Assembly (NCBI GenBank): GCA_029261815.1
Contig: JAJDAQ010000054.1
Location: 155 to 64,154 of the forward strand
Length of the DNA: 64,000 nucleotides
Direction: 5' to 3'
From: Deltaproteobacteria bacterium
Lineage (GTDB): Bacteria > Myxococcota_A > UBA9160 > UBA6930
Part shown: positions 1 to 64,000 of the stretch, piece after piece
How positions within the stretch are numbered: position 1 is the first letter of the stretch
Layout: each line of letters opens with the position of its first letter
Notes under the pieces: generated by a model
Told to the model about the DNA's origin: nothing
The model's input: the letters and a program-made list of their open reading frames with translations, nothing else
Database searches by the model: none
Made by a program: the position numbers and the translations under genes

Positions 1-979
1 GATGATTGAGGCTCGACATCCGATTCGCGTAGTCGTTGCTGCAAAACCACAGATCGACCAGTTGGAAATGCCAGTAACGGGCGTCCGGGACCTCGGCCTC
101 GATCAGCCAGGCTTCGTCGGCATCCCCCAGCTTGTAGGCATCGTTGCCGTAGCGGATGTCGTCGGCCCCGCCGGCGAAGAGCTTGGCCGGCGCCAGCACG
201 CCATCCTCGCGGCGCTCACGATAGTCGCGCACCCACTCGTTCCACATCCGTGCGGTGACATCGATCCACTCCGCGGCTTCATCGAGTGTTCGTGCGACAC
301 GTCGCGGTGTCAGGAGTTCCGGTGCGACGCCCTCCGAGTCGACGTCCCAGATCTCGAAGCGCGCCGCCTCGTCCTGTTCCCAGTCGACCAGGTACTGGCG
401 GATCAGCACCTGGGTCGCCTCCGGATGAAGCGGAACCCAGTTCCCCTCGTGAGGCTCCACGGACAGCACGATCTCGAAGCTGCCATCGGCAGCGATCGTC
501 ATCTCCTCGGAATCGAGCGTTGCGTAGTTGGCCATGTCGCCAAGCTGCATGTAGCCCTGTTTGATCTCGAGCAGGAACGCGAATGCCGAGTTGCGTTCGC
601 CCCGGATCCGATAGGTCCGGTCGCTTCGGATCTTGGCGAGGTGGTAGAGGTTGTCGGCGTTCTCGGCGCCGTACTTGGCCGTGCTGTCGGGATGCCGCAG
701 GAACCTTGGATACAACGGATCCAGATTGAATGCGTGCCGGATGCCCGCTTGGGTCAGGTTCGCGAGGTAGCGATACCCCTCCGCCCGATCGAGCGGCGTA
801 GAGGGTGCTGTGGGATCGAGCACATGGCGCCCCGCCCGCTTCAGTCGATCGCAGAACTCATCCCACGCGGCGCCCGACATCAGTCGCTCATCGTCAACAG
901 GGTCGTCGTGGGTCGCGCGGCGTTCGAGATCGAACTCCGAGCCGAATCCGCCGACTTCCCGATCATCCGCGCTCATCAT
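1..979 (-). CDS. DUF1214-like protein (3' end runs off the left edge of the window)
   Basis: Absent from the ORF track because its stop lies outside the window. I translated the minus strand by hand from ATGATG at 979-974 (AAGGAGG upstream). There are no TTA/CTA/TCA triplets in phase down to position 2. The product reads MMSADDREVGGFGSEF...RYLANLTQAGIRHAF...YGNDAYKLGDADEAWLIEAEVPDARYWHFQLVDLWF, which resembles DUF1214-type proteins. The + ORF 2..1216 is its antisense shadow. Confidence 0.55.
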   Translation of the reverse strand, partial: MMSADDREVGGFGSEFDLERRATHDDPVDDERLMSGAAWDEFCDRLKRAGRHVLDPTAPSTPLDRAEGYRYLANLTQAGIRHAFNLDPLYPRFLRHPDSTAKYGAENADNLYHLAKIRSDRTYRIRGERNSAFAFLLEIKQGYMQLGDMANYATLDSEEMTIAADGSFEIVLSVEPHEGNWVPLHPEATQVLIRQYLVDWEQDEAARFEIWDVDSEGVAPELLTPRRVARTLDEAAEWIDVTARMWNEWVRDYRERREDGVLAPAKLFAGGADDIRYGNDAYKLGDADEAWLIEAEVPDARYWHFQLVDLWFCSNDYANRMSSLNH

Positions 980-2252
980 GCCCTCCTTCGATCGTCACTT
1001 CAGATGCCACGCCGTAACGCGATTGATAGGCCGAATAGCGCGCGCGTTCGGTTTCGAAATCGAGGCCCAGGTCGTGAAAGGAGTAGAAGTGCTTTCCGAA
1101 CTTCCCTCGCGGCTTGTTCGCGAGGTAGGTGCGCATACGCCCTTCGGCATCCTCGCTGTAGGTCCAGCCGAAGCTCGCATACAGCCCTCGAATCGTTTCG
1201 AACGGGTCGGCCATGAGATCGTGGAAGCGAACGTCGTGGAAACGCTCGGCCGGGTACGCGCCACTGTCGCGAAGCCGCATCATGTTCGTGAGCTGCGGCT
1301 CATAGTACGCGGGGCCAAACGCGAGTTGGATCGGACCGGGATCCACTTCCGAGGCACGCATCCAGACGATGGCCGCGATCAAGCTGACCGTAGAGCCCAT
1401 CACCTGCAGCGGGTCCCGGTGCGTCTGTACGACCCGCGCATCCGGATAGACGTCCATCAACGTATCAAGCCAGTTCATGTGCGCGGGCGCCTTCAGGACC
1501 CAGCGACGCTGGCCCGTCTTCCACTGCAGGATCTGGAGGACCTGCTTGTGGATTTCGTAGGCAGGCCGCATGTCGCGCGTCGCCAGGAAAGCCGCGTAGC
1601 TGGGTACTTGATGAAGAGCGACCAGGTGATCGCCGATGAACGCATTCGCCGTGATGTCTCCGCATTCGGCCTGGATGCGCCCGCCCATCTCGTGCATCGC
1701 CTCGAACGCCGGAACGATCGCGGGCCAGCGGCGCAGCTCGCGGTGCGCCTTCGCGATCCGGGGGTCGGTTTCGTAGCCCGCCGACTCGGGCGGCGGGCAG
1801 GGATAGCGCGCTTCCCAGCTCTCGATACTTCGGAGCGCTGGGTCCTGCGACATCAGCTCGTGCAGAATGGACGTGCCGGAACGCGCGAGGCCCATAATGA
1901 AGAGCGGCTCGCGGACTTCTTGCTCCGCGATCTCCGGATTCCGTTTCAGGACGTCGGCAATTTCCAGACGATTACAGAGCTTCACGAAGACGTCGCGACG
2001 TGCCATCCAGCGGCCGAGCGGTGTCAGATGCGCCTCGTCCTCGAGTGCGGTCAGGAAGACGCGAAGCGGCTCCCAGAAGTCGTCGCTCCCAAAGTCCGAC
2101 AACCCGGTGTGCTTCCGCGCGACGCGGACGAGCGTGTCTTCGTCCAGTCGGATCGCGGACGCGAAGGGACGCAGAAACGCATTCGTCGCACGCGCCCAGA
2201 GCGCGCGCTTCGCCGAGAAGTCCGTCAGTGCAGCGATATCGGCTGTCGACAT
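963..2252 (-). CDS. sulfotransferase family protein
   Basis: Part of ORF 963..2561(-). The start is moved to the internal ATG at 2252 (MSTADIAALTDF), just downstream of the SDR stop. Contains a PAPS-binding-like loop GLARSGTSILHELM and RWVLKAPAHM, typical of bacterial sulfotransferases. Confidence 0.75.
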   Translation of the reverse strand: MSTADIAALTDFSAKRALWARATNAFLRPFASAIRLDEDTLVRVARKHTGLSDFGSDDFWEPLRVFLTALEDEAHLTPLGRWMARRDVFVKLCNRLEIADVLKRNPEIAEQEVREPLFIMGLARSGTSILHELMSQDPALRSIESWEARYPCPPPESAGYETDPRIAKAHRELRRWPAIVPAFEAMHEMGGRIQAECGDITANAFIGDHLVALHQVPSYAAFLATRDMRPAYEIHKQVLQILQWKTGQRRWVLKAPAHMNWLDTLMDVYPDARVVQTHRDPLQVMGSTVSLIAAIVWMRASEVDPGPIQLAFGPAYYEPQLTNMMRLRDSGAYPAERFHDVRFHDLMADPFETIRGLYASFGWTYSEDAEGRMRTYLANKPRGKFGKHFYSFHDLGLDFETERARYSAYQSRYGVASEVTIEGGHDERG

Positions 2253-2260
2253 CGGCTCGC

Positions 2261-3088
2261 CTACGGCATGTACGCGCCACCGCTGACGCTCACGAGTTGT
2301 CCGGTCACGAAGCCGGCGCGATCCGAGGCAAAGAAGAGCGCGAGATCGGCAATGTCTTCGGGGCGACCGACGCGCCGGATCGGTTGGCTCTCGATATTGA
2401 AGAGGGTTCCCGCCTCCGCCTGCTCGGCCATCTGCTCCGGGGTTCCGAAGAACTCGTATCCGTACTTCTTCCAGAAGCTTCCTTCGCCGACATCTTCGGC
2501 CTTCCGCGGAACGATCCAACCCGGTGCAATGCAGTTGACGCGTACGCCGTGCGGGCCCCACTCCTGCGCGAGCCCCTTCGAGAGCGACATCACATAGCCC
2601 TTGGTCCCGCCGTAGTGGGCGACTTGCTCCGCGGCGGGACCGAGGAGTGCCGAGTTCGAGGTGATGTTGACGATCGCGCCCTGCTCTCTCTCGATCATCT
2701 CTCCGCCGACGGCGCGCGTGCAGTTCACGACACCCCAGATGTTGAGATCGAGCTCCCAGTCGAGTTCATCCGCGGGTTTCTCGAGGAAGGGTCGCGGATA
2801 GGCCACACCCCCGGAGTTGTTCACGAGGACATCGATGGGTCCAAAGCGTTTGCGGGTTTCGGCGACCAGCACCTCGACTTGTTCTCGATCGGTGATGTCG
2901 GTCTGGATCACGTCGACGGTTCCGGGTTTCCCGGCACAGGTCGCCGCAACCTCGTCGCCCTTGACCTTGTCGCGCCCCGCGATCACGACCCTGCAACCTT
3001 CGTCCGCGAAGCCCTGCACCAGACCGCGACCGATCCCTCCGCTTCCCCCGGTGATGATGACGGTCTTGTCTGCAAGTCCGAGATCCAT
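2261..3088 (-). CDS. SDR family oxidoreductase
   Basis: ORF 2261..3088(-). Has the TGGSGGIG Rossmann motif, NNSG, and a YxxxK-like YGGTKGYV catalytic segment. Confidence 0.9.
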   Translation of the reverse strand: MDLGLADKTVIITGGSGGIGRGLVQGFADEGCRVVIAGRDKVKGDEVAATCAGKPGTVDVIQTDITDREQVEVLVAETRKRFGPIDVLVNNSGGVAYPRPFLEKPADELDWELDLNIWGVVNCTRAVGGEMIEREQGAIVNITSNSALLGPAAEQVAHYGGTKGYVMSLSKGLAQEWGPHGVRVNCIAPGWIVPRKAEDVGEGSFWKKYGYEFFGTPEQMAEQAEAGTLFNIESQPIRRVGRPEDIADLALFFASDRAGFVTGQLVSVSGGAYMP

Positions 3089-3176
3089 GTCGCCTCCCTC
3101 GCAGGACCGTAACCCGGATTCTGCTGGCCCCGCCGCTGAATCGCCGGGCTACGCTTTCGCCTTGCAGGAGAACCGT

Positions 3177-3389
3177 ATGCACGTCGCAATGGCCTCGATC
3201 TTCCAGAGTTCGGGGCAGCCCCAGAGCGACGGCCGCGTCTACCGGAATGAGGTGACGATGGCCGATCTGGCGGAGCCGCCGGGCTTCGATTCGGTCTTCA
3301 GCAACGCCGGAATGCCCTGTAAAGAAGCGGAGCGAAACCTCCGGCTCTTCGCCGCCGAGACCCTGTCGGTCCTCCAGAACTGGAAATGA
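3177..3389 (+). pseudogene. internally deleted remnant of an LLM-class (luciferase-like) flavin oxidoreductase
   Basis: A 70-aa reading frame preceded by an AGGAG RBS. MHVAMASIFQ...VYRNEVTMADLAEPPGFDSVF resembles an LLM N-terminal segment. It is joined directly to MPCKEAERNLRLFAAETLSVLQ, which resembles an LLM C-terminal tail. The roughly 250-aa barrel core between them is missing. Confidence 0.4.
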
Positions 3390-3901
3390 CCGCTCCAATG
3401 GCCCGTCGGCCGATTCGCGTGCAGTTCATCCACGGCCTCGAATCCAACCCGCAGAGTCGCAAGGCTCGGGTGCTGGACGATTCCTTCGTCGCGCTGACGC
3501 CGGCGATGGATACGCGCGATTTCGAAGCGTGCGTGCAGCTGCAGTCCGAGGTCGCGGCCATGTGGGGCCCCGTCGTGCTCATCGGGTCGTCGTTCGGAGG
3601 CGCCGTTGCCACCGCGATGCTGCAGCGTAGGCTGTGGCAGGGCACCACCCTCCTGCTTGCGTCGGCGAGTGTTCGCAAGGGACTCCCCGAATCGCTTCCA
3701 GGCGGCGTGCGCGTGCGACTTGTTCATGCGACCGCCGACGACATCGTGCCCGTGGACGATGCGCGCCGGATCCTCACCGCATCCCCGCAAGCGCTCGTCG
3801 ACCTCGTGGAAGTCGATGACGATCACGCCCTCACCCATCATGTGCGTGACGGCGCACTGGCCCGATGGGTCCACACGCTTGCGGACGAGGCGCTCGCCTA
3901 A
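3386..3901 (+). CDS. small alpha/beta-fold hydrolase (YqiA-like esterase)
   Basis: ORF 3386..3901(+). Has a GSSFGG nucleophile elbow, C-terminal D...H residues (DDDHAL), and a size of about 170 aa. The ATG overlaps the upstream stop (ATGA). Confidence 0.7.
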   Translation: MTAPMARRPIRVQFIHGLESNPQSRKARVLDDSFVALTPAMDTRDFEACVQLQSEVAAMWGPVVLIGSSFGGAVATAMLQRRLWQGTTLLLASASVRKGLPESLPGGVRVRLVHATADDIVPVDDARRILTASPQALVDLVEVDDDHALTHHVRDGALARWVHTLADEALA

Positions 3902-4998
3902 CTCAGGTCCAGCACCGTCCGAATCCCACGACCGGCGCGCATGTCGTCGAAGCCCTGGTCGATCTCGGCGAGCGGTCGCCGGTGGCTGATCATCGTTTCG
4001 AGCTGGAGCAGGCCCTGCTGCCAGAGGGCCAGGAATCGCGGGATGTCGCGGTGGGCGTGGCAACTCCCGAGCAGCGAACCCCGGAGCACCTTCTCCTGGG
4101 AGAGGAACATCGCGACCACATCGATCGGAAGTGCGTCTGCGCCCATCGACGCACCGACCATCACCGTGGTCCCGCCGATGCGCGAGGCCGCGATGCAGTC
4201 GCGGATCAGCGGGACGTAGCCGGCTCCGTCGAAGGCATAGTCAACGCCGATTCCGTCGGTCAGTTCTCGCGCTCGTGCGGGGACGTCTTCTTCATTCGGG
4301 TCAAGGATGTGCGTGGCGCCGAAGTTTGCGGCGTGATCCCGACGCTCGGCCACCGGATCCGACACGATGATCTTTGTGGCACCAGCGATCCGGGCTCCCT
4401 GGACGATCGAGAGTCCGATGCCACCAAGGCCGGTGACGAGCACGGTGGCCCCTTCCTCGACCTCGGCCGTATTGAGCACGGCGCCGACGCCGGTCTGGAT
4501 CGCGCATCCGATGACGCACGCGGTCTCGAGCGGGATCTCGGGGTCGATCCGCACCGCGGCCAATTCACTCACCATGGCGAATTCGCCGAAGCCACCGACA
4601 CCGAAGCCGCGATAGACCGCCGCGCCATCTCGCGAGAAAGGTGTCGTGCCGTCGGGGAAAGTGCCGCTCATGAACGACTGGGCTTCGATGCACAGGGTCG
4701 GCTGATGGCGCACGCAGTAGTAGCAGTGGCCGCAGGGCGCGAGCGGCGTGAGGACGACGTGATCACCGCGCTGGAGACGGTTCACGTTCGAGCCGACGGC
4801 CTCGACGACGCCGGCGGCTTCGTGCCCGAGGATGATCGGCAGTTTGGCGCTGCCCATTTCGACCGACGTCAGGTCGGAGTGGCAGATCCCGCAGTGCGCG
4901 ACCTTGACCAGCACCTGGTTCGGGCCGGGGTCTTCGACCTGGACATCGGAAACGATCGAAAGCGGTTTCCCGATCTCTTCGAGCAGTGCAGCGCGCAT
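3898..4998 (-). CDS. zinc-dependent alcohol dehydrogenase family protein
   Basis: ORF 3898..5019(-). The start is chosen at ATG 4998 (MRAALLEE), 7 nt after AAGGAG. Has GICHSD zinc-ligand and GLGGIG Rossmann motifs. Confidence 0.9.
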   Translation of the reverse strand: MRAALLEEIGKPLSIVSDVQVEDPGPNQVLVKVAHCGICHSDLTSVEMGSAKLPIILGHEAAGVVEAVGSNVNRLQRGDHVVLTPLAPCGHCYYCVRHQPTLCIEAQSFMSGTFPDGTTPFSRDGAAVYRGFGVGGFGEFAMVSELAAVRIDPEIPLETACVIGCAIQTGVGAVLNTAEVEEGATVLVTGLGGIGLSIVQGARIAGATKIIVSDPVAERRDHAANFGATHILDPNEEDVPARARELTDGIGVDYAFDGAGYVPLIRDCIAASRIGGTTVMVGASMGADALPIDVVAMFLSQEKVLRGSLLGSCHAHRDIPRFLALWQQGLLQLETMISHRRPLAEIDQGFDDMRAGRGIRTVLDLS

Positions 4999-5048
4999 GG
5001 CGGACTCCTTCTTGAACATTGACGAGAGTGGAATGAAGCGGCGGCCGC

Positions 5049-6200
5049 CTAGGCCGTGACGCCGGTCCGGCCCTTCGCGATTTCTTCGTAACTGCGGCGA
5101 TCCACGAAGATGTGGAGGCCGCCGGTAAAGATGTCGCGGAAGCAGCGCTGTACCGCACTCGGGTTGCGAAGGCCCTGGCTTCCGGCCGAACGATAGGCGA
5201 AGAGCGTGCAGTCCTCGGCGACCTCGGTCAGGTAGGCGGTTGACGCCATGACTTCCTGCTGGAGCGCCGGCGTCATCGCATCGCCCTTCGACAGATGCTC
5301 GATCACGCGACCAAATACATCGTGCGAGAGAAGCCGCACGCTTTGCAGCGCCATCTCACGCTTTCCCAACTCGCGTTGAAAGTACTGCTGGTCGCGCAGT
5401 GCAAGCCCGCCCATCCGAGCGCGACCGCCTTCCGCGATTTGTTCGATCTCATCGAGTGCGCGTCGCGCGACACCCAGACCCCACCCCGCGTGTCCCAGGC
5501 CCGCGAGCGGCGCTGGTCCCATGCCGAATAGCGGTCCGCCGGTCTTCACCTCGTAGTGGAAGAGCCCGAACGTCTGGCCCGGTGCGATGACCTGCTCCTT
5601 GATGTGATAGTCGTAGCTGCCGGTACCGCGCAGCCCCATCACGTCCCAGCCACCCTTCATCTCCACGCCGTCCTTGGGGACGAAGAAGCAACGGTAGTTG
5701 GGGAGGCCGTCTTCCATCATTTCGGGGTTGCCGTCGTCGCCGGTCACGAAACCGGCACCGCCGATGTAGCTCGCGTGGCCACTCCCGCTCCCGAACTGGA
5801 AATCGCCGGTTACGCGATAGCCTTCGCCATCTCGCTTCACGGTGCCGAACGGGCTGAACTGTCCAGCCGTCGTCGAGTCCGGGCGACCTTGAACCATCTC
5901 CGCAGCGACGGCGGGGTCCAGGAACGAGACGTAGGAAGTCGCGCTCGCGTTGGCCATCAGCGTCCAGCCGATCGATCCATCGGCGATGGCCATCTCCTCG
6001 AAGACATCGAGCAACGTCGAAGCGTCCGCTTCGATCCCGCCAAATTCCTTGGGAACCATCAGCTGGAAGAGCCCAGCATCGGCCGCAGCTTCGACGACCT
6101 TCGGTGTGAGCGTCAGTTTCTCGTCGACGGCGAGCGCTTCCGCCTCGAAGAGCGGACGCAATGCTCGGGTGGCGGCGACAGGATCAGGTGCGGCGGACAT
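5049..6200 (-). CDS. acyl-CoA dehydrogenase family protein (flavin-dependent)
   Basis: ORF 5049..6227(-). The start is at ATG 6200 (MSAAPD), after GAGGAG. ACAD-like layout: GWDVMGLRGTGSYDY in the middle domain and a C-terminal helical domain. Confidence 0.8.
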   Translation of the reverse strand: MSAAPDPVAATRALRPLFEAEALAVDEKLTLTPKVVEAAADAGLFQLMVPKEFGGIEADASTLLDVFEEMAIADGSIGWTLMANASATSYVSFLDPAVAAEMVQGRPDSTTAGQFSPFGTVKRDGEGYRVTGDFQFGSGSGHASYIGGAGFVTGDDGNPEMMEDGLPNYRCFFVPKDGVEMKGGWDVMGLRGTGSYDYHIKEQVIAPGQTFGLFHYEVKTGGPLFGMGPAPLAGLGHAGWGLGVARRALDEIEQIAEGGRARMGGLALRDQQYFQRELGKREMALQSVRLLSHDVFGRVIEHLSKGDAMTPALQQEVMASTAYLTEVAEDCTLFAYRSAGSQGLRNPSAVQRCFRDIFTGGLHIFVDRRSYEEIAKGRTGVTA

Positions 6201-6245
6201 GGCGGCTCTCCTCGGTGAAGGCCGCATTCTACCAACTGACAGTCG

Positions 6246-7679
6246 TCAGCGGGAGGACGCCCCCGGGGTCCGGCCGGCAACCACGGTGCCGTCGAAGAAC
6301 GCCGGATTCGTGTGCTCGAGCATGTTGGCCACGTTGTCGCAAACGAAGGCGCGGAACTCCGGCTCGCCCAGATGCCCGTCTTCCACCAGCTCCCAGGCTT
6401 CAGGAAGCACCCCACGAATGTCGGGCACGTCCCAGTGACTGATGTCGCTGGCGAAGATCGCCCGCAGCCGGGCTCCGTGTGGCGCCACCTTCGAATCGAA
6501 GGCGAGTGCATTCATGGGGTCGTCGGCTTCGCATCCGAAGAAGAACTGCTTTTCGAAGATGCGTTTGACCTCGGCCGCATCCTCGATGCCGCTTTCGGCA
6601 AACTCGTCACTCGTGGCGCGGTCTTCGCCCGGGTCACTCAACATCACCAGGCCCTGGTCGAGCGCACCCATGCGTTCCCGTACAGCGGCCGGTGCATACT
6701 CCTCGAAATACCTGGCCAGTGCGTCGCGGTCGAGGTTCTCGGGGTCGTAGTGGCCGATCTGGTGACGATTGCGCTTCTCGAAGTGGCCCAGGAAGTCGGC
6801 GTAGAGGTTCAAGCCCCACGCCACGCCGCCTTCGAGAAAGCCGAACGTGAGTTCGGGAAAGCGCATCGGCGCGCCGCCCATCAGCAGTGAACGGCAAGCC
6901 GCCTCTCCGGCCGCGGCAAAGTTCCCGATGTGATTGAAGACATAGTTGGTCCGTGACATCCGCGTGCCCCATCCCTGCCCGCCTGCATGGAACGTGGGCG
7001 TCACACCGAGTTCGACGCAACGCTTCCACACCGGGTCGTAGTCGTACTCGCTGTCGTGGCCGAGGCAATCGATCCACTGGGCTCCGCGCGTACCTTCGGC
7101 GCCGGGAACCGGCCGAGGCACGACGCCGGCCATCATCACGGCCTTGAGTCCCCGCTCGCCGACCGCGTGGTCGAGTTCGGCGATGGCCTCTTCAGGCGTG
7201 AACATCGGAATCGCGGCCACCGGTTCGAGCCGGTCTCGATGGCCGCCCCAGACTTCGGCGTAGTACCGGTTGAAGGCGCGCGCCATCGCGCAGCGCAGCT
7301 CGTCGTCGCCGAGCGCGGTCACCACGAGACCGTACGTCGGGTAGAGCAGCGCATAGTCCACACCGAGTTCGTCGAGCCGCGCGTACATCAGGTCCGGCAA
7401 CATGGCGGTCGCGCGGTCCAGCGTGTTCCGCGTCGGGAGCGCCCACCAGGCCGTCCGACTCGAGCCGAACTCGCGCTTTTTCTCGTACGGAATCTGCCGT
7501 TGAAGTGCCGCGCCCTCGACGACCATGTCGAACCGCTTGGCGAGTTCCTCACCGGCCTCTTCGGCGATGAAGTCCCGGACGGTGGGGGTGAATTCGATCA
7601 GATGGCCGTCACCGTCGATCACGGGGTGATCGAGGCGCTTGCGAATCGCATCAACGGCACGGCTGGCTGTGAAGGGCAT
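6246..7679 (-). CDS. amidohydrolase family protein (metal-dependent TIM-barrel hydrolase)
   Basis: ORF 6246..7922(-). The start is at ATG 7679 (MPFTASRAVD), after AAGGAG. Has a DGDGH metal-binding start and the general pattern of amidohydrolase-2 proteins. Confidence 0.75.
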   Translation of the reverse strand: MPFTASRAVDAIRKRLDHPVIDGDGHLIEFTPTVRDFIAEEAGEELAKRFDMVVEGAALQRQIPYEKKREFGSSRTAWWALPTRNTLDRATAMLPDLMYARLDELGVDYALLYPTYGLVVTALGDDELRCAMARAFNRYYAEVWGGHRDRLEPVAAIPMFTPEEAIAELDHAVGERGLKAVMMAGVVPRPVPGAEGTRGAQWIDCLGHDSEYDYDPVWKRCVELGVTPTFHAGGQGWGTRMSRTNYVFNHIGNFAAAGEAACRSLLMGGAPMRFPELTFGFLEGGVAWGLNLYADFLGHFEKRNRHQIGHYDPENLDRDALARYFEEYAPAAVRERMGALDQGLVMLSDPGEDRATSDEFAESGIEDAAEVKRIFEKQFFFGCEADDPMNALAFDSKVAPHGARLRAIFASDISHWDVPDIRGVLPEAWELVEDGHLGEPEFRAFVCDNVANMLEHTNPAFFDGTVVAGRTPGASSR

Positions 7680-7698
7680 TCGGAACTCCTTGTTCGCG

Positions 7699-8505
7699 AT
7701 GCTACTCCACGCCGCGTGGGCAGAGCTAGGATGCAGCACAGGCCGCACAGTGGGGGATGCCTTGGACTGGACCGGGAACGACTTCACGCGAAACGAACTC
7801 CGCGAGCGCGGCTTCACGCTCGACGTCGGGGGCCGAAGCGTCCCCGGTGTGTTGTGGACGCCGGAAACGCCGACGCCGGGGCGCCCGCTGCTCTTGCTCG
7901 CACATGGCGGAACCCACGACAAGCACGCCGACTACATCCAGATGATCGCGCGAAACGTCGTGCGCAAGCACGGGGGTTGCGCGGTTGCGATCGACGGCCC
8001 CGGCCACGGGGACCGCCTAGCGAATCGTCCCGAATCACCGGAGGAAGCACGCAGGGCATTCGAGGCTGCGTGGACAGACCCGGGCACGACCGACACGATC
8101 GTGGCCGATTGGAGAGCGACCCTCGATGCCGCGCTCGCCGAAACGGCGGCTGGCCCCGTTGGCCTGTTCGGATTCTCCATGGGCACGATGGTCGGCGCGC
8201 CAGTCTGTGCGGCAGAGCCGCGCGTGCGGGCCGCCGTCCTCGGATTGATGGGGTTCTGGGGACCCAACAGCCGACGCCTGCGAGACGACGCCGGCAAGAT
8301 CGACCTCGACCAGCTGCGTTTCTATCTACAGTGGGACGACGAAGTGGTCCCGCGAGAACGAGGGCTGGCTCTGTTCGAAGCCTTTGGAACGAAGCGCAAG
8401 CAGCTCCGTGCACATCCCGGCGCCCATGCGGCGGTGCCTGTCGGCGAGATGCGCCAGATCGCCGACTTCCTCGTGGCCGCGCTCGAGAAAAGCGCTCCGG
8501 GCTGA
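7699..8505 (+). CDS. alpha/beta hydrolase (dienelactone-hydrolase-like)
   Basis: ORF 7639..8505(+). Has a GFSMG nucleophile elbow and a C-terminal HPGAH. The start is uncertain: ATG 7699 or in-frame GTG 7750. Confidence 0.7.
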   Translation: MLLHAAWAELGCSTGRTVGDALDWTGNDFTRNELRERGFTLDVGGRSVPGVLWTPETPTPGRPLLLLAHGGTHDKHADYIQMIARNVVRKHGGCAVAIDGPGHGDRLANRPESPEEARRAFEAAWTDPGTTDTIVADWRATLDAALAETAAGPVGLFGFSMGTMVGAPVCAAEPRVRAAVLGLMGFWGPNSRRLRDDAGKIDLDQLRFYLQWDDEVVPRERGLALFEAFGTKRKQLRAHPGAHAAVPVGEMRQIADFLVAALEKSAPG

Positions 8506-8513
8506 CCGCGCCG

Positions 8514-9170
8514 TCAGCGCGCCGAGAACTGGGGCGTCGGTGCCGGCACAGCCGAAATAACCCCTTCTGCGACAAGCCGTTCCGCGATCTTCCCCATGTT
8601 CTCGTTGAGGTAGGAGACGATCTGCGACTCGGTCGCCGAACGCGGCCCCCAGAGCCCGAGTGGGCCGACGAAGCGGTCGAGTTCCTCCTCGAAGATCCGG
8701 TCCGGATCTTCGCCCTGGACCAGGACCCGATAGAGAGCCGTCGCGCCCGCCGCACGTCGCACCCCGCTGGCGCAGTGCACCAGGGCTTGTCCGCCGGCCT
8801 CGCGGGTCTCGTGGACCGCCTTCAGCGCCGTCACGTAGTCCTCGGGGTCGCCGGTCCCGTTCCCGCGAAGGTTCACATTCACGAAGCGAAGCCCGCGTTG
8901 CTCGATCGCGGCCTTTTCGGCGACATGGTCGGGCCGTTCCGGGTCGAAGCCCACGAGTGAGATGACCGTGTCGATCCCCTTGTCATCGATCACGCCGCCG
9001 ATCAGCCGCGCCGAGATCTGCCCGCTCCGGTAGAGAAAGCCCTCTTCCACGGCAACGAGGCGCTTGGGAAAGACGTCGTAGCGAAACCGGGTCCAGACCA
9101 GCGCGACAGCGGCCATGACGGCGACGGTGAGGCCCAGGAGCAAGATGCGATTCGGCATGCGGGAGAACAT
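8514..9170 (-). CDS. membrane-anchored Cys-based protein phosphatase (tyrosine/dual-specificity phosphatase fold)
   Basis: ORF 8514..9176(-). Has an N-terminal TM helix ILLLGLTVAVMAAVALVW and a CX5R P-loop HCASGVRRAG. The track start is TTG 9176; ATG 9170 is chosen. Confidence 0.7.
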   Translation of the reverse strand: MFSRMPNRILLLGLTVAVMAAVALVWTRFRYDVFPKRLVAVEEGFLYRSGQISARLIGGVIDDKGIDTVISLVGFDPERPDHVAEKAAIEQRGLRFVNVNLRGNGTGDPEDYVTALKAVHETREAGGQALVHCASGVRRAAGATALYRVLVQGEDPDRIFEEELDRFVGPLGLWGPRSATESQIVSYLNENMGKIAERLVAEGVISAVPAPTPQFSAR

Positions 9171-9239
9171 GGCCAATGGCGGCGGGGACGCAATCCGACA
9201 GCCCTACCGCGGCCGCGCCATCCGCGGAACCATGCCTGG

Positions 9240-10193
9240 ATGATGCCCGACACCGCTTCCATCCGAGTGGGTGCGCTCGCCGACGAAACCATGCTGTACG
9301 GCGACCACGCCCTTCGCCGCGCGCTGTTCGACCGAGCGGCTGCAGGCGGCCTCGATCACGTCTTTGTCGCCGACCACGTGAGCTTTCACGCCGGCGTTGG
9401 CATGGACGGCCTGACCCAGGCCGCCATCGCCTCCACGCTCGAGCCTCGGCTCCCGGTGTACGTGGGCGTCTACCTCTTGGCTCTGCGCCGCATGGCCCCG
9501 GTGGCGCGACAGATCGAAACCCTCGTCCGCGCGCGGCCGGGCGGGCTCATCCTTGGCGTCGGCGTTGGCGGCGAAGACCGTCACGAGATGGAGGTCTGCG
9601 AGATCGACCCCGGCACCCGCGGCCGCCGCACCAACGAGTGCATCGAAGTCCTTCGCGGGCTCTTGTCCGGCGAGCCGGTGACGTACGCGGGCGAGTTCAT
9701 CCAACTCGAAGAAGCCTGGATCCGACCCGCACCCGATCCTCCGCTCCCGATCATCGTCGGCGGCCGAAGCGAAGCCGCCGTCCGGCGTGCCGCACGCTTC
9801 GGAGACGGTTGGCTCGCAACGTGGTGCAGTCCGAAACGCTTCGCAGAGGTGACGGGCCAGATCGAACACCTTGCGGCAGAGGCTTCGCGCGGGAACGTTC
9901 CGTGGCGGCACGGTCTCCAGGTCTGGTGCGGGGTCGATCCAGACCGGGACCGCGCGCGGAACTTCGTCAAGCAGGGCATGGAACAGCTCTACCGGATCCC
10001 GTTCGAGCGCTTCGAGCGCTACACGCCATATGGGACGGCCGAGGACATCGCCGAGTTCTTGTGGCCCTACGTCGAAGCCGGCTCCAGCGATTTCAACGTC
10101 ACCGCCCAGGCGGCAAGCGCCGAGGCCGCCATCGATGCCACGGCCGAGATCCGGGCGCGGCTTCACGAAAGATCGGCACGCCCGCCGGGTTGA
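9240..10193 (+). CDS. LLM class flavin/F420-dependent oxidoreductase
   Basis: ORF 9240..10193(+). Has DHVFVADH, GVGVGG and IIVGGRSEAAVRRAARFGDGW segments typical of luciferase-like monooxygenases. Confidence 0.85.
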   Translation: MMPDTASIRVGALADETMLYGDHALRRALFDRAAAGGLDHVFVADHVSFHAGVGMDGLTQAAIASTLEPRLPVYVGVYLLALRRMAPVARQIETLVRARPGGLILGVGVGGEDRHEMEVCEIDPGTRGRRTNECIEVLRGLLSGEPVTYAGEFIQLEEAWIRPAPDPPLPIIVGGRSEAAVRRAARFGDGWLATWCSPKRFAEVTGQIEHLAAEASRGNVPWRHGLQVWCGVDPDRDRARNFVKQGMEQLYRIPFERFERYTPYGTAEDIAEFLWPYVEAGSSDFNVTAQAASAEAAIDATAEIRARLHERSARPPG

Positions 10194-10252
10194 GTGCCCT
10201 ATTCTGCCGGTCGGGCTCGCAGCACCAGGCTCGCAGCACTCAGGAGGGCAAG

Positions 10253-11110
10253 ATGGCTTCCCGCAAAGGCGTGGCGTTCGTGACGGGTGCCAGCCGTGGC
10301 ATCGGTCGCGCGACCAGCATCCAACTCGCCGAGGCCGGGTACGACATCGTCGTCGCCGCCCGCACCGTGGCCGGAGGCGAGGTCCAGGACTATTCGCCGT
10401 CGGCCAAGCTCTCGGTGAAACAAGCGATGCCCGGCACGCTCGAAGAAACGGCCGCCCTCATCGAGGAACGCGGTCAACGGGCGGCCATCGTTCGCCTCGA
10501 CCTGCTCGATCGTCAATCGGTGGAAAGCGCCGCCAAGGCGGCAACCGAAGCCTTCGGTGTCGTCGACGTCCTGGTCAACAACGCCGTCTACCAGGGACCC
10601 GGAACGATGGACGCGGTCGCCGACCTGACGCCCGAGATGGTCGAGACGGTATTTCGCGCGAACGTGGTCCATCAGCTCCTGCTGGTTCAGCGGCTGTTGC
10701 CGGCAATGCTCGAACGAGACCGTGGAGTCATCGTCAACGTGGTGTCCGCTGCCGGGATGAGCGACCCCACGCGACCGCCCGATCGCGGCGGCTGGGGCTT
10801 TGCGTACGGTTCGTCGAAGGCCGCACTCATCCGCCTGGCAGGGTCCCTGCGCGCCGAACACGGCAAGACCGCGGTCCGCTTCCACAACATGGAACCCGGA
10901 TTGATCCTGACCGAGAGCATGAAGGCCCAGGGTCTCGATGATGCGCTGGTCGAACAGTTTGGGGGCGCCCCGTCAGTCGTGCCCGCGACCGTCGTCCGCT
11001 GGCTGGTGACCGACCCGGCCGCGGAAGCCTGGGACGCCAAGACGGTTCATGCGCAGGACTTGGCGGAAGAACTGGCACTCGTCCCCGGCTGGCCGCCCGA
11101 AAAACCTTGA
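10253..11110 (+). CDS. SDR family oxidoreductase
   Basis: The 3' part of track ORF 9176..11110(+). The start is ATG 10253, after CAGGAGGG. Has TGASRGIG, NNAV and YGSSK motifs. The 5' extension of the track ORF is Arg/Pro-rich noise. Confidence 0.9.
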   Translation: MASRKGVAFVTGASRGIGRATSIQLAEAGYDIVVAARTVAGGEVQDYSPSAKLSVKQAMPGTLEETAALIEERGQRAAIVRLDLLDRQSVESAAKAATEAFGVVDVLVNNAVYQGPGTMDAVADLTPEMVETVFRANVVHQLLLVQRLLPAMLERDRGVIVNVVSAAGMSDPTRPPDRGGWGFAYGSSKAALIRLAGSLRAEHGKTAVRFHNMEPGLILTESMKAQGLDDALVEQFGGAPSVVPATVVRWLVTDPAAEAWDAKTVHAQDLAEELALVPGWPPEKP

Positions 11111-11124
11111 AGGATCTCGTCGCC

Positions 11125-13077
11125 ATGCCCCATCGATTCGGTGTCGTACTCGTACTCGCACTCACCGTCTCAGCCCTCGCTGCTTTCGCGGCCGGATGCG
11201 GAGAGCCCCAGGCCGCTCCCTCAGTGGGGAAGGAACCCGTCACCGAGGTCTCCGAGGCCGGCAGTTGTGAGAACCATCAACCCGATCGTCAGGTGCTCTG
11301 GGGCGATCTGCACGTCCACACCGGCGTCTCGATGGACGCGTACATGTTCGGCACCCGGCTGCGACCCAAAGACGCGTACGCGTTTGCTCGTGGCGAGACA
11401 GTGCGAACTCGGCCGTTCGACGAGAACGGCGAGCCGACGCGCGCCGTCACGCTAGACCGCCCGCTCGACTTCGCCGCCATCACCGACCATGCCTCGAACT
11501 TCGGGGCCGTCAGCCTTTGCAGCACGCCGGGATCGGCCTCCTACGACTCCGAGTTCTGTGCGACCTACCGGAGTCCCATTCAGCTCGAGGGACGCCCCCT
11601 CGGCGAGATCGTCGCAGACATCCAGAGCCGATCCGGAGCTGGGCTGAGCTCGGTTGAGGTTTGCGGGGAGAACGGCGAGCGCTGTCGCGACGCCGCCATC
11701 GATGTCTGGCAGGAAACCCAGGACGCAGCCGCCGCCTACGACGACGACACCGCATCCTGTCGCTTCACCACATTCGTGGCGTACGAGTACACCGCCACAC
11801 CGAACCTCAGCAAGATCCACCGCAACGTGATCTTCCGGAACGATCAGGTCCCGGTGCTCCCCATTGCGTACGACGACCAACCCAGTGCCATCGGCCTCTG
11901 GCGCGACCTCAAGGAGCAGTGCCTCGACGCCGGCACCGGCTGCGACGTGCTCGCGATCCCGCACAACCCGAATCTCTCCAATGGCCTCATGTTCGCACTC
12001 GACTACGAGGGTGAGACCGACCCCGCGGCGCAGGCCGACATCGCGCGCTTGCGCGCCGCCATGGAGCCCGTCGTCGAGATGAGCCAGATGAAGGGCGACT
12101 CAGAGTGTCGCAACGGCATGTGGAACGTCCTGGGCGACACCGACGAGTTCTGTGACTTCGAGAAGATCCGCAAGCCCGAGAGCCCCGACTGCGAGGACGG
12201 AACCGGCCAGGGCGCGCTCGCCCAGACCGGCTGCGTGTCCCGCAGAGACTTTGTTCGCTATGCGCTGGTCGATGGCCTCCAGGAAGCCGACCGCATCGGC
12301 GTGAACCCGTATCCGTTCGGCTTCATCGCAGCGACCGATGGCCACGATGGGACCCCGGGCGCGGTGGAAGAGGATCGCGTCGATCTCCCGATGTCACCGG
12401 CGAACCCGTCGGTGGGGCGCAACCTGGGCGGACTTGCTGGCGTTTGGGCCGAGGAGAATTCGCGCGAGTCCATCTTCAACGCGATCCGGCGGCGTGAGAC
12501 CTACGGCACGAGTGGCCCGCGCATCAGCGTCCGCTTCTTCGGCGGCTGGGACTACGACGCCGACCTCTGCAATGCCGACGACCTGGTGGGTCAGGGTTAT
12601 GCGGGCGGTGTCGCGATGGGCGGCGAACTCGCAGCACCCGAAGGCGACGACACTGCTGCACCCACGTTCGTGGTTCACGCCATGCGGGACCCCGGTGCTG
12701 GCGATCAACCCGGCACTGCGCTCCAACGCGTCCAGATCATCAAAGGCTGGGCAGACGCCGAGGGTCGCGTCCATCAGTCCGTGGTCGATGTCGCCGGCGG
12801 CCCCAACGACGCATCGGTGGACCTCGCGACGTGTGCGCCGCAGGGCACCGGGCACAACGCCTTGTGTGGCGTTTGGAGCGACCCCGACTTCGACCCGGCC
12901 GATCGCGCCGTCTACTACGCGCGGGTGCTCGAGAACCCCACTTGTCGCCAGACCGGCTGGGCCTGTCTTGCCGGGCCCGGTCGACCCGCGTGGTGTGACT
13001 CCGCGCCTGTCCCGCTGACCCTGCAGGAGCGCGCCTGGACATCGCCCATCTGGTACCGGAGCGGCGCACCCGAGTGA
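11125..13077 (+). CDS. DUF3604 domain lipoprotein
   Basis: ORF 11107..13077(+). The signal/lipobox is LAAFAAGC. Has the PHP-like WGDLHVHTGVSMDA motif and a C-terminal ERAWTSPIWY, as in DUF3604 proteins. The start is ATG 11125 or TTG 11107 (TTGA overlap). Confidence 0.75.
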   Translation: MPHRFGVVLVLALTVSALAAFAAGCGEPQAAPSVGKEPVTEVSEAGSCENHQPDRQVLWGDLHVHTGVSMDAYMFGTRLRPKDAYAFARGETVRTRPFDENGEPTRAVTLDRPLDFAAITDHASNFGAVSLCSTPGSASYDSEFCATYRSPIQLEGRPLGEIVADIQSRSGAGLSSVEVCGENGERCRDAAIDVWQETQDAAAAYDDDTASCRFTTFVAYEYTATPNLSKIHRNVIFRNDQVPVLPIAYDDQPSAIGLWRDLKEQCLDAGTGCDVLAIPHNPNLSNGLMFALDYEGETDPAAQADIARLRAAMEPVVEMSQMKGDSECRNGMWNVLGDTDEFCDFEKIRKPESPDCEDGTGQGALAQTGCVSRRDFVRYALVDGLQEADRIGVNPYPFGFIAATDGHDGTPGAVEEDRVDLPMSPANPSVGRNLGGLAGVWAEENSRESIFNAIRRRETYGTSGPRISVRFFGGWDYDADLCNADDLVGQGYAGGVAMGGELAAPEGDDTAAPTFVVHAMRDPGAGDQPGTALQRVQIIKGWADAEGRVHQSVVDVAGGPNDASVDLATCAPQGTGHNALCGVWSDPDFDPADRAVYYARVLENPTCRQTGWACLAGPGRPAWCDSAPVPLTLQERAWTSPIWYRSGAPE

Positions 13078-13904
13078 ACGACGATGACGCGGGTGAAGGC
13101 CTCGCTCTCAATCGCCGGTGGTGGGAAGAGCGCGCACCGCTCCATGTGAGCGGCGACTTCTACGACATCGACCGCTTCCTCGACGGCACGAACACGCTGC
13201 TGCCCTGGGAAACGGAAGAGCTACCGGACGTTTCTGGGCGCTCGCTCGTGCACCTACAGTGCCACTTCGGCCTCGACACGCTCTCGTGGGCAAGGCTAGG
13301 CGCGCAGGTCACCGGCCTCGACTTCTCAAAGAATGCGACCGCAGCCGCGTGCGATATCGCAGACCGTGCTGGCATCGACGCGCGCTTTGTCGCTGCCGAT
13401 GTCTACGACGCGATCTCCGCACTGGGAGCTACCTACGACATCGTCTACACCGGCCACGGCGCCTTGAACTGGTTGCCCGACCTTGACCGCTGGGCCAGCA
13501 TCGTTTCAGAGCTGCTGAATCCAGGCGGCGAGCTGTACCTCGCCGAGTTCCATCCCGGCATCGACGTGATGAGTCTGACCGAGCTCGAAGTCGACACCGA
13601 TTTCTTCGACCTGGCTGCCGGGCTTCGCTTCGACGACGCGGCCGGAAGCTACGCCACTGCCAAGACCGACACCGCGAACAACTCGGTGATGGAGTGGACG
13701 CACGGCCTCGGGCGCGTTGTCACCGCGCTCGCGAGTACCGAACTCAGGATAGAGCGGCTCGTCGAGCACGATGCGATCGCCTACCCGCGCTTTCCGTTCC
13801 TCGAAAGAGGCGCCGACGGCGCCTATCGCATGCCAGCCGGCAAGCCGCGCATTCCGCTCAGCTACAGCCTCAAGGCTCGAAAGCCCGGCGACAGCGGACG
13901 CTAG
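13074..13904 (+). CDS. class I SAM-dependent methyltransferase
   Basis: ORF 13074..13904(+). The GTG start overlaps the upstream stop (GTGA). Motif I reads LVHLQCHFGLD, followed by an acidic loop VTGLDFS. Confidence 0.8.
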   Translation: MNDDDAGEGLALNRRWWEERAPLHVSGDFYDIDRFLDGTNTLLPWETEELPDVSGRSLVHLQCHFGLDTLSWARLGAQVTGLDFSKNATAAACDIADRAGIDARFVAADVYDAISALGATYDIVYTGHGALNWLPDLDRWASIVSELLNPGGELYLAEFHPGIDVMSLTELEVDTDFFDLAAGLRFDDAAGSYATAKTDTANNSVMEWTHGLGRVVTALASTELRIERLVEHDAIAYPRFPFLERGADGAYRMPAGKPRIPLSYSLKARKPGDSGR

Positions 13905-14326
13905 GCCGCCGCTACGCGCATGCGTTCCATCTCTTCCCACCCGATGTAGTGGGTGAGCCCTTCACGATCGAAGAAGACGAGCGGTCCGTTGCAGATGAAC
14001 AGGTATTCGGTGTCTTCGAGCGCCGCGGTCTTCTCGTGGATCATGCCGTTGGCTTCGTAGAGATAGTCGCCAGCTTCGAGGACCCCATCGCGCACCTGCA
14101 GGCGTCCCTTCAGGATGTAGGTGTGCGCGTCGCTCAGGTGCTTGTGCGCGTCGGCCTCGTAGCCCTTGCCCCAGCGGAAGAGCGCGGCCCAGCTGCCGCT
14201 CTCGGCCCCGGTCCAGAGCACCTTGATCGAGGCGTTCTCGCCGGTCGGGAGCCAGCCTCCGCCGGCCGCAGTGACGAGCGTATCAATGAGCTCCGGGTTC
14301 ACCGGGCCGAGGTCTTGCAGGGCCAT
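13901..14326 (-). CDS. cupin domain protein (ChrR-type cupin)
   Basis: ORF 13901..14326(-), with AAGGAGG upstream. Has a cupin core H.H...H-like segment ADAHKHLSDAHTYILKG...EANGMIH. Confidence 0.7.
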   Translation of the reverse strand: MALQDLGPVNPELIDTLVTAAGGGWLPTGENASIKVLWTGAESGSWAALFRWGKGYEADAHKHLSDAHTYILKGRLQVRDGVLEAGDYLYEANGMIHEKTAALEDTEYLFICNGPLVFFDREGLTHYIGWEEMERMRVAAA

Positions 14327-14383
14327 GGGGCCTCCTTGGGAATCGTTTCCTGAAAAGGTTTGAGAACGAACGAGCGGCCTCGC

Positions 14384-15073
14384 CTAGCGAGCCAAGTAGG
14401 CCTCGATTTCCGCTTCCCATTCGGCCGGCCGGAAAAACATCGGTCCCATGCCGCCCTTGTAGACGACCTCGCCGCCCTTGCCGATGAGGTACAGGCGCTC
14501 GGGCATGGCCGCGTAGTCCTTGGCCACGGCGTCGTCCATCTCGTCGACGAGCGCCGGCATCTCGAGCGCCAGTTTCAGCATGCAGGCCTGGCCTGTCTCG
14601 ACACGCTCGTCCATGGATTGGTGCTGCTGGAAGAGCACGGCGTCCTGCTCGTTCTCCTTGACCTGCCAACCGTCGGTCGGATGGATCTCGCGCAGGTAGA
14701 CGACGTAGAAATCGACCTGATCGTGGTACGCCTGATAGATGCGATTGAGGGTCCCAGCCTGGGCCCTGAAAGGCGGTCAGGTGTAGGAACCAAAGATCAG
14801 CGCCACCGGGCGCTCTGCAAAGCGCTCGGACAGGCACAGGCGCTCACCGTCGCCGCCGCCCTGGCCGGGCAGGAACGGAAGCTCGAAGTCCCGTGCCGGC
14901 TCGCCTTGCTGGACCGAGGTCGCTTCGAGCGGAATCAGCTCAGCCACTGTCTCGGCGGCCTTGGGATGAGACATTGCCGCCTCGAGATCCGCTTTGGAGA
15001 GGCCCTGCATTTCGCCGTCGGAGACCTGATCGAGGATTCCGGCCTTTCGAGCTTCGAAGTCATCGGTCGCCAC
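14384..15073 (-). CDS. iodothyronine deiodinase-like thioredoxin-fold selenoprotein (in-frame TGA = Sec at codon 99)
   Basis: Track ORFs 14777..15124(-) and 14384..14638(-) are in the same frame, separated only by TGA at 14779-14777. Hand translation across the gap gives no other stop: LIFGSYT-U-PPFRAQAGTLNRIYQAYHDQVDFYVVYLREIHPTDGWQV...MPERLYLIGKGGEVVYKGGMGP. This matches deiodinase motifs FGSxT-U-PPF, VYIxEAHPSDGW and PERLYxI...YKG..GP. The GTG start at 15073 lies 7 nt after AAGGAGG. Confidence 0.8.
14748..14767 (-). promoter_or_regulatory. candidate bacterial SECIS hairpin
   Basis: The RNA 9 nt downstream of the UGA reads AGGGCCCAGGCUGGGACCCU. It folds as an AGGG/CCCU lower stem, one bulged A, a CCC/GGG upper stem and an apical loop AGGCU containing GG. 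The apical loop begins about 16 nt after the UGA. Confidence 0.45.
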
Positions 15074-15215
15074 GGCAGAGCCTCCTTGAGCGTGTGCCCT
15101 CAACGCTAGCGCGCCGCACCGCACCCCTCACGCCAGGGCTCCGGATGGTCGATGACGATCCTGCTGGGCCTGCCCGACCCCGCGCGCGTCGGCTCAGGCG
15201 GGAGAACACCACAGC

Positions 15216-15914
15216 GTGTCAAAACAGCAGCCCATCCTCGTCCACGGTGGACGTCCGATCGACAACATCGGGAACAAACTCCTGGTGTTGGGCTTTCGGC
15301 CGCACCGGGTCCGCACGCGAGACGAGGCCTTCGCGAAAGCCGACCAGCTGGGGTCGGAGCTCCGGGTCGCGCTCGTCGACGCGCTGGCACCTCCGGAGGA
15401 TGTCCGGGCGCTCGCCATGCGTGGCCTTGCCGTTGTCGTCGCTGGCGAACGACCAAGCGATGCGACCCTCAAGCAGCTTCGCGAAGCCGGCGCCCAGGTC
15501 GCCCTATGGGAACCCGTGGACGATGCCGCCGTGCAGTTCGTGCTCGGCCAGGCGGGCCTCTCGGACCGCGGCGCCGAGGGCCGACGTCATGGACGCGTCC
15601 CCACCGATCTCAAGGCCCTGGTTCGCGCCAAAGCCGGAAACCGGACGGCATCGGTGCATGAGATGAGCGAGAGCGGCGCGTACCTGGCGACGCTTCGCCC
15701 CCTCATGAAGGGTGCTGTCGTGCCGATCGAACTGCGCTTGCCCGACACCGAGGTCGAAGTCGAGGCCCAGGTCGTCTGGTCGAACGTGATCGGCAACCTG
15801 AGAAAGGACGGCCACCCCACCGGCATGGCCGTCAAATTCCTGGACCTCCCGGGGGACGTCCGCGGCCAACTGCTGCGCTACCTCGGGTCCCAACTGGAGC
15901 GCTTTCAGATCTGA
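15216..15914 (+). CDS. PilZ domain protein (probable c-di-GMP receptor) with N-terminal receiver-like domain
   Basis: ORF 15216..15914(+), with a GTG start after GGGAGAA. Has the RRHGR (RxxxR) motif and a downstream EMSESG ((D/N)xSxxG-like) motif. Confidence 0.7.
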   Translation: MSKQQPILVHGGRPIDNIGNKLLVLGFRPHRVRTRDEAFAKADQLGSELRVALVDALAPPEDVRALAMRGLAVVVAGERPSDATLKQLREAGAQVALWEPVDDAAVQFVLGQAGLSDRGAEGRRHGRVPTDLKALVRAKAGNRTASVHEMSESGAYLATLRPLMKGAVVPIELRLPDTEVEVEAQVVWSNVIGNLRKDGHPTGMAVKFLDLPGDVRGQLLRYLGSQLERFQI

Positions 15915-15982
15915 AGCAGCGTGGGGTTCCTAGTTGTGGCATTGTAACTGTCGTTACAATCTCCAACGCGGGAGGACCCGTC

Positions 15983-16888
15983 ATGCGGATCTTCGTTTGG
16001 ATCGTTTCGATCGTCCTGGTTGTGGCCGTTCTGGCCGTTGCCCTGCAGCACTTCCGGTACCTGCGGACGCGACGAAATGTCGTGGCCGACCGGCAGGCCG
16101 TGTTTCACTCCAACGCGGCATTCCACGTCGTCACCGTCGTCGCACTCGACTCCGATCAGGAACTGCTCTCGGCCACCCGGTCGTTCGTCTCCGCCAGCGA
16201 AGCCGCGGGCGGCAAGGCGATCTACGCGGGCAAGATGGCCGCGAACGCCCTCGTCTCGAACCAGATCCCGAAACACGACTGGGACGCGTTCGTGTTGGTG
16301 GAGTATCCCTCGCGCCAGGCATACGACGTCGCGGCACAGGACGCGGCGCTCGTCGCTGCCCGTGCGTCGTTCGCCAGCAGCTACGCCCTCGGTATGAAGC
16401 GCTCCCGCAACGCAAACCTGGCCATCCCGATCGTTTTGCTAGGCATCCGTGTCCGCGACATCCTGACCGGAACTCCTTCTCGCTACCCCTTCACGCCTGG
16501 AGAGATACCGGCTCACCTTCGCCCAGACCCGGACCCGCGAAAGCCCCTGGTCGACGGCCTCCTCGCGAACCGCGAATTCGGCGGCGAGGCCGTCGTCGTG
16601 CTCAACTTCATCAAGAACGGTTCCAAGGAAGAGAAGCAGGCCAATGCCGGCTACGGCGCTGCGATGTTCAGCCTGATGGCCGAGATGGGAAACGGACCCA
16701 TGCACATGGGCCGCGCCGTCACCCTCGAGGGTGACGCCCACTTCGACAACGTCATCATCGTCTACTACCCCGGCGTCCAGTACTTCGCCGACATGGTCCG
16801 CAGCGAGTTCTTCGGCGGGATCGTGGGCGGGAAGCAGCTGGGGGACTCGCTCTCGTCGCCAAGCGTGCCGTTGTTGCCGCATCTGTAA
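15983..16888 (+). CDS. membrane-anchored protein with two DUF1330-like domains
   Basis: ORF 15983..16888(+), with GGGAGGA upstream. Has an N-terminal TM helix IFVWIVSIVLVVAVLAVAL. Two modules follow, with VLVEYPSRQAYD and IIVYYPGVQYFADM, resembling the DUF1330 core. Confidence 0.55.
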   Translation: MRIFVWIVSIVLVVAVLAVALQHFRYLRTRRNVVADRQAVFHSNAAFHVVTVVALDSDQELLSATRSFVSASEAAGGKAIYAGKMAANALVSNQIPKHDWDAFVLVEYPSRQAYDVAAQDAALVAARASFASSYALGMKRSRNANLAIPIVLLGIRVRDILTGTPSRYPFTPGEIPAHLRPDPDPRKPLVDGLLANREFGGEAVVVLNFIKNGSKEEKQANAGYGAAMFSLMAEMGNGPMHMGRAVTLEGDAHFDNVIIVYYPGVQYFADMVRSEFFGGIVGGKQLGDSLSSPSVPLLPHL

Positions 16889-17044
16889 GGCGCGATTCAA
16901 TCGACTCCGGGTCGATACGAGCCAACCCCCGGCCGAGCGAACGGGAAGTCGTGGCTTCTGTTCGGTTGACGCCCGGTTCGCCTGGGGCATCCATCACGAG
17001 CTAGCATGCGTTTGGCGCTGTCGCCGAAGCCAGGAAAGAAAGAC

Positions 17045-17392
17045 ATGCGACGACCGCAAGGCCAGAATCGCCTCCGACAAGTTCTCTTCATGGGTTTCCA
17101 GATCCTGATCGCGACTGCACTGTCCGCATCTGTGGCGGTCAGTTCCCAAGCACAAGACGAGGAGGCCGAGGAGCCGGTCTTCTTTGAGTGTTCGCTGGAA
17201 ACCGGTGACTGCACGTGCGAGATCAACTCGGTGGTCGGCGTCGGCGGCTGCGCGCAGCTCCAAGGCACGCAGTGCTGGGAGGAGCTGATCATGTGCGACT
17301 TCACGAAGCTCCCGACGACGTGCACGTGCACCCTCAAGGGAGAAGATGGCGAACCCTTCGAGCCGGACATGGAAGATCTAGACGACGAATAG
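17045..17392 (+). CDS. small secreted cysteine-rich acidic protein
   Basis: ORF 17006..17392(+). The signal peptide is FMGFQILIATALSASVAVSSQA. The mature part has 8 Cys and an acidic tail PDMEDLDDE. Start candidates are 17045 and 17090. Confidence 0.5.
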   Translation: MRRPQGQNRLRQVLFMGFQILIATALSASVAVSSQAQDEEAEEPVFFECSLETGDCTCEINSVVGVGGCAQLQGTQCWEELIMCDFTKLPTTCTCTLKGEDGEPFEPDMEDLDDE

Positions 17393-17519
17393 CCGCCCCG
17401 ATCGGCGCATCATGGTGTCGACTTCGAGCGGGTCTTTGACGGCAGCTGAATCGCCCGGACCGAGGGCGGAGTTCGTTCTTGGCGGCTGACAGACTGAGCC
17501 ACCCGCATGTGGGAAAGGC

Positions 17520-19553
17520 TCAGCGCTCTCGACGCGGCAAGATGCTCGAGATCATCCAGCGATCGCCACCCTGATGGATCACGGTCGCCGTCATCTTCGA
17601 TCGTTGTTCTCCGCTTCGCATCAGGCAGCTCGGCCCGGAGAAACGCAGACGCTGATCGAAATGGACGTAGACCATGCCGGGCGTCGTCTCGACACCCACT
17701 TCGGCGACCTGCAGATCGACCTCATTCGCGCACTCGAACAAGTCCTTCATCGAGTCGCGTTGTTGCGGGTTCATTGCCCAGACGCCTTCGAGTCGGCCGA
17801 AGTCTCGGCCGGAATAGGCTTCCTGGTAACGCTGCAGGATGGCGCGTCCCGCTTCGCCGGGATCGTTCAGGTCCGTCTCCGTACCGACGACGATCACAGG
17901 CCGCTTCGTATCCTTCTGGGCCTTCCAATGCGCCACTTGCCGAGTGGCCTTCTTGCGCCACTCATCGTCCTTGCGCGAGTGGGGATTGTCGGTGGAGTAC
18001 GCGTCCAGGAACTGCTGCCAGATCCCGGCCTTCACGCTCGAGGGCAAACCGCGTCCCTCATGACTCTTTGCTTCCGCAAAGACCTCACCCATCTCCTTGT
18101 CCCGTTCTTCCCAATGCCGCAGTTCGAGCTGCACGATCTGTTGCCGGTCGAGGGCCGTCACACGTTCACCGTCGTCGGTGGTATTCCAGTGCGCCACTCG
18201 CTCGGCGGCCTTCCGGCGCATCACGTCATCGACGTCCGTTCCGAGGATGTCGTTGCTGAACGTGTCGATGAAGCGTTGCCACATGGACGCCTTCACCGCG
18301 GCCGGCAGATCCCGCGCCTCGGTCTTGCGGCCGTCGCTGAACGCGACCTCCATCCGCTCGACGCCTTGTTCGCGCCGCTGGCGCGAAGCGTCCAGCAGAT
18401 CCTCGATGTCGAAGTTCGGGTCCTCCCATGACGAGGCCTTTCCCTGCCAGTGCTTGACCCTGGCCAGCGCCTCCTTGCGCAGGGTGTCGTCTTCCTTCGT
18501 ATGCGGATTGTTCTGTTCGTAGAGATCGAGGAAGCGCTGCCAGGCGATCACCTTGAGGTCGGGCGGATTGTTCGCGGCCTCATAGCTACGGGCCTGGGCC
18601 GCTTGGTGCTTCATGTCCTCCAGGCGAGCGGTCCAACGTCGGCGTCCTTGCGCCGACAGATCATCGAGCTGCATCCCCGGAGCACTCACGACCCCACGGC
18701 GAAAATAGAACTCGCCAGTGACGGAGGTATCGAACGAAGGGCGTTGGTCTCCCGAAGTCGCGCGGCCAACGTCCTTCATGACGTCGAGGAAGACCTCGTG
18801 CAGTTCGAGGCCTGGCTCTGCCAGCGTCTTGAGCAGATGGGTCGTGTAGAGACCGTTCTTGCCGTCGCCGTCGGCGGCGACCGAACCCGGCGAAGTCGCG
18901 TAGGCCACCAGCGTACCGTGGGGAGCCGGCGTGGGCGCCAGGCCGTCGGAGGCCGTACTGCGCCAGAGGCTCCGAAACGGATTGTTCCGGCAGGCATCGA
19001 GAATGACGATGTTGAGCCGGTTGCGGGCCGACGCGAACTCGTCCAGCACGCGCCCGAGTTCCACCGCCTTGTAGCGGACGTCGTTCTTCGCCTTGATCTG
19101 CCGGTCCGCGGCGATCGGGATCAGGTAGTTGGTGTTCTCGACCTGGACGCCGTGCCCGGCATAGTAGAAGAGGCCGACGCCTCCCTTCTTGAGCTTCTTG
19201 CCGAACGCCCGGATCGCATTCTCCATGTCCTCCTGGTCGGCGTTCGTCGCGAGCACCACCTCGAAGTCCAGTTTGCGGAGAACTGCGGCGATGCTCTTGG
19301 CATCGTTGACCGGGTTCGCCAGCGGACTCGTCGCGTAGCGACCGTTGCCGATCACGAGTGCGACGCGCTGCTCATCCTCGGCGCCATCGGCGTCCGCGGT
19401 CACGCGCACACCCCGATCATCGCGATCGAGCCAGCTCTCGGCGTGGACCGCCCCGCTCGTCGTCCCCACCACGGGCGCCAGTGCGAGCACCAGCATGGTT
19501 GCCGCGATCCTCGGCAGCGCTCGGAGACATCGGCGAGGGTCCGGGACGTTCAT
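17520..19553 (-). CDS. secreted caspase-family (peptidase C14) protein with three internal repeats and a C-terminal NTF2/SnoaL-like region
   Basis: ORF 17520..19589(-). The start is ATG 19553 (MNVPDPRR...), followed by signal peptide IAATMLVLALAPVVGTTSGAVHA. The His/Cys dyad motifs are FYYAGHG and VILDACRNNP. Three repeats of about 66 aa end in WQ(R/Q)F(L/I)D...RK.A..(R/Q)V.HW. Confidence 0.85.
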   Translation of the reverse strand: MNVPDPRRCLRALPRIAATMLVLALAPVVGTTSGAVHAESWLDRDDRGVRVTADADGAEDEQRVALVIGNGRYATSPLANPVNDAKSIAAVLRKLDFEVVLATNADQEDMENAIRAFGKKLKKGGVGLFYYAGHGVQVENTNYLIPIAADRQIKAKNDVRYKAVELGRVLDEFASARNRLNIVILDACRNNPFRSLWRSTASDGLAPTPAPHGTLVAYATSPGSVAADGDGKNGLYTTHLLKTLAEPGLELHEVFLDVMKDVGRATSGDQRPSFDTSVTGEFYFRRGVVSAPGMQLDDLSAQGRRRWTARLEDMKHQAAQARSYEAANNPPDLKVIAWQRFLDLYEQNNPHTKEDDTLRKEALARVKHWQGKASSWEDPNFDIEDLLDASRQRREQGVERMEVAFSDGRKTEARDLPAAVKASMWQRFIDTFSNDILGTDVDDVMRRKAAERVAHWNTTDDGERVTALDRQQIVQLELRHWEERDKEMGEVFAEAKSHEGRGLPSSVKAGIWQQFLDAYSTDNPHSRKDDEWRKKATRQVAHWKAQKDTKRPVIVVGTETDLNDPGEAGRAILQRYQEAYSGRDFGRLEGVWAMNPQQRDSMKDLFECANEVDLQVAEVGVETTPGMVYVHFDQRLRFSGPSCLMRSGEQRSKMTATVIHQGGDRWMISSILPRRER

Positions 19554-19628
19554 GGCGTTCTTCCTGCGAGCCATTCTTGATCGGTCCAATGGCCGGGCTT
19601 CAGGATACCCAATCCTTCCCTGGGGGGA

Positions 19629-20324
19629 TCAAGGTTCAGCGCAGAGCGATGCCATCGGGAAGGAGAGTCCGGCGCCCTCGCCGGCGGCCAACGAAGGCCG
19701 GCCGTCGGGTGCGGGGCCGTACAGGAGATCGAAGCCCTCTCCCTCGCCCGGATCGAGGTTCACCTGCACATGGGGCGCCAGCGGCATGGGACGATCGAAG
19801 CGCAGGACGGCCTGCCCCGTTTCGGCGTCGTAGACCACGAGATCGTGCAGGATGGGCTGATCGTCCCAATGCAGCACGAAGCGGCCGTAGCGCCCCGCCG
19901 TGGTCTGGATGACACCGATGGCGCCCCCTTCGCGCGGGCCCGTCAGGCGAATCCCGCCGAGCGCCAGGGATTCGAAAGCGCGTTGGCTCAGCTCACCGTC
20001 CAGGGTCGAAACGAAGCGCCCGGGCGAGCGGATCACGTCTCCGACGTAGAGCGCGAGTTCGTCGTCGACCGCGGCACAGTCCGGTTTCTCGATGCTGCGG
20101 CTCCCGAAGCCCTCCACACCCCGCCCACTCGTCGTCCAGGCTTGTCCCCAGCGATCTTCGGTTTCATAGGTGACGTAGTCCGCGAAGCCTTCCAGCGCAC
20201 CTTCGCCGACTGCGCCGCCCAACTCCTTCGCGAAGTCGCCAGCTCCGGCGCAACCGAGTGCAGCGACGGCCAGGGCCGACGCCGCCACACGCGCCGCGTT
20301 TCGAAGAACTGCTCGTTGTGTCAT
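19629..20324 (-). CDS. probable lipoprotein, unknown family
   Basis: ORF 19629..20393(-). The start is ATG 20324, after AGGAGGAAGG, and overlaps the upstream stop (ATGA). The signal/lipobox is ALAVAALGC. Confidence 0.65.
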   Translation of the reverse strand: MTQRAVLRNAARVAASALAVAALGCAGAGDFAKELGGAVGEGALEGFADYVTYETEDRWGQAWTTSGRGVEGFGSRSIEKPDCAAVDDELALYVGDVIRSPGRFVSTLDGELSQRAFESLALGGIRLTGPREGGAIGVIQTTAGRYGRFVLHWDDQPILHDLVVYDAETGQAVLRFDRPMPLAPHVQVNLDPGEGEGFDLLYGPAPDGRPSLAAGEGAGLSFPMASLCAEP

Positions 20325-20869
20325 CGACCTTCCTCCTGCGCGTCCGACGGGGCCACGATTTCCACGTGGGTGTCGGCCGCTTTGATGAGCCACTCGCCAT
20401 CGGGCGTCTGGATCGCTTCTCCGGATCCAGCCGCGCTGAGGCGCGTCGCGCCGGCGAGCCGTTCCACCTGGCCTTGCGGCGCCCCGCGGCGCGATGCCAG
20501 CTGGGTATAGTCGGAGCGCCGTCCTGAATTGACCTCGTCGACCAGGGCGCGATCCGTCGGTGCGACTGATCGAGGCGTCACATCGAGATAGCCGTCGGCT
20601 CGCTCGCCCACCGCGCCCGCCTGCTTGGCGCGGGCGAGCCGCTGGGACAGCGTCGCGTCGACGCTGCGGGTCGACAACGCCGCCTCACCGCGTTCCGAAG
20701 CGAGGGTCTTCCCCAGGTCGCCCTCCAGGGTCACGCGCACTTCATGGTGGAGGTCGATCCGAATCTCGATCGGCTCCGTCGCGATCTTCACCGTCGGTCC
20801 CTGACACCCGCTCGATGCCAGGGACACCAGAGAAAGGCTCAGACACACCGATACCAGCGAGGGCTTCAT
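20321..20869 (-). CDS. fused YnbE-like / YdbL-like (DUF1318) lipoprotein
   Basis: ORF 20321..20977(-). The start is ATG 20869, overlapping the upstream stop (ATGA). The lipobox is SLASSGC. The N-part GCQGPTVKIATEPIEIRIDLHHEVRVTLEGDL resembles E. coli YnbE as I recall it (CTPRIEVAAPKEPITINMNVKIEHEI). The C-part AKQAGAVGERADGYL...VNSGRRSDYTQLA...QTPDGEWLIK fits the DUF1318/YdbL pattern. Confidence 0.65.
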   Translation of the reverse strand: MKPSLVSVCLSLSLVSLASSGCQGPTVKIATEPIEIRIDLHHEVRVTLEGDLGKTLASERGEAALSTRSVDATLSQRLARAKQAGAVGERADGYLDVTPRSVAPTDRALVDEVNSGRRSDYTQLASRRGAPQGQVERLAGATRLSAAGSGEAIQTPDGEWLIKAADTHVEIVAPSDAQEEGR

Positions 20870-22656
20870 CCGGAGGCCGCCTCGGCTTCGAGGTCGGCCG
20901 GCACTTCGTCGAAGAAGATCACGCCCGAGTCGTCGTTGCCTGACACCACGGCCGGTGGCTTTCCACGACGAATCCATGTGATGGTGTAGTCATAGTCGTC
21001 GGTGTCCAGAGGAAGCGTGATCTCGATTTCCTTACCGTCGATCTCGTCGTTCGTCCGCAAGGCGACCTCGCGACTCCGGCGTCCGTCGAAGAAGTCGTAC
21101 TCGACGAGGACCGAGACCGCGCGAACGTCCTGCTCCTTGAGTAGCTCCGCATTGCCGACCAGCTCGACGGTGCTTCGTCGGTAGGGTGCAAAGAGATCGA
21201 TCATGTTGGTTTCGGTCGTCGTCCAGTCCGTCTCGAGCAGCCCGCCGCCCTTGAAGCTCCAGCGCGTCCGATAGTCGTACTGGAGCCACGCGTCGCGGTC
21301 GGCGTCGCCGTTCCAGCCGTAGATCATCCGGAAATCACGGCTCTCCTGATTGAAGGTGTTTCGGTCAACGACCACTTCCTCGAGCGTTTGCGCGCCGTTC
21401 TCGTGGCGCTTGCGCATCGTCACCGTCACGCTGTTGATGTACTTGTCAAACTCGGGAAGGATCGCGCCGTCGATCCCCACGTGGACCTCGCGCTGTTGAT
21501 AGGCAGGGCTCCCGATATTGACCGTGCGAAACCGGTTGCCATCCTCGCCATAGCGACGGTAGAGATCCCCGATGTTGGCGACCATTGTGACATAACGATC
21601 AGCGGGCTCCTGGTGGTTCAGGCTCATCGTGGTCGTGCCCGACTTCTTCAGTTCCTTCTTCTCGTAGTGAAAGGAAGCGCCGAGGTACATCGCGGAACCT
21701 CGCGCATCCCCGGTGGCGGCCTGCTTGACGAGCGGGTTGCCACTGGCCGCCATCACGCCCGCGATCATGCCCAGCCCTGCGTCGCTCGGCCCCTGCTTCG
21801 GCTTCGGCGGCGGCACCTTCTTGAACATCAGGTCCAGGATCTTCGTCATCGCCTTGTCGAGCAGCGCCTCGCTGCTGTCGTTGGCGCCACGGGTGACCAA
21901 CTGGATGGCGTTGTTCTTGCGCAGCTCGTCGAGCGTCTTGCTCACGTCCGCGTTGATCATCCCGGACAACGCCGAAACGCCACCACCCATCGTCTCGTGT
22001 TTCTGCACCTCGTCCCAGTTGACGATCAGATCTGCTTGATAGGCGTCCGTCAGGCCTGTGAAGGTCATCTCGAACATGATCGAGACGTCGGGCGTCGTCA
22101 TCTTGAAGCTCTCCAGCAGGAGCTTCGAAGACTGGGGATCGATGTCGAACGAGAACGCGACCTCGTTCCCTTCGAAGACCGGCGCGTTGCCCGTCGCTAG
22201 GACGCGGCGCCCGTCCTCTCCCTCGTCAGCCAGGACCGACGAGACCAGGACATAGCGGCCTTCTGTGAAGATGACAGGGCCCCGCAGGATCGCTTCTTCG
22301 TTCTCTGACGCCTGCTTGATTGCCCGCTGGGCCTTCTTGACGACCTCGGGGGGCGTGTCGTAGGTCGCCATCAGTGTGACGATGCCACCGCCCTCTGCGT
22401 CCGTGATCCCCTTGGTCGAGCCCGCGTCGCTAGGCGCATTCTTGACATAGCGGAGAAAGGAGAAGACCGGCTCGCCATTCTCGTCCTGAGCCAGCCGGGC
22501 GCTCTGCGGAATGTAGTACCAGGCATTGGGATCCGAGGCCGATGGGAACACCCAGAGATTCTCGACGTACGCACCACCTTCGAGACTGACCTGCTGCGCT
22601 TGCAAAGGAGCCGCGACCAGCAGCATGGCGACGAGCAACCAGGGGATTCTCTGCAT
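20866..22656 (-). CDS. secreted protein, YYxP-module paralog A (unrecognised family)
   Basis: ORF 20866..22656(-). The signal peptide is MQRIPWLLVAMLLVAAPLQA. N-module: WVFPSASDPNAWYYIPQ, FSFLRYV, GGGIV, GPVIFTEGRY, ATGNAPVFEG. C-module: FRTVNIG..QQREVHVGIDG, YINSVTVTMRKRH, FRMIYGWNGDADRDAWLQYDYRTRWSFKGGG. Ends in an acidic tail. Alignable end to end with paralog B. Confidence 0.85.
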   Translation of the reverse strand: MQRIPWLLVAMLLVAAPLQAQQVSLEGGAYVENLWVFPSASDPNAWYYIPQSARLAQDENGEPVFSFLRYVKNAPSDAGSTKGITDAEGGGIVTLMATYDTPPEVVKKAQRAIKQASENEEAILRGPVIFTEGRYVLVSSVLADEGEDGRRVLATGNAPVFEGNEVAFSFDIDPQSSKLLLESFKMTTPDVSIMFEMTFTGLTDAYQADLIVNWDEVQKHETMGGGVSALSGMINADVSKTLDELRKNNAIQLVTRGANDSSEALLDKAMTKILDLMFKKVPPPKPKQGPSDAGLGMIAGVMAASGNPLVKQAATGDARGSAMYLGASFHYEKKELKKSGTTTMSLNHQEPADRYVTMVANIGDLYRRYGEDGNRFRTVNIGSPAYQQREVHVGIDGAILPEFDKYINSVTVTMRKRHENGAQTLEEVVVDRNTFNQESRDFRMIYGWNGDADRDAWLQYDYRTRWSFKGGGLLETDWTTTETNMIDLFAPYRRSTVELVGNAELLKEQDVRAVSVLVEYDFFDGRRSREVALRTNDEIDGKEIEITLPLDTDDYDYTITWIRRGKPPAVVSGNDDSGVIFFDEVPADLEAEAASG

Positions 22657-24461
22657 CAGTTCTTCCCCAACGTGGCGCCAGCCACTTCTTCGCTCGGGGC
22701 CGGCTCCGGAAGCTCGTCGATGAAGATGATGCCGGTGCTGTCGTCGCCCTCTTCAATGACCTTGCCGCCGCGGGAGACGATCCAGGTGATCTTGTAGTGA
22801 TAGGCGTTGGTGTCGTGTGGCAGGGTCAGCTCGAGGGTCTGGTCCTCGATCGGTCGGTCGGCTCGGATTCGTAGCTTGTCGGTCTTTCTGCCCTCGAAGA
22901 ATGGATAGTCGACCTCGACCAGGACGGCGCGAACGCCCTGCTCTACCAAGGCTTCGTGATCGCCGTAGACCTTGACCACCTTTCGATGATATGGCGCATA
23001 CAGATCGATCATGTTCGCTTCGGCGAGCGTCCAGCCGGTTTCGTACTTGCCGCCTCCCTTGAAACTCCAACGCGTCCGGAAGTCGTACTGGAGCCAGGCA
23101 TCGCGGTCGTCGTCGCCCGACCAGCCGTAGATCATGCGGAAGTCGTTGCCCGCCGATTCCTTGAAGGTCTGGTGGTCAACGACCACTTCGCGGACCGTGA
23201 CGTTGCCATCCTGGTGCTGTTTACGGAGCACCGTCGTCACACTGTTGATGTAGGCCTCGAACTCCGGAAGGATCGCGCCGTCGATCCCGACGTGAATCTC
23301 ACGCTGCTTGAAGGCGTCGTCCGCGAGGTTGACGGTCTTGAAGATGTTCGGATCGTCCCCGTATTCCTCCCAGAGATTCCCGACGTTGAACCCGATCGTC
23401 GAAACGCGCGTTACCGAAGACATATGGTTCATGCTGAGCACCGTCTCGCCGCTGGAACGCGTCTCCTTCATCTTGTATCCGGCGCTCACACCCATTCCGG
23501 TGATCGGTTTGCGACCGTAGGCGTCGGTCTTCTTGTCTTTGCCGAAGTTCTGGATGGCGCCGAAGGCGCTGTTGTCACTCTCGTCGCTGCTCTGGTCGAT
23601 CGGGATCGGTTCGAACATCAGCTCGAGGAGCTGGTTGTGGACCTTGTCCAGCAACGCCTCCATGTTGTCGTTCGCACCGCGCGTCTTGAGCTCGACCGAC
23701 TTGTTCTGCATGAGCTCGTCGAACATCATGCCCATATCGCCGCTGAGGCCCGCGTAATAGACGTTGACCTCGGCCTTGACGCCCATCCGCTTGCTCTTGT
23801 GCACGTCGTCCCAGCGAATGATCAGGTCCGCCTCGAACGCATCGGTGACGCCTTCCACGGTCATCTCGAAGATGAGCGAGATATCGGGCGTCGCCATCTT
23901 CAGGCTCTCCATCAGGAGCGTGGCGCGGTCGGGTGGAAGGTCGAATGACAGCGCGATCTGGCTGCCCTCGAGCACGGGCGCGTTGCCGGTCGCAAGGAGA
24001 TGCCCCTCTTCCTCCCCCGTCTCGGTATTCACGATCGACGAGATCAATGCGTAGCGGCCCTCCTTGAAGATCACGGGGCCCATGAGCTTCAGGTCCTCGT
24101 TCTCCGGATCGAGCCTTCGGACAGCCCGCTCGGCCCGCTTTCGCACCTCCTCGGGTACCCCGTACGTGACCAGGAAGTGGAGGATCCCGCCACCTTCCGC
24201 TTCGGTGATGCCCTGACTCGTCGCGCCTTCGCTTGGCTTGTTGATCACATAACGAAGGAACGAGAACTGGGGATCCCCGTTGTCGTCCGGCACGATCCAG
24301 GAGTCGTTCGGAAGGTAGTAGTAGTGGTTCGGATTGGCGGCGGCCGGAAAGACCCAAAGGCCTTCGATCCGAGCTCCCCGGTCGAGCATGATCTGCTGTG
24401 CAGACAACCCGGCCGGGGCGAACACCCATAGGAACAGGGTCGCGAGAATCGTGAAACGCAT
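22656..24461 (-). CDS. secreted protein, YYxP-module paralog B
   Basis: ORF 22656..24497(-). The start is ATG 24461 (MRFTILATLFLWVFAPAGLSA signal peptide). Shares the motifs of A: WVFPAAANPNHYYYLPN, FSFLRYV, GGGILHFLV, GPVIFKEGRY, ATGNAPVLEG, FKTVNL..KQREIHVGIDG, FRMIYGWSGDDDRDAWLQYDFRTRWSFKGGG. Confidence 0.85.
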   Translation of the reverse strand: MRFTILATLFLWVFAPAGLSAQQIMLDRGARIEGLWVFPAAANPNHYYYLPNDSWIVPDDNGDPQFSFLRYVINKPSEGATSQGITEAEGGGILHFLVTYGVPEEVRKRAERAVRRLDPENEDLKLMGPVIFKEGRYALISSIVNTETGEEEGHLLATGNAPVLEGSQIALSFDLPPDRATLLMESLKMATPDISLIFEMTVEGVTDAFEADLIIRWDDVHKSKRMGVKAEVNVYYAGLSGDMGMMFDELMQNKSVELKTRGANDNMEALLDKVHNQLLELMFEPIPIDQSSDESDNSAFGAIQNFGKDKKTDAYGRKPITGMGVSAGYKMKETRSSGETVLSMNHMSSVTRVSTIGFNVGNLWEEYGDDPNIFKTVNLADDAFKQREIHVGIDGAILPEFEAYINSVTTVLRKQHQDGNVTVREVVVDHQTFKESAGNDFRMIYGWSGDDDRDAWLQYDFRTRWSFKGGGKYETGWTLAEANMIDLYAPYHRKVVKVYGDHEALVEQGVRAVLVEVDYPFFEGRKTDKLRIRADRPIEDQTLELTLPHDTNAYHYKITWIVSRGGKVIEEGDDSTGIIFIDELPEPAPSEEVAGATLGKN

Positions 24462-24512
24462 GAATCTGTCACCACCACGGTGTCCCTGCGGCTGCACAGG
24501 AGCACCGGAACA

Positions 24513-26765
24513 TCAGTCCGCCGTAGCGAAGAGCTCCTTGAACTTGTCGAGCACCTTTTCTGCGCCGATCTTGCCCAGCTTGCGAGCCGCTGCCTTCGCC
24601 TGCTCGCGCGGATCACCGGCCACCAGGATATCCTCGGGGAGCGCCGCGTAGACGTAGCGATCGCCAACCCGCGTGGTCCAATCAGTGACCATCCGCCCCT
24701 CGGTCTTGTGGTGGGCGATGAGCCGATACGCGAAGCCTCGGGTTCCGCGATCGACGTAGATCTTCTGACCGACCAGGTCCTCACCTGCCCGCGGCGACAA
24801 GGGGATTACGGTGAATTCTTCCTGTCCGAATAGCGGGTAGTGGAGTTCGACCGTGATCCGGGCGATGTCGCTGTCCGTCATCTGGGCGAGGTCGCCTTCC
24901 ACCTCGACGTACCACTCCTCGATCGGCGGTGAGAGGGTCACCCCCTCGTAAGTGCCTTTGATCCAGCGGGGCCGAGCTGGGAAGAGGTTCCCACCGCGAA
25001 TGCTCCACTGGGTCTGGTACTGGTACATCTCCGGGTTCCGGTCGTCGCCTTGCGCATAGGTCAGCGACGCCATGATCCCGCGGTTGGCCAGGTGATCCGC
25101 ATCGATCGTGACCGCGTCGGTGAAGTCATTGCCCTTGTTGCGTCGCTTCTTCACCTGGACGGTCACGTAGTTGACCATCTCGTCGAACATGTCCTTCGCA
25201 TCGAGGTCCAGGATGAAGCGAAGCTCCCGTTGTTTGAAGAACGGATCGCTCAGGTTCACCGACTGGATACAGCAGGCTTTCCCGCGCACGCTGTTGTACC
25301 AGCTGGCCATGTTGCCCACGACCTGGAAGCGACGCTTGACGGCGAGGCCGGCATCGAGTCGGATCACCTGCTTCTTGGTCGCGTACTTCTCCGACCAGGC
25401 GCTGCGATCGATCGTGTAGTTGACGGTGCCACGTCGACCGAGTTGCTCGGGACGGTTGTCCTCGCCCCCCTCATCTTCGTCGTCACCCCCCATCAGCATC
25501 GAGACGTCTTCGGCCGGCTTCATCATGGAGTTCAGGAAGTACTCCATCATGGCGTCCATGATCTTGGCCGTGTACTCCGAATCCGGGTTGTATCCCTCGA
25601 AGACGAACTCGACCACGCTGTTCTCGACCATGTAGTCGAAGAACGCCTGCGTCTCTTCCTCGCTGACAACGAGTTCGTTGTCGTCGGCGTCCCACTTGCC
25701 GTGCTCGTCGTTCGTGCTCTCGAAGTTGGCCGAGTACTCCTCGGCCGTGATCTGCAGACGGTCCCAGTTGAAGATGATCTCGCCCTTGGCTGCGGGCAGT
25801 TGCACGTTGTATTTGAAGTCGAGCTCCACCGAGAGGTCGGCGATGGACGCGCCCTGCTCCAGGGACGCCAGGAACAGGGCGGCGCCCTTCGCGGTCATGT
25901 TGGCCGCGGCTGCGACCTTTCCGCCGGGCATCGTTGGCGCGTGCCCAGACTGAACCATCGAACGGGTAAAGCCTTCATCGGACAGCGTGGCCGAGATGAT
26001 CCGGAACGAACCCTCATCCTCATCGGCCTCCGAGAGTTCAGCGGCACCAACGAGCACGCCATCGAACGTGCCTTCGGAGTTCGTGACCTTGCAGCTCTTC
26101 TTCACCTGGCGCCGCAGGTCGCGCTCCTGCGCCTGGGTGAGGCGCCACTCCATCAAGAAGTGGAGCAAACCGCCCTGCACACCGCCCTCTTCCTCGCTCT
26201 CGTCCGAGGTGTACTTCACGAACAGGAATTCGGGGTTCCCGTCCTTGCGCTTGGAGAGGCGAAGGCTGTTTCCGGGCGGCAGGTAATAGAAGCACGGTGT
26301 CTTCTTGTGCTCGCGGAAGTCCTTGGCGCCCTGGCTCGTGTACTGCTGGCGAGCTGAAGCTGCCGAATCGCGAAGGGAGCTGCCCATCGCCGCCGACTTC
26401 GTCTCGCCGCTCTCTGTGCCGCCGCTCCGCGTCGCGACCCCACCCTCGAGCGCATCGAGGAACCCCTTCTGGCGATAACCCGAGAGCGCCGACAGCCGAG
26501 GCGTCTCGTCGTCTTCCACGCCTCGTTGCGAGACACAGCTGGTGGTTCCACCGCCAAGCTTGCTCTTGAACTCGCCGTACAGCACGACGTCGGTTCCATC
26601 TCGCAGCTTGACCGTGCACTGATTCGCACCGTCCAGGATCACTGCCGCGGCCGGTGCGGCCGGCAGTGCCAGCAGCAGCCCAAGCACACAGAGAAGCGCT
26701 CGTCGCGCCGAGCTTCGGGAGTCACGGGTCATCGTTCTGCCTTTCATGTCGTCGGTCGTATTCAC
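24513..26765 (-). CDS. secreted protein, YYxP-module paralog C (divergent, longer)
   Basis: ORF 24513..26765(-). The signal peptide is ALLCVLGLLLALPAAPAAA. Motifs: CFYYLPPGNSLRL, EFLFVKY, GGLLHFLM, SGHAPTMPGG, SVNLSDPFFKQRELRFILD, VNYVTVQVKKRR, QYQTQWSIRGG. The start is GTG 26765 (GTGA overlap with the D stop) or ATG 26747/26732. Confidence 0.8.
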   Translation of the reverse strand: MNTTDDMKGRTMTRDSRSSARRALLCVLGLLLALPAAPAAAVILDGANQCTVKLRDGTDVVLYGEFKSKLGGGTTSCVSQRGVEDDETPRLSALSGYRQKGFLDALEGGVATRSGGTESGETKSAAMGSSLRDSAASARQQYTSQGAKDFREHKKTPCFYYLPPGNSLRLSKRKDGNPEFLFVKYTSDESEEEGGVQGGLLHFLMEWRLTQAQERDLRRQVKKSCKVTNSEGTFDGVLVGAAELSEADEDEGSFRIISATLSDEGFTRSMVQSGHAPTMPGGKVAAAANMTAKGAALFLASLEQGASIADLSVELDFKYNVQLPAAKGEIIFNWDRLQITAEEYSANFESTNDEHGKWDADDNELVVSEEETQAFFDYMVENSVVEFVFEGYNPDSEYTAKIMDAMMEYFLNSMMKPAEDVSMLMGGDDEDEGGEDNRPEQLGRRGTVNYTIDRSAWSEKYATKKQVIRLDAGLAVKRRFQVVGNMASWYNSVRGKACCIQSVNLSDPFFKQRELRFILDLDAKDMFDEMVNYVTVQVKKRRNKGNDFTDAVTIDADHLANRGIMASLTYAQGDDRNPEMYQYQTQWSIRGGNLFPARPRWIKGTYEGVTLSPPIEEWYVEVEGDLAQMTDSDIARITVELHYPLFGQEEFTVIPLSPRAGEDLVGQKIYVDRGTRGFAYRLIAHHKTEGRMVTDWTTRVGDRYVYAALPEDILVAGDPREQAKAAARKLGKIGAEKVLDKFKELFATAD

Positions 26766-28615
26766 GAATCGTCCCCATCTGTCGGCGCAGGCTCCGGTAT
26801 TGGCTCCGGTGCGAGTTCTTCGGGTGGGACGAGGTACAAGTAGGTCGAGTCGAGGCCGGCCGTCTCGGCGTGCTCAGCACCCTTTTTCGAGTGCCATGTG
26901 ACACGCCAACCGACGTCCGTGCCGCGGTCATGATATACCGAGACGGTGGTCGTAGGTTCAGCATCTGCGACTCGGAGCGTCGCTTTCCGCTGGAGCTTGG
27001 GCTTTCCCCCGATCGGAACCGCAAAGTCCACGACTGCAGTGCGAATCCCATACTCGGCGAACTGATCGCGATCGGCGTCGATTTCGATGACTTCTTTCTG
27101 GAACGGCGGTGTCAGCGAAATCACCGGGTCTTCGCTCGGGATCCACTTTTCCTCGTCGCGGGGAATGTTCATGGTGGGGCGATCGCGAACGCTCCAGCGC
27201 ACCTGGTACTCGTAGCCGAGCCAGCTGGCATCGTCTTCGCCCAACCGGGGATAGGTGATCGCCTGCATGATCCCACCGTTCTTCACCTCTTCGTGTGTGA
27301 AGACCAGCGATTCGGTCTTGGTCGCTTGCGACCTGTCGGCGTAGACCTTTCGGAAATTCACCGAGACGAAGTTGACGGTGTCCTGGAAGGCGTCGATGTA
27401 GTCGCCATCGACCTGGAAGTGCACATCGCGCTTCTGGAAGGTGGTGTCGTCGAGGTTCACGACGCGGAAGTAACGCTCATCCTCGCCGTACTCCGAGTAG
27501 ATCCCGCCGAGGTTGCCCGACGTATCGAAGGGCACGCGGATGGTTGTTGAACGCGAAAGGTTGAGCGTGAACTCGTTGCGCGAAATGTCCTTGCGGTTCT
27601 TCAGGACGTACTGATTGTCGGAGATGTACTCCTGGTTCCCGGTCCCTGCGAAGAACTTCGCGAAGCCACCGCGTGACTGACGCCCCGCGAGCTGACCGCC
27701 CTCGACCGCCTGTTCCTTCGGCGGTGCCTTCGACCAGCCCATCTCGCTGTCGAACATCAGCGTGGTCAACTTCGTCGTGACGAGGTCCACGATGCCCTGC
27801 ATGTCACCCGAGTCGATCCCGAGGCCCTGGCTTCGGTCCATCACCTCGATGGTGATGTCTCCAGTCTTGACGAGTTCGTCGGTGATGTCGCGGAGCTGGC
27901 GCTTCTTGAAGCCCTTCTGATACGAGAACACGCGGCTGAAGTGCTCGTAGACGACGTCCATCTTCGCATGGATGCGTGCGTTGTAGGCCTTCACCTTGGC
28001 TTCGTAGTAGGCGGTGATCGAAACCGAGACGTCGGACGTGGGCGCATGGAAGGTGTCGAACAAGAGCGTCGCCCCCTCCTGGGAGAGCCTCGCAGCGACG
28101 ACGGCCTTCGAACCCGGCGTCAGCGGCGCGCGCCCCGACGTGATCAGGTTGCGCGTGAAACCACCCTCTTCCGTGTCGGTCAGGGTCGCAGAGACCACAC
28201 GGAAACCACCAAGCCCCTTCTCACCGTCCTCGACCGACTCCATCAGGGGAACCGGGCCGGCGATCCGGGCGCCGCCAATCTCCTTCTGCAACGCCTTCTC
28301 GAGGGACGCCTCCTCTTCGGGGAGGAGGCTGAGCGTCACCAGCGCATGGAAGATTCCACCGCTTTCCGCGTTGCCCGCCCCCACGAACTTGACGCACAGG
28401 AACTCGAGCGTCTCGCCGCCGTCCTTCGTCGCCAGACGTGGGTAGGTCGGCAGGTACCAGTAGAGGTACTCGTCGTCCGCGTCCTGCAGGAGTTGGATGC
28501 CGTTGACGATCATCCGCCCCTCGTCGTACTTCACCAATGCTTCCGTACTGGTTGCACCGCCGGACACCCAGCAGATGGCCAATGCCGTCGCGATCCAGAA
28601 CCTCGAGGGGCTCAT
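26762..28615 (-). CDS. secreted protein, YYxP-module paralog D
   Basis: ORF 26762..28615(-). The ATG follows GAGGAGGAAGG and overlaps the E stop (ATGA). The signal peptide is FWIATALAICWVSGGA. Motifs: EYLYWYLPTYPRL, LEFLCVKF, GGIFHALV, SGRAPLTPGS, FRVVNLDDTTFQKRDVHFQVDG, VNFVSVNFRK, YEYQVRWSVR. Ends in an acidic/Pro tail. Confidence 0.85.
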   Translation of the reverse strand: MSPSRFWIATALAICWVSGGATSTEALVKYDEGRMIVNGIQLLQDADDEYLYWYLPTYPRLATKDGGETLEFLCVKFVGAGNAESGGIFHALVTLSLLPEEEASLEKALQKEIGGARIAGPVPLMESVEDGEKGLGGFRVVSATLTDTEEGGFTRNLITSGRAPLTPGSKAVVAARLSQEGATLLFDTFHAPTSDVSVSITAYYEAKVKAYNARIHAKMDVVYEHFSRVFSYQKGFKKRQLRDITDELVKTGDITIEVMDRSQGLGIDSGDMQGIVDLVTTKLTTLMFDSEMGWSKAPPKEQAVEGGQLAGRQSRGGFAKFFAGTGNQEYISDNQYVLKNRKDISRNEFTLNLSRSTTIRVPFDTSGNLGGIYSEYGEDERYFRVVNLDDTTFQKRDVHFQVDGDYIDAFQDTVNFVSVNFRKVYADRSQATKTESLVFTHEEVKNGGIMQAITYPRLGEDDASWLGYEYQVRWSVRDRPTMNIPRDEEKWIPSEDPVISLTPPFQKEVIEIDADRDQFAEYGIRTAVVDFAVPIGGKPKLQRKATLRVADAEPTTTVSVYHDRGTDVGWRVTWHSKKGAEHAETAGLDSTYLYLVPPEELAPEPIPEPAPTDGDDS

Positions 28616-29898
28616 CCTTCCTCCTCTTCGTCGTCCACTCGTTCGAGCGGTGCCGACGTGATGTCCAGAATCGGAGCCCAGCTACCACGCTCGGTCCAGG
28701 CTCCAGTCGTGGTGACGCCGTCGCGCGCCGCGGTCGTGACCCGGTACCGGTACGGCTTGTCCATTCGGATGGCGACCGGGAAACGGAGCGTTCGGGCATA
28801 AAGGTCCGGTTGGCTGAACAGGAACTTGGCGTCGATCGGAACGCGGCGTCCGCCGACGGCCTCCGCCTCCAACTCGATCTTCGTGTAGAACAGATCCGGG
28901 CGTTGGCGATTGGCGAAGTCGTAGCAATAGACCTTGACCGCCGCGTAGCCGGGCGGCGCCTTCTCGTTGAAGTCGACACGTTCAACGAGTTCCGGCCAAC
29001 GTGCGACATCGATCGAGATCCCGGTCGCCCCCGCACGCACCATCTGGGATTCGACGGGCGCCTCGAAGGTCGCCTCGTCGAGCGAGAGATCGCCGGGCCG
29101 ATCCTTGCCGCGCGCCTTGCGGTCGAGCTTGCGAAGTAGCTTGGCGGCGACGCCGGTGGGTCGATCGTCGGCGATCGGAACGCCCTGGGCCCGTAGGTTC
29201 TCGATCAGGTCTTCTTCGATCTCGGACTCCGTAGACATCGCCGAGACCTGGGCGTGCTCCGCGCTGTGGACACCCTTGCTGAAGAACGCGTACGAGACAC
29301 TCAGCGCCACCTTCCCGCGGTTCATCATCTCGAGCAGGAGCGTAGCCGTGTGCGGGTCCATCGGAACCGTAAACACGCGCTCGCGCCAATAGGCATCTCG
29401 GCTCGTGCGGCCACCCTTCGAGCCGTCAGCTTCGAAATAGCCTTCCTCGACGACCTGGGGTTCGACGCCGCTCTCGCCGATGGGTGCGTAGGCCAGCAAC
29501 GCCTCGAAGCGGCTGATCGGCAACGGGCGAAGCTCGGCGCGCCCGAGGTTCTCGTAGGCGAGCAGTGCGCGGCGGAGGAAGCGAAGCTCGGCCGGTCCCG
29601 GTGCATCCATCCGCATGTGGAAGGTCAGCGTGTTGAGCGCACCGAACTCTCCCTGGTTTCCATAGGCGGCCGTGCCCGTGTAACGCATCTGCAGGAACCG
29701 GACATCGGGGCGCCCCGTCAGGTCGCGCACGATCTCGAGCCCGCCGGGAGCGAAATAGAACAGACGGCTGTCGTCGAAGTCCGGATAGGTGACGAACTTC
29801 CCAATTTGGCGCGGTGCGCTCAGATCCGGCGCGGCCTCGAGCGCCAGTGGCGCCAGAAACAACGGGAGGAGCAAGAGCATCAGGACTGACCGCGGCAT
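28612..29898 (-). CDS. secreted protein, YYxP-module paralog E (short; different C-terminal module)
   Basis: ORF 28612..29976(-). The start is ATG 29898, overlapping the F stop by 1 nt (TGATG). The signal peptide is MPRSVLMLLLLPLFLAPLALEA. The N-module aligns with A-D: TYPDFDDSRLFYFAPGG, VRFLQMRY, ELRPLP, RERVFTVPMDPHTATLLLEMM..VALSVSYAFF. The tail is DDEEEEG. Confidence 0.8.
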   Translation of the reverse strand: MPRSVLMLLLLPLFLAPLALEAAPDLSAPRQIGKFVTYPDFDDSRLFYFAPGGLEIVRDLTGRPDVRFLQMRYTGTAAYGNQGEFGALNTLTFHMRMDAPGPAELRFLRRALLAYENLGRAELRPLPISRFEALLAYAPIGESGVEPQVVEEGYFEADGSKGGRTSRDAYWRERVFTVPMDPHTATLLLEMMNRGKVALSVSYAFFSKGVHSAEHAQVSAMSTESEIEEDLIENLRAQGVPIADDRPTGVAAKLLRKLDRKARGKDRPGDLSLDEATFEAPVESQMVRAGATGISIDVARWPELVERVDFNEKAPPGYAAVKVYCYDFANRQRPDLFYTKIELEAEAVGGRRVPIDAKFLFSQPDLYARTLRFPVAIRMDKPYRYRVTTAARDGVTTTGAWTERGSWAPILDITSAPLERVDDEEEEG

Positions 29899-32009
29899 CA
29901 GGGTTCCGGCTCTCCCAGCGCGGATCTCAGGGAGGCGGAACCGAGCAGGTAGTCGAGCCTTCGTGACTCGAGCCACATCGACTCCCGGATACTCCCGTCA
30001 CGCATCACGATGTCGAGCTTGTACTCGTAGAACGGCTCCTTGGCGTCTCCTCGGTTCATCTCGGCATCGGTCAGGAACAGACGCGCGATCGGAACCTCCT
30101 CGCCATCCTCCTCCAATACGACCGCGGGTCGGGTCAGCACACGCGTGCGCTGTGGGTCGAGGAACTGGGAGCGCACGTGGACCAGGATCTGATGGGCCCC
30201 CGTCGACTCGAAGACGTCGCCCGTGGTGAACACGAGCTGCCGCGTGGAAGGCGGCGGCGGAATGAACTTCTCGGTGAAGACGAGATCGTCGCAGGGCTCG
30301 CAGTCGCCTTCGACCGAATACCGCACCCAGAGCAGCTTGGCCGTTCTGTCGACCCAGCCCGGAACCTGCTCGGCTTGCCAGATCACTTTGTCGCCCGGTG
30401 CGGCGACGGGGTCGCCGAGATCCCATGTCAGGATGACGGGTTGATCCTTGCGCAGCCCGTTGCCATCACTCGGCGAAAGCAGCAGGGCATGCAGGCTGTG
30501 CAGCCGGATCGGATAACGCGAGCCGTTGGTCCAGCCTCCGCGACGATCGAACGGAATGCGACCGAAGGTCTCGGGTTCGGCGACCGCGATCTGCAACGGG
30601 ATGGACCGCGAGAAGCGCGACTCCCCAGCCGCGTGCAACACGACGCTGCCATGGATTCCGGCGTCGGTGCGCAGGAGGCTCTCGACGTTGAGCAGGCGCT
30701 GGATGTCGGTGGCCCAGGAGACATCCATCGAACCGAGCAACCCGGAGATTCCCTGGACGCTGATCTTGTCGGGCGGAATCGTGAACTGGTTCTCGGCACC
30801 CCCAAAGAGTTCGACGTTCGAGCTCGAATCGAGCGGCAGCGGCCGCAGCTCGCGGAAGCGCATGCTGCCGTCGGGGTGGTTGCGACGCAGATACGCGCGC
30901 AAGAGATCCTCGGCGATCCGCAGTTCGGCGAGATTGACCCCGGCGCGCAGACGCGCCGCCATGAAGACTTCGCCGTCCGAGGATTGCTGTCCCGCCATCC
31001 CGTAGATGACCGTCATCGCGTACTGCTGCAGCGGATCCCACTGCAGGTCGTAGCGCTTGGGCGCGTAATAGAAGAGCCCGGTCTGCGGGTTCTCGTCCTG
31101 ATAGACGTGGTGGTCGATCTGCAGGATCTGTCCCTGGTGCAGCTCGATCTGACGATCGACGCGCAACCCCTCGAACAGGTTGATCGCTTGCAGCTGGCTC
31201 GGCCCGCGGATGTCGCGCATCTCGGCCAGCTTTTCGGCCGTGCGTTGCTGGCGCTCCGCGCGCATCTCGCCGATCTCCTCGACCTTCTCGCGCAGGATGT
31301 CGTACACACGACCCTGTTGCTCGACCTCGAGTTGTCGGCGGCGCTCCATGATCTGCATGCGTTCCATGCTCTCGAGGTAGGTCGCAAGCGGATCCGCTGC
31401 AGGCTCGGCGGCCGGAGTGGGCGCCTGCGTCGGATTGGGCGGTACTGGATTGAGGGTCGGCCGGCCGGTGTTAGGCCGGGTGTTGACGTTGTACGCGCCC
31501 ACGGCGGGTGCTGGTTTGTTGTACGTGGTGGTCGTCGGCGGTGGACTCGCCTGGACGGGCACGGCCACTCGCTGGGGAATGATCACGTTGGTCGTCGTGA
31601 CCGCGGTCGAGGGCTTGGCCGACAGACTCTGCGTGTAGACCGTGGCGCTCGGTCGGTAGACCAGCATCCCGGCCGACTGGGTTCGGGAGAGCGAAGTCGT
31701 CGCTAGGAGCTCGGAAGTCGTCGCCCGGCTTCGCACGTCCGGATTTGGGGCTGCTGGAGCCCCGACGAGCAGCTCTGATGCCGTCGCCGGCAACTGGGCG
31801 CTCGCGTCCACGCTCCGCCCCGAGACCAGCTCCCGGGCCAGCCCCACGGCTTCGGGCACGATCACCACGGTCTCCGCGAGGGCGGCGCCCCCGGTGGTCA
31901 GAACCAGCGCAGTCACAGCCAACCACCAGACGGTTGTCAGACGGGCGTCCGGGCGCGCCGACGGGGCCTCCCCCTGGTGTCCGGCTGCGTGCTCGCCCTG
32001 TCGCTCCAT
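29898..32009 (-). CDS. membrane-anchored protein, YYxP-module paralog F (S/T/P-rich stalk plus coiled coil)
   Basis: ORF 29898..32126(-). The start is ATG 32009 (MERQGEH), 5 nt after GGAGGAGGG. Has a TM/signal anchor TTVWWLAVTALVLTTGGAALA, a long S/T/P-rich segment and a charged heptad-like segment MERRRQLEVEQQ...AEKLAEMRD. The shared module then follows: NPQTGLFYYAPKRYDL, ELRPLPL. Confidence 0.8.
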   Translation of the reverse strand: MERQGEHAAGHQGEAPSARPDARLTTVWWLAVTALVLTTGGAALAETVVIVPEAVGLARELVSGRSVDASAQLPATASELLVGAPAAPNPDVRSRATTSELLATTSLSRTQSAGMLVYRPSATVYTQSLSAKPSTAVTTTNVIIPQRVAVPVQASPPPTTTTYNKPAPAVGAYNVNTRPNTGRPTLNPVPPNPTQAPTPAAEPAADPLATYLESMERMQIMERRRQLEVEQQGRVYDILREKVEEIGEMRAERQQRTAEKLAEMRDIRGPSQLQAINLFEGLRVDRQIELHQGQILQIDHHVYQDENPQTGLFYYAPKRYDLQWDPLQQYAMTVIYGMAGQQSSDGEVFMAARLRAGVNLAELRIAEDLLRAYLRRNHPDGSMRFRELRPLPLDSSSNVELFGGAENQFTIPPDKISVQGISGLLGSMDVSWATDIQRLLNVESLLRTDAGIHGSVVLHAAGESRFSRSIPLQIAVAEPETFGRIPFDRRGGWTNGSRYPIRLHSLHALLLSPSDGNGLRKDQPVILTWDLGDPVAAPGDKVIWQAEQVPGWVDRTAKLLWVRYSVEGDCEPCDDLVFTEKFIPPPPSTRQLVFTTGDVFESTGAHQILVHVRSQFLDPQRTRVLTRPAVVLEEDGEEVPIARLFLTDAEMNRGDAKEPFYEYKLDIVMRDGSIRESMWLESRRLDYLLGSASLRSALGEPEP

Positions 32010-32165
32010 CGAGGCCCTCCTCCTGCTCAGCTCGGCCGTGGTGCCAAGAGTGTCCAGATGTTGAAGCCCCGCTTCGATGGCAGCTTGCCGGACCCGAGGC
32101 GAAACCGAACGACGTCCAGGCTGCATGAAAGCGTTTTCCGTGCGCGGCCGCGAGCCCGGGCGAGT

Positions 32166-34856
32166 CTAATCGGAGGCATTGTCATCTCTGCGGTCTTCAA
32201 CGTCCTGGCCCGCCCTCGCGGCCAGCCGGTCGAGCAGGTCCGAGAATACCGGCAACTGGCGGACGGCTTCTGCGAAGGCGCTGCTGATGTTCACAGTCAG
32301 GTGGACCGGCCTTCCGTCCTGAAAATTCGGATTGCGGCCCTTCAACAGCACCCTCATCTCGGCGCCCTCGTCGAGTTGTCCGGACGCCTGGACCTCGAGT
32401 GACTCGTAGTGGAAGTCCCTCAGTGCCTCCATCAGGATTTCGCCCTGCGACCCGGTGCCCGCAATGGCAGCCGCGGACCCGGTGGGCGCATAGCGCAGCC
32501 GTCCGCCTCCGGGTGCCTGGAACCGGGCACCCCGCAGCACCGGCCGGCCCGAGACCAGGGCCAGCTCAAATCTGCCGGTGAGCCAGCCGGAAATGTCGAG
32601 TCCCTCGACGGGGGCAAGCGCGAGAAGCGATGCGATATCGAGATCGTCCGCTTCGAACGTGAGACCCTGGTCTGCTCTTCCGGACAGATCCAGCGTCCCC
32701 TCGATCCGGACCTCCCCGCCGGCCAGACGGAAGCGCCCCTCCCGGATGACGAGATCATCCGGCCCCGCCAGTGCCCACTGCAGCGCGCCCTCCTCGAGCA
32801 CGAGGTCGGGCGCCAACTCCACCCGCGAGAAGACGAGATCCTGATCGGGCGCGGTCTCCAGGGGATCGAAGCCGACCAGCCGTGCCGACGCCTGCAGCCC
32901 CTTCGCTCGGGTCGATCCGACGCCGACCGCGGCACGCCGGACGAATACCTGGATGTCGGGACGGAGCTGTTCGCCCCACTGCAGGGTTCCGGCGCCCTCG
33001 AGTTCGCCCGCCTCCACCTCGAGCACCTCGGCGAGGGCTGGAATCAGCGCTGCGAAGTCGACCCCGGTTTCGCCGAAGCGCACCGGAGCGAGTTCGAATG
33101 ACACACTCCCTTTTCCATCGACGAGCGAGTGGGCCCCGCTCCCCCGAAGCCGAGCACCCTGTGGCGAGCGAGCGTCGAACCCGAAGGTCGCTGAATCTGG
33201 ACCTCCGGAGATCTGCCCCTCCACCGCCAACTCGGCAACCACGGGGTTCTGACGGCCGATCCTCAACCGCGAGACCGAAAAGGGTCCGGAGAACTCGGAA
33301 CCCGACGGCGTCCAACGCGCGGCAACGGGCGCCTCGATGCCGGCCAACGCCACGTCCGCGAAGGGGAGTGCGAACTCGCCTCCGCTCGCCACGACCTGCG
33401 CTCGGATCTCTTCCGCCTCGCGAACGGCCTCGACACGCACGGTAGGCGTCGTCCCGCTCCACCAGGCCTCGCCGCGCAGGGGTCCCACTTCGAGTTCGAA
33501 CGGCTCGATCTCGATCGTCCCGGCGAGGCTTGTGTCCCCGTCCGCATCCGATTCAACCACGAGAGGACCCGCCGCGGGACTCTTCACGCATAACGATGCG
33601 TCTTCCCACAGCCGTGCCGCGCCGGCCAGGTCGCCGGCATCGACTTCGAGGGAGAGGCAGCGCCCCCCCGTATGGACGCCCAACCGCCGCCCGTCCCACT
33701 CGATTTCGAAGTCGCCCGCGATGCGCCCGGACGGGACCGCATCCGGTCGTCCGCTGCCCATGACCGCTCCCTCCAGGTGGACGTCCATTTGCGCAGCATC
33801 GGTGCTGATCGCGCCCTTCCCCTGGATCGCAATCGAACCGGTCCCGTCTGGAAACTCCCACGCATCCGCAAACATGGAAAACGCAGCCTGCGCAGCCGCT
33901 CCCGGCTCTGCGTCCCAGGCCATGTCAAGTCCGGCACGAAACGGAAGCGTGCTCTGGTCGGCACGAACCAGGGCCGCCTGCCCCACATCGACACTCAACG
34001 CACCGTCTCGATAGGTGGCGTCGACGACGGCTCGGGCACGCTCGATCTCGAGGACGGGATCGATTACGGCGACGACGGTTGCGTGGAGCTCCGCGAACGC
34101 GACCGAGTCAACAAGCGGGGTCTGGTTGAAGATCGGACCGCCGAGTTCGGCATGCGCGCGCAGCTCGGCGTCGACCGAGTCCACACCGGCCATCCCGAAC
34201 AGTTCGAGGAGTTCGCGCGGGAACCTGCCGACCAGGTGGGCATCGACGCGGGGCGATGCCAACTCGAGGGAGCCCCGCAGCCCGGGGTCCGAGGAAGCCT
34301 CGGGGGCATCTCGCAACGGACCCACCGGCCCGGCCTGGAACTCGAGATCTCCCTGCCAGTCGTTCGTGAGATCGGCGGCGCCGTGCGCCTCGATCCGCCA
34401 TGGATCCCCTCCCACTGTGGTCACGAAGACCAGGTCCTCCGCATGGATCGCACGCGGCAACCAGGAGTCGCGCAGGGAAAAACCCCTACCGACCTCGTCC
34501 GACTCCTCGCCCATGTCGAGTTCGTTCCCACACACGGACCAGCCCGCGGGAATTCGTTCGACGCGGCATCGAATACCGCGGACCGTTGCGCGGTCCAATC
34601 GGCGCGCCAGCAGGCCGCGGGCGCTCCACTGGAGACTCGCATGCTCGATCTCAAGGTCGCCGATCGAGGTGCGCGCCAGAGCAACGCCACTCCAGCCGAT
34701 CTCTTCGACCTCCACTCGCGTGGGGCCGAAGCCGTTTTGCTCCAACAACCCCGGGCCCCAGCGCTCGAGCGCGACTGCGATCATTCCAGGGAGACCGAGC
34801 ACCAGGAGCATGAGTACCGCGAGCGCAGCCGTGAGTCCTTTCACAGCACGCCACAT
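32166..34856 (-). CDS. ydbH: YdbH-like AsmA-family protein (intermembrane bridge-type)
   Basis: ORF 32166..34856(-), 896 aa. Has an N-terminal anchor LTAALAVLMLLVLGLPGMIAVAL and a long repetitive beta-rich body. The C-terminus GRLRYAP...EALRDFHYESLEVQASGQLDEGAEMRVLLKGRNPNFQDGRPVHLTVNIS fits my recollection of the DctA-YdbH domain. The operon also carries YnbE/YdbL-like sequence. Confidence 0.65.
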   Translation of the reverse strand: MWRAVKGLTAALAVLMLLVLGLPGMIAVALERWGPGLLEQNGFGPTRVEVEEIGWSGVALARTSIGDLEIEHASLQWSARGLLARRLDRATVRGIRCRVERIPAGWSVCGNELDMGEESDEVGRGFSLRDSWLPRAIHAEDLVFVTTVGGDPWRIEAHGAADLTNDWQGDLEFQAGPVGPLRDAPEASSDPGLRGSLELASPRVDAHLVGRFPRELLELFGMAGVDSVDAELRAHAELGGPIFNQTPLVDSVAFAELHATVVAVIDPVLEIERARAVVDATYRDGALSVDVGQAALVRADQSTLPFRAGLDMAWDAEPGAAAQAAFSMFADAWEFPDGTGSIAIQGKGAISTDAAQMDVHLEGAVMGSGRPDAVPSGRIAGDFEIEWDGRRLGVHTGGRCLSLEVDAGDLAGAARLWEDASLCVKSPAAGPLVVESDADGDTSLAGTIEIEPFELEVGPLRGEAWWSGTTPTVRVEAVREAEEIRAQVVASGGEFALPFADVALAGIEAPVAARWTPSGSEFSGPFSVSRLRIGRQNPVVAELAVEGQISGGPDSATFGFDARSPQGARLRGSGAHSLVDGKGSVSFELAPVRFGETGVDFAALIPALAEVLEVEAGELEGAGTLQWGEQLRPDIQVFVRRAAVGVGSTRAKGLQASARLVGFDPLETAPDQDLVFSRVELAPDLVLEEGALQWALAGPDDLVIREGRFRLAGGEVRIEGTLDLSGRADQGLTFEADDLDIASLLALAPVEGLDISGWLTGRFELALVSGRPVLRGARFQAPGGGRLRYAPTGSAAAIAGTGSQGEILMEALRDFHYESLEVQASGQLDEGAEMRVLLKGRNPNFQDGRPVHLTVNISSAFAEAVRQLPVFSDLLDRLAARAGQDVEDRRDDNASD

Positions 34857-34915
34857 CGATTCGATGCTACACCCTGATGCGATTGCAGGTAAACCACGCT
34901 GGAGGACCGTAACGG

Positions 34916-37144
34916 ATGCGGTCGAGGCTCACTTTCCTACCGCTCATCCCGTGGCTCGCCGTCTGTGCCGCTCTGACAGTCGCACTCGCGCCGCTGAGTG
35001 CGCGCGCGGAGTCGCGCGCGCTGTTGATCGGCATCAACGAGTACGTTGCCGTGCCGGATCTGCGCGGTGCGCTCAACGACATCGAACTCGTGCGCGGCAT
35101 CCTGATCGATCGCTTCGGTTTCGCCGCATCCGACATCGAGATGATTGTCGACGATGACGCCACGCGAGAAGGAATCCTGCTCGGCCTCGATCGACTCGCC
35201 GAGCGGACGAACCCGGGCGATATCGTCTACCTCCACTACTCGGGCCACGGCTCACAGGTCGCCGACTTCGACGGCGACGAGGCCGATGGCCGTGACGAGA
35301 CGCTGATCGCCCAAGATGGTCGGACCCCGGGTGTTCCCGACATCACCGATGACGAACTGGGCGACAAGCTGGCCGCCATCCCCGCCGAGACGCTGGTCGT
35401 CGTCCTCGACTCCTGCCATTCCGGGACCGCGACCCGCAGCCTCGGCGCACTTAGCGTCGGCACGGACCTCCTCGGCGGTTTGCGGCCACGCTTCGTTCCC
35501 GCCGACGACCGACTCGATCTCTACCGTGGGCTCCGCCGCGACGGCACCCGGACCCGATCCGTCGTGCCTCTTGCCACGAGTGGACATGTCCTATTGACGG
35601 GCGCGGCCTTCAACGAGGAAGCACTGGACGGCCCGGTGGATTCCAAACTCCACGGCCTGTTCTCGTACGCGCTCGCCCAGACCCTGCGCCGTTCCGCGCC
35701 GGACGCGACGCCGTCTCAGGTGTTCAGCCAGGTCGGACGCGAGTTCGAGCGCATCCGGGCGCAGTTGAGCCTGCGCAAGATGCCGAACCCCCAGCTCGAG
35801 GCCGAGGCCGACCGGCTCGAAGCCCCGCTCTTCCCCGCCCCGTCGACCCCCGCGCCCGGCGCCCCGCCCGCCGATTTGGCGCGCCTCGCCTGGGTCGGCG
35901 CCTCGCCGTCAGGCGCCGGACGCGCCCGACTCGCGCGCGGCTTTGCCGAAGGGGCGACGTTGGGTGCCCTCTGGGCCATCTACCCTCCAGGCGAAACCCG
36001 CTTCGAGCCTGGCGCTGCACTCGCAGAGGCCGAGATCATCGAACGCGACGGCGCCGACGCCATCGCCCAGCTCGACCCGCTAGACGCCGAGGTGCCGAAC
36101 GGTGCGCGCGCCGTCGTGATCGCGCCGCCGCCCGCGGCCGGCGACATCCCCATCGTGATTGCCGGCGGGGAAGCATCGCGCGTCGAGGCGTTGCGGACGG
36201 CCCTTCAAACGCGACTGGAGACGCTCCGTTTCGTCGACTCCGATGAGTTCGCGCGCTTCGTCATCCGACTCGACGGCGACGAGTGGACGGTGACGGGTGC
36301 GGACGGATTGTTCGAAATCGCGCGCGTCGACGCGTCGGACGTGGCTGGTGCTGCCGATCGCCTCGCCCAACGCCTGGCCCGCTCGTTGACGGCCTCCGAA
36401 CTGCTCGCACTCGACAATCCATCCACCACGATCGACCTCGAACTAACCGTCGTGGCCGAGGAGCCGGCGACGCTTTCGCAAGGCGACGAGCGCGGAATGG
36501 TCCTGGTTGGCTCGAACGATTCCGCGCTGTTCCGCATCCGTCGCGATGGCGAGCCTCGATCGCGGCGCAACAGTCTCCAGTTGCGCGTTCGATCCTCTGT
36601 GGAGTGCTACCTGACCGTGGCCGATGTCGATTCGGAGGGCGGCGTCCACGTCCTGTTCCCCAATCGCTTCTCCGACGCGAAGGGATATTTCGAAGGCGGC
36701 CGACTCCCCGCCGAGCAGGAGTTGCTGATTCCCGACTCGCTCCAGTCCGGCAACGCAGCCGGATTCCACGTCGACTACGCACCGCCGGCTGGAACCGACA
36801 CGGTCCGCGCCTTCTGTTCCGAAGACGCGCGCGCCGCGGACGCGCTTCGCAGCGCGTTGGCGAGCCTCGACCCTTCTGGCAACACCGGCTCTCCGGCCGC
36901 TCGCGGAACTGGCTTCGATCGATTGCGACGTCAACTCGCCCGCCTGGCATCGCGCGGAATGAAGCTGGTACCGGACGAAGTCGCGGAACCGGTGCTCGCC
37001 GAAGCGACCCCAGAGGACGAAGCCGCCGCCCCGATTCCGGAGCCGCCGGTCACGGTCCCCGACGCCCCGGATGCGAGTCCCGACTCCCAGCGTTGGTTCG
37101 CGGACTGGACCGCTTCGTCGGTCACGATCGAGGTGCGGGAATGA
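34916..37144 (+). CDS. secreted caspase-family (peptidase C14) protein with C-terminal DUF4384-like domain
   Basis: ORF 34916..37144(+), with GGAGGA upstream. The signal peptide is LTFLPLIPWLAVCAALTVALAPLSARA. The dyad motifs are LHYSGHG and VVLDSCHSG. The C-terminal CYLTVADVDSEGGVHVLFPN...LLIPD...GTDTVRAFCSE is DUF4384-like. Confidence 0.85.
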   Translation: MRSRLTFLPLIPWLAVCAALTVALAPLSARAESRALLIGINEYVAVPDLRGALNDIELVRGILIDRFGFAASDIEMIVDDDATREGILLGLDRLAERTNPGDIVYLHYSGHGSQVADFDGDEADGRDETLIAQDGRTPGVPDITDDELGDKLAAIPAETLVVVLDSCHSGTATRSLGALSVGTDLLGGLRPRFVPADDRLDLYRGLRRDGTRTRSVVPLATSGHVLLTGAAFNEEALDGPVDSKLHGLFSYALAQTLRRSAPDATPSQVFSQVGREFERIRAQLSLRKMPNPQLEAEADRLEAPLFPAPSTPAPGAPPADLARLAWVGASPSGAGRARLARGFAEGATLGALWAIYPPGETRFEPGAALAEAEIIERDGADAIAQLDPLDAEVPNGARAVVIAPPPAAGDIPIVIAGGEASRVEALRTALQTRLETLRFVDSDEFARFVIRLDGDEWTVTGADGLFEIARVDASDVAGAADRLAQRLARSLTASELLALDNPSTTIDLELTVVAEEPATLSQGDERGMVLVGSNDSALFRIRRDGEPRSRRNSLQLRVRSSVECYLTVADVDSEGGVHVLFPNRFSDAKGYFEGGRLPAEQELLIPDSLQSGNAAGFHVDYAPPAGTDTVRAFCSEDARAADALRSALASLDPSGNTGSPAARGTGFDRLRRQLARLASRGMKLVPDEVAEPVLAEATPEDEAAAPIPEPPVTVPDAPDASPDSQRWFADWTASSVTIEVRE

Positions 37145-37650
37145 CTCCCGCTCGAGAGGTTCATGCAATGCATCGAAGACACTCCCTGCACGCGATCCTG
37201 GGCTGCGCCTTGCTCATGGCGAGCAGCTTCGCAGTCGGCTGCTCGTCGGGTGGCGGCGTTCAACCGGTCAGCCAGATGCGCTACGTCGACTCGCAGATCT
37301 GGGAGAAACAGCTCCAGGCATCGCTAGGCGCCGGGTTGCCGACGGTCAACGTCGCCTTCGCGGGCAAGGATGCCACGATGAGCAACATGCCCGAACGACT
37401 CGAGAAATGGTTGTTCGTGATCAACGAACGCGACGATGGCAACGTCCGCTTCGAGCCGGACCCCGGCTTCGCGGCACCAAAGAGCCCGATCGGCCTCGTG
37501 TTCACCGTCGGCATGCAGGCGTGGCGGCTGTTCTCGGAGTACGCGCACTACGCGCCGGCCGCGAATTACAATGCGCTGGTCTTCTACCACCCGACCGAGG
37601 CCTATCTGACCAAGGTCGTGTTCGTCCGCAAGGCCGGCGCGGATTCCTAG
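37141..37650 (+). CDS. probable lipoprotein, unknown family
   Basis: The 3' part of track ORF 36283..37650(+). ATG 37141 overlaps the caspase stop (ATGA); an alternative ATG is at 37168. The lipobox is MASSFAVGCSSGG. Confidence 0.6.
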   Translation: MTPAREVHAMHRRHSLHAILGCALLMASSFAVGCSSGGGVQPVSQMRYVDSQIWEKQLQASLGAGLPTVNVAFAGKDATMSNMPERLEKWLFVINERDDGNVRFEPDPGFAAPKSPIGLVFTVGMQAWRLFSEYAHYAPAANYNALVFYHPTEAYLTKVVFVRKAGADS

Positions 37651-37662
37651 CAGGAGATTCCC

Positions 37663-38931
37663 ATGCTTCGCGCATCCACCGATCCGACTCGTTCGCCCGC
37701 GGGACCCACCGGGCCGCGATCCAGTTTCTTTCGCCGAGCCGCGATCGTGACCATCGTCGCCCTATCCGTCGGCGCCGTTTCGTGCAGGAGCATCGAGAAA
37801 TCGCTGCCGTACCTCGTCGTGGCAGGCGGTGCAATCGCATCGGTCGTGGCGCTCAACTACCTGTCCGACTGCACGAGCGAATGGGCAGTATGCAGCGCCG
37901 ACCCCTTCACCGGCGAAGAAGTGCGCGACCTCGGGTACACCGAACAGGTCCTGATGATGATCGGGACGATCACCACCGTCGGGGGTGCTGCGGCCGATTA
38001 CTGGGTGGAGGCTCGCGAGAAGCAGCGCGAACTCGCGCGCCTCGACGAAGTCGAGCAGCGGGTCGAACAGGAGTACGCCCAACTACAGGGTGGACCGCCG
38101 GTTTCGGCGTGGGGTGCGCCGCCGCAGGCGTCGCCCGGCGCGACCCGCTGGGGCCAGGCGCCGAGCCAGAACCCGGGTTACGGATGGGCCCAGGCCCAGC
38201 CGAACCCGCAGGGAGCACCGCCCTACGGAGGTCCGCCCGGCAGCGGCGCACCGGGCGCGGGTGCGCAGGCAATGCCACCGCAAGCCGGCGGACCGCCGCA
38301 CGGAATGCCCAAGGGCGTCCAGCCGCGGAGCTTCTCGGAACCGATGGCCATCGACACCGCGCTACTCAAACGCGCCGGGAACCAGGCCATTCCGGTTCCG
38401 GACAACGACATCCTGTTCGATGGCATTGGCGAGTCGATCCGGGACGAATTCCGCGTGCTCTTCAGCCCCAACCAGGAAGCCTGGGTCTACGTCGTCGGAA
38501 TCGACGCGGTCGGACGTGCGCAGCCGCTCTACCCCCAACGCTTCCCGGACGACAGCAATCCGATCCGCCCGGGTGAAAAGGTCCTGCTGCCCAGCGGCGA
38601 CGACTGGTACGGGCTCGATCAGTACACGGGGCTCCAGCACGTCTACTTCTATGTCAGCCCGGAACGGGACGAGAACCTGGAGAAGCAATTCGCGGTGCTC
38701 GCGTCGAAGCCGCCGCCCGAACCCTCGCGCGTCAACGGACAGGTGTTCTACGTCGATACGCCGACGGTGCTCCAGTACGGCCGCACGCGAACCAAGGGAC
38801 TGGTCCTGCCGACCGCGGGCTCGGCCCTGCGAATTCCCGGCGACGCGGCCATCGAGATTCCGACGGCCCGGGTCACGGGTACGGTGCCGGGTGAACCCAT
38901 CGTCGCGACCCGGGTCTTCCAGCACCAATAG
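37663..38931 (+). CDS. membrane protein with Gly/Pro/Gln-rich linker and C-terminal DUF4384-like domain
   Basis: ORF 37663..38931(+), with AGGAG upstream. Has hydrophobic helices near the N-terminus and a low-complexity PQ/G-rich linker. The C-terminal AWVYVVGIDAVGRAQPLYPQ...VLLPSGDDWYGLD...HVYFYVSPE is DUF4384-like. Confidence 0.7.
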   Translation: MLRASTDPTRSPAGPTGPRSSFFRRAAIVTIVALSVGAVSCRSIEKSLPYLVVAGGAIASVVALNYLSDCTSEWAVCSADPFTGEEVRDLGYTEQVLMMIGTITTVGGAAADYWVEAREKQRELARLDEVEQRVEQEYAQLQGGPPVSAWGAPPQASPGATRWGQAPSQNPGYGWAQAQPNPQGAPPYGGPPGSGAPGAGAQAMPPQAGGPPHGMPKGVQPRSFSEPMAIDTALLKRAGNQAIPVPDNDILFDGIGESIRDEFRVLFSPNQEAWVYVVGIDAVGRAQPLYPQRFPDDSNPIRPGEKVLLPSGDDWYGLDQYTGLQHVYFYVSPERDENLEKQFAVLASKPPPEPSRVNGQVFYVDTPTVLQYGRTRTKGLVLPTAGSALRIPGDAAIEIPTARVTGTVPGEPIVATRVFQHQ

Positions 38932-38942
38932 GTTCGTCGGCC

Positions 38943-40307
38943 GTGTCCAATGGAGTCGCCAGCGGCCGCGGTCGGATCATCGCAGAGACCCTGCTCTATG
39001 TGACCGCTGGGATTCTCGCCGTCGTCATGCTTCGTGCACTCGACGATTGGCCGTGGTTCCAAACCCAGCAAGATCGCGTCATGGACTGGATGATCTCGAT
39101 TCACGCGGGAACGGACCCACTCGGCTACGAAGGCCCGCCGTTCGTGTTCATCGACATCGACGAACGCACGCACCGTGAGTGGGGAGAGCCGCATCGGGTT
39201 CCGCGACTTCCGCTCGCCGACATGATCCAACAGGCCAGCGCAGCGAACGCGGCCGCGATCCTCGTGGACATCGACCTGAGCGGCGCGCGCACCCCCGCAG
39301 ACGTGCCGCTCGAACGAGCGCTCGAGCAGGTCGGCAACGGACCGGTTCACGTCCTGCTGGCCCGCACCTTCCGATTGCCCCTCGGCGCGGGGAAGAGCAA
39401 CTCCCTCGAAGAACGCGCCTCGTTCCTGGATCCACTCGCGGCATCGGCGCCGTTCGTGAGTTTCGCGTCGACCCTTTTCGGACGGGAAGACGATTGGATG
39501 ATCCGGCGCTATCGGTCCTTCGAGCCGACGTGCACGGCTGGCGTGCCCAATGTCATACCGGCCATGCATCTCGTGGCCGCCGCGATCCTGCTGGAACCGG
39601 CCGAGGGTCAGGACCGCGTAACGGAACTGCTGAAAGGCCAGCTTCCGGTGTGCGACGGCAGCATGCGGGCGGCACCTCCGCGCGCATCCGCCACCTTCGG
39701 CGATGTCGAAGTCACCGTGCCGAGCGACCGCATGTCGCGCCGCATCCTTTATGGGGCCATGCTCTCCAGCCCCGCCGGGGGCTTTCGAGCGCCCGACATA
39801 CGGTTCCGCGGTGCGCAGGTGCCGCTGTTTACACGTGTCTCGGCTGGCGCCCTCTTCGGCGCTTCGCGCATCGACCCGGCGATGCTCGAGGGTCGGATCG
39901 TCATGATCGGCGCGAGCCACGCCGACAGCCGAGATGTCCACCGGACCCCGGTCGGCGATCTGCCCGGCGCCGTGGTCCTGATGAACGCGACCTACTCATT
40001 GATGCGTTTCGGCGGGCTCCGCGTCCCACCAGGCTGGCTGTTCCTTGCGGCCCAGGTCATCGTGATCGCGGCCCTGAGTTTTCTCTTCGCTCGCTTCAGT
40101 CTCTACTGGGCGGCCCTGCTCGGCCCGGTGATCATTGCGGTACTCATGGTCCCGCTGTCATTGTGGTTGTTCCGGCGCGGCCTCTGGCTCGACGTCGCGA
40201 TCCCGTTGGTGATCGTGCAGAGTTTTACGCTGCTCCAGAAACACTCCGCCCAGTTCCGACGCATGCGCGATGCGGCACGACAGGCCAACGAGAAGGAGGC
40301 GCAGTGA
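38943..40307 (+). CDS. CHASE2 domain membrane protein without recognisable output domain
   Basis: ORF 38943..40307(+), with a GTG start. Has an N-terminal TM helix and a periplasmic CHASE2-like region (FVFIDIDERT, ILVDIDLSG, IVMIGASHADSRDVHRTPVG). Three C-terminal TM helices follow, then only a tail of about 20 aa. Confidence 0.7.
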   Translation: MSNGVASGRGRIIAETLLYVTAGILAVVMLRALDDWPWFQTQQDRVMDWMISIHAGTDPLGYEGPPFVFIDIDERTHREWGEPHRVPRLPLADMIQQASAANAAAILVDIDLSGARTPADVPLERALEQVGNGPVHVLLARTFRLPLGAGKSNSLEERASFLDPLAASAPFVSFASTLFGREDDWMIRRYRSFEPTCTAGVPNVIPAMHLVAAAILLEPAEGQDRVTELLKGQLPVCDGSMRAAPPRASATFGDVEVTVPSDRMSRRILYGAMLSSPAGGFRAPDIRFRGAQVPLFTRVSAGALFGASRIDPAMLEGRIVMIGASHADSRDVHRTPVGDLPGAVVLMNATYSLMRFGGLRVPPGWLFLAAQVIVIAALSFLFARFSLYWAALLGPVIIAVLMVPLSLWLFRRGLWLDVAIPLVIVQSFTLLQKHSAQFRRMRDAARQANEKEAQ

Positions 40308-41227
40308 AGTTTCTCCTTCCGTTTCTTGCCCTGGCATTGCTCGGCGCGACGGCCGCCAGCGCCGAACGCGTGCAGACGGGCTTCGTAGAGGGCTTCGACG
40401 GTTCGGCCGACGGGTATGCGATCGAACGCGGAACGGAATCGATCCGGGTTTCGGTGCTGACGCCGGTCGAGGTCGGCGACCAGATCAGGGTGCACGAGGA
40501 CGACGGCGCGATCCGGCTGATGCTCGGCGGGACGCGCTCAACGCTGATTCAACACGCCCAGGACGGCTTCGTGGTGCGCGGGGGCGAGCGTGGCGCGACC
40601 GTACTGGGCAACCTCGCCGACTGGTTGTTCGCGTGGGCGGTCCCGTCCAACGCCCCGGGGTCAAACATGCGTGTGTCGTTGACGACGCGGGGCCTCCAGG
40701 AACTCGAGAGCCAACTCTGTGACCCAGAGGTGATCCAACAAATTCGCGCCGGCCGCGACACCATGCGAGTCGCCTGGTCCGGTGGCGTCCTCCCGATCCG
40801 CGTCGAGTTGTGGGAGGGCGAAACCCTTCGCTCACTCACGACGTCGTTCGACGCCGCCCGCGCACTCCTGGCCTTTCCTCGCGCCCAGGTCTCCGGGCCG
40901 AGAGAAATCCGGATCGTCGACGCGAGCGGCCAGCAGATCTCCTGGCAAGTGGCCGAAGTCGCCGCCGGTGTCCAAAGGCCGCTTGCGCTCGAGTCCAATG
41001 GGCTCCCCCCAGTCGAACGAATCATGGGGGCGCTCGAACGCCTGGCGGAAGGTGGTGCTGCCGCCCGACTCGAGGCGTATCAGGAGTTCTCCGAGATGTC
41101 CGGATCCTACCCGCCCGCAGCGGTCCTCCTCGATGCGCTCGAGGCGGGCCGAAGCCCGAACCGACCTCCCCCTTGGGCCAACGGCGAGGAACGGTCCCTC
41201 AATCGAGAGACGTCTCCCAGACCGTGA
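40304..41227 (+). CDS. secreted protein with FecR-like N-terminal beta domain
   Basis: The 3' part of track ORF 39179..41227(+). GTG 40304 lies after AAGGAGG and overlaps the CHASE2 stop (GTGA). The signal peptide is KFLLPFLALALLGATAASA. GFVEGFDGSADGYAIERG...VEVGDQIRVHEDDGAIRLMLGG fits the FecR-domain pattern. Confidence 0.5.
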   Translation: MKFLLPFLALALLGATAASAERVQTGFVEGFDGSADGYAIERGTESIRVSVLTPVEVGDQIRVHEDDGAIRLMLGGTRSTLIQHAQDGFVVRGGERGATVLGNLADWLFAWAVPSNAPGSNMRVSLTTRGLQELESQLCDPEVIQQIRAGRDTMRVAWSGGVLPIRVELWEGETLRSLTTSFDAARALLAFPRAQVSGPREIRIVDASGQQISWQVAEVAAGVQRPLALESNGLPPVERIMGALERLAEGGAAARLEAYQEFSEMSGSYPPAAVLLDALEAGRSPNRPPPWANGEERSLNRETSPRP

Positions 41228-42863
41228 AGAAGGACTCTTCGTGCACGGGCGCCACGGTCTGTCCGTCCCGGTCCACGAGGAACGCACCGTGGGTGCCCGC
41301 AAATAGCAATGGCATCCGAAGCCGCGTGGCGTGCAGGATCGCGGCCCTGCGGAATTGCTCGATCGCGACGGTGGAGGCGCCGAAACCATCCAGGTCCGAT
41401 GGAACGACGAGCAAGTCGGCATCGCCGCGTGAGATACCGCGGCGCTGAAAGATGCCGGGGACCAGGATCTCCCAGCACAGCGCGGATCCCGCACGTCGTC
41501 CGGCATCCAACGAGATCGTGCCCTGGGTCCGCTCTGCGACGAGTTGGGTATAGGAACGGCCCATGACCCGCTCCGAGATCCAATGGCCCAGGCCAGCAAG
41601 ACCGGCTTGATCCTGGAACAACGCCGACTCACCGAGCGGCGCGAAGACCAGTTTGTCGACCGGGTCGGCGCAGGTCAGGCGCCGACCCGCATCCACCGAC
41701 AGACGGCACGCGACGTTGCGCATCTCGCGAACCCACACCCGTTCCCGAACCAGCGCGAAGGCACCAGCGACGACGGACATCGATCCGGGCCGGAAGGGCG
41801 GCGCGGAATCGAGTTCGCGCGGCCCGAGTTTGACGCTGTACTCCGGCAGAACGACGATCTCGCAATCGAGGCCATGCTCGGCTCGTTGCAGGAGCGCCGA
41901 GACGGCGACGTGCCCGCCCCCATCGAATGCCGCACTCCCTTGCTCGACCCGGAATGGATCCGATACCGCACACACGCGGACCTCACCCGGCGCGCGGGCC
42001 GACGCATCGGCGCCCGGCCGGACGCCGGCCGCCCGAGGAGCGAACCACGCGAGGACCATGCCCAACGCGAAGACGCCGGCGAGGCTGCGCACGAGCCCCC
42101 ATCCTGCCGCGTGTCTCAGGAGCAGCGCAGTCACCAGCCCAATCGTCGCGACGGCGAGGCCCTGCAACCATTCGCCCCCCGCGCCGTCGAAGAGCGCGGC
42201 CAGCGGAAGGAGTCCACTCTCGGCGGTGGCGTGGGCAAGGAAAAGTCCTGGCAGGGGCGGATCCATCCAACCGCCGCGCACCCAATCGATGAAGGCCCAG
42301 AGCACGGGCGCCGCCCCTAGTGCGGCACCGCGTTGCGCCAGGCTACGCGTCGCACCTCCTGCAAACGCCCATAGGACGGCCGCGATCAGTCCCGTTGCCA
42401 GGGCCGGAAAAGCCGGCCGATCGAAGTAGTGGAAGATCCAAGCCGCGGAGCCCAGGATCTGGCCGGCTCCGGCGAGGCCCGCGAGCAGCGCCGCATCGCG
42501 GATTCGCCGAGCGCCCAGGATCGCCATGAACAGCGGCGCGATCATGAATGGAGTGAGCAGTGCAGGAGCGAGCGGCAGCTGTGCCCAGGCCGGAATCGAG
42601 ACCGCCAGCCACTCCAGCAAGGCACGCAACGTCGCCCCGCGGAGCGCGAAGAGCACGGCCAGCGAAGCGAACTGGATCGACACCATCCGCTGCGCGAGCG
42701 TCACGTCGCCGGCGGCGAGGCCGACCATTCCGCCGTCAGCTCGGGGAAAGCCCAGCGCCGCCGCGAAACCGAGAACCGCGGCTCCGACGCAAACGAACCG
42801 AAGCGCCCGGCCGCGAGAGCCCGGACCGGGCGCGATGGATTCGGAGCCCTCTACTGGCTGCAC
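41199..42863 (-). CDS. apolipoprotein N-acyltransferase (Lnt)-like polytopic CN-hydrolase protein
   Basis: ORF 41199..43127(-). Has multiple N-terminal TM helices and then a nitrilase-type domain. Candidate E/K/C catalytic residues lie in VVLPEYS, DKLVFAPLGE and SALCWEIL. The start is uncertain: GTG 42863 (would include the first TM helix) or ATG 42728. No C-terminal TM helix is visible. Confidence 0.55.
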   Translation of the reverse strand: MQPVEGSESIAPGPGSRGRALRFVCVGAAVLGFAAALGFPRADGGMVGLAAGDVTLAQRMVSIQFASLAVLFALRGATLRALLEWLAVSIPAWAQLPLAPALLTPFMIAPLFMAILGARRIRDAALLAGLAGAGQILGSAAWIFHYFDRPAFPALATGLIAAVLWAFAGGATRSLAQRGAALGAAPVLWAFIDWVRGGWMDPPLPGLFLAHATAESGLLPLAALFDGAGGEWLQGLAVATIGLVTALLLRHAAGWGLVRSLAGVFALGMVLAWFAPRAAGVRPGADASARAPGEVRVCAVSDPFRVEQGSAAFDGGGHVAVSALLQRAEHGLDCEIVVLPEYSVKLGPRELDSAPPFRPGSMSVVAGAFALVRERVWVREMRNVACRLSVDAGRRLTCADPVDKLVFAPLGESALFQDQAGLAGLGHWISERVMGRSYTQLVAERTQGTISLDAGRRAGSALCWEILVPGIFQRRGISRGDADLLVVPSDLDGFGASTVAIEQFRRAAILHATRLRMPLLFAGTHGAFLVDRDGQTVAPVHEESFFTVWETSLD

Positions 42864-43690
42864 ACACGGGTGCAGGGCGGGCAGAGTTCCCCCGCTGCAC
42901 TGTTCATCGCAGTCGCGCAGGCGGCCCCGATCCCGGTGCCCCCGCCCCAACCGCTGCTCCAGGACTTCCCGGCGCCCGCCGTCACCGACGCTCCTACCTT
43001 GACCTCGCCCTCGGCAACGAACGGAACGCCCGCCTTCCCGCTGACCTCGGTCGAGATCGTTGCGGAGCCCGAGATGCTCTTCTGTACCGATTCGTTCGGA
43101 TGGCTCACGATGTAGCCCTCGACGCACGAATCTACCTGAGGTCCGCTGCAGACAGATCGAACCACGCGCATCTGGCCCGTCACCGGGTCTTGCCGTGTGA
43201 CGTCACTGCACTCGAGATCGGCGCGCGTGTAGTTCAGACGCCGACCGGCCCAGTCGAACACACCCACGTCTTGGAAGGGGGTGCAGGAAGTCCTGGCGGC
43301 TGCTCGACCATTTTCAACGCAGTCCCGACGCGCTCGCTGCAGGATGTCGCTGCACTGTGCGCGTCGTTCCTCACAGATCTCGCACTCGGATCCGCAGTAC
43401 CAATTGCCGGTGTCCGGATCCTGGTGGATCACACCCGCCGGGCAGCTGAGGTCGGGACCCGTCGGCGTGGGCTCGGCCGCCGGCTCAGGGCAGTACCAGC
43501 CGTCGCTGTGAAAGTACGGCTCCTCCATCCCGCAAGAGATGTTGACCGGCGGCGCACACACCCAACTCTCGCTGGCCTCGTCGTACGCCTCCGGGTAGTC
43601 GGGAGAACACGTCTGCTGCGCGAGCGCACCACTGGCACCCACCATGCACATGAACAAGGCCGCGGTCACGGCCATCAACAATCGAGTCAT
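42851..43690 (-). CDS. secreted cysteine-rich protein, unknown family
   Basis: ORF 42851..43702(-). The start is ATG 43690, after GGGAGAA. The signal peptide is MTRLLMAVTAALFMCMVGASGALA. The mature protein has 18 Cys, and its C-terminal third is Gly/Ser/Ala-rich. Confidence 0.7.
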   Translation of the reverse strand: MTRLLMAVTAALFMCMVGASGALAQQTCSPDYPEAYDEASESWVCAPPVNISCGMEEPYFHSDGWYCPEPAAEPTPTGPDLSCPAGVIHQDPDTGNWYCGSECEICEERRAQCSDILQRARRDCVENGRAAARTSCTPFQDVGVFDWAGRRLNYTRADLECSDVTRQDPVTGQMRVVRSVCSGPQVDSCVEGYIVSHPNESVQKSISGSATISTEVSGKAGVPFVAEGEVKVGASVTAGAGKSWSSGWGGGTGIGAACATAMNSAAGELCPPCTRVCSQ

Positions 43691-43765
43691 CGGTTCTCCC
43701 ATTCTTCGTTTCTTTGTGGGCTGGCCACGCGTATCGGTCTAAGGCCATCCGGCGATGGCCTGTTT

Positions 43766-46700
43766 CTAATCGTCGGACGCCTCGAGTTCGTCCGTCAGCA
43801 GATCGCTTACGAATAGCAGCGGGAAGTTCGAGGTGCGCCTTCCGGTCTGGTACCCGCGACCTCCCGAGGCCATCCATCTCACTTCGTAGTCGAAATCAGA
43901 GGCCCCTTTGGGCAACATGAAATGGACGCGACTGGCAAGGTCGGGACTGCGCAACGTGGTCCGCTTCCGGTTCGTCTTCCCTGCGAGGTCGTAGTAGACG
44001 TCCACGACGGCCGCCCGCACGCCGCGTTCGTCCCAGCTGTCCGGGTCCGCATCGACATCGACGTAGGTGCGCTCGTAGGGTGGAAGCACCGCGATCGCAC
44101 TCGCGGTGGCCGGTTGCCATTCCCCTTCGACCGAATTGCCGCCGAAGAAACTCCAGAGCGCACGCCACTCGTAGCCCTGCCAGGCATCGCGATCGTCGTC
44201 GCCCTTCCAGCCGTACAAGAGGCTGAACTGGTTGTCGGATGCCTCTGCATTGGTCCGATCGATGCGGATTTCGTCCCGCGTGACCTCACCACTCTCGTGG
44301 GTCTTTCGCAGCTGTACGGTGACAAAGTTGATGTATTCCTTGAAGTCGTCGAGTTGCTTCATGTCGACGAAGACAGCGAGTTCGCGCTGCTTCAGGAATG
44401 CGTCATCCAGATTGACGCTCCGGAACACGCGATCGTCATCGAGATAGCGCCGGAGGCTCCCGATGTTCACTCCGAAGTCCACCGGAATCCGGGTTTCGCG
44501 GGACTTGTTGAAGTCGAGCTGGAACTTGAACTGGTGGCGCTGCTTTTTCATCTCGAACTTGGCAACGACGGCGGTTGCATCCTCGACCGACGCCGCGCTT
44601 TCCCGAGCGTCATCGGCCTCCTCTTGCAACGAGTTGGCCCTGGCGCGCTGCTCGCTCGCGATCGTCTCGTAGCGCGTCCCCTCGCCCTGCACGTAACTCA
44701 CCCAGCTGGCCAATTCGGCCGCGGGCGTATCCGCCAATTGCGTTTGCGTCGGGCAGGAAAAGGCACCGATGGTTGTCGCAGCACTCGGTCGCGTCGAGGC
44801 CGAACTCGTCGTCGGGCGTCGCCCGGGGGTGGTCGCCGTCGGCCGGGTGCTCGTGGGGCGCGTAGGGGTCGGGCGGGTGCTCGTAGTCGCAGGACGCTGA
44901 CGGGTCGTGCCGGTCGCCGTCGTGTTGCGGCGCGTGCCGCTGGTACTCGCCGTCTGACTGGTCCGGGAACCGCTGTTAGGCCCCGTTGTGTTGCCAGCCG
45001 GAGGTGATGCCTGACGCCGCGTCCGGCGAGGCGGCGTACGCGTGGCGACATCGGTCGAGAGATCCGCTGACTCGTCGTCGATGCCACGCGGAGCCGGTGT
45101 CCCATCGGCGTTGCGGGGGGGCGAGGTCGAATTGCCACTCGGCGGTGTGCCACCACTTCCGCTCGAAGGAGACGGCGGCGCTGCCCCTGCGGGTCCGTTG
45201 GCCGGCGGATTCGCGGAAATCCGGACCGGCGGCAATGTCACAACGTCGTCGGGCCCTGACCCGCCAGCCGGAGGAGTCGCGTCTCCGGCCGGCCCCGATC
45301 CACTCCCATTCGTGGCAGGCGTCGGAGGCTTCACGCCGGCCGGTGTCGGGCTAGCGGCTCGCTGCGGCGGCGTCGGCGCGGGCGGTGTCGGGCTGGCGGT
45401 TCGCTGCGGCGGCGCCGGAGTGGGCGGTGTCGGGCTGGCGGTTCGCTGCGGCGGCGTCGGAGTGGGCGGTGTCGGGCTGGCGGTTCGCTGCGGCGGCGTC
45501 GGAGTGGGCGGTGTCGGACTAGCGGTCCGCTGCGGCGGCGTCGGAGTGGGCGGTGTCGGACTAGCGGTCCGCTGCGGCGGTGTCGGGCTGGCAGTCAATC
45601 CCGGCGCCGGAGGAGACGGCGGTGCGGTGGGGCTGGCACTCAACAAGGACGGCGTCTGGGTGACGGTCCCGCCCTGCGTTCGGATCTGCGCCGCGACGGC
45701 CGCGATCTGGCGCAGCTTTTGTTCCGACGCTGCCGAATCGAGTGTGCTCTTCGTCGCTTCGTAGTCCTCGACGAGCCTCCGGTGGCGTTCCGTAAGCTGC
45801 TCGAGATCGGCCTTCTCCCGTTCCTCGCCCGCCTGGCGATTCGCAAAGGCCGTCACGGTCTGGATGCAAGATCGAGCAGCCTGCGCGTTCTGCTCGGCCT
45901 GGGTCGCGAGGTTGCGGGCTTCGGTTGCCTCGGTCTTGGCACGGGTGGCGGCGGCGAGGCGCTCACTACGCCGGTCATCGCGAAGTTTCTCGGCCGCAGT
46001 CATCAGGTCGTCCCCGCCGGTCGAAGCAGCCGCCATCTGTGTTCGGCCCGCGGCGACCAACCCGGTCGAGGGGTTGAACATCAGGTCTCGCAACTTGTCG
46101 TAGGTCTCGTCGATCAGCTCCTCGACTTTCGCATCCGTCCCGACCTGGGTGATCTGGATGGCGCCCGATTGCTTCAGCTCATCGAAGGCGACATCGATCT
46201 GGGCCTGGGTCATCGGAGCCGAGATCCCCGCCTGGAACCGTTGGTGGTCGTAGATCTGGTCCCAATCGGCGACAAGCTTGGCGCGCACGGGCGTGCGGAA
46301 GCCATCGAGCTTCATCTTGAACGAGAAGCTCAGATCGGCGGTATCGGTATTGAAGCTCTCCCAGAGCCTCTCCACGCCGGCCTCGGTCAGCCGGATCGAG
46401 ATCGGTGCGCGCGCGCCCTCCAATACCGGCGCCGTGCCCGTCCCGACGACGGCTGTGGCGAGCGCGGGAAGCTCTCCTTCTCCGCTCCCCGTCGGCCCTT
46501 CCTGGGGTTGGAATTGGGTCACGAGCGCCAGCTCTCCTTCGCTGAAGGTCGCCGCGGCCACGATCTTGCCGGCGGGATTGAAATCCTTCAGTGCGCGCTC
46601 AGCCTCGCGGAGCGCTTCCTCCCGTTGGCTCTCCGGCACGCCGAGTTGGACCACCGCGTGCACGATGCCGTCGACCAGGGGCTGCGCCGCTTCCTCGGCG

Positions 46701-46993
46701 CCGGCCTCGGTCTTGCGGTTCTTCACGTAACGCACGAACGAGAACTTGGGCCGGCCGTTCTCGATGGCCAGGCTCGCGGTCCGGGGCACGTAGTAATATT
46801 CGTTCGGATCGTCCACCGTCGGAAACAGGGTGTAGGCACCCGCGGTCACCGCGCGGTCGATGAAGATCGCCTGGGTCGCACCGCCATCGGCTCCCCGGGT
46901 CACCACGATCAGCTGCGCGCCGACCGGGTTCGCAGAAAGTCCCACGCAGATCGACAGCAGGACACCGATGGCTTGTCGCGTGCCAGAACGCAT
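43766..46993 (-). CDS. secreted protein, YYxP-module paralog G with coiled-coil and Pro/Thr-rich insertion
   Basis: ORF 43766..46993(-), with GGGAGAA upstream. The signal peptide is AIGVLLSICVGLSANPVGA. N-module: DDPNEYYYVPRTASL, KFSFVRYV, GTGTAPVLEG. The C-module matches A/B: FRSVNLDDAFLKQRELAVFVD, YINFVTVQLRKTH, FSLLYGWKGDDDRDAWQGYEWRALWSFFGG. The two modules are separated by about 420 aa of coiled-coil plus low-complexity sequence. Confidence 0.85.
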   Translation of the reverse strand: MRSGTRQAIGVLLSICVGLSANPVGAQLIVVTRGADGGATQAIFIDRAVTAGAYTLFPTVDDPNEYYYVPRTASLAIENGRPKFSFVRYVKNRKTEAGAEEAAQPLVDGIVHAVVQLGVPESQREEALREAERALKDFNPAGKIVAAATFSEGELALVTQFQPQEGPTGSGEGELPALATAVVGTGTAPVLEGARAPISIRLTEAGVERLWESFNTDTADLSFSFKMKLDGFRTPVRAKLVADWDQIYDHQRFQAGISAPMTQAQIDVAFDELKQSGAIQITQVGTDAKVEELIDETYDKLRDLMFNPSTGLVAAGRTQMAAASTGGDDLMTAAEKLRDDRRSERLAAATRAKTEATEARNLATQAEQNAQAARSCIQTVTAFANRQAGEEREKADLEQLTERHRRLVEDYEATKSTLDSAASEQKLRQIAAVAAQIRTQGGTVTQTPSLLSASPTAPPSPPAPGLTASPTPPQRTASPTPPTPTPPQRTASPTPPTPTPPQRTASPTPPTPTPPQRTASPTPPTPAPPQRTASPTPPAPTPPQRAASPTPAGVKPPTPATNGSGSGPAGDATPPAGGSGPDDVVTLPPVRISANPPANGPAGAAPPSPSSGSGGTPPSGNSTSPPRNADGTPAPRGIDDESADLSTDVATRTPPRRTRRQASPPAGNTTGPNSGSRTSQTASTSGTRRNTTATGTTRQRPATTSTRPTPTRPTSTRPTATTPGRRPTTSSASTRPSAATTIGAFSCPTQTQLADTPAAELASWVSYVQGEGTRYETIASEQRARANSLQEEADDARESAASVEDATAVVAKFEMKKQRHQFKFQLDFNKSRETRIPVDFGVNIGSLRRYLDDDRVFRSVNLDDAFLKQRELAVFVDMKQLDDFKEYINFVTVQLRKTHESGEVTRDEIRIDRTNAEASDNQFSLLYGWKGDDDRDAWQGYEWRALWSFFGGNSVEGEWQPATASAIAVLPPYERTYVDVDADPDSWDERGVRAAVVDVYYDLAGKTNRKRTTLRSPDLASRVHFMLPKGASDFDYEVRWMASGGRGYQTGRRTSNFPLLFVSDLLTDELEASDD
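45342..45595 (-). repeat. 42-bp in-frame tandem repeat (about 5.5 copies plus a degenerate end) encoding PPQRTASPTPPTPT
   Basis: Read directly on the + strand. The unit ggtgtcgggctggcggttcgctgcggcggcgtcggagtgggc repeats at 45342, 45384, 45426, 45468 and 45510, with a partial copy at 45552. A few substitutions occur between copies. Confidence 0.9.
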
Positions 46994-47177
46994 TCAGTTT
47001 CTCCCACGGGACAGCGGCCGCATCAACGGCACCGCACCCGAAACCACACCGAACAACGGTCGGCGAAACGCCGATCCCCGCAGTGACGCATTTCACCACA
47101 TCCTGAGGCGCAGCGAAATCGTGTCAAAAGACACCCGGCCAAATAAATCCCTCAGCTCGCATCCGTTGGATTCGATG

Positions 47178-47206
47178 TTGACCTCCCGCAGGCTGCGGGG
47201 TTGAAT
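47178..47206 (+). promoter_or_regulatory. candidate sigma70-type promoter for the amidase-to-TPS gene string
   Basis: TTGACC (47178-47183), a 17-nt spacer, then TTGAAT (47201-47206). It lies about 30 nt upstream of ATG 47238, in the only sizeable lower-GC intergenic region (46994-47237). Confidence 0.3.
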
Positions 47207-47237
47207 GACTTCTGGGTGAACGGAGGCCAGCCTCGAA

Positions 47238-48035
47238 ATGCAGTTCCTGAGAACCCGACGTGTCGCTGCGCTGTTTCATTCAGCGCTGTGGGGGGCCATC
47301 TCCGCTGGGGCCCGGATCTCGGCGCTGCTCGCCGCCGGAATCCTCCTGGGCTCCGCGTCTGCAAGCGCCCAACTCGAGGACGACTTCGAAGCGGCCGCCC
47401 CGGAAGGCGAGGTCACGCGACCGACCGAGGCTGTGCGCGGGCAAGGGATCCGTCGCCGCAGCGTGGGTTGCTCGATCCTCGATCAGACCGCATTCACCCC
47501 GGTCGAGAAGCGAAAGGCCGAGCGTCCGCTCTCGGCGATCCAAGGCATCGTGCTCCACCAGACCGGCTTCCGGCGCGGAAGCGACGCGGACCGCTATCGC
47601 CGGGTCACCTCCCACTTCGTGATCCTGCCGGATGGCCAGATCGTGAAGAACCACCCTGAAACGTCAGTCGTCTGGGCATCGAACGGTTTCAACGCGTACA
47701 CCGTGGCCATCGAGTTCGCCGGAAACTTTCCCAGTGCGCGGGGGCGATGGTGGAAGCCGGATGACTACGGGCGACATCGCCCGACGAGCGCCCAGATCGC
47801 CTCGGGACAATGCCTCGTCCACAAGCTCTACTTCGACATCGAGTCCATCGTCTGGATCCTTGCGCACCGGCAGGCGAGTCCACGGCGCGGGAACGACCCC
47901 GGACCCGATATCTGGTACGAGGTCGGTGACTGGGCCGTTGCCGAACTCGAGATGAACGACGGCGGACTCGGCTTCTCGATCAACGGGGGCCGATCGATTC
48001 CGGACAGTTGGAGAACCCCGCCGGGTGAGCGCTGA
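47238..48035 (+). CDS. secreted N-acetylmuramoyl-L-alanine amidase (amidase_2 / PGRP-type)
   Basis: ORF 47238..48035(+). Has an N-terminal hydrophobic signal region. IQGIVLHQTG, AIEFAGNF and ILAHRQASPRRGNDPGPDIW resemble the AmpD/T7-lysozyme-type amidase fold. Confidence 0.7.
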   Translation: MQFLRTRRVAALFHSALWGAISAGARISALLAAGILLGSASASAQLEDDFEAAAPEGEVTRPTEAVRGQGIRRRSVGCSILDQTAFTPVEKRKAERPLSAIQGIVLHQTGFRRGSDADRYRRVTSHFVILPDGQIVKNHPETSVVWASNGFNAYTVAIEFAGNFPSARGRWWKPDDYGRHRPTSAQIASGQCLVHKLYFDIESIVWILAHRQASPRRGNDPGPDIWYEVGDWAVAELEMNDGGLGFSINGGRSIPDSWRTPPGER

Positions 48036-48075
48036 AGCGCACCCAACGTCCTCGTGCCCACCAAGGAGTCCGACC

Positions 48076-48783
48076 ATGCGTATCGAGATCCTCCACCGCT
48101 CACTCGCGGTCCTGTTCGCTGCAACGCTGTTGCTTCCGATCGCGGGCGCAGCCCAGGAAGAAGAGGAAGAGCTGACTTTGGCTGTGCGGGTCGAGAAGCG
48201 CACCAGCGACGAATTCGTGCGGACCGTCAAGGATCCCGAGGTCCGCTCCCGGGTGGCCGCACAGTCTTGTAGCGCCGCGAACACCACCAAGGCCGAGGAA
48301 GCGCGCCGGGCCGGCGCCATCCGCGCTCAGGTCGCGACGGATCGCGCCCGCGGAATCCATCCCACAACGGGCCAAAGTGATCGCATGCGGACACGGAGTC
48401 TGGCAGCGGAACTGATTGGATGGGACGTCAACTACGACCAGGTCATCGAGATCACCGAGGAGATCCGCGACAAGCTCACCAATCACAACCTCCAGGTGGC
48501 CTGCACGACCGCGCGCGATCCCTATTGCTCTGGACGCAACGCCTATGTGGTCGACTACTCGCGGCCGATTCATCTCTGCCCGTCCTACTTCAAGTCGAGC
48601 GCCGAGGAGCGCATCCGCACGATCATCCACGAGACCGCCCATCTGGCCGGCATCGGTGAGGAAGGTGGCGAGAGCTACTGCGGCCTTTTCGACTGTCAGA
48701 TCAACTGCGGTGGCTTCTACGCAGCGGACTCGTGGGCCCACTTCATCCACTGCGCGAGTGGCCGACCCGCCGACAATCCGTAG
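48076..48783 (+). CDS. secreted zinc metalloprotease-like protein (M35/aspzincin-like, HExxH)
   Basis: ORF 48025..48783(+). The start is ATG 48076, after AAGGAG. The signal peptide is LAVLFAATLLLPIAGAA. NAYVVDYSRPIHLCPSYF...RIRTIIHETAHLAG fits the bacterial Lys-specific metalloendopeptidase-like pattern. The distal GTxDxxYG motif was not seen. Confidence 0.5.
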   Translation: MRIEILHRSLAVLFAATLLLPIAGAAQEEEEELTLAVRVEKRTSDEFVRTVKDPEVRSRVAAQSCSAANTTKAEEARRAGAIRAQVATDRARGIHPTTGQSDRMRTRSLAAELIGWDVNYDQVIEITEEIRDKLTNHNLQVACTTARDPYCSGRNAYVVDYSRPIHLCPSYFKSSAEERIRTIIHETAHLAGIGEEGGESYCGLFDCQINCGGFYAADSWAHFIHCASGRPADNP

Positions 48784-48888
48784 GCCGACGGGCATGCGCG
48801 AGGCGCGGGAGAAACGCTCGGTGTGGAATCGACGAGCACACTCCGCCCTTGCGGATAGAACGCAGCCGTTTCGAAAAGGAGTTCGATC

Positions 48889-49362
48889 ATGAAGTTCATC
48901 GCAGTGCTAGTCGCAGCGGGGCTGGCGGTGACGGCGACTGCCGCATTGCACGCCGACCCCGCCGAAGACGCCATCGATGGGCCGCGCGAAGTCTACGAAT
49001 CTCGCGCCACGATCGATCTCCCGGCGGACCCCGATCCCGAACTCGCCGAACGCTGCTACGAGCATGGCGTCACGGTTCCAGCCGAGTGGAGTGACTTCCG
49101 ATCCACGATCGAACGCTGGATCGCGACCTGCGTCTCGTCGCGAACGGTCGTCAATGGAAAGCCCATCCGCCGCGAGCGACAGCTCGTTCGCGGCAATGCA
49201 TCGCTCACCGACGTCTGGAACCTCCTGCAGGACGACGGTGTCACCGGCGAGCCGGTCCAGATCTTCGCGGACTACGAGTTCGAGGGACGTCGCGTGGTCG
49301 ACATCTTCTTCTTCCTCTACGAAGCACCGGATCCGGAGGACGCGGGCACAACGAACCCATAA
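48889..49362 (+). CDS. secreted hypothetical protein
   Basis: ORF 48889..49362(+), with AAGGAG upstream. The signal peptide is MKFIAVLVAAGLAVTATAALHA. No family was recognised. Confidence 0.6.
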   Translation: MKFIAVLVAAGLAVTATAALHADPAEDAIDGPREVYESRATIDLPADPDPELAERCYEHGVTVPAEWSDFRSTIERWIATCVSSRTVVNGKPIRRERQLVRGNASLTDVWNLLQDDGVTGEPVQIFADYEFEGRRVVDIFFFLYEAPDPEDAGTTNP

Positions 49363-49416
49363 GACCCGCCCTGCTCCTCGCCGCGATCGTGTGCGGCGGC
49401 GCGCTAGGCTGGGCGG

Positions 49417-50466
49417 ATGATGCCGTCCCTCCGCACAGCGATCGCGACTGGGTCGCTCCTGCTGGGCCTCGGCGTGCTGCCGGCGTTCGGCGACGGTTTC
49501 GACTCGAGTGAGGCGCGTGCCAAGGCGATCGAGGCGTTGCGCCACGCCACGCCCGCCGACGCGACGCGGCTCGACTTCGTGATGGAGGCACCGTCGGGTG
49601 CGGCGCTCGATCGCGGCGCCAACGAACGAAGGATCGGAGATGGCGTCCGCTACCACCTACGGACCGATGGCCGCCGCCACCTCCTCGTCGTACAGGTGGA
49701 CGCCCAGGGCGTCGTCACCGTCCTCGCGCGAACAACGACCGCGGCGGGCGAGAAGGTCAGCAAGCTTCCGCCGGCCGGAGAAAAGGAGTGGGTCGCCCTG
49801 CCCCCAGTTGGCCCTGTTGAGGTATTCGCCTGGGCCACGTTCGCGCCGATCGAAGTACCTGACCTGCCGGACGATCCCACAATCGCGTTCTTCGAAGGCA
49901 AAGCGGCCGTCGCGTTCGCGAACGGAATCAGTGAGGCCCTCGATCGGTTGGGACCGGATCAGGTCGCTTCCGCGGAGCTGCAGACGACCACCCTTGGACG
50001 AGCCGGTAGACGCGGTGTCCAACTGGTGGGGAGTAGCAACGCCCCGATCCCCGACTACCTCGCGAGCGACGTCGTCGCCTATTTCACCTCCGAGCGCGCG
50101 CAGCGTGTCCAGGCGGCAAGGCTTGACCTGCAGGTCCGCTTCGCCTCGGGTTCGGACCAGCTGGGTGCCGAGACACGGGCCAACCTGGAGATCATCGCCG
50201 TCGCGCTGCTGGCAGAGCGGCTGCGCGATCGTGGGTTCGTGGTCGGCGGCCACACGGATGACACCGGCCCGGCCGCCTTCAACCTGGAGCTTTCCAGGAG
50301 GCGTGCGGAGGCCGCCCGCGACTACCTCATCGAACGCGGGGTAGCGGAGAGCCGGTTGCGGGTTCAAGGATATGGGGAGACACGCCCCTTGCAGGCGGAC
50401 GCGAGCGCACAAGCACGAGCCTTGAATCGGCGCGTGGAGTTCGAGATGCAGGCGGACGGCGGCTAG
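49417..50466 (+). CDS. OmpA-family peptidoglycan-binding protein with N-terminal DUF4384-like domain
   Basis: ORF 49417..50466(+). Has a signal peptide and HLLVVQVDAQGVVTVLAR...VEVFAWATF (DUF4384-like). The C-terminal OmpA_C-like core reads VGGHTDDTGPAAFNLELSRRRAEAARDYL...NRRVEF. Confidence 0.8.
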   Translation: MMPSLRTAIATGSLLLGLGVLPAFGDGFDSSEARAKAIEALRHATPADATRLDFVMEAPSGAALDRGANERRIGDGVRYHLRTDGRRHLLVVQVDAQGVVTVLARTTTAAGEKVSKLPPAGEKEWVALPPVGPVEVFAWATFAPIEVPDLPDDPTIAFFEGKAAVAFANGISEALDRLGPDQVASAELQTTTLGRAGRRGVQLVGSSNAPIPDYLASDVVAYFTSERAQRVQAARLDLQVRFASGSDQLGAETRANLEIIAVALLAERLRDRGFVVGGHTDDTGPAAFNLELSRRRAEAARDYLIERGVAESRLRVQGYGETRPLQADASAQARALNRRVEFEMQADGG

Positions 50467-50557
50467 ACGCCCAACGCCAAGGGAAATCACCGGTTGACAT
50501 TGCGAATGGCCCAGACATAACATGCCTACCCTTGGGGGGCTTTGCGGAGTCCAGTCG

Positions 50558-52222
50558 ATGCGGATTGCTGCCGCTGTTGCAGCTTGCCTGCTTGCGTTTC
50601 CAGCCGTTGCACAAGAGTTGCCGCCCGCTGCGGATCCGGGCGTCGTCCAGCGACGTTTCGAGATTCCCCGCCCGTCCGTCCCGGACACAGACGGGCTGGC
50701 ACCGGCTGCACCTCGGCTCGTGCCTCCGCCCGGCGCCGAGTCCGTGCAGTTCATCCTTCGCGAGGTCATCGTCGAGGGGAGCCAGGTCTACGACGCGGAG
50801 CAGCTCGCGCGCGCCTGGGCACCGCATCTTTCGAAGCAGGTCTCACTGGCCACGGTCTTCGAGATCGCTGGCCGGCTGACCGCCCGCTACCGCAATGATG
50901 GCTTCGTTCTTTCCCAGGTAATCGTGCCTCCGCAGGAGGTCGATGACGGCCGCATCCGTCTACGGGCCATTGAGGGCTTCGTGGAAGAGGTCCTGATCGA
51001 GGGCGAGGCACACCTTCCCGCCCTCTGGGAGGCGCACGCGGAGAGAATCCGCACGGCCCGCCCTTTGGACGCGAACACCCTGGAACGGGCGGTGTTGCTT
51101 CTCAATGACCTGCCCGGCGCCGGCGTGCGCGCCGTGCTGCGGCCGTCCGGCAAGACCGTGGGCGCTTCGCACCTCGTCCTGCTCGCGGCCCAGGAACCCG
51201 CCCTCGCCTATCTCGACACGAACAATCGTGGCACGCGCTTTCTCGGTCGCTATCAGGGCGAAATCGGTGTGACGTTGAACTCGTGGCTCGACCGCTATGA
51301 GGAGACCCAACTTCGCTTCACCCACACCTTCGACAATGAGCTCGCCTTGCTCAGTCTCGATCACAGCGAACAGATCGGCACGAACGGCACCCTGCTCACG
51401 CTCTCCTTCTCCTACGCCGACACGGAGCCGGGCGGGACACTGCGCGCGTTCGATGTCGAGGGCGAAGCCGTCTCGGGTGCGATCAGCCTGCGCCATCCCT
51501 TCATCCGCTCGCGCACACAAAACCTGGTCGGCTGGGCACGATTCGACTACCTCGACTCCAGCAACGACATCCTGCGTCGCTCCCTGTCCGAGGATCGCAT
51601 CCGAGCCCTGCGGATTGGCGCATCCTACGACATCGTCGATCGCTTCGAAGGAATCAATCTGCTCGTCGCGGAGCTAAGCCGCGGCGTGGACGTGCTGAAC
51701 GCGACCGATTTCGGGGACGCGAACAATTCGCGACTGGGTGCCAAAGGTTCGTTCGCGAAGGTCCACGTGAGTGCCTCCAGGCTCCAACGGCTCGGCGGCG
51801 GATTCAACGTGCTGGGCACCCTGTCCGGCCAGTACGCGTTCGACCTCCTGCTCTCGGCCGAACAGTTCACGTTCGGTGGGGCCGATCTCGGACGGGGTTA
51901 CGACGCGGCCGAGATCATCGGGGATCACGGCCTCGCGAGCTCGATCGAACTGCAGTGGGGCCGCGCGCTCGGTTTCGCAGCGCTCGAGGGAATCCAGTTG
52001 TTCGCCTCATACGACTTCGGGGTCGTCTGGCAACGTGACGAGCGCCTGCCCGTTCGGCGCAGTACGGCCTCCTCGGTGGCCGTTGGCGCCCGCCTCAATC
52101 TGACGCCTTGGCTTTCCGCACGGGTGTCCGTTGCGTTGCCACTGACCCGACCCGCCACCGTCGACCGCGACGACGGTGCACACAAGCCCCGCCTCTTCTT
52201 CGGCCTAACGGCCCGCTACTGA
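50558..52222 (+). CDS. ShlB/FhaC/HecB-family two-partner secretion transporter (TpsB)
   Basis: ORF 50522..52222(+). The start is ATG 50558 (MRIAAAVAACLLAFPAVAQE signal peptide). Has POTRA-like segments (FILREVIVEGSQVY, IRLRAIEGFVEEVLIEG) and a beta-barrel body ending in FFGLTARY. Confidence 0.8.
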   Translation: MRIAAAVAACLLAFPAVAQELPPAADPGVVQRRFEIPRPSVPDTDGLAPAAPRLVPPPGAESVQFILREVIVEGSQVYDAEQLARAWAPHLSKQVSLATVFEIAGRLTARYRNDGFVLSQVIVPPQEVDDGRIRLRAIEGFVEEVLIEGEAHLPALWEAHAERIRTARPLDANTLERAVLLLNDLPGAGVRAVLRPSGKTVGASHLVLLAAQEPALAYLDTNNRGTRFLGRYQGEIGVTLNSWLDRYEETQLRFTHTFDNELALLSLDHSEQIGTNGTLLTLSFSYADTEPGGTLRAFDVEGEAVSGAISLRHPFIRSRTQNLVGWARFDYLDSSNDILRRSLSEDRIRALRIGASYDIVDRFEGINLLVAELSRGVDVLNATDFGDANNSRLGAKGSFAKVHVSASRLQRLGGGFNVLGTLSGQYAFDLLLSAEQFTFGGADLGRGYDAAEIIGDHGLASSIELQWGRALGFAALEGIQLFASYDFGVVWQRDERLPVRRSTASSVAVGARLNLTPWLSARVSVALPLTRPATVDRDDGAHKPRLFFGLTARY

Positions 52223-52257
52223 TCGGATTCTCGACCGCCTCCAAAGGAGCCACCCCC

Positions 52258-55200
52258 ATGTTGCCTCTTCCGCGCTGCTACCGGGCTCTCAAGCGCACCT
52301 CGAGTGCCGCTCTCGTCACACTGTTGATATGTCAGATGATGACGCTGCCCGCCTGGGCCAACCCCCAGGGCGGAAGCGTCGTCGCGGGCGATGCGCAGAT
52401 CCAGCAGCGTTCGCCGTCGCGTCTCGATGTCATCCAGGGCAGCCAGCGGGCCATCATCGACTGGCGATCCTTCTCGATCGGCGCGGGCGAGCACACGCAC
52501 TTCGACCAACCTTCCGCTAGTGCAGTGGTCCTGAATCGCGTTCCCAACGGTGACGTCTCGCGCATCTTCGGAACCCTGACCGCCAACGGAAAGGTCATCC
52601 TGGTCAACCCGCGCGGTATCCACTTCGGAGCCTCCTCAAACGTCGACGTCGCCGGAATGCTTGCAACGACGGCCGACATCGCCAACGACGACTTCATGGC
52701 GGGCAAGCTGAACTTCGCAATCCCGGGCAACCCCGACGCGCGGATCCTGAACGAGGGCACGATCACCGCGCGCAATGGCGGCCTCGTCGCACTCGTGGCG
52801 CCCTGGGTGGAGAATCGCGGCGCGATTCACGCGACGCTGGGACGCGCGACCCTGGCCTCCGGCGACACCTTCACGCTGGACCTCTATGGCGACGGCCTGA
52901 TCGAGTTGGCGGTATCCGATGACACCGCGCAACGCCTCGTCGGTACCGCATCGAACACGGGCCTGATCGAAGCCGACGGCGGAGTCGTCTCCATGCTCGC
53001 GGCCGACGCCGCGAACGCGGTCGACAATGTCATCAATCTGGATGGCGTTGCCCTCGCGCGCTCGTTCGCCCAGATCGACGGACGGATCGCCTTGCTAGGC
53101 GGTGACACCTCAGCCGTCACCGTCGCCGGGACCCTGGACGCATCCGGCTCGCATGGCGGCGCGATCGACGTCGCCGGCGGCGATCTCCACCTCACCTCCA
53201 CAGCGCGACTCGACGCCTCCGGCGATTCAGGCGGCGGGAACATTCGCGTCGGTGGCGAACTGCAAGGCGGCCCCGGCCTGCTCGCGGCGCAGCGGGTCCG
53301 GATCGACGCCGGTGCAGAACTCCTCGCCGACGCGCGGGAGTCCGGCGATGGTGGCACGATCATCGCGTGGTCGGACGGCACGATGGACTACGAGGGCGCG
53401 CTCTCTGCTCGCGGCGCTGCTGGCGGCTCGGGCGGGTTCGCCGAGATCTCGGGGCTACAAGGGCTTCGCTATCGCGGGACCGCCCAGCTCGGGGCCGGTG
53501 GCCGCCTGTTGCTTGACCCCCACGACATGGTCGTCGGCGTCGGACTCGACGCCACCATCGGCGTCGATGCGATCCGACGCCAGATGATCGCGGGAACCAC
53601 CGTCGAACTCGTCACGACCGACGATCTGACGGTGACCAGCACGATCGACGGTCGGGTTTCGACAGGGGGCACCTCCGGTGGCGGACTCGTACTTCACTCC
53701 CTGACCGGCAACGTGTTCATCGACGCGGACATCATCACCCATGATGGGGCGATCGGCGTCGAGGCGCTGCAGCAGGTCGTCATGTCACCGACGTTGGGAG
53801 GCCTCAGCGGAGACGGGGTCGCCCTCGTCGTAACGGACGGAGCGGGCGCGCTCGGGAACGCGCCCATCTCGATCACCTCGGGCGGAACCGCGGACCTCCA
53901 GTATCTCGCGACACTGGGCGATGTCAGCGTCGATGCCGGCGGCCAGGCGATCCTGAATCGCGACCTCGGAACCCTCAACAACCCGCTCGGATCCCTGAGC
54001 GTCCAGGGCAACGGCGTGACGCTGCCGGCCAATGTGATCACGGCCAACGGCAACATCAGCGTCATGTCCACCGGGGCCCTCCAGATGGCCCAGCACATGC
54101 TCGTGTCCGATGGATCCGGAACGGCCGCTGCGGGAGTCGGCGATGTCTTCCTTTCCTTCGGCAGTGGCGACCTCGACCTCGGCGACCTCGAGACCCGGGG
54201 GTTGATCGATGTCGACTTCACGGGTTCCGCTGGCGGGAAGGTGACGATCTCCGAGGCACTGGGCGGCAGCGGCAGCCCGATCGGCGGGCTCGACATCGAC
54301 GCCCCCGACGTCGACCAGCGAGCCGAGATCGTGGCGCTCGGCGATGTCCGCCTCGGCCGCGTCGCCGGCGACGTGACCCTGCGGCGCGACATCTTCACCG
54401 GTGGCGGCGACTTCGAATCCCGCGGCCACACGATCATCGATCCGCGACGGCCGCTACTCGACGCGATGGGCAACCCGATCATGGTCACCAAGGTCTTTGG
54501 CATCACCGACGCGGGCGAACTCATCTATGGCTTCGATCCGATGACCGGTGCCCCGATCGTCGACCCGACGCACCTGGAGCCGGCACTTGGTGTCCAAGAC
54601 CTGGCCGACTACCGATACCGGCTGATCCAGGGGCAAGGTGACTTCACGATGACCCCGTTTACGGCAGCCGAGCAGTTCGTCCTGAACCTCGCCCAGGACA
54701 AGCCGGCAATCGCGGCGTTGATCCCAAACCTCTATCAGGCCAGCGAGACTGCGAACACCTTCAACGGCAACATCGGAAAGATCGTCACGACGACGTGGAC
54801 GCTCACGATCGACACGATCGGCGCGTTGGGAAGCGGCGACGTCAATTTCAACGGCACGGTCGGTCCGCCCGACATGTGGGGTGGCGCCATTTCTCTTTCC
54901 CAGGCCCCATTCCAGAGCACCGGACACCTGCCGCCCGGAATCACCGGCGAGGTCTTCTCGTCACCCGCGTTCACGGACCCGTTCGATGGGACGCCCGTCA
55001 GCGCCAAATTCTTTGCCCATGGCGACGGCTGGGTCGCTGGACCTGTCTTCCCCGGCCCGACGAACGGGTGGGACGCAGGCGCGCAGGGAACCTTCGAGCG
55101 CGTCGAACTCGCAATCAACGCAGGCACCGGCAACATCGACTTCGGCGGCGAACTCGCATCGATCCAGCGCAGCATCCAGGGCATCAGCTACGACGCCCTG

Positions 55201-56037
55201 CATCTGAACATCGAGAGCGCGGGTGGGTTGAGCTTCAACGCGGATCCTCTGTTGAACAACCGGCTGAACAGCCTGCGGATTCCGGACACGTTGGTGGCGT
55301 TGCCACTAACGTTCCCGACGACGGGCTTCCCGCGGGTCGATACCAGTCAGACCGGTTACTACCGGTTGATCACGGGCGGATTCATGATCCCGGACACCTT
55401 CCAGCTCGTGCAGGACAGCTCGGGCCTCTCGCTCGTGGACGCCACCAGCTCCGTCCCAAACGCCGTGGTCGTCCTGACCATCCCTTCCGCGTTGAATCCC
55501 AAGCCGACTACGAGCACGATCGCCTCATCCACCAACCCGGGTGCCAGCGGCACCGGATCGGCGGGCGGGTACATGTTCACAGGAGGCGGAACCGGCCTGT
55601 TCGGCGGGACCACCACGCTCCCCGGAGCGCCGGGCGCTCCGCCAACACTCCTGGGCGCGGGACCGGAAACCGGCATCACCTTTGCGCTGGAACAGAGCCT
55701 GGGCGAGTCGCACGCAACCGGCGAAGAGGATCCGGTCGAAACCACCGAAGAGCAGTTCGCCGATGGCCGGGACTGCCCGACCACGGCGCCCTCCGCCTAT
55801 CAAGCCACACCGGGCGACGCGGCCTTCGCGGGCGACCCGCGCGGCAATCCCTACTCGGTCGACGCGTTCTGCGGGAGCTATGACCTCGTTGACACCCAGG
55901 ACCCGCGCGGCGAACACTACGGCGATCTGACATTCGCGACCCGCGACTTCTGGACCGACGCAGAGCAGGCGCGTAGCCCACTTCCGATCGAAGCCGTCAA
56001 CGTGGCCGCACCGCCGCCCACGGAGGAGAAGCGCTGA
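52258..56037 (+). CDS. two-partner secretion exoprotein (TpsA) with filamentous-hemagglutinin N-terminal TPS domain
   Basis: Track ORF 52108..56037(+). The start is moved to ATG 52258, after AAGGAG. Has a signal peptide and then the TPS domain: ANPQGGSVVAGDAQI, IIDWRSFSIGAGEHTHF, VVLNRV, GTLTANGKVILVNPRGIHFG. A long Gly/Asp/Thr-rich beta-helix-like body follows. No recognisable C-terminal toxin domain. Confidence 0.85.
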   Translation: MLPLPRCYRALKRTSSAALVTLLICQMMTLPAWANPQGGSVVAGDAQIQQRSPSRLDVIQGSQRAIIDWRSFSIGAGEHTHFDQPSASAVVLNRVPNGDVSRIFGTLTANGKVILVNPRGIHFGASSNVDVAGMLATTADIANDDFMAGKLNFAIPGNPDARILNEGTITARNGGLVALVAPWVENRGAIHATLGRATLASGDTFTLDLYGDGLIELAVSDDTAQRLVGTASNTGLIEADGGVVSMLAADAANAVDNVINLDGVALARSFAQIDGRIALLGGDTSAVTVAGTLDASGSHGGAIDVAGGDLHLTSTARLDASGDSGGGNIRVGGELQGGPGLLAAQRVRIDAGAELLADARESGDGGTIIAWSDGTMDYEGALSARGAAGGSGGFAEISGLQGLRYRGTAQLGAGGRLLLDPHDMVVGVGLDATIGVDAIRRQMIAGTTVELVTTDDLTVTSTIDGRVSTGGTSGGGLVLHSLTGNVFIDADIITHDGAIGVEALQQVVMSPTLGGLSGDGVALVVTDGAGALGNAPISITSGGTADLQYLATLGDVSVDAGGQAILNRDLGTLNNPLGSLSVQGNGVTLPANVITANGNISVMSTGALQMAQHMLVSDGSGTAAAGVGDVFLSFGSGDLDLGDLETRGLIDVDFTGSAGGKVTISEALGGSGSPIGGLDIDAPDVDQRAEIVALGDVRLGRVAGDVTLRRDIFTGGGDFESRGHTIIDPRRPLLDAMGNPIMVTKVFGITDAGELIYGFDPMTGAPIVDPTHLEPALGVQDLADYRYRLIQGQGDFTMTPFTAAEQFVLNLAQDKPAIAALIPNLYQASETANTFNGNIGKIVTTTWTLTIDTIGALGSGDVNFNGTVGPPDMWGGAISLSQAPFQSTGHLPPGITGEVFSSPAFTDPFDGTPVSAKFFAHGDGWVAGPVFPGPTNGWDAGAQGTFERVELAINAGTGNIDFGGELASIQRSIQGISYDALHLNIESAGGLSFNADPLLNNRLNSLRIPDTLVALPLTFPTTGFPRVDTSQTGYYRLITGGFMIPDTFQLVQDSSGLSLVDATSSVPNAVVVLTIPSALNPKPTTSTIASSTNPGASGTGSAGGYMFTGGGTGLFGGTTTLPGAPGAPPTLLGAGPETGITFALEQSLGESHATGEEDPVETTEEQFADGRDCPTTAPSAYQATPGDAAFAGDPRGNPYSVDAFCGSYDLVDTQDPRGEHYGDLTFATRDFWTDAEQARSPLPIEAVNVAAPPPTEEKR

Positions 56038-58916
56038 CACCGGACCGCTCCAAAGCGAGGTGGCACTGCGCCTTCGCGACCTTCTTCGCATCGGTACTGG
56101 CCATCCCCGCCCTGGCCACAGACCCACCGCCTGGCCCATTCATCCAGGTCGAAACCGGCATGCACGCGTCGAGCATTCGCGCCTCCGCCCTGGCGCCCTC
56201 CGGCGAGTACGTCGTTACCGGCTCGGCCGACAAGACCGTGCGCCTCTGGGAGCTTCCGTCGCTGCGCCTTCGACGCGTGTTCCGACTCCCCATCGGGAGC
56301 GGCAACGAGGGCCGCGTGCACGATGTCGCGGTTTCCGCCGACAGCCGGGTGGTCGCGGCGGCCGGTTGGACGGGTTGGGAATGGGATGGCAGCGCATCGA
56401 TCTACTTCTTCGACGTCGCCACCGGCGAGATCGCGGCGCGTCTCTCGGGGCTCCCGGCGGCCGTGCGAAACCTGGCCTTCTCCCCCGACGGTCGTCATCT
56501 GGCCGTCGGGTTGATGGGTCGCGCGGGCCTCCGCATCTACCGCACGTCTGATTTCACGCTCGTGCACGAAGACGCGGGGTATCGCGAACGAATTGTCTCT
56601 CTCGATTTCGCCCGCGATGGCCGACTGGCCACGGCCTCCGTGGACGGCCGCATCCGTATCTACTCAAAGGCGTTCGACCTCACGGTCGCGGCCGACGTCC
56701 CCGCTGGATCGACGCCGCTCGAAGTGCGGTTTTCCCCGGACGGGAGCCGTGTGGCGATTGGCTACCACGACCTCCCCCGCGTCGATGTCCTCGACGCCGA
56801 GGATCTCTCCCTCCGCTTCTCGCCGAAGGTTCCGGCGGCCGGACTGGAAGCCCTCTACGCGGTCGAGTGGTCCGAAGACGGCAAAACGCTCTATGCCGGA
56901 GGCCGCCACGACGGCAAGGGACGCAATCCGATCCTCGCGTGGCCGCAGGCCGGCCGCGGCAAGCCACTGCGGCTGCCCGCCTCGCGTGCGCGAATGGGCC
57001 GCCTTCTGCCGCTTCGCGACGGCGGTCTCTTCTGGGGAGCAGAGGATCCTGCGATCGGGTTGTTCGCACGCGACGGGAGCCTGCTCGAAAGAATCGAACC
57101 CCAGACGCTGGACTTTCAGGACCTGGGTGACGAATTGAGGCTCTCGGCCGATGGGTCGGCCGTCGGGTTCCTGACGAGCGACGTGCCTCGCAAGCGCGCC
57201 CACTACTCCTTTCCACGCCGGGGCATCGTCGCGGGCCCGCCCTCCTCGTTCAGGCTGCACGAACCCCGGCGCATCGGCCCCGCCCCTGTGGAGGTCGGAC
57301 TCGACCGCCGCAGCCTCACGATCGGGGGGCGACCGGTGCCGCTCGAACCGTTCGAAGACGTTCGACACTGGGCGTGGTCGGCCGATGGTCAACGTCTCGC
57401 GGTAGCCACCGAATGGGCGGTGCGTGTCTTTGACGCGAACGGCTCGGAGCTCTGGCGACACGCGATGCCCGTGGTGGTGCACGCCGTCAACATCAGCCGT
57501 GATGGCGCGTTCGTCGTGGCCGCGATCTCTGACGGGACACTGCGCTGGTTCCGGCTCGATGACGGCACGCCTGCTGTCTCACTCTTCCCGCACGCCAATG
57601 GAGAGGACTGGGCCGCGTGGCTTCCATCGGGCCACTACGCGGCCTCCCCTCGCGGCGACCGCTACGTGGGCTGGGCGCTGAACCAGGGCGCGAACCGGGA
57701 AGCCCTCTTCTTTCGCGCCGTCCAATTCGAGCGTGTCTTCTACGAACCGCGTCGCATCGAACGTTTCCCGCGGCTCGCCAGTGCCCGAGGGTCGGTCCCA
57801 TTGCAGGCGAAGCGGCTGATGGAACTCGCGCCGCCCCAGGTCGAGATCGAGGTCGCACGCCAGATTCACCCGCGCGCAAGTGGGCCGCTCACGCGGATTC
57901 GCGTGCGGGCAAAGCGGCGCAGCGCCGAGATGGAGCGATTCACCGTCTACGTCAACAAGATCCCGCTCACCCCATTCTCGGATCGGGAACTTCTCGCCGG
58001 GGAGCGTGAATGGGTCGACCGGGAAGTCGAGATCCCGCTACAGGCTCAAATGAATGACATCCGCGTCGAGGTCGACACCGCGCACTCGAGGGCGATCGCC
58101 CGGGTCGCGGTCGAAAACGTCGGCGAGCCGATGACCCAGCAGCAGGGGGATCTCTACGTGCTCGCGGTCGGCGTGAACTTCCTGCGAAACCTCCCGGACA
58201 AGAGTCTTTCCTACGCCGCGCGGGATGCGCGCCGGGTCGGCGCGCTCCTGCAATCGCAGGAGGGCCGCGTCTTCCGCAACGTCCATCTGGAACTGGTCGT
58301 CGACCGTTTGCGCGAACCCGACAAGCGCGGAATCGAAGACGCGCTCGGGTTCCTGCGTCGCGCACGCCCCATCGACACGGTCGTCCTGTTCCTGGCGGGC
58401 CACGGTATCCGCGATGTCAGCGGCAACTACTACTTCGTGCCGTCCGATGCCTCGCGCGAGGAGATCGTTGCACTGGAGACCGGTGCGACGAAGGCTCCCA
58501 GCCTCGTGCGCTGGAACGCCTTCCTGGACGGGCTTCAATCTGCGGTCGGGCGGCGGGTATTGATCGTCGATACCTGCCATGCGCAGCAAATTCGCGGACG
58601 CCTGGAACTTGACTGGCTGGCCAAGCACTCGGCATCGGCCATGTTCGCGATGCTGGCCGCTTCGGCCCCGCAAGAACGATCGGAGGAGAACGCGCGCTTC
58701 GGTGCCGGCCTCTACACGCAGGGGCTACTCAGCGCTCTCTCGGGAAGCGGCGACGCCAACCAGGATGGCGTGGTCACGATCGTCGAAGCGCATCGCGCCG
58801 CTGGCGATTTCGTCAAGACCCACCGCAAGGGGGACCAGGAACCGCGATTCTTCGCGCCGCCCGAATTCTCCTCGATGGCGCTGACCGCCACGCCCGATGG
58901 AACCAGCGGCGACTGA
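56034..58916 (+). CDS. exported WD40-repeat / caspase-family (peptidase C14) protein; probable CTG start
   Basis: Track ORF 56160..58916(+). Has WD40 repeats (TGSADKTVRLWEL and others) and a C-terminal caspase-like domain with LFLAGHG and LIVDTCHAQQ. The frame is open from 55977. Upstream of the first ATG it encodes a signal peptide RSKARWHCAFATFFASVLAIPALA. The only start-like codon there is CTG 56034, 5 nt after GGAGGAG, overlapping the TpsA stop (CTGA). Confidence 0.7.
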   Translation: MTPDRSKARWHCAFATFFASVLAIPALATDPPPGPFIQVETGMHASSIRASALAPSGEYVVTGSADKTVRLWELPSLRLRRVFRLPIGSGNEGRVHDVAVSADSRVVAAAGWTGWEWDGSASIYFFDVATGEIAARLSGLPAAVRNLAFSPDGRHLAVGLMGRAGLRIYRTSDFTLVHEDAGYRERIVSLDFARDGRLATASVDGRIRIYSKAFDLTVAADVPAGSTPLEVRFSPDGSRVAIGYHDLPRVDVLDAEDLSLRFSPKVPAAGLEALYAVEWSEDGKTLYAGGRHDGKGRNPILAWPQAGRGKPLRLPASRARMGRLLPLRDGGLFWGAEDPAIGLFARDGSLLERIEPQTLDFQDLGDELRLSADGSAVGFLTSDVPRKRAHYSFPRRGIVAGPPSSFRLHEPRRIGPAPVEVGLDRRSLTIGGRPVPLEPFEDVRHWAWSADGQRLAVATEWAVRVFDANGSELWRHAMPVVVHAVNISRDGAFVVAAISDGTLRWFRLDDGTPAVSLFPHANGEDWAAWLPSGHYAASPRGDRYVGWALNQGANREALFFRAVQFERVFYEPRRIERFPRLASARGSVPLQAKRLMELAPPQVEIEVARQIHPRASGPLTRIRVRAKRRSAEMERFTVYVNKIPLTPFSDRELLAGEREWVDREVEIPLQAQMNDIRVEVDTAHSRAIARVAVENVGEPMTQQQGDLYVLAVGVNFLRNLPDKSLSYAARDARRVGALLQSQEGRVFRNVHLELVVDRLREPDKRGIEDALGFLRRARPIDTVVLFLAGHGIRDVSGNYYFVPSDASREEIVALETGATKAPSLVRWNAFLDGLQSAVGRRVLIVDTCHAQQIRGRLELDWLAKHSASAMFAMLAASAPQERSEENARFGAGLYTQGLLSALSGSGDANQDGVVTIVEAHRAAGDFVKTHRKGDQEPRFFAPPEFSSMALTATPDGTSGD

Positions 58917-58930
58917 GTCCGTCGGCGGTG

Positions 58931-59605
58931 CTAGGCGCTCAGGGAACGGCGCCGATGCGATACGACCGCGACGAACGGGGCCAGCATCGCGAACAGGAGC
59001 CATCGTCGCGGTTCAGGAACCGACACCGTGGTCGCGCCAGCGAAGAGCGCGTGGCGGGTGCTCGACCAACGCGCGGCCGCGTATGCCGCCACACCATCGC
59101 TGGTGGAACCCAAGAAGTCCTGCTTGTCACAGGTCTGTCCCGGCTCACAATCGACCGTGAACGCGAATACATAGGTCGAGCCCGGCGCGATTGGGGTGTG
59201 GTTCCATTGCCAGACCGAATAGTCGAAATCGCCAAAGGCCAAGGCGCTCACGTAGTAGCCGCTGTCGTAGCTGACCCATCCGCTTGGACTCGAGTACCCC
59301 TGGCTGACACCCTGGAGCGTGAGATTGCGAACGTCGCTACTCGCGTTGAAGAGCACCGCGTAGATGGAGTACGGGTCCGCGTGCGACTCGTTACGGACGG
59401 TCACGAGAAGATTCGATCCGTTGACGTCGAATTCGACGCTGCCCACGAAGCCGGGAGCCGTCCCGTCGGCAGTGGCCTCCGTCAGATCGAGCGGCGTTGC
59501 CGAGGCCGCAGAGGCCAGACCGAGCGTCAAGGAGAGCAGCAGGACCGCAATTCCCAGGCGGTCACAAGTCCCAATCCGCTTCCACTTCCACAAAGACATC
59601 CGCAT
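58931..59605 (-). CDS. PEP-CTERM sorting-domain secreted protein
   Basis: ORF 58931..59605(-), with GGAGGAA upstream. Has a signal peptide. The C-terminal VPEPRRWLLFAMLAPFVAVVSHRRR is a PEP motif plus a TM helix plus a basic tail. Confidence 0.8.
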   Translation of the reverse strand: MRMSLWKWKRIGTCDRLGIAVLLLSLTLGLASAASATPLDLTEATADGTAPGFVGSVEFDVNGSNLLVTVRNESHADPYSIYAVLFNASSDVRNLTLQGVSQGYSSPSGWVSYDSGYYVSALAFGDFDYSVWQWNHTPIAPGSTYVFAFTVDCEPGQTCDKQDFLGSTSDGVAAYAAARWSSTRHALFAGATTVSVPEPRRWLLFAMLAPFVAVVSHRRRSLSA

Positions 59606-59702
59606 CCGATTCCTCCGTCTCGGGAAGCGTGGTCCCGCGGGATCGGATGTGGCAGAAGAATTCCTGGTGGGCGTGGTACCCCACGCCCCGGCTTGCCGTG
59701 GC

Positions 59703-61055
59703 CTAGAACGTGTACTCGACGGCCACCGTCGGAATCACGTCTGCGCGGAGGCCCTCATCGTTCAGCCGCCAGAGCGCGTTGAGCGAGACCACGAAGCGAT
59801 CGAAGGGGTTGAACTTGATGCCGGTCGCTGCCGAGGTCAGCTTGTCACCGATGCCGTTGTCGTTGAACTTTCGCGATTCGAGGAAGTCGACCGACAACGT
59901 CACGCGCTCGTGCACGGCCCAGGAAGCGCCGATGTTGTACCGGAAGCTGCTTTCGGTGTGTTCGTTCACGCGGTAGGAGAATGCTGCGTTCGAGTGGACC
60001 TCGAACCGGCCGAAGTCCTTCGAGAGGATCACCATCCCACCGAGCGCCGGATCGCCGAAGCCGCGGAAGTTGTCTTCGTCGCCGGTCGGCAGCGTCAGGT
60101 CGCCTCGGACGGCCAGGTCGAACCACTCGGTCTCAAGGACGCGGGCCTTGGCGCGCACGATCACGTCGCCGAGGCCGGTGCTCGAGTCGCTCTCCGAGAC
60201 ACGGCGCACAGACTGCGCGGCACCCGTCGCCCCGTCGCGCAGGCCGCTGACCTCGACGGCCGCGTCGACATCAACCCGCAGCACCGGAATCACGACACCG
60301 ACGTCGATGCGCTCGGTCACGCCATAGTTCAGGAAGAGTGCAAAGGCATCGACCTCGACGTTCAGGTCGAGTCGCGTCACCGGATCCTGGAGGGAAAGGG
60401 AGCCGGAAGTGAACGGCGCGTTGTGGACGCCCGTGATCCCGTTGCCGTTCCAGACGCCGCCGCCGCCATCGGTGAACGGGATGCTGGCGCCGCCGCCGAG
60501 GCTGAAGCTCGATGTCGGATTGGCCAAGCCCGCGCCACCGAGGTAGGCGGCATTCCCAGGGCTCAGGTTGGACGGATTCGTGCCACCGAGCTGCACCGGA
60601 ATATCGTCGATGTCCTCACCCTCGAAGACATCGAAGTCCACGTGGGTCACTGCGAACGCGACGTTCAACTGCCCTTTACCCGTGGTATCCGCGCGCTCCG
60701 AGAGCAGCGGCCCAAGGCCTTCCGTGGAGCGCTCGACCACGTTGAGCGTGGGGTCGAATTCGAACGTGAAGGCCGCCACGGTCGAGCCGAGCGGTGTCTT
60801 CTGGAACTGGCTGGCGATCTGGCTATTCAGCCCACCGAGTGCGCCGCTCGGGTTGAAGCTCCCGGAGAGCCCTGCACCCGCGTCGGAAATGAAGGTGCCC
60901 GGATTCCCGCCGCCCTCGATCGTGACGACCGCAACGAAGCCGGTGTTCACCTGGCCGAACAGGTCGGGAATGATCTGGTCAAGGTCGCCGCCGGATGCCG
61001 GCACCGACAACAAGAGCAGCGTCAGAACGGTCGTCGTGATTCTCGCAAGCTTCAT
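59703..61055 (-). CDS. outer-membrane beta-barrel protein (MetA-pathway/transporter-like)
   Basis: ORF 59703..61055(-), with GGAGGG upstream. The signal peptide is ITTTVLTLLLLSVPASG. Shows an alternating beta-strand pattern, a GLGD motif and a terminal aromatic residue (VAVEYTF). Confidence 0.7.
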   Translation of the reverse strand: MKLARITTTVLTLLLLSVPASGGDLDQIIPDLFGQVNTGFVAVVTIEGGGNPGTFISDAGAGLSGSFNPSGALGGLNSQIASQFQKTPLGSTVAAFTFEFDPTLNVVERSTEGLGPLLSERADTTGKGQLNVAFAVTHVDFDVFEGEDIDDIPVQLGGTNPSNLSPGNAAYLGGAGLANPTSSFSLGGGASIPFTDGGGGVWNGNGITGVHNAPFTSGSLSLQDPVTRLDLNVEVDAFALFLNYGVTERIDVGVVIPVLRVDVDAAVEVSGLRDGATGAAQSVRRVSESDSSTGLGDVIVRAKARVLETEWFDLAVRGDLTLPTGDEDNFRGFGDPALGGMVILSKDFGRFEVHSNAAFSYRVNEHTESSFRYNIGASWAVHERVTLSVDFLESRKFNDNGIGDKLTSAATGIKFNPFDRFVVSLNALWRLNDEGLRADVIPTVAVEYTF

Positions 61056-61204
61056 GGAGCCCTCCGCGAGGCCACTCTAAGACGGGAGACGGCGACGCGC
61101 CACGCTTCTTCCAGCCGACCGAAACGTTCAGGGCGCACCTACTTCAGAATTGACAAGCGTCGGCGGCCAAGGACAACATGGAGGCCCGCAGACAAGGAGA
61201 CCCA

Positions 61205-62842
61205 ATGTCATCTGGACGTCCCTACGCCGCGATGGTGCGCCGCGCCGCTTTGGCGACTCTCCTGTCAGGGTTTCTCCTAGGGGTCTGGGCTTGCGCGCAG
61301 TCTCCGCCGACGTCGAACGCCGTGCCGGTGACCGGCGAACCTGCCCCGGCCGCCGGAGAAGCGCCGGCCCTCCTGTCGCCTGCGGCCACCGAGATCCTTC
61401 TGGCGACACGGAGCGTCGCGAGTTTCGACCCGAACGGGTGGTACCGGATCTCTCCGTATTGGCCGGGCGAGAACTACTCCCTCGATGTCATCGGCCAAGG
61501 AAATCACACCAACTGGCTCAAGTTGGGCGACACGGGCAACTACTCCGGCCAGGCGTGGCAGATCACGCCGATCGGCGACGGCTACCACCGCCTGACCACC
61601 GAGTACGGGGGACCCGGTCTCTCGGCGGACATCCTCAACGACGGTGCCGGCAACCAGCCCTTCCTGTCCGCGACAGGCGAGTACTCGGGACAGCAATGGT
61701 GGATCGCGCCGCTCGGCGAGGGCTACTACCGCCTGACAACGGCGTGGCAGGGCCCCGGTCGTTCCCTCGACGTTGTGAATGACGGAATGAATCGAAAGGT
61801 GACCTTGGCCGACACCGGAGATTTCACCGGCCAGTACTGGCGCATCACGCCATGGGAGGCGGGCCCCGGCTTCTGTGAATGGCGCACCTCGGACATCATC
61901 GATCCGCGCATCTCGATCGGCGCGCAGACGAGCCTCATGCGAAAGATGGCCGACGGCCCGCCGACGAGCCTGTCGGCGTCCGCCATGATCGGTGCGATCA
62001 AGCGCGGCCACCTCGCCGGGATCCTGCTCCCCCCGACACAAGCGGTTTCCGACCGCGGCGCGCGGATGCAACCGCCTCGAGGCCACTGGGACCTGATCCC
62101 GGCGGGCCAGAACTCGATCTGCCTGCAGGAGCCCGCCGGCGAGTCGCCCATGATCGTCTACCGCACGGAGTTGGAACCGTGGGCCATCGATGCAGCGCTC
62201 GACGACGCCTGGGCCCAATGCGGGCTCCAGACGCCGAACCCTCCCTGTGACTACGTCGTCGACCGTCACCGACCGCCGCCCGGAACCCCCGACCTGCCCG
62301 CACTGGATGCCGCGCTCGTGGTCCAGGTGTTGATTGGCGGCGCCGGCGCCGATGGTGCCGAGGTCGCCATCCACGTGGAGGGGACGGACTTCCAGGCCAC
62401 GCAGACCACATCGGGTGGAGGGTTCGCGTTCTTCGATCCGCCTCCCGGCGTGGGAATCGTCGCCGTGCTGCCGCCGACCGCGGCGCACAAGATGGCGACC
62501 CGGAATCGTCAGATCGACCCGGGGATGACCAACGTGCTGACGATCGAGTTGGAGCCCCAGGACCAGCCGACTCCGCAACCGACGCCCGGACCCGTGTGCG
62601 ACGAAGACCGCTGGCACGAATCGTTCAACGCATGCGGCGAGCAGGTCATCTACGGCGCGGGCGGCTGCATCCTGCAGGCATGGGAGGACTTCGCGAAATG
62701 CCGCACGAGCCCCAAGTCCTGTCTACTCGGCAAGTTCTGGGATTGCCGGCGAGAACTCGAGCACAAGAAGAAGATCCAGCAGTGCGTCGACAAGGCAAAC
62801 GCCGAGTCCGGCTGCTCGTTCGCGGGGGCGCCGGCCGGGTGA
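61205..62842 (+). CDS. lipoprotein with ricin-B-like beta-trefoil lectin domain and C-terminal carboxypeptidase-regulatory-like domain
   Basis: ORF 61178..62842(+). The start is ATG 61205, after AAGGAGA. The lipobox is LLGVWAC. Has three QxW-type repeats (SGQAWQITPIGDGYHRLTT, SGQQWWIAPLGEGYYRLTT, TGQYWRITPW). A later beta-sandwich-like segment reads EVAIHVEGTDFQATQTTSGGGFAFFD. Confidence 0.7.
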   Translation: MSSGRPYAAMVRRAALATLLSGFLLGVWACAQSPPTSNAVPVTGEPAPAAGEAPALLSPAATEILLATRSVASFDPNGWYRISPYWPGENYSLDVIGQGNHTNWLKLGDTGNYSGQAWQITPIGDGYHRLTTEYGGPGLSADILNDGAGNQPFLSATGEYSGQQWWIAPLGEGYYRLTTAWQGPGRSLDVVNDGMNRKVTLADTGDFTGQYWRITPWEAGPGFCEWRTSDIIDPRISIGAQTSLMRKMADGPPTSLSASAMIGAIKRGHLAGILLPPTQAVSDRGARMQPPRGHWDLIPAGQNSICLQEPAGESPMIVYRTELEPWAIDAALDDAWAQCGLQTPNPPCDYVVDRHRPPPGTPDLPALDAALVVQVLIGGAGADGAEVAIHVEGTDFQATQTTSGGGFAFFDPPPGVGIVAVLPPTAAHKMATRNRQIDPGMTNVLTIELEPQDQPTPQPTPGPVCDEDRWHESFNACGEQVIYGAGGCILQAWEDFAKCRTSPKSCLLGKFWDCRRELEHKKKIQQCVDKANAESGCSFAGAPAG

Positions 62843-62906
62843 CCGGACGCAGGAGTCGCTGACGTCCGCCTGCATCGGATGGAGCGAAAGAGCCTCCGGA
62901 CCGCGA

Positions 62907-63272
62907 CTAGCAGTTCGGAGGTTCGTAGGCCCCAGGCTGCGCGACCGATGGGCGGGCCGGCATATGGAGTTCGGGACGATCGCCGGGTGAAGGCAACGAT
63001 GGATCGAGCAGGAACTGGTCCATCGCCGCGCGCCACACTTGCAACTCCGCCTCGTGGGCCACATTCATCGCGCAGACCAGGTAGTAGTAGGCGTCCCACT
63101 GGGCAACTGCGACCGCGTAGGCTTGGTTCCGCGCTTCTCGCGCCTCCCATTCATCGTCCGTCATGTCCTCGAAGGGCACGCTGATCGATTCGTCATCTTC
63201 GGAAGTCGCCGGCGCGGCGAGTCCGATCGAGAGCAAGAGGACCGGGGCGACGATTCGGATCCAGGGGCGCAT
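62907..63272 (-). CDS. small secreted hypothetical protein
   Basis: ORF 62907..63272(-), with GAGGAGAA upstream. The signal peptide is WIRIVAPVLLLSIGLAAPA. Confidence 0.55.
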   Translation of the reverse strand: MRPWIRIVAPVLLLSIGLAAPATSEDDESISVPFEDMTDDEWEAREARNQAYAVAVAQWDAYYYLVCAMNVAHEAELQVWRAAMDQFLLDPSLPSPGDRPELHMPARPSVAQPGAYEPPNC

Positions 63273-63328
63273 GGCACTTCTCCTCGGTTGCTGGCCGAAA
63301 CTCTAGACCGGGCAGGCGGCCGCCGCGA

Positions 63329-63991
63329 TCAATCGTCATAGGGGTGATTGGTTCCGAACTCCGGCGGATCGGGCGTTCCTCTCCCCGAGATCGCGGCCAG
63401 CACGAGCGAGATCCAGTGCCACGCCAGCGAGAACACGAGCGCCATGGGCGCCTCCCATGGTCCCTCATGTTTGCGCCGCCCGCTCAGCAGCCGGCGCAAC
63501 TCCGTCGCTAGTTCGAGGGGATAGACGACCGCAACATGGAGCACGAGCAGCGCCGGCCCGACCCGCGAGACGAAGGCTTCCATCGGGCTCTCGGGCGCTT
63601 CGACCCGTGACTGATCGCCCGGTAGCTCGTTCCACCAGGGAAACGGAAAGATCGGCTCGCCGCCGGCACCGCTCGCATCGCTGGCGAGCGCGAAGCCAGC
63701 GGCCGCGACCAGGAACACCGCGGTCCACCACCGGGCCAGGGGTTGAAGCAACCGGAGCAGGAGCCCCGCGCAGGCGATCACAAGGATCAGGACCGGGACC
63801 GTCGCGCCCACCGATGCCTGGCGCGGATCCAAGCCCAGCGCCGCGAGGCCGGCGACCAGCGCAGCAAGCAGCCCCCCCGCGCTAAGTGCGAAACCCACCA
63901 CACAGAGCGCGGCAACGCCCGGACGCGGAACCCGTCTGACCGCAAAGCGGAGAGCCAATGTGGCCCCGAGCAGAAGGCCAATCGAGACCAC
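63329..63991 (-). CDS. polytopic membrane protein, unknown family (N-terminus may lie beyond the window)
   Basis: ORF 63329..63991(-). Has at least five hydrophobic helices. The frame may continue upstream past position 64000. Confidence 0.5.
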   Translation of the reverse strand: MVSIGLLLGATLALRFAVRRVPRPGVAALCVVGFALSAGGLLAALVAGLAALGLDPRQASVGATVPVLILVIACAGLLLRLLQPLARWWTAVFLVAAAGFALASDASGAGGEPIFPFPWWNELPGDQSRVEAPESPMEAFVSRVGPALLVLHVAVVYPLELATELRRLLSGRRKHEGPWEAPMALVFSLAWHWISLVLAAISGRGTPDPPEFGTNHPYDD

Positions 63992-64000
63992 AAGCGGCCA

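Follow-up and report, generated by a model that had tools for sequence, protein, structure and literature searches.

What is a run of five genes for exported or membrane proteins doing back to back with a ydbH-like operon, only 59 nt away? The genes occupy positions 34916-41227 on the plus strand of the window (the whole stretch of 64,000 nucleotides that was analysed), the source of which is a biofilm metagenome. The sequence-only reading took them for a periplasmic sensing and proteolysis module that may regulate or process the products of the divergent operon; an extracytoplasmic protease operon with conserved divergent linkage is indeed found, whereas the FecR domain and a CHASE2 sensor module in the usual sense are not.

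Operon layout and the protease core

The operon comprises g1 (34916-37144, 742 aa), g2 (37141 or 37168 to 37650, a small lipoprotein), g3 (37663-38931, 422 aa), g4 (38943-40307, 454 aa) and g5 (40304-41227, 307 aa), all on the plus strand, with the proposed 4-nt overlaps or 11-12 nt gaps at the junctions: 12 nt at g2/g3, 11 nt at g3/g4 and a GTGA overlap at g4/g5. The g1/g2 junction is an ATGA overlap with the g2 start at 37141, or a 23-nt gap with the start at 37168, the gene-caller choice in the identical contig L002. Signal peptides, a lipobox or transmembrane segments mark all the products, in agreement with the proposal that all five are exported or membrane-embedded. The 59-nt spacing between g1 and the divergent YdbH-like gene (32166-34856, minus) is likewise correct; this intergenic region (34857-34915) contains the g1 ribosome-binding site GGAGGA and a block conserved across four related loci, ATGCTACA at 34864-34871 with CAG at 34886-34888, and a consensus scan of the region found no sigma-70-like promoter.

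The g1 product begins with a signal peptide (aa 1-31, ending in ARA before ES), confirming its proposed secretion, followed by a Peptidase_C14 domain (PF00656; aa 34-292, nt 35015-35791; E 4e-25, 89.3 bits against a Pfam cut-off of 21.4), an uncharacterised middle region, a DUF4384 domain (PF14326; aa 553-636, nt 36572-36823; E 1.5e-12, 47.9 bits against 27) and a conserved C-terminus, W[FY]ADW..S.T.EV[RK]E. The dyad of His111 (HYSGHG) and Cys167 (DSCHSG) is intact, and is invariant in four orthologs sharing 59-62% identity. Yeast metacaspase Yca1 (4f6o) is the best PDB match in a phmmer search (E 4.6e-22), with His and Cys both aligned and Cys167 opposite the Ala that replaces the active-site residue in mutant 4f6p. 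The best match to Yca1, AtMC4 (6w8s) and AtMC9 (8a53) is in the p20-type catalytic domain, with the dyad conserved; unlike the yeast and plant metacaspases, g1 is exported, twice as long and equipped with DUF4384, and no p10 match is recognisable in the g1 alignment beyond aa ~172-292. From the intact His/Cys dyad, g1 is predicted to be a catalytically competent metacaspase-type cysteine protease. Metacaspase-type C14 enzymes are hydrolases that cut after Arg or Lys.

The second product has an AVGC lipobox (Cys34, numbered from the start at 37141) and no match in Pfam, NCBIfam or the PDB; no other product of the operon is as conserved, and it belongs to a rare family (21 proteins in 5.8 billion) that serves as a marker for the g1-g2-g3 core. 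In the third, Cys41 is invariant and two additional hydrophobic helices are conserved (two or three hydrophobic segments in all); the protein also contains a coiled coil, a Pro/Gln/Gly/Tyr-rich linker of variable length, a DUF4384 domain (aa 261-334, nt 38443-38664; E 2e-10, 41.0 bits against a Pfam cut-off of 27) and a conserved C-terminus, TRVFQHQ, and is predicted to be a membrane-anchored DUF4384 protein. The expectation of DUF4384 in two products is therefore satisfied by g1 and g3, whose orthologs also match the domain.

A short CHASE2 protein and its constant partner

The g4 product carries CHASE2 (PF05226; aa 24-377, nt 39012-40073; E 2.5e-23, 83.4 bits against a cut-off of 26.3) and no other Pfam domain, with no kinase, cyclase or GGDEF. 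Its hydropathy peaks (aa 12-30, 365-383, 392-410 and 413-431) indicate a 1+3 topology with a cytoplasmic tail of 23 residues past the last transmembrane segment, a tail so short that g4 is not a conventional transmembrane sensor. The proposed CHASE2 sensor module consequently stands as a domain assignment, although 'sensor module' in the usual signalling sense does not apply to a protein with no output domain. Its nearest relatives (35-42% identity) are encoded by CHASE2 genes that precede g5-like genes elsewhere, and the CHASE2 partners of such genes are equally short (450-574 aa) and likewise devoid of an output domain.

The FecR-like assignment of g5 failed: the C14, both DUF4384 and the CHASE2 matches exceed the curated Pfam cut-offs, whereas FecR (PF04773) was matched neither by g5 and its N-domain nor by the closest homolog or the family consensus (E<=1-10). 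No Pfam or NCBIfam entry matched g5 at E<=1-10, and none of the 100 family members examined contained a FecR match or, indeed, any Pfam domain. In hhalign, comparison of the family (100 sequences) or the N-domain with FecR gave probabilities of at most 2.5%, the FecR profile being a small one (8 sequences) of the sigma-regulator type. In the g5 model (pLDDT 84), a small N-terminal beta domain spans aa 24-83 and is followed by a helix at 100-112; an Ig-like sandwich occupies 145-219, and the C-terminal part forms a helical hairpin (235-280). Foldseek returned only Ig-like matches and no functional hint, with no FecR or PupR structure in the top 50 for the whole model, a search dominated by the Ig-like middle domain. 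A role as a FecR-type sigma regulator was rejected, since g5 has only a cleavable signal peptide (ending in ASA before E), with no other membrane segment, and the locus contains no sigma factor. By these profile comparisons g5 is not detectably FecR-like, and it belongs to an unnamed family of exported proteins of ~290 aa, comprising 542 representative clusters.

In 11 of 11 readable contexts, a small and non-random choice (the window, L001, L004, the P0025 contig, L007, L008, L009, L010, L013, L014/15 and the P0031 contig), the gene immediately upstream of the g5-like gene encodes a short CHASE2 protein, and fusions within the g5 family include CHASE2 with g5 (four proteins), g5 with Peptidase_C14, and g5 with TPR and CHAT. 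The g5 protein constantly accompanies short CHASE2 proteins, and the two are carried together as a unit. The usual neighbours of the pair are exported C14 or CHAT proteases, with C14 on both sides in L008, TPR-CHAT in L010, a CHAT lipoprotein in cultured Azospirillum sp. B510 (L013), and an exported C14-like protein together with TPR-CHAT in L014/15; fused or adjacent, the pair occurs with exported clan-CD proteases in unrelated lineages.

Comparable arrangements have been described. In the Burkholderia 'BiofilmReg' operon and the P. aeruginosa PA4035-type pairs, a secreted FecR-domain protein accompanies a CHASE2 sensor kinase (PMC5192318); as here, an exported accessory protein is encoded beside a CHASE2 protein and inherited with it. 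In those pairs, however, CHASE2 is joined to a PAS/HisKA/HATPase output and a response regulator, whereas g4 has no output; the partner contains LysM and FecR and lies upstream of CHASE2, whereas g5 is of another, FecR-negative family and lies downstream; and the enzyme associated here is a clan-CD protease. A Nostoc punctiforme cluster with WD40 proteins, a CHASE2 sensor and a DUF928 protein has been noted but not characterised, with no protease link drawn (PMC5587647), and shares with this locus the order of CHASE2 followed by a small exported protein of unknown function, as well as WD40 proteins nearby, which here are WD40-caspases encoded at 56160-58916 and in L014; unlike that cluster, the g5 family yields no DUF928 match in 100 members. 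Caspase-fold proteases are also tied to CHASE2 in fusions such as the Trichodesmium metacaspase (PMC3501461) and EACC2-caspase-CHASE2 (PMC8195603), whose caspase is predicted to lie in the cytoplasm and whose CHASE2 outside the cell, with the signal passing inward, whereas here the protease is itself exported and, as a protein distinct from CHASE2, shares with it the outer side of the membrane.

Linkage to an expanded ydbH...ydbL operon

The divergent operon, on the minus strand, opens with the YdbH-like (AsmA-like) gene (32166-34856; PF11739, E 8.5e-44), continues with m2 (29898-32126), m3 (28612-29976) and the secreted paralogs m4 (26762-28615), m5 (24513-26765), m6 (22656-24497) and m7 (20866-22656), and closes with a DUF1318/YdbL-type lipoprotein (20321-20869; PF07027, E 5.4e-22), the start of which overlaps the m7 stop by 4 nt. 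The YdbL-type protein of the window has a lipobox and no match to PF13617 (YnbE-type, Lipoprotein_19), a domain listed with DUF1318 for the L011 ortholog (faintly) and the P0031 contig. The comparison system is the E. coli ydbH-ynbE-ydbL operon (PMC11126948, PMC13464000), which likewise begins with ydbH and ends with ydbL, but lacks the six large inserted secreted proteins (m2, m3, m4-m7) and the attached protease operon. With YdbH-like and DUF1318 proteins in the one operon, and the gene order repeated in L011, the divergent unit is best described, from its domains and gene order, as a ydbH...ydbL operon expanded by six secreted proteins, an expansion not described in the papers on the E. coli operon (PMC11126948, PMC13464000).

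Each inserted protein has a conserved N-domain and a C-terminal beta-sandwich region joined by a disordered linker, which in a paralog model covers aa 285-331 and separates two folded halves; fold searches gave no functional hint for the paralogs. A fifth paralog, d2 (43766-46993, minus; 1075 aa), has a Pro/Thr/Ser repeat-rich linker of ~450 aa between its conserved N- and C-domains.

The g1-g2-g3 core is present in five loci, joined by g4-g5 as a unit in three of these and without it in L005 and L006. The predicted conserved linkage is upheld in four loci (the window, L001, L004 and L005), where a YdbH-like gene on the minus strand diverges from g1-g2-g3, with or without g4-g5, at protein identities of 28-71%. 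Coupling of the five-gene operon to the paralog operon is nonetheless facultative. At least 390 proteins make up the paralog family against 21 in the g2 family, and L011 and L012 have a paralog operon without the five-gene operon nearby. The island encodes two more caspase-domain proteins, at 17520-19589 and 56160-58916; an enzyme acting on the paralogs could therefore be one other than g1. Counted against the favoured reading given below were the separability of the units, the trios without YdbH and the wider spread of the paralog operon relative to g2.

A rival reading sees the five genes as a self-contained protease module of the envelope that might, for instance, carry out proteolysis or lysis triggered by stress or directed at kin; YdbH would be its neighbour only by synteny inherited within one lineage, and the paralogs would not be its clients. 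CHASE2/g5/protease trios occur in L010, L013 and L014 with neither YdbH nor paralog genes in view, the paralog operons of L011 and L012 stand apart, and a single ancestor could account for all four divergent loci. However, the synteny holds at identities as low as 28-35% (YdbH, g5), and the L001 copy of the five-gene operon has taken up a paralog, between g3 and g4. In the unrelated P0031 contig, moreover, the CHASE2/g5-like pair lies immediately at the 3' end of a YdbH...YnbE/YdbL operon, convergent with it, arranged differently from the window and apparently without g1-g3, a linkage in another orientation that inheritance alone does not easily explain. A self-contained module is considered possible but less likely than coupling.

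Clan-CD enzymes such as Gpi8 (GPI transamidase), legumain and PorU (type IX secretion system) act as transpeptidases, and an improbable reading would have the enzyme mature or anchor the paralogs in a sortase-like manner through a C-terminal signal, with Lnt-N-like and YdbH-like proteins supplying a lipid or surface acceptor. The paralogs do end in a conserved [FY]VDELPE motif, known from the alignment only, and a gene for an Lnt-N-like polytopic membrane protein (41199-42728, minus), which converges on g5 with a 29-nt overlap, adjoins the operon in the window, L001, L004 and L006, although the Lnt match is weak (E 5e-8) and confined to the N-terminal membrane domain. YdbH-type proteins are known to handle lipids (PMC11126948), but g1 is missing from most paralog operons, and hydrolysis is the activity expected of its type.

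WD40-caspase proteins are typical of conflict systems, and one is encoded at 56160-58916; g1 and the two other caspase-domain proteins match the generic PADLOC 'caspase' model. An anti-phage or programmed-cell-death system of the defence-island kind is nevertheless quite improbable, given that the PADLOC match is limited to that generic model, with g2-g5, m2, m3 and m7 unmatched, that the cleavable signal peptide of g1 and its wholly extracytoplasmic partners contrast with cytoplasmic defence caspases, and that NTPase, nuclease and gasdermin partners are absent. Classical transmembrane signalling, in which CHASE2 and a FecR-like protein relay a periplasmic ligand to a cytoplasmic regulator in the manner of FecR/ECF sigma systems or CHASE2 kinases and cyclases, has a precedent in the pairing of a secreted FecR-domain protein with a CHASE2 histidine kinase (PMC5192318) and in the same position of g5 relative to CHASE2, but is highly improbable in view of the outputless g4 and its uniformly short counterparts, the FecR-negative g5, and the lack of an ECF sigma factor or response regulator in or beside the operon.

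A candidate envelope proteolysis system

The reading favoured here, held tentatively and at somewhat under even odds, is a protease system of the periplasm that is controlled by a CHASE2/partner unit and coupled to a ydbH...ydbL envelope machine. Fusions of DUF4384 to proteases are frequent, and in some Csx30 proteins, the cleavage substrates of the TPR-CHAT protease Csx29, the domain sits at the C-terminus (bioRxiv 10.1101/2022.08.17.504292). The domain is common to g1 and g3, and the type III-E Craspase (bioRxiv 10.1101/2022.08.17.504292) resembles the candidate pairing here in combining a clan-CD protease with a tethered substrate, Csx30 being cut in a flexible linker; Craspase, however, is an RNA-guided system of the cytoplasm with a sigma-factor link, and nothing of this sort is present at the g1-g5 locus.

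Two units, the core g1-g2-g3 and the accessory g4-g5, would jointly form an extracytoplasmic proteolysis system. The sequence data show how its genes are arranged, which domains, catalytic residues and export signals they encode, and how the families are distributed, fused and placed among conserved neighbours, whereas the binding partners, cleaved substrate and cue are inferred. The core would consist of a Sec-exported DUF4384 protease, a lipoprotein, and a membrane protein presenting a second DUF4384 on a long disordered linker; the paired DUF4384 domains may bring g1 to g3, which could act as tether, regulator or first substrate. In S. meliloti, CHASE2 cyclases sense a protein signal through an outer-membrane protein (PMC13001267). 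The g4-g5 pair would work wholly on the periplasmic side, with no signalling into the cytoplasm, as a putative receptor or platform through which an envelope or extracellular cue gates the protease or sets its position, and the inserted secreted proteins of the ydbH...ydbL operon would be the most likely clients or substrates of the system.

Architecture of the five-gene operon

The five plus-strand genes of the operon (g1, 34916-37144; g2, from either of two possible starts, 37141 or 37168, to 37650; g3, 37663-38931; g4, 38943-40307; and g5, 40304-41227) lie in frames whose third codon positions are rich in G+C, as in real genes (ORF analysis of the window, which comes from a biofilm metagenome and has 63-68% G+C). 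The sequence-only reading had them linked, transcribed away from a close neighbour and wholly exported or membrane-bound, and each of these points is borne out: g1/g2 overlap by ATGA (taking the 37141 start of g2) and g4/g5 by GTGA, with gaps of 12 nt at g2/g3 and 11 nt at g3/g4; a YdbH-like gene begins at 34856 on the opposite strand, 59 nt from g1; and every product has a predicted export or membrane signal, namely signal peptides with AxA sites in g1 and g5, a lipobox in g2, an invariant Cys with two or three hydrophobic segments in g3, and in g4 the 1+3 transmembrane pattern typical of CHASE2 proteins. Its calls of a caspase-like domain, DUF4384 and CHASE2 are upheld by Pfam matches above curated thresholds in g1 (Peptidase_C14, aa 34-292; DUF4384, aa 553-636), g3 (DUF4384, aa 261-334) and g4 (CHASE2, aa 24-377), the last of which lacks an output domain and stops 23 residues past its final membrane segment. 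No recognisable domain was found in g2, and its family profile matched none of the PDB sequences.

Scanning 34500-41600 for sigma-70 promoters and terminators returned no promoter-like site and no plus-strand terminator, and an Rfam search of the whole window returned no family. The 3' ends of g5 and of a convergent Lnt-N-like gene overlap by 29 nt (41199-41227), leaving no space for a terminator between them. Within the 59-nt divergent region, four loci whose proteins share only 28-62% identity keep unchanged a block (34864-34888) made of the 8-mer ATGCTACA (34864-34871) and a CAG ~15 nt beyond it. Along the ydbH strand the sequence is TGTAGCAT, placed 8-10 nt ahead of the start codon, and it may act as a shared element of regulation or translation.

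Among solved structures, g1 is closest to metacaspases of yeast and plants (Yca1, 4f6o, E 4.6e-22), with which its catalytic His111 and Cys167 align; since both residues are also invariant in orthologs, g1 looks like an active, exported metacaspase-type protease.

A FecR-like assignment of g5 is the one call that failed, in an operon otherwise found to be real and better than chance. Neither Pfam nor NCBIfam gave any match at E<=10 for g5, its N-terminal 93 residues or its nearest homolog; hhalign against a small FecR profile (E. coli FecR and seven plasmid homologs) gave a probability of <=2.5%; and 0/100 family members matched FecR or DUF928, or consistently any other domain. The family consensus produced only sub-threshold matches, to RodZ_C and BiPBP_C, and a profile search of PDB sequences only Ig/PKD-like stretches. 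By exhaustive HMMER search, g5 belongs to a family of ~290-aa proteins with 542 representative clusters at E<=1e-3 (204 at E<=1e-10); pattern scans from the g5 alignment located one locus in genome contigs and one in metagenome contigs. The AlphaFold model (pLDDT 84, pTM 0.81) begins with a small beta domain, followed by a helix and an Ig-like sandwich, and closes with a helical hairpin at the C-terminus, and Foldseek matches to the whole model were confined to the Ig-like part, with nothing favouring structural likeness to FecR. Against the PDB, the models of g5 and of m7, a paralog of the divergent operon, matched only generic Ig/FN3/macroglobulin-type folds, at an uninformative TM of about 0.1-0.2.

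CHASE2/g5 pairs and clan-CD proteases in other loci

The rarest component is g2, with 21 proteins in 5.8 billion. On contigs bearing it, the g1-g2-g3 core is present in L001, L004 and L005, and only g2-g3 are certain in L006 because, of the gene preceding g2, that contig carries just the 3' end. The core is followed by g4-g5 in L001 and L004 and by unrelated genes in L005 and L006, so g4-g5 form a separable accessory unit. Convergent with the operon, the gene for the Lnt-N-like membrane protein follows it in the window, L001 and L004; in L006 the gene lies further downstream. On the JGI contig of L005, the YdbH-like, m2-like and m3-like genes of the divergent operon (5447-7767) are fragmented, indicating frameshifts or assembly errors, and g1-g3 are intact.

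A gene for a short, output-less CHASE2 protein (450-574 aa) stands immediately upstream of a g5-like gene in every readable context (the window, L001, L004, the P0025 contig, L007, L008, L009, L010, L013, L014/L015 and the P0031 contig), a small sample picked for long contigs, and the CHASE2 proteins of these pairs are mutual closest relatives. Where the flank is long enough, the pair is usually adjoined by an exported clan-CD protease, of Peptidase_C14 (C14) or CHAT type: L008 has a C14 on each side, one of them 54% identical to g1; in L010 the neighbour is a TPR-CHAT protein; L014/15 has an exported C14-like protein and a TPR-CHAT protein; and plasmid pAB510a of Azospirillum sp. B510 (L013; NC_013855.1, ~1,132,900-1,137,800) encodes consecutively a 787-aa CHAT lipoprotein, a CHASE2 protein lacking output and a g5-like protein. 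This last region is without annotation in the plasmid collection record; Azospirillum sp. B510 is a cultured, tractable carrier in which the trio could be tested. Among top representatives of the g5 family, fusions comprise CHASE2+g5 (n=4), g5+Peptidase_C14 (n=1), g5+TPR+CHAT (n=1) and g5+TPR (n=1). The swapping of protease type beside a constant CHASE2/g5 pair, together with fusions to both types, is the strongest evidence that the three function together. A second CHASE2 protein, fused to a guanylate cyclase domain, lies beside the TPR-CHAT/CHASE2/g5-like cluster of L014/L015 (1-2532) and is preceded by a secreted trypsin-like protease, another protease-CHASE2 pairing.

The operon is not a described system, and was rated as paralleling known kinds, bacterial caspase homologs and CHASE2 accessory pairs. 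The nearest published examples are FecR-domain and CHASE2-kinase gene pairs (PMC5192318), a CHASE2, DUF928 and WD40 cluster in Nostoc punctiforme (PMC5587647), and caspase-CHASE2 fusions (PMC3501461, PMC8195603), in which the caspase is predicted to be cytoplasmic, whereas g1 is exported. 'CHASE2' and 'CHAT domain' occur together in no paper of the library searched.

The divergent ydbH...ydbL operon and its linkage

On the minus strand, m4-m7 and the separately placed d2 are paralogs (BLAST within the window), whose N-terminal motif [YF]Y[YF]xP also occurs in m2 and m3. Their N-domains (20866-28615 and 43766-46993, minus strand; also L001 and L006) have [YF]Y[YF]xP...FSFLRYV in common, and most secreted paralogs, m5 most weakly, conserve [FY]VDELPE at or near the C-terminus. 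At least 390 proteins belong to the family, which no Pfam domain covers; some homologs lie on megabase-size contigs. The m7 model (pLDDT 79.6) has a folded N-domain joined by a disordered linker (aa 285-331) to beta-sandwiches at the C-terminus; the linker of d2 extends to about 450 residues of Pro/Thr/Ser repeats. A DUF1318/YdbL-type lipoprotein gene (20321-20869, minus strand; DUF1318 E 5.4e-22), concealed by a longer ORF call (20321-20977), overlaps the m7 stop by 4 nt, and in L011 the order is YdbH, m2, m3, m4, m5, m6, m7, a Lipoprotein_19+DUF1318 protein (Lipoprotein_19 match faint) and m8. This gene and this order mark the divergent operon, by its predicted content, as an expansion of E. 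coli ydbH-ynbE-ydbL, whose products form an intermembrane lipid bridge (PMC11126948, PMC13464000).

One rival is that the five-gene operon is an independent module. In the window, L001, L004 and L005, g1 and the YdbH-like gene diverge, and this linkage is conserved, the arrangement being retained at 28-71% protein identity; in L001 a paralog sits inside the operon, between g3 and g4, and the P0031 contig has, as an independent arrangement, a CHASE2/g5 pair tail-to-tail with a YdbH...YnbE/YdbL operon. These three observations argue for a real coupling. On the other side, the paralog operon mostly occurs without g2, and protease/CHASE2/g5 trios also occur without YdbH. We conclude that the coupling is real but facultative. 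A search of RNA runs for co-expression returned none. L011 has no five-gene operon within 10-kb flanks, its contig is none of those listed for g2 homologs (the longest 181 kb), and L012 has no YdbH within 10 kb.

An island of ~41 kb (17520-58916) encoding almost wholly exported proteins surrounds the operon, with caspase domains in g1, in a minus-strand product (17520-19589) and in a WD40+Peptidase_C14 protein (56160-58916). It also encodes an Amidase_2 protein (47238-48035), an Aspzincin_M35 peptidase (48025-48783), an OmpA-like protein (49417-50466), and a two-partner secretion pair of ShlB/POTRA TpsB (50522-52222) and TPS-domain protein (52108-56037). Ordinary metabolic genes make up the left flank (2261-13904).

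A candidate periplasmic protease system

For the proposed periplasmic protease system, we infer roles, cue and substrates as follows: DUF4384 would mediate g1-g3 association, the CHASE2/g5 pair would control or position the protease at the outer face of the inner membrane, and the likely clients would be the two-domain secreted proteins encoded in the YdbH operon. Some Csx30 proteins, which the CHAT protease Csx29 takes as substrates, end in a DUF4384 domain (bioRxiv 10.1101/2022.08.17.504292), and the signal to which S. meliloti CHASE2 cyclases respond is a protein (PMC13001267); on these points the mechanism is plausible, and unproven. A bolder and rather improbable extension makes the output-less short CHASE2 and the g5 family a periplasmic receptor or activation platform for exported C14/CHAT proteases, with CHASE2 controlling proteolysis outside in place of signalling inward, and here governing the expanded YdbH-YnbE/YdbL machine by cutting the disordered linkers of the secreted two-domain proteins. 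Classical signalling, a sortase-like anchoring system and a defence system are improbable rivals. For anti-phage defence, PADLOC matched only its generic caspase model.

Most discussion of bacterial caspase homologs treats them as cytoplasmic enzymes of death or defence, and the CHASE2 domain has, to our knowledge, gone twenty years without a known ligand or mechanism; the recurrent trio of exported clan-CD protease, output-less CHASE2 and constant unnamed partner is a testable handle on both problems. Its position beside an enlarged ydbH...ydbL operon suggests an idea absent from the E. coli ydbH-ynbE-ydbL papers (PMC11126948, PMC13464000), that systems forming intermembrane lipid bridges can be equipped with additional secreted components controlled by proteolysis.

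What the first reader, a model, noticed from the sequence alone, without database searches (positions are those of the whole stretch)
49417..58916. Two-partner secretion pair translationally coupled to an exported WD40-caspase
The gene order is OmpA/DUF4384, TpsB (POTRA + barrel), TpsA (1259 aa, TPS domain, no recognisable toxin tip), then WD40 + C14 peptidase. The reading frame of the last gene overlaps the TpsA stop. Established knowledge: some TpsA exoproteins need dedicated periplasmic or surface proteases for maturation, for example FHA processing by SphB1. Inference: the WD40-caspase may be a dedicated processing or quality-control protease for this TpsA. A C14 enzyme would be an unusual class for that role.
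Basis: partly seen in the sequence, partly recalled or inferred. Interest (0 to 1): 0.65.

Follow-up and report, generated by a model that had tools for sequence, protein, structure and literature searches.

The report
Secretion cassette with its own exported caspase
A bacterial two-partner secretion operon carries its own exported caspase-like protease, and this pairing recurs across several phyla together with a matching tail on the secreted protein, which points to a candidate substrate for a large, uncharacterised family of bacterial caspase homologues.

Summary
Window 49417-58916 encodes, on the + strand, an OmpA-like protein, a TpsB, a 1259-aa TpsA and a WD40 + Peptidase_C14 protein.

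The last gene has no ATG/GTG/TTG before its signal peptide. It most likely starts at CTG 56034, which overlaps the tpsA stop (CTGA) and follows GGAGGAG. Two orthologous loci have TTGA at the same place.

- **Export:** about 109 of 120 caspase homologues carry a signal peptide.
- **Linkage:** 52 of 62 loci with at least 7 kb upstream have TpsB, a TPS-domain protein or a tagged protein directly upstream, across at least three phyla.

New here: whatever protein sits before the caspase ends in a conserved C-terminal tail. The window's tail is a Cys-Cys domain with Arg-Gly. TpsA relatives with a tail have a clan-CD peptidase beside them (WD40-C14, C14-FGE-sulfatase or TPR-CHAT) in 5 of 5 loci. Those without a tail have none in 3 of 3.

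Best reading: a periplasmic, peptidoglycan-tethered, metacaspase-like protease that recognises and cuts the exoprotein's tail. No cleavage has been shown. I found no published description. This is a new variant of a known kind.

The parts
49417..50466 (+). Exported OmpA-like peptidoglycan-binding protein, 349 aa. OmpA domain at aa 241-338 (nt 50137-50430). Weak DUF4384-like region at aa 72-141 (nt 49630-49839).
   Evidence: Pfam OmpA E=2e-20; DUF4384 E=0.008, below cutoff. 40% identity over 281 aa to the syntenic OmpA gene of L106, E=6e-49. Its OmpA part matches the C-terminal extension fused to caspase P0005, E=5e-7. GC3 pattern typical of coding sequence.
50494..50523 (+). Promoter-like site TTGACA-18-TAACAT just before tpsB. 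If it is used, TpsB would start at Met13 (nt 50558).
   Evidence: Consensus scan, 10 of 12 matches. This is a pattern match only.
50522..52222 (+). TpsB outer-membrane transporter, 566 aa. POTRA_2 at nt 50750-50977; ShlB barrel at nt 51191-52093.
   Evidence: Pfam POTRA_2 E=1e-16, ShlB E=2e-20. A TpsB is present upstream of the caspase in 47 of 62 loci.
52258..56037 (+). TpsA exoprotein, 1259 aa. TPS domain at aa 36-292 (nt 52363-53133). No toxin domain found.
   Evidence: Pfam TPS E=2e-30; TIGR01901 E=3e-20. AAAGGAG lies before ATG 52258. 1418 homologues found.
55726..55980 (+). C-terminal tail domain of TpsA (aa 1157-1241). It holds the only two Cys of the mature protein, C1173 (nt 55774) and C1205 (nt 55870), which flank R1195-G1196 (nt 55840). 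A second Arg-Gly is at aa 1217-1218. This is the proposed recognition and cleavage tag.
   Evidence: A tail HMM trained without the window hits it at E=2.5e-29. A profile search of 1.84 billion proteins gave 43 cluster representatives, all matching at the extreme C-terminus. Cys and Arg-Gly positions.
56022..56037 (+). Coupling junction: GGAGGAG (56022-56028), a 5-nt spacer, CTG start (56034-56036), overlapping the tpsA stop TGA (56035-56037).
   Evidence: Sequence read directly. L001 and L106 have TTGA at the same place. No differences in contigs of runs X1, X2 and X3.
56034..58916 (+). Exported WD40 + C14 (metacaspase-like) protease, 960 aa from the CTG. Signal peptide aa 1-27 (nt 56034-56114). 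Tandem WD40 propellers about aa 36-560 (nt 56139-57713). Beta-sandwich aa 600-695 (nt 57831-58118). Caspase domain aa 705-955 (nt 58146-58898). Catalytic H790 (nt 58401) and C848 (nt 58575). EF-hand-like loop DANQDGVVTIVE.
   Evidence: Pfam. Alignment A1: His and Cys invariant in 31 sequences, leader conserved. AF2 model pLDDT 84.5, pTM 0.76. Tandem-propeller matches in Foldseek. Profile against PDB: best hit is metacaspase-4 6w8s, E=1e-3.

Best explanation
This is a four-gene type Vb (two-partner) secretion cassette with its own envelope protease.

Shown by sequence:
- TpsB and TpsA are a standard transporter-exoprotein pair.
- The last gene encodes a Sec-exported protein with two WD40 propellers, a beta-sandwich and a metacaspase-like C14 domain with an intact His-Cys dyad.
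- The cassette, the export signal and a C-terminal tail on the upstream protein are all conserved.

Inferred:
- The protease stays in the periplasm, held near the transporter through peptidoglycan. In the window a separate OmpA-like protein would do this. In close relatives an OmpA-like domain is fused to the caspase itself.
- TpsA is threaded out N-terminus first, so its C-terminal tail is the last part left in the periplasm. In the window, that tail is probably closed by a C1173-C1205 disulfide.
- The propellers bind the tail, and the caspase domain cuts after a conserved Arg. Candidates are R1195 or R1217, each followed by Gly.
- The cut matures or releases the exoprotein from the cell surface.
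- The CTG start overlapping the tpsA stop would make the enzyme only when tpsA is translated, and at a low ratio.
For: **Linkage.** 52 of 62 caspase loci with at least 7 kb upstream have TpsB, TPS or the tail directly upstream on the same strand. Pfam-annotated neighbourhoods agree in L001, L002, L003, L103 and L106.

**Export.** The leader is conserved.

**Active enzyme.** H790 and C848 are invariant. The nearest solved structures by profile are metacaspases. All characterised non-caspase C14 enzymes cut after Arg or Lys (PMC5756287).

**The tail.**
- A motif hhhxGGRGxAQxxD[LF]GR...DVF was found by HMM in about 40 ORFs at E<0.01. All lie 0-38 aa from the C-terminus of the protein upstream of the caspase. 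No other ORF in the loci or the window scores better than E about 0.5.
- The tail occurs on TPS proteins of 800-2400 aa and also on short Pro/Ala-rich proteins with no TPS domain.
- The window's own tail belongs to a sister family, E=2.5e-29, which is always C-terminal.

**Tail versus peptidase.**
- TpsA relatives with a tail have a clan-CD peptidase beside them in 5 of 5 loci. Tail-less relatives have none within 8 kb in 3 of 3.
- Tail type follows caspase clade.
- WD40-linked window-type tails all have Arg-Gly inside the Cys loop. The FGE-sulfatase-linked ones do not.

**Tethering.** An OmpA-like gene is present in 26 of 100 loci. It is fused to the caspase in P0003 and P0005.
Against: - No cleavage, localisation or phenotype data exist.
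- HMMs of the canonical GGRG tail do not detect the window's tail (score about 0). Homology between the two tail families rests on a shared DVF...hV...Y.GL.F..DFW core seen by eye and in weak hits.
- Tail and caspase could co-occur simply because the cassette is inherited as a unit. The tail also tracks TpsB, so it could serve the transporter rather than the protease.
- In some loci the protein ends 1-2 residues after ...DFGR. A cut there would remove too little to act as a periplasmic plug.
- The AF2 model of the tail was uninformative (pLDDT 48).
- Ten loci with the most distant caspases (31-34% identity) have no TPS genes.
- The 5-versus-3 context comparison is small.
Confidence: 0.55

Rival explanations
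1. Quality control or timer. The tail is a C-terminal degron, and the caspase degrades TpsA molecules that stall or fail to leave the periplasm. This would resemble the way CtpA and DegP act on the FhaB prodomain. It would not be a specific maturation cut.
For: The tail sits at the extreme C-terminus, sometimes ending right at ...DFGR[RE]. That placement suits end-recognition. The C-terminus is the last part exposed in the periplasm.
Against: Conserved Arg-Gly dipeptides and a Cys-bounded loop suggest a defined site rather than bulk degradation. Tails also occur on short non-TPS proteins that would not stall in a transporter.
Confidence: 0.15
2. Sortase-like transpeptidase. Other clan-CD enzymes (PorU, GPI8, legumain) cut a C-terminal tag and transfer the new end to an acceptor. 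By analogy, this caspase would cut the tag and join the new C-terminus to peptidoglycan or an outer-membrane component, anchoring the exoprotein covalently.
For: Short, sharply conserved C-terminal tags resemble sorting signals. They occur on unrelated proteins, including Pro/Ala-rich, periplasm-spanning-looking ones. There is a constant association with OmpA-like peptidoglycan-binding modules.
Against: No transpeptidation is known for family C14. No acceptor was identified. This rests on analogy only.
Confidence: 0.1
3. The caspase is itself the payload or an executioner. Either it is carried out or presented by the TPS system as an effector, or it is an envelope-level cell-death or defence protease for which the TpsA acts as a sensor.
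For: Bacterial caspase homologues are usually discussed in the context of cell death and defence. Some loci have TpsB followed directly by the caspase (L053). The window holds two further exported C14 genes.
Against: The caspase has no TPS domain, which TpsB needs for recognition. PADLOC gives only generic domain hits. This idea does not explain the tail co-variation.
Confidence: 0.1
4. Neighbours without direct interaction. The genes travel together and are co-regulated as an envelope or biofilm island, but the caspase acts on other substrates.
For: The window is rich in exported proteases and unknown exported proteins.
Against: Same-strand adjacency holds across phyla at 37-58% identity. Start and stop overlap in three loci. 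The tail is present in 5 of 5 loci with a peptidase and absent in 3 of 3 without.
Confidence: 0.07

Closest known systems
CdrA/CdrB with LapG (Pseudomonas aeruginosa)
   Same: A TPS exoprotein is held at the surface by a periplasmic C-terminal tail and released by a periplasmic, Ca-dependent cysteine protease (PMC5422565). That CdrA's tail contains cysteines is from my own knowledge. The window's TpsA has a two-Cys tail, and the caspase has an EF-hand-like loop.
   Different: LapG belongs to family C93, not C14. Its gene is not in the TPS operon, and LapD and c-di-GMP control it. No TAAG site lies near the window's C-terminus. No LapD-like gene was annotated in the fetched neighbourhoods, though I did not search for one specifically.
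FhaB/FhaC processing by SphB1, CtpA and DegP (Bordetella)
   Same: The C-terminal part of a TpsA is removed stepwise by envelope proteases during and after secretion.
   Different: Those proteases are serine enzymes encoded elsewhere in the genome. The FhaB prodomain is very large, whereas here the tail is about 45-90 aa.
Orthocaspases and metacaspases (family C14, e.g. Microcystis MaOC1, AtMC4 6w8s, Yca1 4f6o)
   Same: Caspase fold, His-Cys dyad, Asp two residues before the catalytic Cys, and best profile matches to metacaspases. P1 Arg/Lys specificity is expected. WD40 is the commonest partner domain in prokaryotic homologues (PMC3501461).
   Different: This one is exported, has N-terminal tandem propellers, and is linked to a secretion operon. 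The 2012 operon survey does not mention haemagglutinin or TPS neighbours.
PorU, the clan-CD C-terminal signal peptidase of type IX secretion
   Same: A caspase-fold peptidase removes a conserved C-terminal tag from proteins crossing the outer membrane. This is from my own knowledge.
   Different: Different family (C25), different secretion system and different tag. The resemblance is functional analogy only.
Sister cassettes found here: TpsB-TpsA-TPR/CHAT and TpsB-TpsA with C14-FGE-sulfatase
   Same: Same layout, with an exported caspase-fold peptidase and often an OmpA-like gene. Each has its own TpsA tail.
   Different: The accessory domain is TPR or FGE-sulfatase rather than WD40. The CHAT type has the tail FSN[LF]GNEELW.

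Membership tests
Two-partner (type Vb) secretion system | TpsB with ShlB-type POTRA domains and an Omp85-type barrel | tested here: met
   PF08479 E=1e-16; PF03865 E=2e-20
Two-partner (type Vb) secretion system | TpsA with an N-terminal TPS domain (NPNG-type motif) behind a signal peptide | tested here: met
   PF05860 E=2e-30; TIGR01901 E=3e-20; leader seen in the translation
Two-partner (type Vb) secretion system | tpsB and tpsA adjacent on the same strand | tested here: met
   35-nt gap, same strand
Two-partner (type Vb) secretion system | TpsB-dependent secretion of TpsA | not testable with these tools
   Needs an experiment
Peptidase family C14 (metacaspase/orthocaspase type) | Caspase (p20-like) fold | tested here: met
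   PF00656, 41.4 bits against a cutoff of 21.4. AF2 shows an alpha/beta domain at aa 705-955. Profile hits to metacaspase-4 and Yca1.
Peptidase family C14 (metacaspase/orthocaspase type) | Catalytic His-Cys dyad | tested here: met
   H790 (LAGHG) and C848 (DTCHA) invariant in 31 sequences
Peptidase family C14 (metacaspase/orthocaspase type) | Acidic S1 pocket and cleavage after Arg/Lys | tested here: inconclusive
   D846 lies two residues before the Cys and is nearly invariant. The pocket was not modelled against a substrate and no assay exists.
LapG/CdrA-type release system | Protease of family C93 (LapG-like) | tested here: not met
   The enzyme here is C14. It may work like this system but is not a member.
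LapG/CdrA-type release system | TpsA tail with paired cysteines and a TAAG-type site | tested here: inconclusive
   Two Cys (1173, 1205) are present. There is no TAAG, and AAG occurs only at aa 387 and 624.
SphB1-type maturation | Subtilisin autotransporter protease | tested here: not met
   No S8 domain in the window cassette. A subtilase-like gene does sit between tpsA and the caspase in L033, L045 and L065.
Known anti-phage defence systems (PADLOC) | Match to a system-specific model | tested here: not met
   Only generic caspase and MotB-domain models hit

The most novel reading that the evidence does not exclude
The exported caspase is a sorting enzyme rather than a simple protease. It would recognise a C-terminal tag on TpsA and on unrelated Pro/Ala-rich proteins, cut after Arg, and join the new end to peptidoglycan or an outer-membrane acceptor. 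That would be a sortase-like surface-anchoring pathway in diderm bacteria, built on the caspase fold, with WD40, FGE-sulfatase and TPR/CHAT versions each reading its own tag.
Probability: 0.1. Interest if true: 0.9.

Novelty: new variant of a known kind. Interest (0 to 1): 0.72.

Why it matters
Bacterial caspase homologues are numerous, and most are discussed in the context of cell death. Their substrates are largely unknown.

Here a family of more than 1200 exported WD40-caspases gains a specific genomic partner and a short candidate substrate tag. The question 'what does it cut?' can therefore be tested with a peptide assay.

For the type V secretion field, this would be an operon-encoded processing enzyme. 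The 2017 review says such genes are not found in TPS operons (PMC5422565). The C-terminal tags would then predict which exoproteins are handled this way.

The parallel CHAT and FGE-sulfatase versions suggest a general pairing of caspase-fold enzymes with TPS cargo.

Tried and rejected
- **Start at ATG 56160**, as in the public gene call (P0001, 918 aa). Rejected, because it would discard a conserved signal peptide and the conserved segment before 'ETGMH'.
- **ORF 48977-49420** as an upstream coupled gene. Rejected on GC3. The real gene is 48889-49362.
- **Homologue search with the C-terminal half of TpsA.** It returned nothing, probably because low-complexity words filled the candidate list.
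- **Single-sequence PDB search of the caspase domain.** No relevant hit. A profile was needed.
- **Foldseek of the whole model.** The WD40 propellers dominated, so it says nothing about the caspase domain.
- **Canonical-tail HMMs on the window's TpsA.** Not significant.
- **AF2 of the tail domain.** pLDDT 48, uninformative.
- **NCBIfam.** No specific model for the caspase, the tail or the cassette.
- **PADLOC.** No defence system.
- **Literature.** Seven searches combining TPS, TpsA, TpsB or haemagglutinin terms with caspase, orthocaspase, metacaspase or CHAT terms found nothing that links them. One further search, DUF4384 with caspase, also described no such link.
- **Sequencing error at the CTG.** Rejected.


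Full report
**1. What is in the window**

On the + strand, 49417-58916 holds four genes.

- **OmpA-like protein, 49417-50466.** OmpA E=2e-20. The DUF4384 match is only E=0.008 and falls below Pfam's cutoff.
- **TpsB, 50522-52222.** POTRA_2 plus ShlB.
- **TpsA, 52258-56037, 1259 aa.** The only family hits are the TPS domain (E=2e-30) and TIGR01901.
- **WD40 + Peptidase_C14 protein, ending at 58916.**

GC3 patterns support all four as coding. They also show that the real upstream neighbour is a 157-aa signal-peptide protein at 48889-49362. The sequence comes from a biofilm metagenome, with near relatives in coral-reef and sponge metagenomes.

**2. The junction**

The mechanical ORF list starts the last gene at ATG 56160. 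The frame, however, is open from 55977, and the residues before that ATG read as a signal peptide (RSKARWHCAFATFFASVLAIPALA|TDPPPGPFIQVETG).

This stretch contains no ATG, GTG or TTG. The only candidate start is CTG 56034-56036. It overlaps the tpsA stop (CTGA) and lies 5 nt after GGAGGAG.

The 58%-identical orthologue L001 and the locus L106 both have TTGA at the same junction. Contigs from three independent runs agree with the window base for base across it.

Translational coupling is a reasonable inference, but it relies on a rare start codon.

**3. The protease family**

A search returned 1223 proteins at E<=1e-10. The listed ones are about 930-1125 aa and cover 94-100% of the query at 37-58% identity.

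In a 31-sequence alignment the catalytic His (LAGHG, H790) and Cys (DTCHA, C848) are invariant. A leader peptide precedes a conserved 'EPxxxPILRVETGMH'.

By a hydrophobicity heuristic, 106 of 120 homologues have the leader, plus three more by eye. The rest are gene calls that begin at the internal Met, as the public call for this window does.

AlphaFold (pLDDT 84.5, pTM 0.76) gives a leader helix, tandem WD40 propellers (about aa 36-560), a beta-sandwich (aa 600-695) and an alpha/beta caspase domain (aa 705-955). Foldseek matches are tandem-propeller proteins.

A profile of the caspase domain finds metacaspase-4 (6w8s, E=1e-3) and Yca1 (4f6o) as the nearest solved structures. It also shows an EF-hand-like loop, DANQDGVVTIVE. 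All characterised C14 enzymes other than animal caspases cut after Arg or Lys (PMC5756287).

**4. Is the linkage conserved?**

Pfam-annotated neighbourhoods of homologues at 38-58% identity show TpsB-TpsA-caspase. These are L002 (Thauera sp. 2A1), L003, L103 and L106. On the short contig L001, only tpsA-caspase is held.

I fetched 80 genome loci and 19 metagenome loci. I then scanned their ORFs with HMMs built from the window's proteins.

Among 62 non-redundant loci with at least 7 kb upstream:

| Feature directly upstream, same strand | Loci |
|---|---|
| TpsB | 47 |
| TPS-domain protein | 45 |
| At least one of TpsB, TPS or tail | 52 |

The ten loci with none are the most distant caspases (31-34% identity). 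By record titles, carriers include Beta-, Gamma- and Deltaproteobacteria, Acidobacteriota and Planctomycetales.

An OmpA-like gene is present in 26 of 100 loci. In the window's own clade it is either a separate syntenic gene (L106, 40% identity, E=6e-49) or fused to the caspase C-terminus (P0003 and P0005).

**5. A tail on the upstream protein**

The protein encoded just before the caspase ends in a shared motif, roughly hhhxGGRGxAQxxD[LF]GR...PDVF.

An HMM of this motif hits about 40 ORFs at E<0.01. Every one is on the caspase strand, upstream of the caspase, and 0-38 aa from the C-terminus. Nothing else in the loci or the window scores better than E about 0.5.

The tail sits on TPS proteins of 800-2400 aa. 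It sits on both copies where two tpsA genes are in tandem (L009). It also sits on short Pro/Ala-rich exported proteins that have no room for a TPS domain (L006, L025, L029, L032, L074).

These HMMs do not detect the window's TpsA. Instead it belongs to a sister tail family. An HMM trained without the window hits aa 1157-1241 at E=2.5e-29.

Searching that profile against 1.84 billion representative proteins gives only 43 hits, each at the extreme C-terminus.

The mature window TpsA has exactly two cysteines, C1173 and C1205. They flank R1195-G1196, and a second Arg-Gly follows at 1217.

Weaker hits lack the cysteines but keep a DVF...hV...Y.GL.F..DFW core. This core resembles the long form of the GGRG tail. 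The two families are probably related, but I did not show this statistically.

**6. Does the tail go with the peptidase?**

I took 120 TpsA homologues, sorted them by tail type, and looked up neighbourhoods.

| Tail type | Locus | Peptidase beside it |
|---|---|---|
| Window-type | L106 | WD40-C14 |
| Window-type | L104, L105 | C14 fused to FGE-sulfatase, plus OmpA and DUF4384 genes |
| FSN[LF]GNEELW | L108 (Skermanella aerolata), L112/L113 | TPR + CHAT immediately downstream; an OmpA gene follows in L112/L113 |
| None recognised | L107, L110/L111, L114 | None within 8 kb; only TpsB-TpsA |

That is 5 of 5 against 0 of 3.

All the alternative peptidases have signal peptides or lipoboxes. Tail type also follows caspase clade in a clustering of the caspases.

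Within the window-type tails, those linked to WD40-caspases have Arg-Gly inside the Cys loop. Those linked to FGE-sulfatase do not. Most of the latter have an Arg-Gly after the loop instead.

**7. How it most likely works**

The sequence evidence establishes several points:
- a standard TPS pair;
- an exported, apparently active metacaspase-like enzyme;
- a conserved cassette;
- a C-terminal tail that tracks the enzyme.

The rest is inference:
- The enzyme stays in the periplasm, tethered to peptidoglycan by the OmpA-like module.
- The TpsA tail is the last part left in the periplasm during N-first export. In the window it is probably disulfide-closed.
- The propellers bind the tail, and the caspase cuts after a conserved Arg.
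- The cut matures or releases the exoprotein.

Four rivals remain:
- a quality-control or degron role;
- a sortase-like transfer reaction, by analogy with other clan-CD enzymes;
- the caspase acting as effector or executioner;
- co-location without direct interaction.

The main weakness is that co-inheritance of the cassette could produce the same co-variation. The tail also tracks TpsB. In some loci a cut at ...DFGR would remove only one or two residues.

**8. Comparison with what is known**

The cassette is a member of type Vb secretion and of peptidase family C14. Every defining feature I could test was met.

It may work like CdrA/LapG or like FhaB processing, but it is not a member of either. 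LapG is family C93, and the Bordetella proteases are serine enzymes encoded elsewhere.

[quoted passage not shown] The 2012 survey of prokaryotic metacaspase operons does not mention haemagglutinin or TPS neighbours.

Seven full-text searches pairing TPS terms with caspase, orthocaspase, metacaspase or CHAT terms found no paper that links them. NCBIfam and PADLOC hold no specific model.

**9. Verdict**

- **Observation:** confirmed.
- **Interpretation:** supported as far as comparative genomics can go.
- **Mechanism:** untested.
- **Novelty:** a new variant of a known kind. It is widespread and offers a concrete, cheap experiment.

Noticed in passing
window 56022-56037: The caspase gene appears to start at a CTG codon overlapping the tpsA stop (CTGA), behind a strong GGAGGAG. 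Orthologous loci have TTGA. The public gene call starts 126 nt downstream, which cuts off the signal peptide.
   Followed up: yes
window 17520-19589 (-) and 34916-37144 (+): Two more exported Peptidase_C14 proteins lie in the same 64 kb. One is C14 alone (E=2e-39). The other is C14 + DUF4384 (E=1.5e-12), next to a YdbH-like gene at 32166-34856. Both have signal peptides.
   Followed up: partly
window 20866-28615 (-) and 43766-46993 (-): Five paralogous signal-peptide proteins (596-1075 aa, 22-48% identity to each other) have no Pfam match. Four are in tandem, in a stretch of lower GC (0.61) with strong AT skew.
   Followed up: partly
window 47238-49362 (+): Just upstream of the cassette lie an exported Amidase_2 (47238-48035), an Aspzincin_M35-like metallopeptidase that overlaps it by 11 nt (48025-48783), and a 157-aa exported protein (48889-49362). 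They may belong to the same envelope island.
   Followed up: no
L108 8001-16328; L112 6724-15559; L113: A sister cassette, TpsB-TpsA-TPR/CHAT, followed by an OmpA gene in L112/L113. Its TpsA ends in FSN[LF]GNEELW. One carrier is Skermanella aerolata.
   Followed up: partly
L104 3861-13945; L105 4379-14231: TpsA proteins with the window-type tail sit next to an exported C14 fused to FGE-sulfatase, together with OmpA and DUF4384 genes. L104 also carries a Peptidase_C93 (LapG-family) gene and ExbB/ExbD genes upstream.
   Followed up: partly
L006 3430-4818; L025 3307-3981; L029 8024-9964; L032 8115-9962; L074 8680-9741: Between tpsB and the caspase, these loci have short exported Pro/Ala-rich proteins instead of a TpsA. 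They carry the same GGRG...DLGR...DVF tail. How a TpsB would handle a protein without a TPS domain is unexplained.
   Followed up: partly
L036, L038-L041, L043: The Polaromonas/Variovorax/Hydrogenophaga clade has Pro-rich proteins with a different two-Cys C-terminal domain (C[IV]SVSLRPD...LVDLTGDGLI...ARWC) between tpsB and the caspase.
   Followed up: no
L033 about 6435-7883; L045; L065: A subtilase-like gene (GTSxA motif) sits between the tail-bearing TpsA and the caspase.
   Followed up: no
window 58746-58787 (caspase aa 905-918): An EF-hand-like loop, DANQDGVVTIVE, lies inside the caspase domain. Its Asp, Gly and Glu positions are invariant or nearly so across the family, which suggests Ca2+ dependence.
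   Followed up: no
L072, L075, L076 (Geobacteraceae): Distant caspase homologues without TPS genes share a different conserved upstream protein, ending ...GKYWVVLRRSGEAI.NW.YTPGK.YGG.DDTRSTARGWQWEDILTYDFVFKVAGR.
   Followed up: no
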